A DNA stretch of 64,000 nt from assembly GCA_002269645.1 (NCBI GenBank), contig NIVC01001456.1, forward strand, positions 62,001 through 126,000, given 5' to 3'. The notes beneath the pieces were generated by a model that saw only the letters and a program-made list of their open reading frames with translations, made no database searches and was not told the origin of the DNA. Shown here one piece after another: positions 1 to 64,000 of the stretch. Origin of the DNA: Macrostomum lignano (taxonomy: Eukaryota). The translations under genes and the position numbers were made by a program. Position 1 is the stretch's first letter; every line of letters begins with the position of its first letter.

Positions 1-189
1 GCAGTCGGTGCTGCGATTAATGCTGAAGGCGCAATCTCAGCGGACAGGCGTGCACCCCGGGTTTGTGGCGCGCTCCCGGCTTCTACTAATTTGCTCTACT
101 AATTTGCTAATTACTAAATTTGCTTCTACTAATTTGCTTTCACTGACTAATAAGTCAGTGAATTACATCCCGGATGAGGCTTCACTTAC

Positions 190-431
190 ACTTCGTCGGG
201 CGTGAGCTCCACAGCCAGACGAATCACCAGCAGTCTCTCGGAGCTGTCCAGGCTGCGGTACAGCGTGTAGTTGGTGAAGTTGGCTGGCACGCAGTCGTCC
301 AGCAGGCAGGAGATGCAGTGCAGGTAGTACATCAGCCTGGCCACATTGTCGTTTGGTACGGCTGCCGTAGTGCCAGAGTGTTCAATGCGCAGTCGCTGGT
401 TCTCAAATCGAGCAAGTGCTAATTGACTCAT
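190..431 (-). CDS. CaaX-family paralogue 1, exon 1 only (rest lies left of the window)
   Basis: 75/81 aa identical to exon 1 of the paralogue at 6728-6487. Same phase-2 donor (GAA GT|GTAAGT at 189). The start of intron 1 is also similar between the two copies. Confidence 0.8.
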
Positions 432-1179
432 TTCGGCTTGTTCGGAAATTTGATTTGGGCACCTGTTGAGGTTTTTTATCGTTTTTGCCTAATTTTATCC
501 GTTTTTATAGGCTAAAATGTTTTGCCTTTCAAGATAAGACAAGATAAGACAAGAGAAGAGTGGAAGGAAGAGAGATGAGGGGAGAGAAGAGAGATGAGGA
601 GAGAGAAGAAAGATGAGGGGAGACAAGAGAGATGAGTAATATGTGTACCATGTCACTATGTGTACCCAAGGACCACTAGAAGTTACCGTTGTCCCATGAT
701 TTTGCGGGCCGCACGGCCCACGGAATCGTCAATGTGTGCCCGCGATTTTAGTCTATGGCATTTATTATTAAGCGTAGAAAAACATAAATTTATCGAAGTA
801 ACAGTACATGCTAGCCAGCATAACAAAAGTACATTTATAAATGTGACATAGTGACACGATGAACTTTGCTATAGGTTGCATGCACTGTAGTGTTGACTCG
901 CTAGCAGTGAAGTTGTTATTGATCGGCTTAGAGATTGTATTTTATTCCACCCCACCCCATGCGCGCGTTTGAATCTGTCTGCACCCACCACCTCAGTGCT
1001 AAATAATAAATGTGAACAGCCTGGCTCTCAAACGAGCACCTTTTACTCACTCCTGCAATTCCACACTTCTGCCTCGCTTAACAAAGTTATCACAATAAAC
1101 AATACGTCAATAGCAGAATAGTTCATCAATGCTTCATCAAAAGCCATGCAGCGTTAAAGATAGAAGCTGAGTCTTACAC

Positions 1180-1530
1180 CGTCTTTCTCAAGCACTGTTT
1201 GTCTCCTTTACAAATCGATGGATACTAGCCCGAAAGCCACGAATCGTATCCGGTGCATAGGTCTTCGTTCCAAGCACAGGATTAGCTCGCAGACTTACGT
1301 ACCAGAGGCGCAGATAGCCGTCTAAGTAGCTTTCAATGTCATCAGGCAGGTTTTTCTCTCGAAGAAATTTCTTGAACCGATTAATTTGATTCTTAGTGGT
1401 TGCTAAGGTGGATGCCGACTTTGACGACTGTTCAAGTCGTTTGATGTCCTCTAGTTCTTGTACATCTAAGTCGCGATACGAATCTTCCTGAGTCCGTAGT
1501 TGATATGAAATTGAATTGGCTGCAGAGTCT
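1180..1530 (-). mobile_element. Degenerate Crypton-like (DUF3504/tyrosine recombinase N-terminal) fragment
   Basis: Manual minus-strand translation gives SKSASTLATTKNQINRFKKFL, then after a frameshift LDGYLRLWYVSLR...YAPDTIRGFRASIHRF. This parallels the motif order of the ORF at 3134-2406. Not in the ORF track. Confidence 0.6.
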
Positions 1531-2124
1531 ATAGAAAATTTTGTCCTTTTATATATTGTTCTAAAAGTGGAAGTTCCTTATTTTACAATAAGATACTAAA
1601 GATTAGCTTCAATTCGCCCCCAGGTCAGGCACCCCTAGCCCGCCCAACTATGCACACTCAGCATTTACACTCTACATGTATTGCGCTCGGACTTTGAGAG
1701 AGTACTAAACCCAATACTTCTGCAATGCACCGGAGCGAATCTCTGTCTATTATAGTTAGTAGTTAGCTGGAAATACGACTCGTACTCTTAGCGATTTCCT
1801 TCCTCCCACATCTCCCACAAATCTACCCATCTCTACCACCTATTCCCATGTCTATCCAACTCTCCACACTTTTACACACCTATTAACACGTTTAACCACC
1901 CATTTCCACCACTAGCCATGACTTCTATCCACCCTTACCCACCGCGCTCTAACCCTCCGAACTGAAAATTTGCTAACAAAAAATTATCGAGAAAATACTG
2001 AAAGCTATAGCTGTCACTTCATCTGTTTTCAATATTCAAAAGCGTAGGGGCTCACTTATACAGAAAAATGTACTCGACTAACATACCATTATATAACCAG
2101 GCAGTTTTGGTTTTTTCCATCCAG

Positions 2125-2282
2125 TTTCATCCAGTTGCGAAAAATCAAGCTAAAATCAAATCAAGCTAAAATCAAATCAAGCTATTTTTCCATCCAGTTG
2201 CGAAAAATCAAGCTAAAATCAAATCAAGCTAAAATCAAATCAAGCTATTTTTCCATCCAGTTGCGAAAAATCAAGCTAAAAA
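2125..2282. repeat. 63-bp tandem repeat, ~2.5 units
   Basis: CCAGTTGCGAAAAATCAAGCT recurs at 2131, 2194 and 2257. Confidence 0.9.
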
Positions 2283-2328
2283 AGCAATGTAATTATTAGT
2301 TATTACCTAATTCACTGGAACTGAATTA

Positions 2329-4202
2329 TAGCATTTTGCAGTCAAGTTTGAACTGCGGGCATTGTATCACGCTGGCGCGCGTTAGATGCACGATTTACTG
2401 TGCGTCTAATGTAGGTGTCTATGGCAATTTTCTATCTGAGTAAAGGCAACAAGCGTGCGTCTAACGCGTGCGTGTAATGCACGGAAAGTGAGTAGCACCT
2501 CTGGAGATTTCCGATCGAAGTAGTCAGACAGCCTCTTCAGATCAACAGGCTCGATCGATTGGAAGTGTCGGGCGCGTCCGCCTCGGGCAATGAAGATTCT
2601 GCCCATTGACTTCAGTGTCGTATTGGAAGCATAGAATGCGTCGTCAGTTAGAATATTGATTCGCCTTGTCGACATGAAATGCCGGTAGAGCGCAGCTCGG
2701 ATACAAATCAACGTGGCTGGAGCAAAGTATTCGCCATTCCTCTTGCGAAGTGAGCCATAGAAGTATCGAAATAGACTGTCGATCTCGCGCGGTGTAGAAG
2801 TCGCCAAATCACGCTGAACTGACGGATGGTTCTCCATGAAGCTCTGCAACTTACCGACATAATATTCGGTAGCCTTTGTCACACTTTTACTAGCAGCGGT
2901 GTCCTCGATTTCGGAAACGAGCTGTTCCAATTCAAGTAGTTCAGCTTCTTCGTCAGGTATCTTCTTGAAAAGTGCCTCCAGAAGATCCTCCTCTTCTCGA
3001 TCAATTGCCGACTCCGGTAGATTATCAGGCTCGTTCAGAATGTTGTCAATCTCATTGGTGGACAAGCCGGAAATCATTTCGTTTGGAAATTTGCTCAGAT
3101 TCAGAAGTCTGACTTTAGTTGGTGGCTCAGCCATATTCTCTCACAAGTGATTTTAATTTAGCAGCTTCTTATTCCCTTCTTCGCAACACTCAATCAACTT
3201 GCGTGCCTTTCACGCATTTTTGTCTATGGTTAAGACAAATTAACTGAGCGTGCATCTAACGCGCCATCTAAAGTATTAAGCCAACGTAATACAATGCAAC
3301 TCATACATCGATTTTGCGCGCTCAAATGGTCTATGCACGAGTGCGCAGCGCACGAGTCAGTGCATAGACCATTCAAGCACGCAAAATCGATGTATGAATC
3401 CTTCATTCAAATTAGACGCTTGACCAGATCTCACTGCTGGCACAAATGCTATCTATGGCCTAGACAAAATCACACTGGTGGGCACTCAACTCAGACAAGG
3501 GGCATTCAAATTAGACAAGTTCTCAGGCGCATTGGCTGGGCAATTCAAGATCGTGTTGCGTCTGTTGTCAGACAACGATTCTGTGAACCCTGAACTCGCT
3601 TCAGGTACATCGCCATCTCTTGACAGGATTTTCATCGAAAAAAGTTGTCCATCCAGTGCTCGAGAGACTGTTGAAATGTCAATCGTTGGTATTGCGGGAA
3701 ACTCAGACAGAAGCGATTCCCGCATTTGCCCGAGTGTCATCAGAGGGTTGGCATTCAACAAGGCGGCCAGATGGTCCTTCATTGCAGGATTCATTCGACG
3801 GTGCCTGGCTCCTCCCCTTGGTAGCGCGTATCGCTGGCCATCCTGAACAAACTTGTTCCATATGTTGTACACTGATGATCTCTTGACATCCAACATGTTG
3901 GCAATTTCAGCCACAGAGTCACCACGTTGGCATGCCCCAATAATGAGGTCACGCTTCTCTCTGGAAATTCTTGCATAGCGACGAATCGGATTGTCCATGG
4001 TCTTTCTCTCTGGCACACATAGACTTTCCGCTGCTTGTCTAATTTGAATGCCCGTTGTCTAAATTGAGTGCCCGTCAGTGTGTTTCAGTTTGTGCCACAG
4101 ACATAAAGTTCTGCTTGACTTGGGGACGGATTCTGAAATTTGGCTCTTCCCTTCTTGTCTAATTTGAATGCCCGCAGTTCAAACCTTGACTGCAAAATGC
4201 TA
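2329..4202 (-). mobile_element. Internally deleted Tc1/IS630-type DNA transposon with TIRs
   Basis: Left end TAGCATTTTGCAGTCAAGTTTGAACTGCGGGCATT matches the reverse complement of 4157-4202 apart from one indel, with TA flanks. ORF 4016-3486 encodes a paired-like HTH DNA-binding region (DSVAEIANMLDVKRSSVYNIWNKF...ISTVSRAL) with no DDE domain. A ~20-bp subterminal repeat CTTGTCTAATTTGAATGCCC occurs at both ends. Confidence 0.8.
2364..3407 (-). mobile_element. Crypton-like element (ORF 3134-2406) inserted inside the left TIR of the Tc1-type element
   Basis: The ORF has the Crypton/ZMYM/KCTD1-type core (IDSLFRYFYGSLRKRNGEYFAPATLICIRAALYRHF...NILTDDAF) but no catalytic C-terminal half. The insert is bounded by CATT direct repeats (2360-2363, 3404-3407), and the interrupted TIR resumes as CAAATTAGAC at 3408. 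Confidence 0.7.
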
Positions 4203-4429
4203 TATAAAGGACTAAAAGAGGATTTATTGAAAGACGACAATCACACCATTAACACGCAAATGATTCTTTAATCAAACCATACAAAAATACCGAAGCAGAA
4301 ACATTACAGAAAACCGCATCAAATTACGGTCTGATAAGCAGAACTCAATCAAGGATTCAACAGTCTAAAATAGATTTGCTTGTAAAAAAGTTGCATTCCG
4401 GTCTGTTAGCAGTCGTTTCACTCTTCAGC

Positions 4430-6728
4430 CTACAGCAGAGTGCAGCCTGAGCTTGACTTTCTGCAACAAAATACAGGCGGTGAGAGAATCAAGCAATTCC
4501 TGCTTTTCATTGTCTATGGCTTAACGATGACGTTAGGGGGTTAGAGAGCCCAGCTCAGTGGTTAGAGAGTCGGACGCACGACTTGAAGGTCGGGGGTTCG
4601 ATTCCCGATACCACTCGAACAATTTGTGTCCTTGAGCAAGACACTTAACTCTGCATTGGTTCGGTTCACCCAGCTGTAAAATGGGTGCCAGCATAAGCTG
4701 GGGTAATTGAGGGTGTGTGTGGCGAGCCCCCCCCCCATGTCCTTTAACTGAACAGCCGTACGCAGCCTTCAGATGTGCCGCGCAATAGCTGCGTTCGTGC
4801 TGTCGGTTGCATATATGGCCTAATTGAGGCAGGTGTACGCTCGTTATAAATTATTATTTCTACATGCACACTCGATTGTGCGGAGTGAAGTGATCGATAA
4901 AGTCTAAAATGCTATACTAGTATGCCTTTCGAATAGATGAATGAATCTGACCAAAGCATACCTTCGAGCGGTCGCCTGTTCCCGCTGCATCTCCGAGCGG
5001 ATTTCCATCAGCGGGTTCAGGTAGTTTCTGTTCAGCCAGCCCTGCGTGTAGGCCATGACCTCGATCAGCTTCTGGCTGCTGCCGACCTGTCGTTGCAGGG
5101 CCATCATGGCGGCGCCGCCAGACTGAATCCCGAGAGCGGTCAGTGTCTCGCTGAGCGACGAGAACTTGAGGAACATGTTGCATTTGTCTTCTGGGAGGCG
5201 GGACACTGGGATGAACAGTGGCCTGAATTGACAATGTTTGAATATTAGTGATTTATCGCGATAGATTTTTAATGAACGCATTATATGCATAGCTTAAAGA
5301 TGCGTAAGCGTGTTTTTTGTGCTGCAAGCGATATCTAAAACCGTGCTAAATGCTCTTTCAGCTTAAAAAATTAGAATTTAGCAAATAAAGCATTGAATTA
5401 CAACGAAGTTTATCTGGACAGAAGTTTTTTGCTTGGTTCAAATTAAAAACTCTACTTTTCCCCATCTGGTCCCAAAGGGAGAGCATTACGGCATATGCTT
5501 AGGATTATAAATGATTCTAGATTGTAGATTAGTAGTACGAGTAGCATAAAACGGCCGCAGGAAATTCCGTGGAAATACCGTGACTAGTTCGCGTACTAGA
5601 GAGATAGCTGGCAATGTTAAAAATAGTAGCGCCAGGACGATCAGCCGTTGCTCATTGAGAATAGAAGAGATAAAGTTTTGGGGGAAAGCGCAGAAAGAGG
5701 TGTGCACAGGTGGCAGCCCTATAATTGCTTAAGGCTTACAAGCCATTGAGCACCAGATATTGAGCAACTATTGCAACTATAACCATTTCTCAGTAAGCCA
5801 CGCCCTGGCAGTACTATCTTAAACATTGCCACGTATCTCTTCAGTAGATAAACTAGTAACGGAATTTCCACGGAATTTCCACGGATTTTCCCCAGTTGTC
5901 TTCTTTCAACTTCTAACTTCTTCTCTGCTTTGGGTAGGAAAATGTGAGCACAAATCTCTGTGTGAGCTTAGATTTCTGAACAATTTAGACTACTGAAAAA
6001 GTAGCCGAATAAGGATTTGAATCGCAAACTTTTACCGCATAAAAAGAAACGTCTGTAAAGACTGAGAGTGGTGGGAGAGGACGGGCGTATGACTGACTGA
6101 CGAAGGCAAACAATAAGCTAGAAATCCAGTGTCGATCTGCCAAAGCGAGGTTGGACCCCCACTTTTAGTGTGTCACACTGTGTCTAGACAAGGTTCCTAT
6201 CGAGGTACTTACTAACACTTACTTAGGTTACTCGCCTGTGTTAGAATTCTATTTAACTATCAGTATTAACAAATTGAATTTTTCATGCACACTACGGTAT
6301 GAGATTCGCTTCACATTCTTTTCTCACTACTCGACAGTAGACGTTCTTTTAATTGTATGGCGGCGTTGTTCCAGCCGTTCTTCAATACAACGGCTCTACG
6401 GCTAAGTTTGGTGATGTTGTCATTGATTACTTCTACTAATTTGAAAACAAGTCAGTGAACTACATCCCGGATGAGACTCCACTTACACCTTGTCGGGCGT
6501 GAGCTCCACAGCCAGACGAATCACTAGCAGTCTCTCGGAGCTGTCCAGACTGCGGTACAGCCTGTAGTTGGTGAGGTTGGCTGGCACGCAGTCGTCCAGC
6601 AGGCAGGAGATGCAGTGCAGGTAGTACATCAGCCTGGCCACATTGTCGTTTGGCACGTCTACCGTAGTGCCAGAGTTTTCAATGCGCAGTCGCTGGTTCT
6701 CAAATCGGGCAAGAGCTAACTGACTCAT
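4430..6728 (-). CDS. CaaX-family paralogue 2, 3 exons, 177 aa, ends RRKSSSGCTLL*
   Basis: Exons 6728-6487, 5222-4962 and 4460-4430. Both introns are phase 2 with GT-AG sites, giving a 534-nt open frame to TAG. Same exon structure as the paralogue at 13300-14090. Confidence 0.85.
4536..4815 (+). mobile_element. tRNA-derived SINE family 1 with a CORE(MIR)-like central domain
   Basis: A-box-like TGGTTAGAG and B-box GGTTCGATTCC, followed by GTGTCCTTGAGCAAGACACTTAAC...CTGTAAAATGGG. Three dispersed copies in the window. Confidence 0.8.
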
Positions 6729-7457
6729 TGTCTCGTGTCAGGCTTTGCGGTCGTTCGTTTGCGGACTTTATGAGCTAGAGAAATTTGTGTTTAGAATTTG
6801 TGTATTTCTTTATATAGGTCTTTTTTTGCTACAGATGGCTCATTACTGGCATGTTTGGAATTTCGAAAGGGTGCACTTGTGCTTATCAAAGTTTTGTCGA
6901 ACTGACTGACTTGAGATTCAGCTTCAAACAGTTTTAAAAAGTTTCTAGCAGCATCCGAAATGCTAGGAGTTGACATTTAGTTGCGGTCAGACTTGCTTGA
7001 GTTTTTGCCTGACCCGCTGTCAAGACGCCAAATACCTGCAGTGTGATTGTTTTAATCTCCGTGATAGTGCATATAATTATAAAAAATACCGCACCACTTC
7101 GGTAAGGCATAATTCGAACTTGTTATCAAAGTGGAAGGTCTAAGGTTCTGGAACTCGGGCGCTTATCAGGAATTCTTAGCGATTGAGAGTTGCACAAAGC
7201 GGTGGGCAATATAAATAATTTTATCATTGTTTTCAAAGTCAACGAGCTCTTTTTCTTAAATTTTTCTGGCTTTGGACTGTTCAGCTGGGGCTTATCTTGA
7301 GGATGTTGACAAAAAATCAGCATGACTTTACAGTAAGATAGTGAAAGCAACAGATAATAAAATAGCAGCGCTTCAATTAAATTCTCAAAACGATTTTCTC
7401 AACGCAAAAAGTAAATTTATCACTTCCTATCATACTGCAATTCACCCGCCAGCAGGG

Positions 7458-8740
7458 ATGAGTCAGGTAGCTCTGGGACAAATGAGGCAGCGCCAGCTGC
7501 ATGTAAAGAGAAATCTACTACACCTGCCAATGTGCCAGATGACGACGTTGCACGCCTGATATACTACTTGAGTTGCATAAGAAATGTACTGCCTGATTGC
7601 ATGCCAGCCCACCTGACAAACTACTCCAACTAAAACAATCTGAGCCACTGGTAATTGAGATCGCCAAGGCGTTCCCGCCGAGCAAAATGTGAGCACCCGC
7701 ATCGTGGAAAAAGACTTTCGCGCTGCGACCCCCGGTTCGATTCCACACGCGGCCACATTCATTGCTTGTGCATGGAAATTGGCCGAATGGATTATCGAAC
7801 GATTAACACCCTGCGCAGGGCCCTGCTTGGACTCAACCGCAGGGACATCAGGGCGGTGAATATGGCCCTCTCGGGTCATGGCTGTTTTGCCAGGCATCGT
7901 CACCTCCAGAAGAAAATCCGCAGTGAGGAATGCCCATTCTGCCTTTCCGGTGTCGAGAATGCGGAGCACTTCATCTGTGAATGCCCCGCCTTTACTCAGG
8001 ACAGGCTCACCTACCTCAGCCCAAACCTGAACCTCTCCGACGTTTTCGAGCCCAAGAATCTCGGCCAGCTCGTCCGCTACCTAAAGGCTACCGGGCGAGC
8101 GACAATCTACCTCCTGGACTCTCCGGAGGGGAACCGCGCTGCGGACACCGGCACCACCGAATCTCCCTGCGCGACACCGCACAACTAGCTGCCCGTGGTC
8201 GCCAGGGGTTAGCAAAATGGGCGGCAACGCCTCCTCGCTGTTTCCGGACGCACGGAGCCCCCTGCAGCTGAGTCAAGTCAAGTGCTCAGGAGTCAGCGGA
8301 ATGGGCAGAGTCGCCTCACAACTGGCTGTGGGACGATGTCGCCGAAAGTTGCGCCAGGTTGCCTCACGACCCTATAGTCGTAATTTTACACTTGCTCCCT
8401 GTTGCTGCCTCGAGGGCCGACGCAAGCTTGCAGGTCCCAAACTGGCAGGCGCTGACCCATTGAGCAAAGGGTATCCTCCTTTCCTCACCTTTGCCCTGAT
8501 CTTTTTCAGCCCGCTAGCTCGTATTTTTCAAAGTTGAAAATGCCGGCGAACGATGCGGTGCCTTTCTGAAGTTCACTTCGCTGGAGGAGACGATCAGCGC
8601 CCTGGGAATTGAAAGTGACGGAGCCACCGTGATGGCTCTCAGACGGCAGGCGTCATCGGAGCACCTGCTCGAAGTGTTTGTCTACGAGGAGGCCTGGGTT
8701 CGCAGAAACTACTGAGAAAGATTCTGGAAGAGTAAGTTTT
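7458..8740 (+). pseudogene. CaaX-family paralogue 3, pseudogene
   Basis: Exon 1 (7458-7688) reads MSQVALGQMRQRQL..VPDDDVARLIYYLSC..LTNYSN*, with a frameshift, an in-frame TAA and a deletion, and keeps the AT|GTGAG donor. Exon 2 starts near 8510 (FLKFTSLEETISALGI..VFVYEEAWVRRNY*) and has a premature TGA at 8713-8715. Confidence 0.8.
7695..8385 (+). mobile_element. 5'-truncated non-LTR retrotransposon (I/LOA-like), C-terminal CCHC finger plus 3' UTR, in intron 1 of the pseudogene
   Basis: LSGHGCFARH..CPFCLSGVENAEHFICECP is a C-x2-C-x8-H-x4-C motif typical of LINE ORF2 C-termini. Stop at 8188. Confidence 0.8.
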
Positions 8741-8899
8741 ATTGCCGCCATAACACACGAATTGCCATCAATCGCACATTTGTATAGTTATAAAGGATGT
8801 TTTGAAATTTGATTACTTGATATTTTTTGCATTAGACCAAGGTGTGAAACCGGTGCGAGACGATGGATAAGACTGAAAACTTTTCGCTGCTTAGGTCTA

Positions 8900-9594
8900 C
8901 TTAGATTGTAACAGGAGATGAGACTTGGGTCTACGAATGGGATCCTGAGCTGAAGCGCCAGTCAGCACAGTGGCTTCCAAGGGGATCAGCAAGCCTGGAG
9001 AAGGTGCAGCGCAAGCAGAGTTCAACGAAGGTGATGCACATTATCTTCTTCGACGTCCGTGGCATTCTGGTGGACTGGTCTGTGCCAGTCGGTACCAAGG
9101 TGAACGCCGAATATTACAAATGGATTCTGCAGGAGAAACTGCGACCGGCGATCAGAAAGAAGCGACCTGGCTTGCTGGAGAGAGGCGTCATTTTTCATCA
9201 CGACAATGCGCCTGTGCACCGCGCCAGAAGAGTGGAAGAGCTCCTGGAGTCCTGGGACTGGGAAGTTCTGCCTCAGCCGCGCTATTCGCCTGACTTGGCT
9301 CCGGCGGACTTCTACGTTTTCCCAAGGATGAAGGAGAGTCTTCGTGGTCAACGTTTTGTCTCGGTGGAACAGATTAATAACAGTGCTTCATCAGCTCTCC
9401 GGCATCTGGCCATCGGCGGTTGCAGAACTGCCTTTGAGGCGTGGGTGCGCCGCTGGCAGAAGTACGTTGACCTCGGCGGCAAATTTGTAGAGTAACTATG
9501 AGTTCATTTTGCAGTTGAAAAGTTTTGTTTATTTTTGGGTCACTAGTTTGTCTTTTATAGCATAGCGAAACTTACTTTTGGGATAGCCCTCGTA
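8900..9594 (+). mobile_element. mariner (DD34D) transposon, 3' half with right TIR
   Basis: IVTGDETWVY, HHDNAP and YSPDLAPADF are present, with 34 residues between the second and third Asp. TIR ...CTTTTGGGATAGCCCTCG followed by TA at 9593-9594. The N-terminal half and left TIR are absent. Confidence 0.92.
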
Positions 9595-9744
9595 GCTGTT
9601 CAAAATAGGTATCAATGGCTTGTGATCAGTGACAATTTCAAACTCATGAAGGCCCTCCAGGAAGAGTCTGCACTTCTGAGTCGCCTAAACCACAGCCAAC
9701 AGTTCTAACTCGATCATCGCATAACGCGACTCGGTCTCGGAAAT

Positions 9745-10412
9745 AAATCTAGAACCAGCTTAAACCACACGCCAGCTTCCGTCGGTCTGCTTTTGTTTCA
9801 GCAAGAAGCCGATTCCCTTCAATCGGGATGCATCCGTGTGAAAAGCTGTTAATTTGCGCTGGTCATAGTATGCAAGTGTGGGAGCGATTGCCAGTCGGCG
9901 ACGGGCTTCTTCAAACGCCGTTTGATGTTCGTCTCCAAATTGAAAAAGATTCTTCTCCGACAGAAGTGGTCTCAATGAAGCTGTGACTTCGGCGATTGCA
10001 GGCGTGAATGTGCCAACTTGGTTAACAAGGCAGAAGAAAGCTCAAAGATCTGTGATATTTTTTGGAGTTGGAAACTCGCGGATTGCTTTTACCAACTCCG
10101 GATTGATGCTGTAGCCATCAGCTGACACACGAAACCCAGCGAAGTCAACTTGCTGCTCACAGAAGACGAACTTCTTCTTATTTAAAGAGACTCCATTATC
10201 CTGACAGCATTTTAAGAATCTCCTTACTGACTGCATGTGCGACTCATTGTCGGAGGTTGCAATCAAGCAGTCATCAACGACATGTCGAACTTCTTTGAGT
10301 TCTTGAAAAGTTTGGTCTAGTCTTTGATTGTAGTTCTCTGATATGGAGCTAATTCCAAATGGTGCCATCTTGAACATTTAACGACCAAACGGTGTGATAA
10401 ACTGATAAACGA
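9745..10412 (-). mobile_element. Ty3/Gypsy-type LTR retrotransposon pol fragment (RT to start of RNase H), decayed
   Basis: APFGISS, VVDD (YxDD box), DFAGFRVS, FPTPKN and TDAS motifs in order, with an in-frame stop at 10042-10044. Confidence 0.88.
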
Positions 10413-10834
10413 CCAAAGGATGTTTTGAAATTTGATTATTTAATGTTTTTTGCATTAGACCAAGGTGTGAAACCGGCGCCAGACGATGGATAAGACTGAA
10501 AACTTTTCGCTACTTAGGTCGACACCATGACTGGCCTAGGTTACAACTACACCTTTTTACTGAAACTAAAGACTCCAGATATATCGGGAGTTTGAAAGTA
10601 TACGAAGTAACATCAGAATTTTAACATATTTTTTTATTTATTAGGTAAATGACACCTATTGTACGTATTTATTAGTGTTTGTATTCCTTGTTTTTTAACA
10701 GAAACTTGATTGTGCATACGGTAATAAGACACAATGGCGATATCACTGGTTTACTTAACCACTCTATTGAATTCACTCTCCAGGTCAGGAGGTTGTCGAT
10801 TCACACCCCAAGGGGGGGGGGGGCAAACCGCAAG

Positions 10835-11000
10835 TCACAGAGAGTGTACATGTCTGACGATTAGAAAGTCAGGGCCGCTGTACACCCTGTGTGAGCGCGT
10901 TTACGAGTGTGTGCCTCATCTGTAAAGTATTGGCGCTCTTGTGGGACGCAGTCGCTGTAGACATTGAGTCGGAGTGCTCACAGCCCTCCTTGGAATGTAC
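10835..11000 (+). mobile_element. SINE family 2, partial copy
   Basis: GTGTACATG..ACGAT..GGGCCGCTGTACAC..GAGTGTGTGCCT matches the body of the copies at 16921-17289 and 40155-40390. Confidence 0.65.
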
Positions 11001-11439
11001 AGATTTTACAGATTTTTATTAAACAAAAATAATTAAGTCTGAAGCCCTCACTCATTTTTTTGATACCTTGTACGAGTAAAAGCAGGGACAATGAAGACAC
11101 CACCCACGAGAAAAGCAAGAATCGCAATTATTTCCAGTTGCAGTGTGGCCATGTGGTACAAAAACAATAAAAAGACGGGCGAAGAGATTCCTGCTAACAA
11201 GCGCTTCGACACTTGACCCCCTCTCCAGTACTACTCGAGTTGGCGTACTCAGGCTGGTCTCATTGAGCAGTTCTTAACTTGGGTCTAAAAGGTTTGCACG
11301 CAATTCTTAGTGCGAATATCTTTTGCTTGGCTGGAGGGTGGGGTTCTGTCAAATTCCTTGAGTTATTTTGTAGAATTCCTGTCTAAAAGTTTTTCACCGC
11401 TTAAAAAAGCTGTTTATAGATCCGCCTTGCGCTTCTGTG

Positions 11440-12500
11440 TTTCAATCTGTGTTTCTGTGATCTGTGATTCTGTGATTTGTGATTCTGTGATTCTGTGATT
11501 CTGTGATTCTCTGATGTGATTCTGTGATTTGTGATTCTCTGATGTGATTCTGTGATCTGTGATTCTGTGATTTGTGATTCTGTGATTCTGTGATTCTGTG
11601 ATTCTCTGATGTGATTCTGTGATTCTGTGATTCTCTGATGTGATTCTGTGATTTGTGATTCTGTGATTCTGTGATTTGTGATTCTGTGATTCTGTGATTC
11701 TGTGATTCTCTGATGTGATTCTGTGATCTGTGATTCTGTGATTCTGTGATTCTGTGATTTGTGATTCTGTGATTTGTGATTCTGTGATTCTGTGATTCTG
11801 TGATTTGTGATTCTGTGATTCTGTGATTTGTGATTCTGTGATTTGTGATTCTGTGATTCTGTGATTCTGTGATTCTGTGATTCTGTGATTCTCTGATGTG
11901 ATTATGTGATCTGTGATTATGTGATCTGTGATTTTGTGATTCTGTGATTCTGTGATTCTGTGATTCTGTGATTCTGTGATTCTGTGATTCTGTGATTCTG
12001 TGATTCTCTGATGTGATTATGTGATCTGTGATTCTGTGATTCTGTGATTCTGTGATTCTGTGATTCTGTGATTCTCTGATGTGATTCTGTGATCTGTGAT
12101 TATGTGATCTGTGATTTTGTGATTCTGTGATTCTGTGATTCTGTGATTCTGTGATCTGTGATTCTGTGATTCTGTGATCTGTGATTCTGTGATTCTGTGA
12201 GTCTGTGAGTCTGTGATCTGTGATTCTGTGATTCTGTGATTTGTGATTCTGTGATTTGTGATTCTGTGATCTGTGATTCTATGATTCTGTGATTCTGTGA
12301 TTATGTGATTCTGTGAGTCTGTGATCTGTGATTTTGTGATTCTGTGATCTGTGATTCTGTGAGTCTGTGATTTGTGATTTTGTGATTCTGTGATCTGTGA
12401 TTCTGTGATTCTGTGATCTGTGATTCTGTGATTCTGTTATCTGTGATTCTGTGATTCTGTGATTCTGTGATTTTGTGATTCTGTGATCCGTGATTTGTTA
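11440..12500. repeat. Degenerate 8-mer satellite (TGATTCTG)n, ~1.05 kb
   Basis: Read directly from the sequence. Confidence 0.97.
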
Positions 12501-13299
12501 TTCTTGCTCAGTTTGGATTATGGATTTCTGAGGATCTTCATGCAGGCATATTTTGCCGGCTAAGTTGTTTCAAAAAGTCTGAGAGAGCCTCTATAGCCAT
12601 GTTTGGGCAACTTGGCTGAAAGTATAACCAGATATACAGGTAAAAAGTGCCAACAGACGCCTCCGAGTTTATTCAGAGTTCACACGGAGTTCAGCGGTAC
12701 TTTTGCGTAGCTGCCAGCTCAGTGCACTGGACTGCAATTTCACCAGGCCGAAACTTCACATTGCCGAAATGGCTTGCACGCTCTTTCATAAGTATCGTAG
12801 CTATACTTCGGCAATGTGAAGTTTCGGCCTAGTGAAAGCGCTCCGTTTTTCTGACGTACTGTGACAGCGCATTTTGTTGCCATGCTGCGTGTTGCAGCTT
12901 GAAATACAGAAACAGCGAGTTGGCACAGGCTCGATTCTTAAATCTAAAAGACCTGGCGTTGTCGCAGTTAATAACAGCTCAGAACTCGCCTCTATTGAAG
13001 AAATTGTTGTGCATATTTTTCTAATTCCAAATTCAAGTGCACTTTATTGTACCTGCGCTAATAAAGTGTGTGGTGAGGATGTCAAGATATTTTTCGTGCA
13101 TTATCTCCAGGATATTCAAATAAGACTTTGTGAAAAGCACCCGGGGCCAGCAAATTTCTCAGTTTAGCCAATAAGAATGCTGAGGAGTCCAGACTGATTA
13201 AAATGCATAAATACGCCGGCTCAAAAGGCAGAAATAGCTGATAGAGAAATTCTATCGACTTGCTCAACTCAACAATCTCTTCAACGGCAAGCAGCAGCA

Positions 13300-14090
13300 A
13301 TGGCCGCCCTAGCGCACATGCAGCAGCGCCAGCTGCAGGTTGAGAAAACTGGCAGCCGAACGACCGTCCCCAACCACAGCGTTGGCCGGCTCATGTACTA
13401 CCTGAAGTGCATGACGGACGTGCTTGGTGACTGCATTCCGGCACACCTGACCAACTATTCCAATTGCTACGGGCTGAGCTACTCGGACAGGCAGGTGGTC
13501 ATCGAGATTGCCAAGGAGTACCCGCCCAGCAAGATGTGAGATTTACTGGCTTTGTATTGAGGTGTTCAGCTGCTTCCCGCATGTCTTCCTGCAACATCCG
13601 CGTTGTCAAGTATCCCCATTTTTACCTGTTACATCCGCGTCATCAAGTATCCCTATATTTACCGGCAACCTGCAACCACCCACAGACCGCTCTTCATTCC
13701 TGTTGATGACGCTGGTGACAGCAGCAACGACTTCCTGACGTTCAGCTCCCTGGAGGAAACGATCACAGCGCTGGGCATCCAGGGCGACGGAGAAGCGATG
13801 ATGGCACTGAGACGCCAGGTGTCTAACCAGCACCTGTTCAAGGTGATGGTCTACGAGGATGCCTGGGCTCGCAACAACTATTACGGACCGCTGAGGGACA
13901 TTCAGCGGGAGGAGGAGCAGAGGCGATACCGGCAGCTGCAGGCCGCTCCCTCGTACGGCAGCCGGAAAAAGTGCGTGAGCTCTAGCGTTGAAAAATGCTG
14001 GACTTCCTATTCACCGCTTAGACCAGAGCAATTAAATTCTTAAGTACCTTACTTTACGCTTTTAGAAGTTCCACCTGTGTCCTGCTGTGA
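13300..14090 (+). CDS. CaaX-family paralogue 4, 3 exons, 181 aa, ends GSRKKSSTCVLL*
   Basis: Exons 13300-13535, 13686-13970 and 14066-14090. Phase-2 GT-AG introns give a 546-nt open frame to TGA. Confidence 0.87.
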
Positions 14091-15766
14091 GCTCGCCAAC
14101 TCTGCCAGCAAGAAGTGACGGATCTGGGTGTTACATCGACAAATTATAATAGATTTCGAGTAACGCGTTAAAATAATTAACAAACGAAATAACAAACTCT
14201 CTATTGCTCACTTCTACAAGGATCACACTTAAATATTCATTGCAGCGCGTCTTTAAATAGCTTTACTTTGATTGGAAATGTTTATTGCTTTTTAGAAATT
14301 CCTTCTTCACCTCGTGCTTTGTACTTTAATACCTCATTTTCATTGGCATTTGAGAGAGTTCATATCATTCCTAAAGAACTTTTTTGTATTAAACTTGTAC
14401 CAGATTAATTTTTAGATAACATTTACATTTTTTGCATAAATTTTTGTAGCTATGTACAATAGTATGTATTGTGTGGCTAACGGTGCTCGTTTCAAAGTTG
14501 TTTACGTCACATATCGGTGGCTTAAGGCTAAGTTTTCGGAGTCTGAAATGCGAGTAATTGCATAGAGCGATAAAAAATTGAATTCCATTTTCTTTCTGAG
14601 CTTTCGTGTTATTAAATGTCTTGGGCAGTTGAGGACAGCCTTTCCGCTTTATGTTTTTTTGCTATAAGGACATGAATTTATTTTTGCTTAAAAAATAATG
14701 TTTCAACCTGATGGCTTTGGATTAATCTGAGTCTATGCGATACTTCGAACAATTAATTAAACTCTCTATGCAGGAGGGGTTGTTTGTTACGAGCTATTTT
14801 TCTCCTTTACTGCAGGTGTAGGCAAGAGTCAGATAGGTAAGAAGCATTTGCAAAGTCTAAAGAGATGAAAGAAAAGAGATCAATGTTTCTGCTGGGTTCT
14901 GTTGCACCGAGATAGAAAGCTCGCAACCCCCAACTTCATGCAAAAGTTGTGGCAATAATATTTTGAATTCGGAATACAGGGCGATAAACATACGTAATTT
15001 CAAAGTGATTATCAACGAATTGAAGGCGCTTTTCAAGGATTTGAGGGTGATTATCAAGGAATCGAACGCAATCGAAAATTAGTTGTCCAACAAAATTTTA
15101 TCGCAAATCCAAATGGCCAATAACATCCATTATGGTTGTATAAAACCTCTTTGTAACTTTGGTAAAAATGAGCAAATCTCTTTGCGCACTCTCATTTTCT
15201 GATATTTTTGATTAGAAGATTAAACAAAGAAAAAAATATCTTGATACCATTGAAGCAACTGTCACACTCGAAGCCTAAGGTGTAGAATATTATCACAATT
15301 TGTAATAAATAAACAGTTTATTATATCATCTACAGAGTTGGAAGGATTACAGAACTCAAACAGGATTGCCTGCAATCAAGTTAAAAAATGTTTTTTAAGT
15401 GTATCGTTGCTGATTAAACTACTTATAGTATTATTGAGCAAAATTGTTATGGAATGTTTAGAATTCGCAAGATAAAAAGGTTAAATTTTGACACACGCAC
15501 TGTTGGAAGGGCAGTATAAAGTATAATAAAACTGTTGGTAATGGCTCCAAAATATTCAGTATCTGGTATTTGATATTTATACCACTTTTACAATTAAAAA
15601 ATCTATATAGATATATAGAATTGTTTTTGTAAACAAAGCATACGAAGCTTTCATAAATGTGGGAACTCTTTAGAACACAACCTGAAATGTGGAAGACAGA
15701 AACGTCGGATTGTTATACCGAAGCAAAAAGCTGATCAACATTTGTACTTTTAGTTGTAGTTGTACA

Positions 15767-18700
15767 TCAGGCATCGCCGATCAGGGCCAGAAGAATCTTG
15801 CGATAATCGCCGCTGGTGTCGTCCTTGATCCATTCGGCCAGGCTCTGCCCGAACTCCTTCTGGAAGGCGGTCTTGATCTGCACCATGTCCACCTCGCAGC
15901 GGCTGATCACGATGCGAAGCAGCGTCTTGTCGTTGGTGCCTGGAGACGAATAGAGGGCGTTGAATAGAGGATGTGCAACCGACAGCTCAGCCGCAGCTAT
16001 TGCGCGGCGCATCTGAAGGCTGCTGCGTACGGCTGTTCAGTCCAAGGGCTGGAGGGTCGTCACACACACCCTCAATTACCCCAGCTAATGCTGGCACCCA
16101 TTTTACCGCTGGGTGTTGAAGCAGTGAAGAGTTAAGTGTCTTGCTCAAGGACACAAATTGTTCCAGCGGGATCGGGGATCGAACCCCTGACCCCGTTCAG
16201 TCGTGAGTTCAACGCTCTAACCACTACGCTACAACCCTATCAAGCCCATTCAGGAATCCAGAGTGTCTCACTCGCTGACTGCGGATCGGTTGTCGCCTTG
16301 AATAGTTACAACATTAGGACAGATATTTTTGCCATCAACCCCTCCCTTTCACTTAAAGTGACACTTTAAATATAGAAAGTCTGAAAACCTCAAAGTTTTT
16401 TTACACAATGCTCAATTTCTTGAAAAATTTTCCTACATTGCTTGTCATGCTCGTTCTCCTTTTCTCTCTGATTGAGCATGATTGAGTCACTTACCCAAGC
16501 CCTTCATCGCCTTCTGCAGCGACTTAGCAAAGTAGGCCGGCTTGTTCTGAATGCAGCGGACCAGAGTCAGCATGGCGCGGAGCAGGTCGCCAGACATCTC
16601 CGCCTTCAAGGAGTCCTCGAGCGTCTTGCCGGTAAGCTTCTCGTATTCGGCAAACAGGGCGCGCAGGTGGGCGTTGTTGTTGCCGCAGAGGATCTCGTTG
16701 AACTTGCTCTCGTCCGTGCCCCACTTGCCGACGCCGGCCTCCTGCAGGGCCTGGGCGTCCTTCTTCACCTGCTCCGGATCGTAGGAGCTGCCCTCCGGCC
16801 GGGCGCCGGTGAGCAGAGACACCAGAATGCGCTTGAAGTGGCCGGATGTGTCCGACATAACGTCGTCCTCAAGTTCGCGATTGTAAGCTGAGTTTGGTGT
16901 GCGGTATTGGAGTGGAAGAGTTTTATTTTTTTTTTATTAGAGGCAGGGGGGTTGTGTGCACCCTGGCGCACTTTAAGCGACATAGGCACACAACCGGCGA
17001 GAGGCATTACTGCCCATTCCGCCGACTCCCCTGAGCAGGCATACAAGCGCGCGGATACGTACGCAGGCACACACTCAAACAGGAGTGTACAGCGGCCCTA
17101 ACTTTATATTATCGTTAGGCATGTACACTTCACTGCGCCTTGGGCGGTTGGCTCTCAAGGCCGTTAATTGCACGAGCAGAGCCAAGCCGAGATTCCAATT
17201 CAGCCCCAAATTAATGTGACTGCACTTGGAATCGAGCCTGGGTCGCTGGCACACCAGAGCAGCTGCGCTACCGCTGGGCTACGGCCCCCTTTGAGTCGAA
17301 GAGTTAGAGAGTTCATGACTCATTGGGATGGCATTGTTTTTAGTTTTTTTTAAGTGCGTGGTGTGTTTTGCCTTTCAGGGTCAGAGGGTGAGCTTTGTGA
17401 GCAAATAGTTGCTGTGTCCATAGTACGTAGTGTATTGTGCCCTTCAGGAGTCAGAGAGCTTTTCTGAACAAATCGTTCGGTTCCAGTAGATTAACTATCC
17501 ATCTGGAATGCTTATTTTGGCCCAGGGCATACAATATGAATCTGATCACTGAAAGCCGAGCAAACTCACTGGCTTTGTAGATTTTCTTGATCTCCTCGAT
17601 CTGGGCCTGCGTCCTGGTGCAGATGATCTCAATCAGGCAGTCCTCGTCCGTGCCCAGGCCCTTCACCGCCTCGCGAAGCTCTTTAGCGTCGTACTCGGCC
17701 GGTCCCAGGCACAGATTCTGGCAGATCTTGTTGAAATTGCCGCTCAGCTCGCTGTCCAACTCGCGTTTGAGATCTTTGCCGTATTTCATCTTGAAGGTGC
17801 GCACAATTTCCATACGCTGGGTGACGGTCCGATGGCCGAGCACGTTGATGATGCTCTCCTCGTTGGTGCCCAAACCTTTCATCGCCTTGCGCAGCTGCTC
17901 CGCATCGGCCGCGGCGCTGAAGTTCGGATACGGCTTCAGCGTGCCCTCCTGGACGTACTCCTCCTGCAAGAAGAAGGCCTCCCCGGCCGGCTCTGGTGGC
18001 TTTTCCTCCTTCAGCACAATGGCGTCCGCCTTCTCGTGGTCGGTCTTTTTCACCTGTAGAAAGTGCAATTTTGCAATTTTTGCAATACGTTCTGCTGCAG
18101 ACACCGATGACTAAAAGAACACACAGATCTAGTTATTCGCACCTCAGTCTCCATTTTGTGACTTGGCGGCGGTGGCGGCTTCTCCGCCTTCTTGGGCGGC
18201 GGCGGCGGGGGCGGCGGCGCAGGGTCCCTGCTGGCACTCTTTGAGGGAGGCATGAACGGCTTCGGTTTTGGATCCGAGCTCCGCTTGTTGATTGACTTTG
18301 GCGCGTGCAGCGGCTTCTTGTGCCCCGGCTTTGCGATGTGGATGGTCAGTAGGAATGAGTCGTCTGACTCGTCAAGTTCAGCTGACAGCACCTGCATCGG
18401 CAATGTGGAAAACTTCAAGCTTCTCATCGGCTTTAGAGTGACAGGCTCGGCGCGAGCAGGATAAAATTCTTAGAAATGAAGACCAATTTGATTATTTCAC
18501 GAGTAAGCTTACCTTGCCAAATTTCTGGTCCTCAATGGCAGCTTGAAATCCTCCATCTTTCCGCGCGAACTGCAGCAAGTGCGCGTAGACGTGCTGCAGC
18601 TGAGTTTTGAAGTCGCCGTCGCCCTTGCTGACGGGCAGGCAGGGCGGATCGGCGACGATCTTCTCAACCTTCTCAGTCTTCTTGGACTCTTCCACTAGGC

Positions 18701-20362
18701 GCCGGATGTCGTCCAGGGTGCTCTTGCGAGTCTCGTCCATGCGCTGCGACAGCTGTTGAGTCAGCTGGTTCAGCTGCTGCGGAGTCACGCCCTGTGGTGT
18801 GTTTTTTCGCAAATAGTAAGAAAATGTTGTGCCAGCACCAACTTTAAGTAGGTTTTCAAGTATGAGCCCCCCGATGTCCCTGACATTTTCACTCTGCAGT
18901 GTCCTCCCTCCCGTCCCGGCAGCATTCTAATCCAGCCACTCGTACGCTTGTAGCAAGCTTGGTGGCAGCGGGTCACTGCTGGCGTGAGCGCGTCAACTTT
19001 TACCATATTAGGGCCAATTTTTTCCTACGATTAGAAAACGTAACGCCTAAAGATGAGACAGTTTTTAGCGCACAGATTTCGCAGACCTGCCTTTTGCTCG
19101 TATGGGAAAAATTTTAAAGAAAAGGTCTGAAATTTTCGTGTTAGGAAGACACTTGGTGGCAATGAGAATGAACTTCAACCGTATCTTAGAGTTATCCAAA
19201 AGGTTTTAGCAACAATCTAAATTAGCAACTAGCGATCGTTGACGATATTTATAGATAAAGGCACTTGTTTTAGCAGGTAAAAATGCCTAAAATCGAAGCA
19301 TGACAAATTTTTGAGCAGCACGTTGAATGGAGCACGCATTACCTGCAGCGAAGGATCTGGCAAAGCGGGCACGGCGCTGGGCGGCTGGCCTGGGAAGCCG
19401 CCGCGGAAGTTCACATCGTTTGGGGTGCGCACCTCCCAGCCGAGGCCCCCGGTGGGACCGCCCGCTGCGCCGCCTCCGTACAGGTTGATCTGCGTGCCGG
19501 AGTGATTGACAGCTGAAAAGCCCTGGTCAGGCACCGACGAAGCTGAGAGATCGTCAGCCGGGTCTGTCCTTTCCCAGGCTTCGTACGGACCGCTGGCAGC
19601 TGCGGCAGCCGCCGAGGCACCGCCAGCACCGGAGCGGCGCAGGCGATCGCGGGAGTTGCTGCGTCCGCCGCCGCGGTTGCGCCGTCGCGTCCGAAGGCCG
19701 TCTTCGACGTCGCTGTCCCAGCTGGAAAGTTCGACGGGATTTCGAGGATATGAGGGTTAGGGTGTGTGCACCTGTATATATATATGTTCTCAGATGTATG
19801 TTCTATATGTTCTCATATATATATGTTCTCAGAGAAACGACCAATGCACTCTACCCATACTTCAGCAGCTACAACAGCACTGATCGCTCACCCATTAATA
19901 TCGGAGTTGCTGACGCTGCTCTGATCAAGGCAGTCGTCGATCTCGTTCCAACTGTGCACATCCTCGCAGTGATAGGTTCGTGAAGTGACAAAACTCTGCT
20001 GCTTGGTGACACGGTGCATGGCAACCGATTTGACAACGCGTTTGCCCGGCTTCAGGCAGAAAGGAGCTCGGTACTGGAATGTGACCTCGCGACCGTTCAA
20101 AAATCGCTTGTTGGGATCCGGTCGCGTGCCGTCGGTTGTGAAGAAAATGTTGCAGTTGTTGCTCTCTGAAACGTGCAACGGGTGTTTTCTAGATACACTT
20201 CACACAATTTAACTGATTAAATGAAACAAAAATCAAAATCAGTAACGCACCGGTGGACATTTCAATGTAGGTTGAGGTGTCGATGCAGGTGCTGGGCTTG
20301 CCATTAACGTGGCTCCTCAGCGGCGTGACGACTGGGGCGGCAATTCCGCCTGCGGACGGCAT
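15767..20362 (-). CDS. Annexin (4 repeats) with a ~470-aa N-terminal extension starting with a DZANK1-like Fn3-associated domain; ~780 aa
   Basis: Phase-consistent exons 20362-20251, 20165-19892, 19721-19343, 18791-18513, 18391-18143, 18053-17570, 16887-16495 and 15939-15767 (2343 nt). Four annexin repeats with GxGT loops (GLGTNE, GLGTDE, KWGTDE, GLGTND). An alternative in-frame acceptor at 18430 is possible. Confidence 0.9.
15971..16240 (-). mobile_element. SINE family 1 (CORE-like) copy in the last annexin intron
   Basis: Reverse complement of 4536-4815. It ends ~30 bp upstream of the splice acceptor. Confidence 0.85.
16921..17289 (-). mobile_element. SINE family 2, full-length copy with tRNA-like head and A-rich tail
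   Basis: Minus-strand head GGGGCCGTAGCCCAGCGGTAGCGC...GGCTCGATTCC (A and B boxes). The 3' ~90 nt resemble the LINE 3' UTR at 8283-8372. Ends in TAATAAAAAAAAAATAAAA. Confidence 0.8.
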
Positions 20363-21356
20363 CTGAAATGTTAAATAATGGTCGGGATATTGAAGAAATA
20401 GGGCGTTCGTCCTGTATGGATATAAAATTATAGTGTTTAAAAATAAATTGTTACAAAACTACTGTTGACTTTGTATAAAATGTGCATCACAAAATTCATC
20501 ATAGCATACTTATTTACTTTGTCATAAAAGTCATATTAGATTTCAATTTAAGATGAGAGTTTACGCTTTGACAATTAAAAATACGATAGCTAGTAAACAG
20601 AATTCTTCAAGTACATTCAGTTCTATGAATACAATGTCTATATTTTAGCTATTGTTAATAATTTTGGCTTGAAGTAAATGATACTAAAAAATACGAAAAA
20701 GGAACCATAGACTAATTCCAAAGAGCTGTTATTTTACATAATTTGACATTTAAGAGTAGCTGTGAGGAAATTATGATGATTTTTATATAATAAACTTAAA
20801 GATTTTTTTAAATACAACCATTTAAACTTAAAGCGTAATATAAAACATAAAGTAAATATTTCTTAATTTAGACAAAGCTAGATGAGAAAGTTAGATAAAG
20901 CAAAATTTAATTGAAATATTATTTTAAAAATACGACCAAGCAACAAAAATTAAAGTTGAGTTAAATCGTTTAATCATAAAGTTTAAGATAGTTAGTTTCA
21001 AATAACCTGACATGACACTGTGAAATGCTACAAATAAAAACAGTAAAATACTTTAAATGAAGCGAAATAAAAAACAATGTCTATCTTTTATTGCATTAAT
21101 ATTTAAGGATTTTTTAAATTAGAATATAAAGTATTTGTTATTACATTAGCTATCGTAGATATTATGATAAGAAATTCAGAAACAAAAATGATACCGTACA
21201 CGCAAGTCAAATTCCCTGAACTACAAAAATACAATAATTTAATCTACAGTTAGTGTCGAAAATTTGTAATAAAACTTTAATATTGTGCTTTCAATCGGAA
21301 ACTTAAGCTGAAAGCATTTCGTAAGAATTCATTGCATAGAGTTTGTTTATATGCAT

Positions 21357-21370
21357 GTTGTCAAGACAAA
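21357..21370. promoter_or_regulatory. Candidate RFX X-box
   Basis: GTTGTCAAGACAAA matches 13/14 positions of RYYNYYWWRRNRAC and lies ~110 bp upstream of a ciliary gene. A short degenerate match like this could be chance. Confidence 0.3.
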
Positions 21371-21478
21371 GTACAAGACAATTTTAAAAAAATGAGTTAA
21401 CAAACATTTATAATCTATCATTATAGATAATTTTGAGTTTTCGAGTTTTCAAGACACTTCTGGTAGTGAATGCAATAA

Positions 21479-22108
21479 ATGGAACCTAGAACATCAAACT
21501 GGGACGTTTCAAAACGTTATAAAACAGACGTTCTGATCGGAAATTGGTTTGAAGAACGACTAGTGTACGATAGAAAGAACCATACGCATCCATCGAGCTA
21601 CAGCATCGACTTTCAACAAAGGGGATACCAGCAGCCAGATGTTGTGCTTCGAAGGAACGGCTGGATTCGCTCTAACGGAGTAGGTAAGGAAATACTGCTA
21701 GCCCATCACGGCGATGCCTACAAGAAAAACTGGATCACTTGGTACGACGAGGACTTCAACGGCCGAGGCTTGCCTAGGAACCCCCCGCAGCGCGACTGGC
21801 ACTCAGGCAACATGGCCTGGAGCCCGGAGCGCTCAGACTTCCCCGTCCAGGGCAGCCCGACCAACTGGGGCTTGAAGGAAAGGCTAGACAAGCGATGGAA
21901 TACCAGTCTACAAGAGCGCTCGACCACGTCAAAGAATGACTTCAGTACTACGTACAACGCGTCATATCTGAAGCCGAGAACGGAGGACTTGCTGGCTGCA
22001 CGACAGCCGAGCTTCCTGCCACCAATCAGCGGGAGGATGCCGGCAAACACCGGCAGTCAGGACAAGTTCGAGGAGCCGGCCCAGAAGCTGTCAGTCGTGG
22101 CCACCTAG
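21479..22108 (+). CDS. CFAP107: Cilia- and flagella-associated protein 107 (C1orf158) homologue, intronless, 209 aa
   Basis: Motifs W...Y...VLIGNWFEER, LLAHH, YDEDFN, PPQRDW..WSPERSDFP..PTNWGL follow the order I recall for human C1orf158. Confidence 0.85.
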   Translation: MEPRTSNWDVSKRYKTDVLIGNWFEERLVYDRKNHTHPSSYSIDFQQRGYQQPDVVLRRNGWIRSNGVGKEILLAHHGDAYKKNWITWYDEDFNGRGLPRNPPQRDWHSGNMAWSPERSDFPVQGSPTNWGLKERLDKRWNTSLQERSTTSKNDFSTTYNASYLKPRTEDLLAARQPSFLPPISGRMPANTGSQDKFEEPAQKLSVVAT

Positions 22109-22479
22109 ACAGCCGCGGTTCTTATACGTTAGCTTGTACCAATACCGAACAATCAGCAGACCTTTGCTATTTGGCCTACTCTTTTTGACAGACTTTTCGC
22201 AAATGGATATCGAATTTCTGAACGGCAACAAACAGAAAAATACATCTTATTTTCACTATTGAACTCTGGCCAAGTACTGCGTGCGAATCAAATTCAGTCC
22301 TTTATGTATAGTAGATGGCTAAGTGTGAAACGTCACTTCCAGGACCTAGTGCATGTATACGCCTCAACATGAGAACTTGACACTCGTAACAGTTTGTGCG
22401 GCACAGTTAGCAAATATAAATTCAAAAGCTCACTCATGCTGCCTTCCTACGCTCGTTTTTTCTTGAAGCACTTGAAGCA

Positions 22480-23075
22480 GTGATGGATGGATGAAGCAGT
22501 GATGGATGGATGAAGCAGTGATGGATGGATGAAGCTCTGATATGGATGGATGAAGCACTGATATGGATAGATGAAGCTCTGATATGGATGGATGAAGCAC
22601 TGATATGGATGGATGAAGCACTGATATGGATGGATGAAGCTCTGATATGGATGGATGAAGCACTGATATGGATGAATGAAGCACTGATATGGATAGATGA
22701 AGCTCTGATATGGATGGATGAAGCACTGATATGGATGGATGAAGCACTGATATGGATAGATGAGGCACTGATATGGATGGATGAAGCTCTGATATGGATG
22801 GATGAAGCACTGATATGGATGGATGAAGCACTGATATGAATGGATGAAGCACTGAAATGGATGGATGAAGCACTGATATGGATGGATGAAGCACTGATAT
22901 GGATGGATGAAGCATTTATATCGATGGATGAAGCATTGATATGGATGGATGGATGAAGCAGTGAAATGGATGGATGAAGCAGTGAAATGGATGGATGAAG
23001 CATTTATATGGATGGATGAAGCAGTGATATGGATTGATGAAGCAGTGATATGGATGGATGGATGAAGCAGTGATC
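22480..23075. repeat. 21-bp minisatellite (GATATGGATGGATGAAGCACT)n
   Basis: Read directly; source of the WMDEALI, LHPSISV and ASSIHIS ORFs. Confidence 0.95.
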
Positions 23076-24163
23076 AGGGGCTACTAAAACACTATGGATA
23101 GATATAATAGATAGATTAAGTGTCGATAAATGTGACTTCATTTAGAAAAATAAAATAGCGCAAACTGCATTTGTTTAATATGACTGGGCAAAATCTAGAT
23201 AGACAATCTGGTTTATTAATTTAACTCACGAATTAAAGGCACATTAAAAAATTAAACAATCAAGTTTTCAAGTGTTAGCAAAAATAAAAAAGACAACAAG
23301 AATTTCCAGCAGGAAGTACAAGTCGCCTTTGCGGAAATAAATTGGTCAATTAATACGTAATTCTAAGATCCGTTGATGGCTTTAGCGGTAATATATAAGT
23401 AGTTTAGCAGGCGTTTCATCAGTAGCAAGTAGCGATCATGGACAACTGAAGTAGGGCGCTGCAGTCCAGTTCATTTCTAAGAAAATGGAGAACAATGTCC
23501 TTTCACTTCAGCTGTCTATGGTAGAGATAATCTGGATAAAAAACAAGCAAAGCAAAGAAGCTCTAAAAGCGGTTGATATTCGTCCCTCCTGCCTCTTGTG
23601 CCCCTTTCCGACCCCTTGGCCTGGCCTCCAATATAGAGCTGGATAGGTGATACCCTTGAGGCTTGCAGCCCTATAGGTTTTGCGGTTGCCTGACAGGAGA
23701 CTCGCCCTCGGAAACAAGCCTTCCAGACTCGCTCCAAAATTATGCCATTTCCGAGACTTCTGGGTCTCCCCGCTCTCGGGCTGCTTTTTAGTAGTATCCC
23801 AAACATTTTTCCAATTATTTTTTTTCGCCCACTCCCGGGACTTGTCTGCTGGGTGGTGGCTTGTGGGTGAACTTGGTCCTAGCACCGTCCCTGATTCCAC
23901 TTTTGGGTTGGCGGTGTCTTAGTCCATAGGTTTGGGTTGGCAGATTCCCCTGGCCCAGACGTCAGGGTCCAATCTCGGGGTATCTCGGGCTATATGCCCC
24001 TGGTAGTGCCCCTCAGCGGCAGAGCCCCTCCCAGGGCTGATCCGCGGGTAGCTCCCGGCTTCCCACCCCCGTTTAACAGCAACAAAAGCGAATTGAGTCC
24101 GACCAATTATAAGCTCCCATATCACAGCTTCCACCATAGTAGTTGATAGTTGATGAAGCTGTC

Positions 24164-32177
<8,014 letters not shown>

Positions 32178-32733
32178 CTCCAGAAAATTTCAACGCTCTC
32201 AACTCTGAACCAAGCGGCCGTGTGGCGCATGCATGTAGATTTGTAATGATTTAAGAAGGCTAGCGAGAGCTAAAGTTGATCAATACGATTGTGGGACCCT
32301 GAGCAGCAACTCGCCATTGGCTGAGAGCTCTCTCATTAGAATACCTGTGCCCCCCTCCCTGCACTCTGTTTACTCACCTTAACTCTGTCTGAAAACTTTG
32401 TCCAAGCTGTAGAGAAATGTACGAGAAAATTTATGTAATCAAAAGTCTGCATTCTGGCTCTGTTGGGCTCCATAGGAATTGCGCCGCAGACTGGCACAGC
32501 AAGCCGTCTTGAGGAAAGATTGACTGAATTTTTTTAAGTGCACATTTTCTAAGCGCTCACTATGCAAACCATGAAGAATATCTGTGATGCATGCGAAAAG
32601 TCCGTTGAGTATGTAAATTCAATTGCTATATCCAACCGCACAAAATTAATATATTGAAGAACGATGTACCACTAAGTAGGCAAGAATGCTATCAGTTTTA
32701 GAAAAACTCAAGACGGTTTTCCTTCAACTTTCT

Positions 32734-33178
<445 letters not shown>

Positions 33179-33605
33179 TAACAGAGCATTTTGCTTCAAA
33201 TTGCACGTTGGAATCCCTAAAAGAAAATTTCTTTCCCACCCCAGCTGCCCGGTGTATCGATTGGTTAACTTTTCATTCCCTGCTTAGTTCAGCTCAGCTT
33301 CTTTTGTACTCAAGCCACAGCCTGCCCATGCTCAGTCATTGTTGTGCTCAACACAGTCGCACAGTCACCATGGAGACGCTGGCACACATAGTCTTCTGGC
33401 AGTCTGGGCACAAAAGCCACTTCTAGCTGTTCCCCGCAGTTCCACGGGCTTCCCTCCTGCTCTGCGTCTCTCTGCTCTCTCAAGTCCGGCTCTTGGAGTG
33501 TTGGAGCGACCAAAATAGCTTTCTATAGGGCTGTAGTTGATGATGGTGCGTTGGGTGGGCTGTTTATTTCATTAAAGTGCATTATGTCAATACAGTTACG
33601 GATAC

Positions 33606-34165
<560 letters not shown>

Positions 34166-35210
34166 AGGCGCATAGCAAACAGCTTGCATACTGCAGTGTT
34201 GCGGTCGCTAAGCTGAGTTTTTGTGCACCTATCGCTTCCATATCAATCTGTCAGTTTTCCAGAGCGCGCAAGTCTTAGAGTTGCTGTGCAAGTTTCATGA
34301 CAGACAGTTGTCTGCAGAATTGTATTGTATATTTTATTAGCAACGGCATGCTAAAAAGTTTTATTGCAAAGTTCTCTGTCAATGCCTTCCCAAGCGATAC
34401 TTTTTTGCTTCTCGCATTTGTACTTTTTTTGTAAATCTTTGATAGCCAAAAAATCTATCAATGGCTGTCTTCTTTGTCTGCTTGAGTGCAACCCGCATTT
34501 AGGAGCATTCTTTTATTGTAGAAGTTTTCAAGCAGATCGAAAAGTTAAACTTACCTTTACCAAGCTGAGTTTAGCTGAGTTAGAAATGTCTTTCAGTAAT
34601 CATAAAAGTCTTCTTTCAATACTTTAAAAAAATAGCTGGAACCACTGATGTAAAATGTGATCTCTATTGGGTAAATACCGGCGTAAATGGAATGTTTCTC
34701 TTTGCTTTATCGAGCCAGTTTTTACCATAAACTATGCGCTAGACATTTCAAGTAAATTCTTACTCGTGCGTGTCATCGGCGAAAAACAGACATTAAAAAC
34801 CACTTTTAGCTACTGATAGTATAATAAATAGCACTTTGCTGATTTATACTTTTATTTGTTCTGATAAAATTTTAAGTTTTGTTTTTATAAAATTATGCAG
34901 ATAAAAGTTACAATTAACGTTCAACGCACATAATTAACAAATTTTATAATGTAAGGCTGATTGCCGTTAAAAGTACTTCCGTTGTTTTTTGTTTAAATCG
35001 ATTCGGTTAAAATTTTCCGGAATTGAATCTTCGTTAAAAAATAGGGCCCAAAGTTCCTTGGATAACCGCATGATTTTGCATAAAAATAAAAAATTATGAT
35101 TTTTAATGCAACAGGCGATAAAATGACTGACACCTATGAAAAATATTCTTTGTAAATGGTTTTTAAGTTTTGCTGAATGCAGAAGGAGGAGTTCTTGTCA
35201 TCTGATTAGA

Positions 35211-58716
<23,506 letters not shown>

Positions 58717-59164
58717 GTCGTCATTGTCCCCTGTCAAAACAGGCAAAGCTCATTTTGAAATGGGATAATGTTGACATGATGGATAATAAATTCCAATGAA
58801 ATCATCAAAATCATCATCAATAGTCTTCTGATCGTCTATAGCTGTCAATCATTTTTAGTTGACAATGGAATTGACGACTAACTTTAACTCACTACAAACT
58901 TTGAAAGGATTTTGTAATTTAAAACGAATTATTTCCTTTGAAATTTTTGCCTCTCTGTGATGGTATAAAATGCTACGTTTAAAAATCACAAAGCAGATTG
59001 AGAGACGTTTCCACGGACCAACTGAATTATTTAACCCCGATAAAGATACGATTATGCAAGCAAAATTTCATCTGGCCATGATGATGCTGCTGCTGGCATT
59101 TCTGCTCTCTGCTCAGCTCGTAAGATAACAGGATTTTGAATATTTGTGTGTTTATCGCCTCTTA

Positions 59165-59465
59165 ATACCATAGACACTGATTTTTGTGTGTTTGTGAGCG
59201 CTGCAGGACCATAGATACTGACTTTTTGTGTTTGTGAGCAGTGCAGGACCATAGACACTGATGTTTTGTGTGTTTGTGAGCGCTGCAGGACCATAGACAC
59301 TGATGTTTTGTGTGTTTGTGAGCGCTGCAGGACCATAGGCACTGATGTTTTGTGTGTTTGTGAGCGCTGCAGGACCATAGGCACTGATGTTTTGTGTGTT
59401 TGTCCTTGCAGGACCATAGGCACAGATGTTTTATGTCCTTGTGAGCGGTGCAGGACCATAGACAC
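59165..59465. repeat. ~41-bp minisatellite, ~7 units
   Basis: GCGCTGCAGGACCATAGRCACTGATGTTTTGTGTGTTTGTGA recurs. Confidence 0.9.
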
Positions 59466-59899
59466 TGGTTTACTTTATCAGTTCAATTCTTTTTTATAAT
59501 TAATTATTTGTCATAATTCTATTCACGAGTATTTTAACTAAATACAGTCGAATGGTAATCTCAATCGAGTCGGAGGAGGAAGAAGTCCAGCCAATCCTGA
59601 AATGCGTCAAGGTCAGGTGGAGCAGCCGGAGGAGCACAGCTCGTCTGACATTGGCAGCCCGCCGCTCTGCAGCCTGAGCAGCTATTGCGTGAATGACAGG
59701 CCGCCAGATGAGTGAGATGGCAGCTTGCGTCATATAGACTATTTGGCACCCGCATCTCACTGAAAGGCAGTTATGAGCTCGTAAAATGACGCAAATATAT
59801 AATATCTGACCGAAGCAAGGCATCTCGTTAATTGGTTTTTCTCCGAGTACCTGAAGCTCTCGTTATTTGTTTTGTTGTCTTTGGGTTTTCTGCATGTAC

Positions 59900-61450
59900 G
59901 AGTCTGCCTCTCCTCCCTGTCTCTTATCTATGAGTCTGCTTCTCCACTCTGTCTCTTATCTATGAGTCTGCCTCTCCTCCCTGTCTCTTATCTATGAGTC
60001 TGCCTCTCCACTCTGTCTCTTATCTATGAGTCTGCCTCTCCTCCCTGTCTCTTATCTATGAGTCTTCCTCTCCACTCCCTGTCTCTTATCTATGAGTCTT
60101 CCTCTCCACTCCCTGTCTCTTATCTATGAGTCTTCCTCTCCACTCCCTGTCTCTTATCTATGAGTCTTCCTCTCCACTCCCTGTCTCTTATCTATGAGTC
60201 TGCCTCTTCACACTTTCTCTTATCTATGAGTCTGTCTCTTATCTATGAGTCTGCCTCTCCACTCTGTCTCTTATCTATGAGTCTGCCTCTCCTCCCTGTC
60301 TCTTATCTATGAGTCTTCCTCTCCACTCCCTGTCTCTTATCTATGAGTCTTCCTCTCCACTCCCTGTCTCTTATCTATGAGTCTTCCTCTCCACTCCCTG
60401 TCTCTTATCTATGAGTCTTCCTCTCCACTCCCTGTCTCTTATCTATGAGTCTGCCTCTTCACACTTTCTCTTATCTATGAGTCTGTCTCTTATCTATGAG
60501 TCTGTCTCTTCAAACTTTCTCTTATCTTTGAGTCTGCCTCTCCACTCCCTGTCTCTTATCTATGAGTCTGTCTCTTATCTATGAGTCTGTCTCTTATCTA
60601 TGAGTCTGTCTCTCCACACTGTCTCTTATCTATGAGTCTGTCTCTCCACACTGTCTCTTATCTATGAGTCTGCCTCTTCACACTTTCTCTTATCTATGAG
60701 TCTGTCTCTTATCTATGAGTCTGTCTCTTCAAACTTTCTCTTATCTTTGAGTCTGCCTCTCCACTCCCTGTCTCTTATCTATGAGTCTGTCTCTTATCTA
60801 TGAGTCTGTCTCTTATCTATGAGTCTGTCTCTCCACACTGTCTCTTATCTATGAGTCTGTCTCTCCACACTGTCTCTTATCTATGAGTCTGCCTCTTCAC
60901 ACTTTCTCTTATCTATGAGTCTGTCTCTTATCTATGAGTCTGTCTCTTCAAACTTTCTCTTATCTTTGAGTCTGCCTCTCCACTCCCTGTCTCTTATCTA
61001 GGACTCTGTCTCTTATCTATGAGTCTGCCTCTCCACACTGTCTCTTATCTATGAGTCTGCCTCTTCGCAGTTTCTCTCTTATCTATGAGTCTGCCTCTCC
61101 ACTCCCTGTCTCTTATCTATGAGTCTGTCTCTCCACACTGTCTCTTATCTATGAGTCTGCCTCTCCACTCCCTGTCTCTTATCTAGGACTCTGTCTCTTA
61201 TCTATGAGTCTGCCTCTCCACACTGTCTCTTATCTATGAGTCTGCCTCTCCACAGTTTCTCTCTTATCTATGAGTCTGCCTCTCCACTCCCTGTCTCTTA
61301 TCTATGAGTCTGTCTCTCCACACTGTCTCTTATCTATGAGTCTGCCTCTCCACACTGTCTCTTATCTATGAGTCTGCCTCTCCACACTGTCTCTTATCTA
61401 TGAGTCTGCCTCTCCACACTGTCTCTTATCTATGAGTCTGCCTCCCCGCT
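59900..61450. repeat. Composite 18/32/34-bp minisatellite (TATGAGTCTGCCTCTCCACTCCCTGTCTCTTATC)n
   Basis: Read directly. Confidence 0.95.
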
Positions 61451-62029
61451 CCCTGTATCATATCTTATTAGTAAAGGAACGTATAAAATGCTTAAGACTA
61501 TTTCAGGCTATAGACGTTTTATGAAACACTGTAACCTTTGGCCAATAGTTAGTTAGGAGTTGTTTAAAAATTATTTCGTTGTATAGCTCGTATGTAGCAC
61601 TTCATGAATATTTTCGAATTATTATATAAGTGAATATATATTTTTTAACTTTCTAAAAAACTGTCATAGCAAGGGGTAACAACTGATCGATTCTCAATAT
61701 CAAATTTGAGATTCCAAACAGAAAGTCAAGGAAGCTCCGGGATATCAGCTCGAATACTTGTACATCAGGATTAGCATTTGGAAGGCTCGACAATAAATAC
61801 GTGGAATAAAAATTCATTTCAGCTACTAGAAGTAGGCGAATAGCGCAGCTATTCTGAAGCGATGCAAGCTAGCAAAAATTGAAGTCATATTCTTACTTAT
61901 TTTAGTTATTTTAAAATTTGAGCGGAACTCTTGCAGATAAAAAGTCATTTTAGCTTAATAATGTCACAATAAAATTATTTTTTTCTTGACTAGAATGCAA
62001 ACGATTGTTTTGCCAGCACCAACTGACAT

Positions 62030-62820
62030 TCTCAAGCCAATCTCTAATCTCAAGCCAATCTCTAATTTCAAACCAATCTTTAATCTCAACCCAAATCTCT
62101 AATCTCAAGCCAATCTCTAATCTCAAGCCAATCTCTAATCTCAATCCAAATCTCTAATCTCAAGACAATCTCTAATCTCAAGCCAATCTCTAATTTCAAT
62201 CCTAATCTCTAATCTCAAACCAATCTCTAATCTCAAGCCAATCTCTAATCTCAAGCCAATCTCTAATCTCAACCCAAATCTCTAATCTCAAGCCAATCTT
62301 TAATCTCAACCCAAATCTCTAATCTCAAGCTAAATCTCTAATCTCAATCCAATCTCAAATCTCAAGCCAATCTCTAATCTCAAGCCAATCTCTAATCTCA
62401 ACCCAAATCTCTAATCTCAAGCCGATCTCTAATCTCAAGATAAATCTCTAATCTCAAGCCAATCTCTAATCTCAGGCCAATGTCTAATCTCAGGCCAATG
62501 TCTAATCTCAAGCCAATCTATAATCTCAAGCCAATCTCTAATCTCAAGCCAATCTCTAATCTCAAGCAAATCTTTAATCTCAAGCCAATCTCTAATCTCA
62601 AGCCAATCTCTAATCTCAGGCCAATGTCTAATCTCAAGCCAATCTCTAATCTCAAGCCTAATCTCTAATCTCAAGCCAATCTCTAATCTCAAGCCAATCT
62701 CTAATCTCAAGCCAATCTCTAATCTCAAGCAAATCTCTAATCTTAAGCCAATCTCTAATCTCAAGCAAATCTCTAATCTTAAGCCAATCTCTAATCTAAA
62801 GCCAATCTCTATTCTCAGCT
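62030..62820. repeat. 18-bp satellite (AATCTCTAATCTCAAGCC)n
   Basis: Read directly; source of the LEIRDW and SNLKPI ORFs. Confidence 0.93.
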
Positions 62821-62826
62821 TCATTG

Positions 62827-64000
62827 TCACACAGCGGCGGAGGAATCGGCGGGTGTCGTCGCCGCTGGCCCGGCGAACTCGATGGTCAGCTCTCTCCGCA
62901 GCGTGCCCAGCAGAGCTCGGGTGTCGCTGCCCGGTCTGGCAGCCAGATGTCGAACGACATCCCATTCGTCGTGATCGGCGGTGGCCGACAAGGCAGTCGC
63001 TCTCGACGCCTCGGATTCGTCGTTGCTTTCATCGTTGCCGCCGGCGCCGCCGCTGCCGCTGTTGATGTTGACAGCGAAGGTCCGGCTGGATCCAGCAGGA
63101 CGAGGTTGGACGCTGATCAGTCGAGAGCTGGAGGCCGCTGGTTCGGGTGGCTGCGGCGGCCGCGGCTCCGACAGGTTCTGACGGCGCAAGTCCTGGGGTT
63201 TGGAGAATATGTGGTGTTTTTGGAGAAACTTTTAGCAATTTCATACTACTGACTTGATGCAGTAGAGTGTTGCGAGAGTTTTTCTATCATGATGCGAATC
63301 CACGTGACTGTTAACAAGTTAAAAAGTTCACGATTGAGATCATAAGTGACTTTATGAGTGAGGTCATAAGGGACTTTATGAGTGAGGTCATAAGGGACTT
63401 TATGAGTGAGATCATAAGGGACTTTATGAGTGAGGTCATAAGGGACTTTATGAGTGAGGTCATAAGGGACTTTATGAGTGAGGTCATAAGGGACTTTATG
63501 AGTGAGGTCATAAGGGACTTTATGAGTGAGATCATAAGGGACTTTATGAGTGAGGTCATAAGTCACTTTATGAGTGAGTTCATATCATATCAATTAAAAC
63601 TTGCTTTAAGCATATGGAAAAGTAAAAGTAACAACTATGTACTTTAATTTTTTATTGATATCAAATACTTTAAATAGTCGACTCACCTCCTCAAGCATGG
63701 GTCTGAGTTTGGCCAACTGGTCCCCAGTTCGGTAGGGCGAAGGCAGAGTCTGGGCTCGATGTGCCGTCGACATCTCCAGGCTGTCAATGTCCACTGAAAG
63801 TTTTGGTTGTCAAGGCAGTTTATGAAATTATGCTTGAGAATTACTCAGTTAATGGTAGCGAGGAGGGACTACCGGTGTGGCCCTCTGGTTGGATTCCCTC
63901 GGTGCCCCCATAGCCCTCACTCCTGCAAGTATTTATTATGCATGAATATGCTTACTTGCAACCGCTTCAAATCGGGTATCGTCGTTATCGGATTTTCGCC
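62827..64000 (-). CDS. 3' exons of an unidentified gene entering from the right edge
   Basis: Phase-consistent exons >=64000-63956, 63793-63687 and 63192-62827 (…TRFEAVAMDIDSLEM…LRPMLEEDLRRQNLSEP…SAAV*). No domain recognised. Confidence 0.65.
63335..63580. repeat. 24-bp minisatellite (GTCATAAGGGACTTTATGAGTGAG)n
   Basis: Read directly. Confidence 0.93.

What the first reader, a model, noticed from the sequence alone, without database searches (positions are those of the whole stretch)
190..14090. Cluster of an uncharacterised small-protein family with a CaaX box hidden on a micro terminal exon
Seen: four paralogues in 14 kb (431<-, 6728<-, 7458-> pseudogene, 13300->) share the motifs VPN..VARLMYYL.C, LTNY, PLFIPV, FL.FSSL.ET.TALGI and W...NY..PL, with conserved phase-2 introns. 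The ORF track misses the C-termini. Splicing adds 31-nt and 25-nt last exons that end the two complete copies in RRKSSSGCTLL* and RKKSSTCVLL*. Established: CaaX ending in Leu is the geranylgeranyltransferase-I signal, and basic residues just upstream form the second membrane-targeting signal, as in Rac/Rho GTPases. Inference: this is a duplicating family of ~180-aa lipid-anchored proteins with no domain I recognise. The motif is retained despite strong divergence of the two copies, so it is probably under selection. I have an unverified recollection of similar unannotated proteins in arbuscular fungi and cnidarians, which would imply a patchy distribution.
Basis: partly seen in the sequence, partly recalled or inferred. 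Interest (0 to 1): 0.85.

Follow-up and report, generated by a model that had tools for sequence, protein, structure and literature searches.

The report
Prenyl-anchored orphan protein family, tandem cluster
A flatworm (Macrostomum lignano) gene cluster encodes small proteins of a large, unnamed eukaryotic family whose tiny last exon adds a lipid-anchor signal (CaaX box); the signal is real and conserved, but what the anchored domain does is still unknown.

Summary
The window is Macrostomum lignano DNA. It carries two intact three-exon genes: copy 2 (minus strand, 177 aa, ...RRKSSSGCTLL*) and copy 4 (plus strand, 181 aa, ...RKKSSTCVLL*). It also carries a lone exon 1 (copy 1) and a broken pseudogene (copy 3). 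Both introns are phase 2, and the last exons are 31 and 25 nt, exactly as described.

A sister M. lignano locus has five paralogues. Each ends in a micro-exon encoding C-x-[L/V]-L*, and two are already annotated that way. An intronless, transcript-like contig from a relative reads straight through to ...SSGCVLL*.

The family is large: 994 clusters at 50% identity. Named members come from bdelloid rotifers, oysters and mussels, sponges, a glaucophyte and another protist. All are labelled uncharacterised. The ~150-aa core has no Pfam, PDB-sequence or Foldseek match.

Of 290 members, 159 end in CaaX. Most others carry a transmembrane tail, FYVE, LITAF, BRI3-like or PH module instead. The best reading is an N-terminal cytosolic domain that must sit on a membrane; here the tether is geranylgeranylation.

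The domain's own function is only inferred. The micro-exon is not really hidden, and the remembered fungal and cnidarian members were not verified. Interest is moderate.

The parts
190..431 (-). Copy 1, exon 1 only (80 codons plus 2 nt, intact ORF, GTAAGT donor at 189). The rest lies off the left end of the window.
   Evidence: 94% identical to exon 1 of copy 2. In sister locus L003 the matching copy has a terminal CaaX exon but no exon 2.
6487..6728 (-). Copy 2, exon 1 (M1 to the first two bases of codon 81). Encodes VPNDNVARLMYYLHC and LTNY.
   Evidence: The junction matches the break in the alignment to transcript-like contig L002.
4962..5222 (-). Copy 2, exon 2. Encodes PLFIPV, FLKFSSLSETLTALGI and W...NY..PL.
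4430..4460 (-). Copy 2, terminal 31-nt micro-exon. Encodes (R)KSSSGCTLL*, a CaaX box with X = Leu.
   Evidence: The same exon is present in public model P0002.
7458..7688 (+). Copy 3 (pseudogene), exon-1-like segment with two frameshifts and a stop after TNYSN.
8510..8715 (+). Copy 3 (pseudogene), exon-2-like segment with degraded PLFIPV, a stop just inside its start and a premature stop after W..RNY. No terminal exon is left in this window; L003 still has SSSSCTVL*.
13300..13535 (+). Copy 4, exon 1.
   Evidence: 99% identical to P0001.
13686..13970 (+). Copy 4, exon 2.
14066..14090 (+). Copy 4, terminal 25-nt micro-exon. Encodes (K)SSTCVLL*, a CaaX box identical to that of Cdc42. It is missed by the public read-through model P0001.

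Best explanation
**What it is.** This is a tandem cluster of genes for an old, eukaryote-wide, so far unnamed protein family. Each protein has an N-terminal globular domain of about 150 aa. Its hallmarks are VPN..ARLMYYL.C, TNY, N.F, an M in 'KIM', and W...NY..P. A short Ser- and Arg-rich linker follows, and then a C-terminal membrane anchor.

**How the anchor works in M. lignano.**
1. The anchor signal is a CaaL box carried on a 25-31-nt last exon.
2. After translation in the cytosol, geranylgeranyltransferase-I should attach a C20 isoprenoid to the Cys.
3. RCE1 then removes the last three residues, and ICMT methylates the new C-terminus.
4. The neighbouring RRK or RKK residues add weak electrostatic affinity for acidic membranes.
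5. The result is a domain displayed on the cytosolic face of a membrane.

**What is shown and what is inferred.**
- Shown: the gene structures, the conservation of the signal, and the interchange of anchor types across the family.
- Inferred from established CaaX rules: the lipidation itself.
- Inferred only from context: that the domain works as a membrane-proximal binding or adaptor module rather than as an enzyme. Its invariant residues are mostly aromatic or hydrophobic plus one Asn. Its fusion partners are membrane-targeting or ubiquitin- and signalling-type modules.
For: **Gene models.** Gene structures and CaaX ends.

**Sister locus L003** (M. lignano GCA_002269645.1).
- It is collinear with the window at 85-96% identity.
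- It holds five paralogues, each with a pyrimidine tract, AG and a micro-exon ending CTLL, CTLL, CSLL, CTVL or CVLL.
- Two of them are annotated with that end.

**Transcript-like evidence.** Contig L002 is intronless. Its alignment to the window breaks exactly at the exon 1/2 junction, and it reads on to SSGCVLL*.

**Selection.** dN/dS is 0.26-0.41.

**Family size and taxa.**
- 994 clusters at E <= 1e-3 and 585 at E <= 1e-10.
- Taxa: rotifers, Sinanodonta, Magallana, Sycon, Amphimedon, Gloeochaete and an MMETSP protist.

**C-terminal tails.**
- 159 of 290 members end in CaaX. X is Ser in 60, Leu in 49 and Gln in 11.
- Ser is frequent at positions -7 and -6, and extra Cys at -5 and -6.
- About 60 members have transmembrane tails.

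**Other C-terminal modules**.
- FYVE, LITAF and BRI3-like.
- PH, in one member that also has an N-terminal Ubl.
- A transmembrane segment followed by BspA-type LRR.

**Orphan core.** The core domain has no Pfam, NCBIfam or PADLOC hit.

**Literature.**
- CaaL/I/M is the GGTase-I consensus, and CVLL is modified by human GGTase-I (PMC11152559).
Against: - No RNA-seq reads from M. lignano itself were examined for junctions 4962/4460 and 13970/14066.
- The public model of the copy-4 type (P0001) reads through the intron and lacks the CaaX.
- The M. lignano paralogue P0008 has no CaaX in its public model.
- The library type of L002 is unknown, so it could be a retrocopy.
- The basic patch has only three residues.
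- About a quarter of family sequences show no anchor. Many are short or cut at the domain's end and look partial, though whether they are truncated was not checked.
- No prenylation or localisation experiment exists.
- The adaptor role of the domain has no direct support. PPxY motifs are not enriched.
Confidence: 0.72

Rival explanations
1. The terminal micro-exons are not used, or are used only sometimes. The proteins would then end in the read-through tails (...RRYALVRF...* and ...KKCVSSSVEKC...*) and be soluble. The CaaX-like codons would be fortuitous.
For: Public model P0001 for the copy-4 type is a read-through. The copy-4 donor AA|GTGCGT is not a strong consensus.
Against: Five paralogous micro-exons keep the acceptor and C-x-[L/V]-L* in L003. 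Two public models and contig L002 use the exon. The read-through tails are not conserved between copies. 55% of the whole family ends in CaaX.
Confidence: 0.06
2. The conserved domain is a small-ligand or lipid-binding module, or an enzyme, that acts on the membrane it is tethered to. It would not be a protein-binding adaptor.
For: - The invariant residues are Met, Tyr, Trp, Phe and Asn (M34, Y35, Y36, F98, N96, M137, W143). These could line a hydrophobic pocket.
- Tethering to membranes is obligatory across the family.
- The predicted layout is beta-beta, three helices, a beta sheet and a long C-terminal helix.
Against: There is no invariant Cys/His/Asp/Glu/Lys/Ser set typical of a catalytic site. 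Foldseek finds no lipid-binding or enzyme fold.
Confidence: 0.2
3. The domain is a homotypic signalling or assembly module of innate-immunity type. It would work like TIR, Death or CARD domains on membrane-tethered adaptors such as tail-anchored MAVS or lipidated TRAM. It would have diversified by lineage-specific expansion.
For: - Rotifer proteins dominate the named hits, and several species contribute more than one distinct member.
- Tandem clusters occur in M. lignano and in metagenome contig L001.
- Fusions have the cytosolic domain N-terminal to a transmembrane segment plus BspA-type LRR, a receptor-like architecture (P0057, P0110).
- Other fusions carry ZZ, SAP or Ubl modules.
- Some proteins hold two or three tandem copies of the domain (P0006, P0007, P0012).
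Against: Only a handful of such fusions exist, and they come from unidentified organisms. dN/dS of about 0.3 shows no sign of diversifying selection. There is no similarity to any known death-fold or TIR domain. There are no expression data.
Confidence: 0.15
4. The C-terminal Cys is S-acylated rather than prenylated, so the tail is a palmitoylation signal and not a true CaaX box.
For: Many relatives have extra Cys residues (CCCTIL) or Cys-rich tails without CaaX (P0083, P0096).
Against: The Cys sits exactly four residues from the end in 159 sequences, with Ile, Val or Leu at a2. X is almost only Ser, Leu, Gln, Cys, Ile, Phe or Met. This spacing matters for prenyltransferases and not for DHHC enzymes. 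The extra Cys residues fit the usual prenyl-plus-palmitoyl second signal of H-Ras type.
Confidence: 0.04

Closest known systems
Hypervariable C-terminal tails of Rho-family GTPases (Cdc42 ...KKSRRCVLL, RhoA ...RRGKKKSGCLVL; sequences from my own knowledge)
   Same: A basic patch, then Ser, then C-a-a-L at the very end. Copy 4 has the same CVLL box as Cdc42. CVLL is a GGTase-I substrate (PMC11152559). RCE1 and ICMT processing and membrane binding are expected to be the same.
   Different: There is no GTPase domain: no P-loop and no Ras-family Pfam hit. The basic patch has only three residues. The tail sits on its own micro-exon.
K-Ras4B and H-Ras membrane-targeting signals (polybasic plus farnesyl; palmitoyl plus farnesyl)
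   Same: Rotifer relatives end ...RFSRKKRSSSCVIS, with a basic patch and a farnesyl-type X = Ser. Other relatives end ...CCCTIL, with extra Cys residues as likely palmitoylation sites.
   Different: The cargo domain is different. The M. lignano copies use X = Leu, which points to geranylgeranylation.
Ykt6 versus transmembrane R-SNAREs, and tail-anchored proteins in general
   Same: Within one family a lipid (CaaX) anchor and a C-terminal transmembrane anchor replace each other. The functional domain is N-terminal and cytosolic.
   Different: No longin domain was detected. The only SNARE matches are weak (best E = 0.0036, three members). No membership is implied.
LITAF/CDIP1-, BRI3- and FYVE-anchored endolysosomal proteins
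   Same: Some family members carry exactly these modules in place of the CaaX box (P0136, P0147, P0072, P0115, P0119). This hints at endosomal or lysosomal membranes.
   Different: The M. lignano proteins have none of these modules. PPxY motifs typical of LITAF- or NDFIP-type adaptors are not enriched.
Ras-associating (RA) domain, the automatic UniRef name of P0001
   Same: Nothing beyond the label.
   Different: There is no Pfam RA hit even at E <= 1. The predicted secondary structure is not a ubiquitin-like beta-grasp.

Membership tests
CaaX substrates of geranylgeranyltransferase-I | Cys exactly four residues from the C-terminus | tested here: met
   CTLL* and CVLL* in the spliced models.
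CaaX substrates of geranylgeranyltransferase-I | X = Leu (or Phe/Ile/Met), with an aliphatic a2 | tested here: met
   a2 = Leu and X = Leu in both copies. CVLL is modified by human GGTase-I (PMC11152559).
CaaX substrates of geranylgeranyltransferase-I | The C-terminus is exposed to the cytosol (no signal peptide or transmembrane segment upstream) | tested here: met
   The N-termini MSQLALARFENQR and MAALAHMQQRQ are charged. No hydrophobic stretch scores as transmembrane in P0002 or P0003.
CaaX substrates of geranylgeranyltransferase-I | An isoprenoid is actually attached, followed by -aaX cleavage and methylation | not testable with these tools
   Needs metabolic labelling or mass spectrometry.
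CaaX substrates of geranylgeranyltransferase-I | The mature mRNA contains the CaaX-encoding exon | tested here: inconclusive
   Supported indirectly by intronless contig L002 from a relative and by public models in L003. No M. lignano RNA-seq reads were examined.
Ras-superfamily small GTPases | G-domain with P-loop GxxxxGK[ST] and DxxG | tested here: not met
   No Ras, Rho or Arf Pfam hit at E <= 1. No such motif is seen in the sequences.
Ras-associating (RA) domain proteins | Match to the RA profile and a ubiquitin-like beta-grasp fold | tested here: not met
   No Pfam RA hit. The AlphaFold2 topology is helix-rich and not a beta-grasp.
Unnamed 'LMYYL' domain family (defined here) | Core motifs VPN..A.LMYYL.C, [TR].Y.NY, SPD, N.F, KIM and W...NY..P in this order within about 150 aa at the N-terminus | tested here: met
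   Alignments A1-A3 have nearly invariant A31, L33, M34, Y35, Y36, P78, N96, F98, M137, W143 and P151. The profile gives E = 3e-81 (P0001) down to 4e-24 for the 150 best representatives listed.
Unnamed 'LMYYL' domain family (defined here) | A C-terminal membrane-targeting element (CaaX, Cys-rich, transmembrane, FYVE, LITAF or PH) | tested here: met
   The window copies carry CaaL.
Longin/Ykt6-type lipid-anchored SNAREs | Longin domain plus SNARE heptad motif | tested here: not met
   No Longin or Synaptobrevin Pfam hit in the window proteins. Only three distant relatives show a weak SNARE match (best E = 0.0036).

The most novel reading that the evidence does not exclude
The roughly 150-aa 'LMYYL' domain is a previously undescribed, ancient eukaryotic fold that functions only when held at the cytosolic face of a membrane. 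Evolution has repeatedly swapped its tether: farnesyl, geranylgeranyl, palmitoyl, a transmembrane tail, FYVE, LITAF or PH. In some lineages it has been wired to extracellular LRR receptors. On this reading it is a new membrane-proximal signalling or assembly module. It would be expanded in bdelloid rotifers and in the Macrostomum tandem cluster, and missing from the classical model animals.
Probability: 0.35. Interest if true: 0.7.

Novelty: new variant of a known kind. Interest (0 to 1): 0.5.

Why it matters
Prenylated proteins are roughly 1-2% of eukaryotic proteomes (PMC11152559), and almost all well-studied ones belong to a few families such as small GTPases, G-gamma subunits and lamins.

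Here the family has about a thousand sequence clusters. More than half of the members examined carry a CaaX box, and the cargo domain has no Pfam entry, no solved structure and no name.

The free exchange of prenyl, transmembrane, FYVE, LITAF and PH anchors is a natural experiment. It says that membrane tethering, not a particular membrane chemistry, is essential to the domain.

M. lignano is transgenic-tractable, and CaaX-type membrane tags have already been tested in its embryos (PMC12633465). The anchor hypothesis and the domain's partners can therefore be tested directly.

In practical terms, the copy-4-type gene model and its 'Ras-associating' label in public databases should be corrected.

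Tried and rejected
- **Profile libraries.** Pfam at E <= 1 for both proteins and at E <= 10 for 132 relatives gave nothing on the core domain. NCBIfam and PADLOC gave only scattered single hits.
- **PDB by sequence.** Neither the single protein nor the 132-sequence profile found anything below E = 0.29.
- **Structure search.** Foldseek was run with two AlphaFold2 models (pLDDT 76.7 and 83.4) against the PDB, and with the better one against BFVD. The best E-values were 0.77 and 0.33, with TM-scores of about 0.2. Similarity to Bet v 1/START, SUKH, E2/RWD and TRAPP-Bet3 folds, considered from the secondary-structure order, is therefore not supported.
- **RA-domain label of P0001.** Not supported.
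- **WW-ligase adaptor idea (PPxY/LPxY in the linker).** 8 motifs were observed against 4.9 +/- 2.2 in shuffles, so it is rejected.
- **Basophilic-kinase site next to the CaaX.** 31 were observed against 22.6 +/- 3.7, which is only weak.
- **Bacterial, archaeal and viral relatives.** A motif scan of GTDB genomes and IMG/VR found none.
- **Taxonomic reach.** A profile of protist-type members (A4) was swamped by PH and ubiquitin words and added little. Many cluster look-ups returned no names.
- **Literature.** Searches for the family, its motif and the gene identifier found nothing.
- **tRNA-like element.** ARAGORN finds no tRNA gene in the tRNA-like element inside intron 2 of copy 2.

Full report
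**1. What is in the sequence**

The region is eukaryotic, with GT-AG introns and interspersed transposon fragments and microsatellites. I rebuilt the two complete genes base by base.

- Copy 2 (minus strand) has exons 6728..6487, 5222..4962 and 4460..4430. It encodes 177 aa ending ...QATARRKSSSGCTLL*.
- Copy 4 (plus strand) has exons 13300..13535, 13686..13970 and 14066..14090. It encodes 181 aa ending ...YGSRKKSSTCVLL*.
- The last exons are 31 and 25 nt. All four introns are phase 2 and lie at aligned positions.
- The mechanical ORFs run into the introns, so they miss these ends.

Copy 1 is present only as exon 1 (431..190). Its similarity to copy 2 covers just 284 nt at 94% identity: the exon, about 40 nt of intron and one base upstream of the ATG.

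Copy 3 is a pseudogene. Its exon-1-like stretch (7458..7688) has two frameshifts and a stop. A 5'-truncated LINE fragment sits in the intron. The exon-2-like stretch (8510..8715) has a stop just inside its start and ends in a premature stop. No terminal exon is left, and a mariner-like element follows.

A six-frame pattern scan of the whole 64-kb window for a Ser-rich C-a-a-X* ending finds only the two claimed micro-exons, plus one hit whose matched stretch contains an internal stop.

**2. Organism and independent support for the micro-exons**

The closest database proteins are from Macrostomum lignano. P0001 is 99% identical to copy 4. P0002 (BOX15_Mlig013201g1) is 95% identical to copy 2.

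P0002 already ends ...RRNSSSGCTLL. P0001 is a read-through model ending ...SRKKCVSSRVKKC...NS and carries the automatic name 'Ras-associating domain-containing protein'.

The contig that encodes P0002 is L003 (GCA_002269645.1, NIVC01001794.1). It is collinear with the window at 85-96% identity, so it is an allelic or homeologous copy of the locus, and it extends past the window's left edge. It contains five paralogues:

- a copy-4 type;
- the pseudogene;
- P0002;
- the copy-1 type, which has exon 1 and a terminal exon but no detectable exon 2;
- a fifth gene, annotated at 174 aa and ending ...SRRQSSGCSLL*.

All five have a pyrimidine tract, AG and a micro-exon ending CTLL, CTLL, CSLL, CTVL or CVLL.

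A 996-nt contig from sequencing run SRR28338164 (L002) encodes a 66%-identical orthologue as one uninterrupted ORF. Its alignment to the window breaks exactly at the exon 1/exon 2 junction. It continues to ...SRSSSGCVLL*. That is what a spliced transcript would look like, although I cannot verify the library type.

dN/dS is 0.26 for copy 1 versus copy 2 (exon 1), 0.32 for copy 2 versus L002, and 0.30 for copy 2 versus copy 4. These are real, constrained coding sequences.

**3. The family**

No profile library or PDB sequence search recognises the proteins.

A profile of the first six relatives was searched with HMMER against 1.84 billion representative proteins. It found 994 clusters at E <= 1e-3 and 585 at E <= 1e-10. 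The family is therefore large.

Where a source gives a name, it is always 'uncharacterised', 'hypothetical' or 'unnamed'. The named organisms are:

- bdelloid rotifers (Rotaria, Adineta, Didymodactylos), which dominate the named hits, several species contributing more than one distinct member;
- the bivalves Sinanodonta woodiana and Magallana gigas;
- the sponges Sycon ciliatum and Amphimedon queenslandica;
- the glaucophyte Gloeochaete wittrockiana;
- an MMETSP protist.

Many other members come from metagenomes. One short contig (L001) carries two tandem intronless paralogues.

A motif scan found no relatives in bacterial and archaeal genomes or in viral contigs.

**4. The C-terminus is the family's theme**

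Among the 290 sequences in hand, 159 end in C-a-a-X.

- Position a2 is Ile in 129 of them.
- X is Ser in 60, Leu in 49 and Gln in 11.
- Ser is common at -7 (51%) and -6 (43%).
- Extra Cys is common at -5 and -6.
- Arg and Lys are common further upstream.

About 60 others have a hydrophobic transmembrane segment after the domain. Further members replace the tail as follows:

- FYVE (P0115, P0119);
- a LITAF-like zinc ribbon (P0136, P0147);
- a BRI3-like segment (P0072);
- PH, with an N-terminal Ubl (P0052);
- a transmembrane helix followed by BspA-type leucine-rich repeats (P0057, P0110).

A few members have ZZ, with or without SAP. A few hold two or three tandem copies of the domain before a CaaX.

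Prenylated proteins make up only about 1-2% of eukaryotic proteins (PMC11152559). A 55% CaaX frequency, plus alternative anchors in most of the rest, therefore shows that membrane tethering is selected.

**5. Mechanism**

CaaL/I/M is the GGTase-I consensus. CVLL, the Cdc42 box and the same box as copy 4, is modified by human GGTase-I, whereas CaaS/Q is not (PMC11152559). [quoted passage not shown]

I therefore expect the following sequence:

1. geranylgeranylation of Cys-174 in copy 2 and Cys-178 in copy 4;
2. RCE1 cleavage of the last three residues;
3. ICMT methylation;
4. membrane binding helped modestly by RRK or RKK.

The tails look most like RhoA (...RRGKKKSGCLVL) and Cdc42 (...KKSRRCVLL); this comparison rests on my own knowledge of those sequences. 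The conserved Ser run could be a phospho-switch, but a basophilic-kinase motif is only weakly enriched.

All of this is inference from established rules. Nothing here measures lipidation.

**6. The domain**

With a 132-sequence alignment, AlphaFold2 gives mean pLDDT 83.4 and pTM 0.77. The core blocks score above 90, but the block means are only 59-69 (first model) and 61-69 (second model) over residues 101-130. That stretch is a Macrostomum-specific replacement of what is a beta hairpin in most relatives.

The order of elements is a short strand, three helices, three strands with inserted helices, and a long C-terminal helix that starts at W...NY..P. Foldseek finds nothing in the PDB or BFVD.

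The nearly invariant residues are A31, L33, M34, Y35, Y36, P78, N96, F98, M137, W143 and P151. They are mostly aromatic or hydrophobic, and there is no catalytic-looking set.

Together with the fusion partners, I favour a membrane-proximal binding or assembly module. A ligand-binding role and an immune-type homotypic adaptor role are the live alternatives. A WW-ligase adaptor role was tested and rejected.

A negative Foldseek search against the PDB does not prove a new fold. The AlphaFold DB and HHpred were not available.

**7. Verdict**

- It overstates how hidden the exon is, because two public models already contain it.
- It overstates the strength of the polybasic signal.
- The anchoring mechanism is textbook. 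What is new is the cargo: a large, unnamed, structurally unmatched family defined by obligatory membrane tethering.
- The distribution among named members is patchy, and there is an active tandem cluster in a tractable flatworm.
- Interest is moderate at 0.5. It would be higher if the domain proves to be a new signalling fold.

Noticed in passing
L003:13640-13882 and 16814-16840 (sister locus of window copy 1, 431..190): The copy-1-type paralogue keeps an intact exon 1 and a terminal CaaX micro-exon, but no exon 2 was found between them. Its terminal-exon region is identical over the 76 nt compared to that of the P0002 gene. Both introns are phase 2, so exon 1 spliced directly to the micro-exon would stay in frame. 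That would give a protein of about 90 aa with half a domain plus a CaaX box.
   Followed up: partly
window 4536-4625 (inside intron 2 of copy 2); similar copies near 15970-16225 and 45557-45861: A tRNA-like element with a GGTTCGATTCC B-box, probably a tRNA-derived SINE. It is repeated in the window and in L003. ARAGORN does not call it a tRNA gene.
   Followed up: partly
window 7655-8188 (+), 9004-9495 (+), 9760-10377 (-), 2406-3134 (-), 3486-4016 (-): Transposon debris around the cluster.
- A LINE ORF2 3' end with a Cys/His knuckle lies in the pseudogene's intron.
- A mariner-type transposase fragment (HHDNAPVH) follows.
- There are reverse-transcriptase fragments.
- A small element has a helix-turn-helix transposase-like ORF flanked by 68-nt inverted repeats (3452-3519 and 4034-4101).
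   Followed up: no
window 11440-12500: A microsatellite or minisatellite about 1 kb long, built of GTGATTCT/GTGATTT units, lies between the pseudogene and copy 4. Many other long simple repeats occur elsewhere (22430-23000, 25061-25585, 31285-31950, 32686-34240, 50063-50755, 53657-54725, 62435-62965).
   Followed up: no
window 17451-18104 (-): An exon-sized ORF with annexin repeats (...GLGTNEESIINVLGHRT..., ...GLGTDEDCLIEIICTRT...). This is a neighbouring annexin gene.
   Followed up: no
window 38887-45356 (-): Several large exons of a ferlin-type multi-C2-domain gene (for example ...NGTSDPYLVVQLGDHKQSFRDEK...). An exon with several hydrophobic (transmembrane-looking) stretches lies at 27079-27810 (-), and an unassigned 209-aa ORF at 21479-22108 (+).
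   Followed up: no
P0001 (UniRef, M. lignano), corresponding to window 13300-14043: The public model of the copy-4-type gene retains intron 2, so it lacks the CaaX box. It carries an automatic 'Ras-associating domain-containing protein' name that neither Pfam nor the predicted fold supports.
   Followed up: yes
L001:393-1079 and 1433-2110 (metagenome ERZ12298652): Two tandem, intronless family members of 228 and 225 aa have transmembrane tails instead of CaaX. They sit on an AT-rich contig, probably from a rotifer or another micro-eukaryote. Tandem duplication is therefore not peculiar to Macrostomum.
   Followed up: partly

What the first reader, a model, noticed from the sequence alone, without database searches (positions are those of the whole stretch)
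15767..20362. Annexin fused to a DZANK1-like N-terminal domain
Seen: the first two exons encode MPSAGGIAAPVVTPLR..GKPSTCIDTSTYIEMSTESNNCNIFFTTDGTRP..TFQYRAPFCLKPGKRVVKSVAM..QSFVTSRTYH. A disordered region, a coiled-coil-like segment, an unassigned ~55-aa block (HVYAHLLQFARKDGGF...SFLLTIHIAKP) and a polyproline linker follow, then a complete four-repeat annexin core. All eight exons join in phase. Established, from my recollection of the human sequence: DZANK1 begins MTAGSVCVPQIIPLR..GK..IDNNT..EM..NIYYTLDGSKP..TFKY..P..L..GK..VKAIA, an Fn3-associated/CHB_HEX_C_1-type fold, and DZANK1 functions in ciliary and photoreceptor transport. Typical annexin N-termini are short or low-complexity. Inference: exon shuffling replaced the zinc-ribbon/ankyrin part with a Ca2+/phospholipid-binding module, giving a possible ciliary membrane adaptor.
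Basis: partly seen in the sequence, partly recalled or inferred. Interest (0 to 1): 0.85.

Follow-up and report, generated by a model that had tools for sequence, protein, structure and literature searches.

The report
Annexin with a DZANK1-derived head
This flatworm gene really does encode an annexin (a calcium-dependent membrane binder) joined to most of the scaffold of the ciliary-base protein DZANK1; the fusion is not a local novelty but an old, apparently undescribed protein family found in many invertebrate phyla, living alongside the ordinary DZANK1.

Summary
Eight GT-AG exons on the minus strand (20362-15767) join in frame into a 780-aa protein. A 98%-identical 775-aa protein is annotated in Macrostomum lignano. 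Residues 1-105 match the N-terminus of human DZANK1 (E 2e-14) and Pfam Fn3_assoc. The C-terminus is a complete four-repeat annexin core with three intact type II Ca2+ sites.

- The "unassigned" block also matches DZANK1 (human residues 455-546), so two DZANK1 modules are kept in order. The zinc ribbons and ankyrin repeats are absent.
- The same architecture occurs in many flatworms and in a brachiopod, a nemertean, snails and a priapulid. A starfish and an acorn worm carry it with ankyrin repeats retained. The protostome fusions form a clade (91% NJ bootstrap) separate from canonical DZANK1.
- M. lignano also has a canonical DZANK1.

So this is an ancient paralogue, not a recent exon shuffle.

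One transcript is strongly supported: short introns, no intron 5 in the paralogue, and dN/dS of 0.13-0.25 wherever calculable.

The function is inferred. It is probably a dimeric scaffold, possibly LC8-binding through a conserved SGTQ(I/V)N motif, that tethers acidic membranes to ciliary-base microtubule or dynein machinery in a Ca2+-dependent way. No searched paper describes the family.

The parts
20251..20362 (-). Exon 1 (aa 1-37, phase 1 at the 3' end). The ATG at 20362 is directly preceded by a splice-acceptor-like ttaacatttcag.
   Evidence: Orthologues from other phyla start with the same MP(S/x)AG motif, so this is the conserved start.
19892..20165 (-). Exon 2 (aa 38-128). With exon 1 it encodes the DZANK1-type N-terminal Ig/Fn3-like beta-sandwich (aa 1-105, 19963-20362).
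   Evidence: pLDDT 93-98.
19343..19721 (-). Exon 3 (aa 129-255): disordered, Gly/Ala/Arg-rich. It contains the conserved motif below.
   Evidence: pLDDT below 50.
19475..19507 (-). Conserved linear motif NHSGTQINLYG (aa 201-211), a candidate LC8/DYNLL-binding site.
   Evidence: N[HY][SN]GTQ[IV]N[LVI][WYF]G is present in the fusion proteins of flatworms, brachiopod, nemertean, snail and priapulid; its position is 87-112 residues before the central block. Binding was not tested.
18513..18791 (-). Exon 4 (aa 256-348). It encodes the long helix (aa about 259-293, 18678-18782) and the first part of the DZANK1 central block.
18143..18391 (-). Exon 5 (aa 349-431). It encodes the end of the DZANK1-type central block (the block spans aa about 302-372, 18320-18653) and the start of the Pro-rich linker.
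   Evidence: match to human DZANK1 455-546; profile score 87 bits.
17570..18053 (-). Exon 6 (aa 432-592). It encodes the rest of the linker, the conserved pre-core motif EEYVQEGTLKP, annexin repeat 1 and most of repeat 2. It is fused with exon 5 in the paralogue.
16495..16887 (-). Exon 7 (aa 593-723): end of annexin repeat 2, repeat 3 and the start of repeat 4.
15767..15939 (-). Exon 8 (aa 724-780 plus the TGA stop at 15767-15769): annexin repeat 4.
15770..17942 (-). Annexin core (aa 469-780, introns included). K-G-L-G-T ... D/E type II Ca2+-site signatures start at aa 491, 563 and 722.

Best explanation
SHOWN. This is one intact, selected gene of Macrostomum lignano encoding a 780-aa protein. 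It belongs to an old paralogue lineage of DZANK1 that is at least protostome-wide, with a related form in echinoderms and hemichordates.

The lineage keeps these DZANK1 parts:
- the N-terminal beta-sandwich
- a conserved short motif in a disordered stretch
- a long helix
- the roughly 70-aa alpha/beta central block

It lacks the double zinc ribbons, which are the region of human DZANK1 that binds NINL. In protostomes it also lacks the ankyrin repeats. At the end of a flexible Pro-rich linker of about 95 residues it carries a canonical four-repeat annexin core with intact Ca2+ sites in repeats 1, 2 and 4.

INFERRED. The head works like DZANK1. It would dimerise, and it may recruit an LC8/DYNLL dimer through SGTQ(I/V)N. 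That would place it on microtubule or dynein machinery at the ciliary base or transition zone. The annexin core would bind acidic phospholipid membranes when Ca2+ rises.

The protein would then be a Ca2+-switchable tether between a membrane (transport vesicle, periciliary or ciliary membrane) and the DZANK1/LC8 scaffold. In effect it hard-wires a cargo or membrane link where canonical DZANK1 has its NINL-binding zinc ribbons and its ankyrin repeats.
For: Gene model and domains.

Single transcription unit:
- Introns 4 and 5, which separate the DZANK1-type block from the annexin exon, are only 121 and 89 nt.
- The M. lignano paralogue P0002 has no intron 5, so one 697-nt exon encodes the end of the central block, the linker and annexin repeats 1-2.
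- pN is far below pS in every module. dN/dS is 0.13-0.25 in the four modules where dS could be calculated; synonymous sites are saturated in the N-terminal module (pN 0.17, pS 0.81).
- An independent public model gives the same protein.

Conservation of the architecture:
- Fusion proteins occur in Schistosoma, Trichobilharzia, Heterobilharzia, Echinostoma, Paragonimus, Anoplocephala, Cichlidogyrus, Lingula, Tubulanus, Bradybaena, Candidula and Priapulus.
- Asterias has the fusion with ankyrin repeats retained, and a Saccoglossus ANK + annexin fragment matches its C-terminal half.

Paralogy:
- Canonical DZANK1 is present in M. lignano, Taenia, Clonorchis and Tubulanus.
- The protostome fusions form a clade with 91% NJ bootstrap.

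Function of the parts:
- Human DZANK1 binds DYNLL1/2 and localises to the basal body. NINL binds its ZNF_RBZ domains (PMC4617706).
- A DZANK1 dimer plus an LC8 dimer were assigned as MAPs on the A-tubule of the transition-zone doublet (bioRxiv 10.64898/2026.06.11.731632).
- Of 59 canonical DZANK1 sequences, 49 have a TQT between the head and the central block. The fusions have an almost invariant GTQ(I/V)N instead.
- K-G-x-G-T-38-D/E sites are intact.

Circumstantial: the gene sits head-to-head, 1116 bp apart, with a gene for the ciliary protein CFAP107.
Against: - No expression, localisation or binding data exist for this protein or any orthologue in the searched literature.
- The motif is TQI/TQV, not TQT. 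In protostome fusions it lies about 60 residues further from the central block than the TQT of canonical DZANK1, so neither homology of the motif nor LC8 binding is established.
- The DZANK1 assignment in the transition-zone map rests on AI docking at modest resolution.
- Which DZANK1 part contacts microtubules is not known to me, so the fusion may lack it.
- The CFAP107 adjacency is absent at the paralogue locus, and no X-box was found in the spacer.
- The annexin core is of the generic A4/A7/A11/B12-like type, which acts in many non-ciliary processes.
Confidence: 0.55

Rival explanations
1. It is a general-purpose annexin working in membrane repair, exocytosis or endosome traffic. The DZANK1-derived head only supplies dimerisation or regulation, much as the long N-termini of annexins A7 and A11 do. 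There is no specific link to cilia or dynein.
For: - The core is 53-63% identical to ordinary A4/A7/A11/B12-like annexins.
- The NINL-binding zinc ribbons are missing.
- The TQ motif is non-canonical and displaced.
- The family is kept in parasitic flatworms.
- From my own knowledge, not tested here: adult neodermatans have few ciliated cell types.
Against: - Four distinct DZANK1 elements (head, motif, helix, central block) are kept in order across several phyla. That is more than a dimerisation handle would need.
- The only experimentally known roles of these elements are at the ciliary base with DYNLL.
Confidence: 0.3
2. It is a recent, lineage-specific exon-shuffling product of flatworms or spiralians that replaced the C-terminal half of DZANK1.
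For: The domain order N-terminal head ... annexin is compatible with a 3' replacement. The exon 5/6 junction is phase 0.
Against: - The same architecture is found in Priapulida (Ecdysozoa), Brachiopoda, Nemertea and Mollusca, and with ANK in Asterias and Saccoglossus.
- The protostome fusions are monophyletic and distinct from the canonical DZANK1 of the same phyla.
- Canonical DZANK1 coexists in M. lignano.
Confidence: 0.03
3. It is an annotation artefact: two adjacent genes, a truncated DZANK1-like gene and an annexin, that merely can be spliced in frame.
For: No transcript data could be examined here. M. lignano uses spliced-leader trans-splicing (my own knowledge), so closely spaced genes on one strand are possible in principle.
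Against: - Introns 4 and 5 are 121 and 89 nt, leaving no room for an intergenic region.
- The paralogue encodes the end of the central block, the linker and annexin repeats 1-2 in one exon.
- Exon 6 has no start codon that would give a complete repeat 1.
- The conserved EEY..EGTLKP pre-core motif is shared across phyla.
- Gene models carrying the fusion come from at least 12 genera, including RefSeq models.
- Purifying selection is uniform.
Confidence: 0.03

Closest known systems
[quoted passage not shown]
   Same: - N-terminal Fn3_assoc/CHB_HEX_C_1-type beta-sandwich (E 2e-14).
- A central alpha/beta block (human 455-546).
- Both are preceded by a disordered stretch with a TQ-type motif and a helix.
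- The elements are in the same order.
   Different: - No double zinc ribbons, which are the NINL-binding region in human DZANK1.
- No ankyrin repeats in the protostome form.
- The motif is TQI/TQV rather than TQTVGLFYP, and it lies further upstream.
- An annexin core sits at the C-terminus.
- It is a separate clade, and a canonical DZANK1 is encoded elsewhere in the same genome.
Annexins A11/A7 (and A4, invertebrate 'B12-like')
   Same: - Four-repeat core with about 50% identity and TM 0.94-0.96.
- Type II Ca2+ sites in repeats 1, 2 and 4.
- A long N-terminal extension joined by a Pro-rich, low-complexity segment.
- From my own knowledge: ANXA11 is an established membrane-to-cargo tether.
   Different: The extension here is about 470 residues and contains folded, conserved domains of DZANK1 origin. 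It is not only a Gly/Tyr/Pro low-complexity domain.
Ambulacrarian 'DZANK1-like isoform X1' (Asterias rubens XP_033629438; Saccoglossus fragment)
   Same: DZANK1-type head and central block, no zinc ribbon, and a C-terminal annexin core.
   Different: - It retains ankyrin repeats between the central block and the annexin.
- It retains the canonical IGTQTVGLFYP motif.
- Grouping with the protostome fusions has only 21% bootstrap support, so common origin versus convergence is open.

Membership tests
Annexin (Pfam PF00191) | Four consecutive annexin repeats of about 70 aa | tested here: met
   four stretches, E 2.8e-93, 306 bits against a cut-off of 25.
Annexin (Pfam PF00191) | Annexin core fold (a disc of four five-helix repeats) | tested here: met
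   pLDDT about 90; Foldseek TM 0.94-0.96 to annexin A4 and A11.
Annexin (Pfam PF00191) | Type II Ca2+ site, (M/L)-K-G-x-G-T followed 38 residues later by D/E | tested here: met
   MKGLGT...E (aa 491), VKGLGT...D (aa 563) and MKGLGT...D (aa 722). These are conserved in most orthologues.
Annexin (Pfam PF00191) | Ca2+-dependent binding to acidic phospholipids | not testable with these tools
   Needs a liposome co-sedimentation assay.
Canonical DZANK1 | N-terminal Fn3_assoc/CHB_HEX_C_1-type domain | tested here: met
Canonical DZANK1 | Conserved central block (human 455-546) | tested here: met
   domain E 1e-4; family profile, 87 bits.
Canonical DZANK1 | Double zinc ribbon (PF12773 / ZNF_RBZ) | tested here: not met
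   One search gives no DZR hit. One search finds none in any fusion orthologue, against 50 of 66 canonical proteins.
Canonical DZANK1 | C-terminal ankyrin repeats | tested here: not met
   One search gives no Ank hit. Among the fusions, ankyrin repeats are present only in Asterias and Saccoglossus.
Canonical DZANK1 | TQT-type LC8/DYNLL motif before the central block | tested here: inconclusive
   GTQIN instead of TQTVGL, and 97 residues upstream rather than about 33. Binding was not tested.
Canonical DZANK1 | Orthology (same clade as DZANK1 of other animals) | tested here: not met
   a separate clade (91% bootstrap). M. lignano has its own canonical DZANK1 (P0026).
DZANK1-head annexins (no published name found) | Head + GTQ(I/V)N motif + helix + central block + Pro-rich linker + EEY..EGTLKP + annexin core, in this order | tested here: met
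   the elements align along the full length with proteins of flatworms, Lingula, Tubulanus, Bradybaena and Priapulus.

The most novel reading that the evidence does not exclude
The DZANK1-head annexins are a previously unrecognised class of Ca2+-switchable connectors between the ciliary or periciliary membrane (or incoming vesicles) and the LC8-decorated A-tubule surface of the transition zone. They would be widespread in invertebrates. They were not detected in vertebrates, where the job would be split among separate proteins.
Probability: 0.15. Interest if true: 0.75.

Novelty: new variant of a known kind. Interest (0 to 1): 0.5.

Why it matters
Annexins are usually described as a conserved core with a short or low-complexity N-terminus that sets partner specificity. 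Here a whole folded scaffold of a ciliary-base, dynein-light-chain-binding protein occupies that position. The arrangement has been kept for hundreds of millions of years in several phyla.

If the inferred mechanism holds, it gives a direct, testable molecular link between Ca2+-dependent membrane binding and the DZANK1/LC8 module at the ciliary base.

It also sharpens ideas about DZANK1 itself. The parts retained in the paralogue (head, TQ motif, helix, central block) are likely the core functional unit. The zinc ribbons and ankyrin repeats look like exchangeable cargo or partner modules.

M. lignano has transgenesis and RNAi (my own knowledge), so the tests are practical.

Practical point: orthologues are currently labelled 'annexin A11', 'annexin A7/11', 'DZANK1-like' or 'hypothetical protein', which hides the family.

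Tried and rejected
- Word-indexed homologue searches. With the low-complexity middle included, the search found only 5 proteins, probably because the candidate list was swamped. With the head profile alone it gave only fragments. The exhaustive profile search was needed.
- Foldseek of the head-plus-central-block model against the PDB gave only weak generic Ig/Fn3-like matches (best E 6e-3) and nothing for the central block. That PDB copy predates entry 11xu.
- RFX X-box scans found nothing in the 1.1-kb spacer shared with CFAP107. One low-stringency palindromic match lies in intron 2 at 19825-19838 and is not above suspicion.
- tRNA and Rfam scans of the tRNA-like sequences in introns 6 and 7 were negative.
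- Literature:
  - No meaningful paper combines annexin with DZANK1 or with 'Fn3 associated', and none mentions the locus tag.
  - The 2013 survey of parasite annexins does not mention a fused head, and no supplement is held for it.
- The search with the annexin core did not help to test a single origin, because double-core annexins (A6) outrank everything.
- The Batillaria 'ankyrin repeat protein' (P0032) was considered as a fusion-type relative without annexin. It groups with canonical DZANK1 in the tree.
Full report
1. THE OBSERVATION

On the minus strand, eight exons with canonical AG/GT boundaries give a 2343-nt CDS and a 780-aa protein with no internal stop. The exons are 20362-20251, 20165-19892, 19721-19343, 18791-18513, 18391-18143, 18053-17570, 16887-16495 and 15939-15767.

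Pfam finds four annexin repeats (E 2.8e-93). In the head it finds Fn3_assoc (aa 33-102) and CHB_HEX_C_1 (aa 27-93), both above the curated cut-offs. Residues 3-105 align to residues 2-103 of human DZANK1 (PDB chain 11xu_G1) at E 2.3e-14.

The organism is the flatworm Macrostomum lignano. A 98%-identical 775-aa protein (BOX15_Mlig000517g1) and a 58%-identical 764-aa paralogue are in NCBI. The published copies of the locus are 92-97% identical in DNA to the window. The window therefore represents another haplotype or gene copy.

The block called 'unassigned' (HVYAHLLQFARKDGGF...SFLLTIHIAKP) also matches DZANK1. The window protein's aa 292-383 align to human DZANK1 455-546 (domain E 1e-4). A family profile of this block scores 87 bits on P0001, the 98%-identical public copy. 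Two DZANK1 modules are therefore kept in their original order.

The double zinc ribbons, which lie between these modules in canonical DZANK1, are absent. So are the C-terminal ankyrin repeats.

AlphaFold2 with 48 family sequences gives this picture (P0001 numbering, which is window numbering minus 5):
- a confident beta-sandwich (pLDDT 93-98)
- a disordered stretch
- one long helix, 254-288 (pLDDT 83-89)
- a two-helix-plus-hairpin block, 311-362 (pLDDT 81-88)

The full-length model adds a disordered Pro-rich linker of about 95 residues and a high-confidence annexin core. The core superposes on annexin A4 and A11 at TM 0.94-0.96.

The K-G-x-G-T-38-D/E signature of type II Ca2+ sites is intact in repeats 1, 2 and 4.

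3. IS IT ONE GENE?

Five lines of evidence say yes.
- The introns between the DZANK1-type block and the annexin exon are 121 and 89 nt.
- Exon 6 carries 37 residues of linker, including the conserved EEY..EGTLKP motif, before repeat 1.
- In the M. lignano paralogue, intron 5 does not exist. One 697-nt exon encodes the end of the central block, the linker and annexin repeats 1-2.
- Between the two paralogues only the exons are alignable. pN is far below pS in every module, with dN/dS of 0.13 in the annexin core and 0.22-0.25 in the disordered, central and linker modules. Synonymous sites are saturated in the head (pN 0.17, pS 0.81).
- The same architecture appears in gene models from many species, including RefSeq models.

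No transcript data could be inspected, so this remains strong inference rather than proof.

4. DISTRIBUTION AND ORIGIN

An exhaustive profile search with the non-annexin part found 840 proteins at E below 1e-3. Among the best 150, those that also contain an annexin core come from these taxa:
- flatworms: Schistosoma, Trichobilharzia, Heterobilharzia, Echinostoma, Paragonimus, Anoplocephala and Cichlidogyrus
- the brachiopod Lingula
- the nemertean Tubulanus
- the snails Bradybaena and Candidula, with a doubled core
- the priapulid Priapulus
- the starfish Asterias

Head-only or middle-only fragments of the same type come from further cestodes, a trematode and a whelk.

None of the fusions has a zinc ribbon. 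The Asterias protein keeps ankyrin repeats (429-519) between the central block and the annexin. A Saccoglossus fragment (ANK + annexin) is 64% identical to its C-terminal half.

Of the other hits, the 66 of 420-1000 aa that were scanned are mostly canonical DZANK1: 50 have DZR and 38 have Ank_2. One of them is an 812-aa M. lignano protein, and others come from Taenia, Clonorchis and Tubulanus. The fusion and canonical DZANK1 therefore coexist in flatworms and nemerteans.

In a neighbour-joining tree of head plus central block (178 columns, 71 sequences):
- the protostome fusions form a clade with 91% bootstrap
- the flatworm fusions form a clade with 84% bootstrap
- adding Asterias is recovered in the best tree but has only 21% support

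The fusion is therefore at least as old as the protostomes. A single bilaterian origin is possible but not shown. No vertebrate fusion appeared among the top hits, although vertebrate canonical DZANK1 did. Absence is not proven, because only the best 150 representatives are listed.

5. HOW IT PROBABLY WORKS

Established for human and zebrafish DZANK1:
- It binds the dynein light chains DYNLL1 and DYNLL2.
- It sits at the basal body.
- It is needed, together with NINL, for vesicle transport to photoreceptor cilia.
- NINL binds its zinc-finger region (PMC4617706).

A 2026 preprint assigns a DZANK1 dimer with an LC8 dimer to the outer surface of the A-tubule of the transition-zone doublet. The assignment rests on AlphaFold-guided docking.

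LC8 recognises short strands anchored by TQT or variants of it (PMC6607443). Of 59 canonical DZANK1 sequences, 49 have a TQT between the head and the central block. It is typically TQTxGL, about 33 residues before the block.

The protostome fusions have an almost invariant N(H/Y)(S/N)GTQ(I/V)N(L/V/I)(W/Y/F)G, placed 87-112 residues before the block. The Asterias fusion has the canonical IGTQTVGLFYP.

My inference is that the head keeps DZANK1's self-association and possibly its LC8 binding, and loses NINL binding. Through a long flexible linker it gains a Ca2+-dependent grip on acidic membranes. The protein would then tether a membrane to the DZANK1/LC8 scaffold, either as a vesicle adaptor or as a static link at the ciliary base.

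The non-canonical, displaced motif and the lack of any expression data are the main weaknesses.

One circumstantial point: the gene lies head-to-head, 1116 bp away, with an intact CFAP107 gene (Pfam E 1e-51). The order TMC - CFAP107 - annexin is the same in two published contigs. This neighbour is absent at the paralogue locus, and I found no X-box in the spacer.

6. COMPARISON AND NOVELTY

The protein is a true annexin: every sequence and fold criterion is met. It is a DZANK1 homologue but not a DZANK1 orthologue. Two defining domains are absent and it falls in a different clade.

The nearest functional analogy is the A7/A11 type of annexin, where a long N-terminal region selects the partner. 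Here that region is a folded scaffold.

In the searched library I found nothing that describes this architecture:
- no paper linking annexin with DZANK1
- none linking annexin with Fn3_assoc
- nothing in the 2013 survey of parasite annexins

The proteins themselves are in public databases under uninformative or inconsistent names. I therefore rate it a new variant of a known kind, of moderate interest. It is real, ancient and testable, but its function is so far only inferred from its parts.

Noticed in passing
window 21479-22108 (+): An intact single-exon gene for CFAP107 (209 aa, Pfam PF22595, E 1e-51) lies head-to-head with the annexin gene across a 1116-bp AT-rich spacer. The order TMC - CFAP107 - annexin is the same in two contigs of GCA_002269645.1. 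The neighbour is absent at the paralogue locus.
   Followed up: partly
window about 16926-17292 (intron 6): An insertion of about 367 nt is absent from the published copy of the locus (L002). It begins with a tRNA-like head (GGGGGCCGTAGCCCAGCGGTAGCGC...). It looks like a SINE-type insertion polymorphism. ARAGORN and Rfam find nothing.
   Followed up: partly
window about 16160-16270 (intron 7) and 4595-4614: A second tRNA-like sequence has a B-box-like GGTTCGATCCCC at 16166-16185. A related copy (3 mismatches in 20 nt) lies at 4595-4614.
   Followed up: partly
L001 12465-13162 (M. lignano paralogue, NIVC01002018.1): The paralogue has seven exons. Window exons 5 and 6 correspond to a single 697-nt exon, so there is an intron-5 presence/absence difference between the paralogues.
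   Followed up: yes
L001 19105-24364: The downstream neighbour of the paralogue is a polycystin/PKD-channel gene. From my own knowledge, this family is often ciliary.
   Followed up: no
window 27079-27810 (-): An ORF has a weak TMC-domain match (E 9e-5). It is probably an exon of the TMC gene annotated beyond CFAP107 in L002 and L003.
   Followed up: partly
window 22430-23003 and 25061-25585: Two minisatellite-like arrays read as long repetitive ORFs on both strands (HPSISVL-type and GVT/CHS-type units).
   Followed up: no
window 9004-9495 (+) and 10042-10377 (-): Transposon debris. The first is a mariner-like DDE_3 transposase fragment (Pfam E 6e-7). The second ORF looks like part of a retroelement polymerase by eye and was not tested.
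   Followed up: partly
window 31460-31671 (+): A tandem array of a 9-bp unit (GTAACTCTA / GTCACTCTA) accounts for most of the excess of X-box-pattern matches in the window.
   Followed up: no
P0019 (Bradybaena) and P0023 (Priapulus): In a snail and a priapulid the fusion carries two or more annexin cores (8 and 11 repeats). This parallels the octad of vertebrate annexin A6. The Priapulus model may be partly mis-assembled.
   Followed up: no
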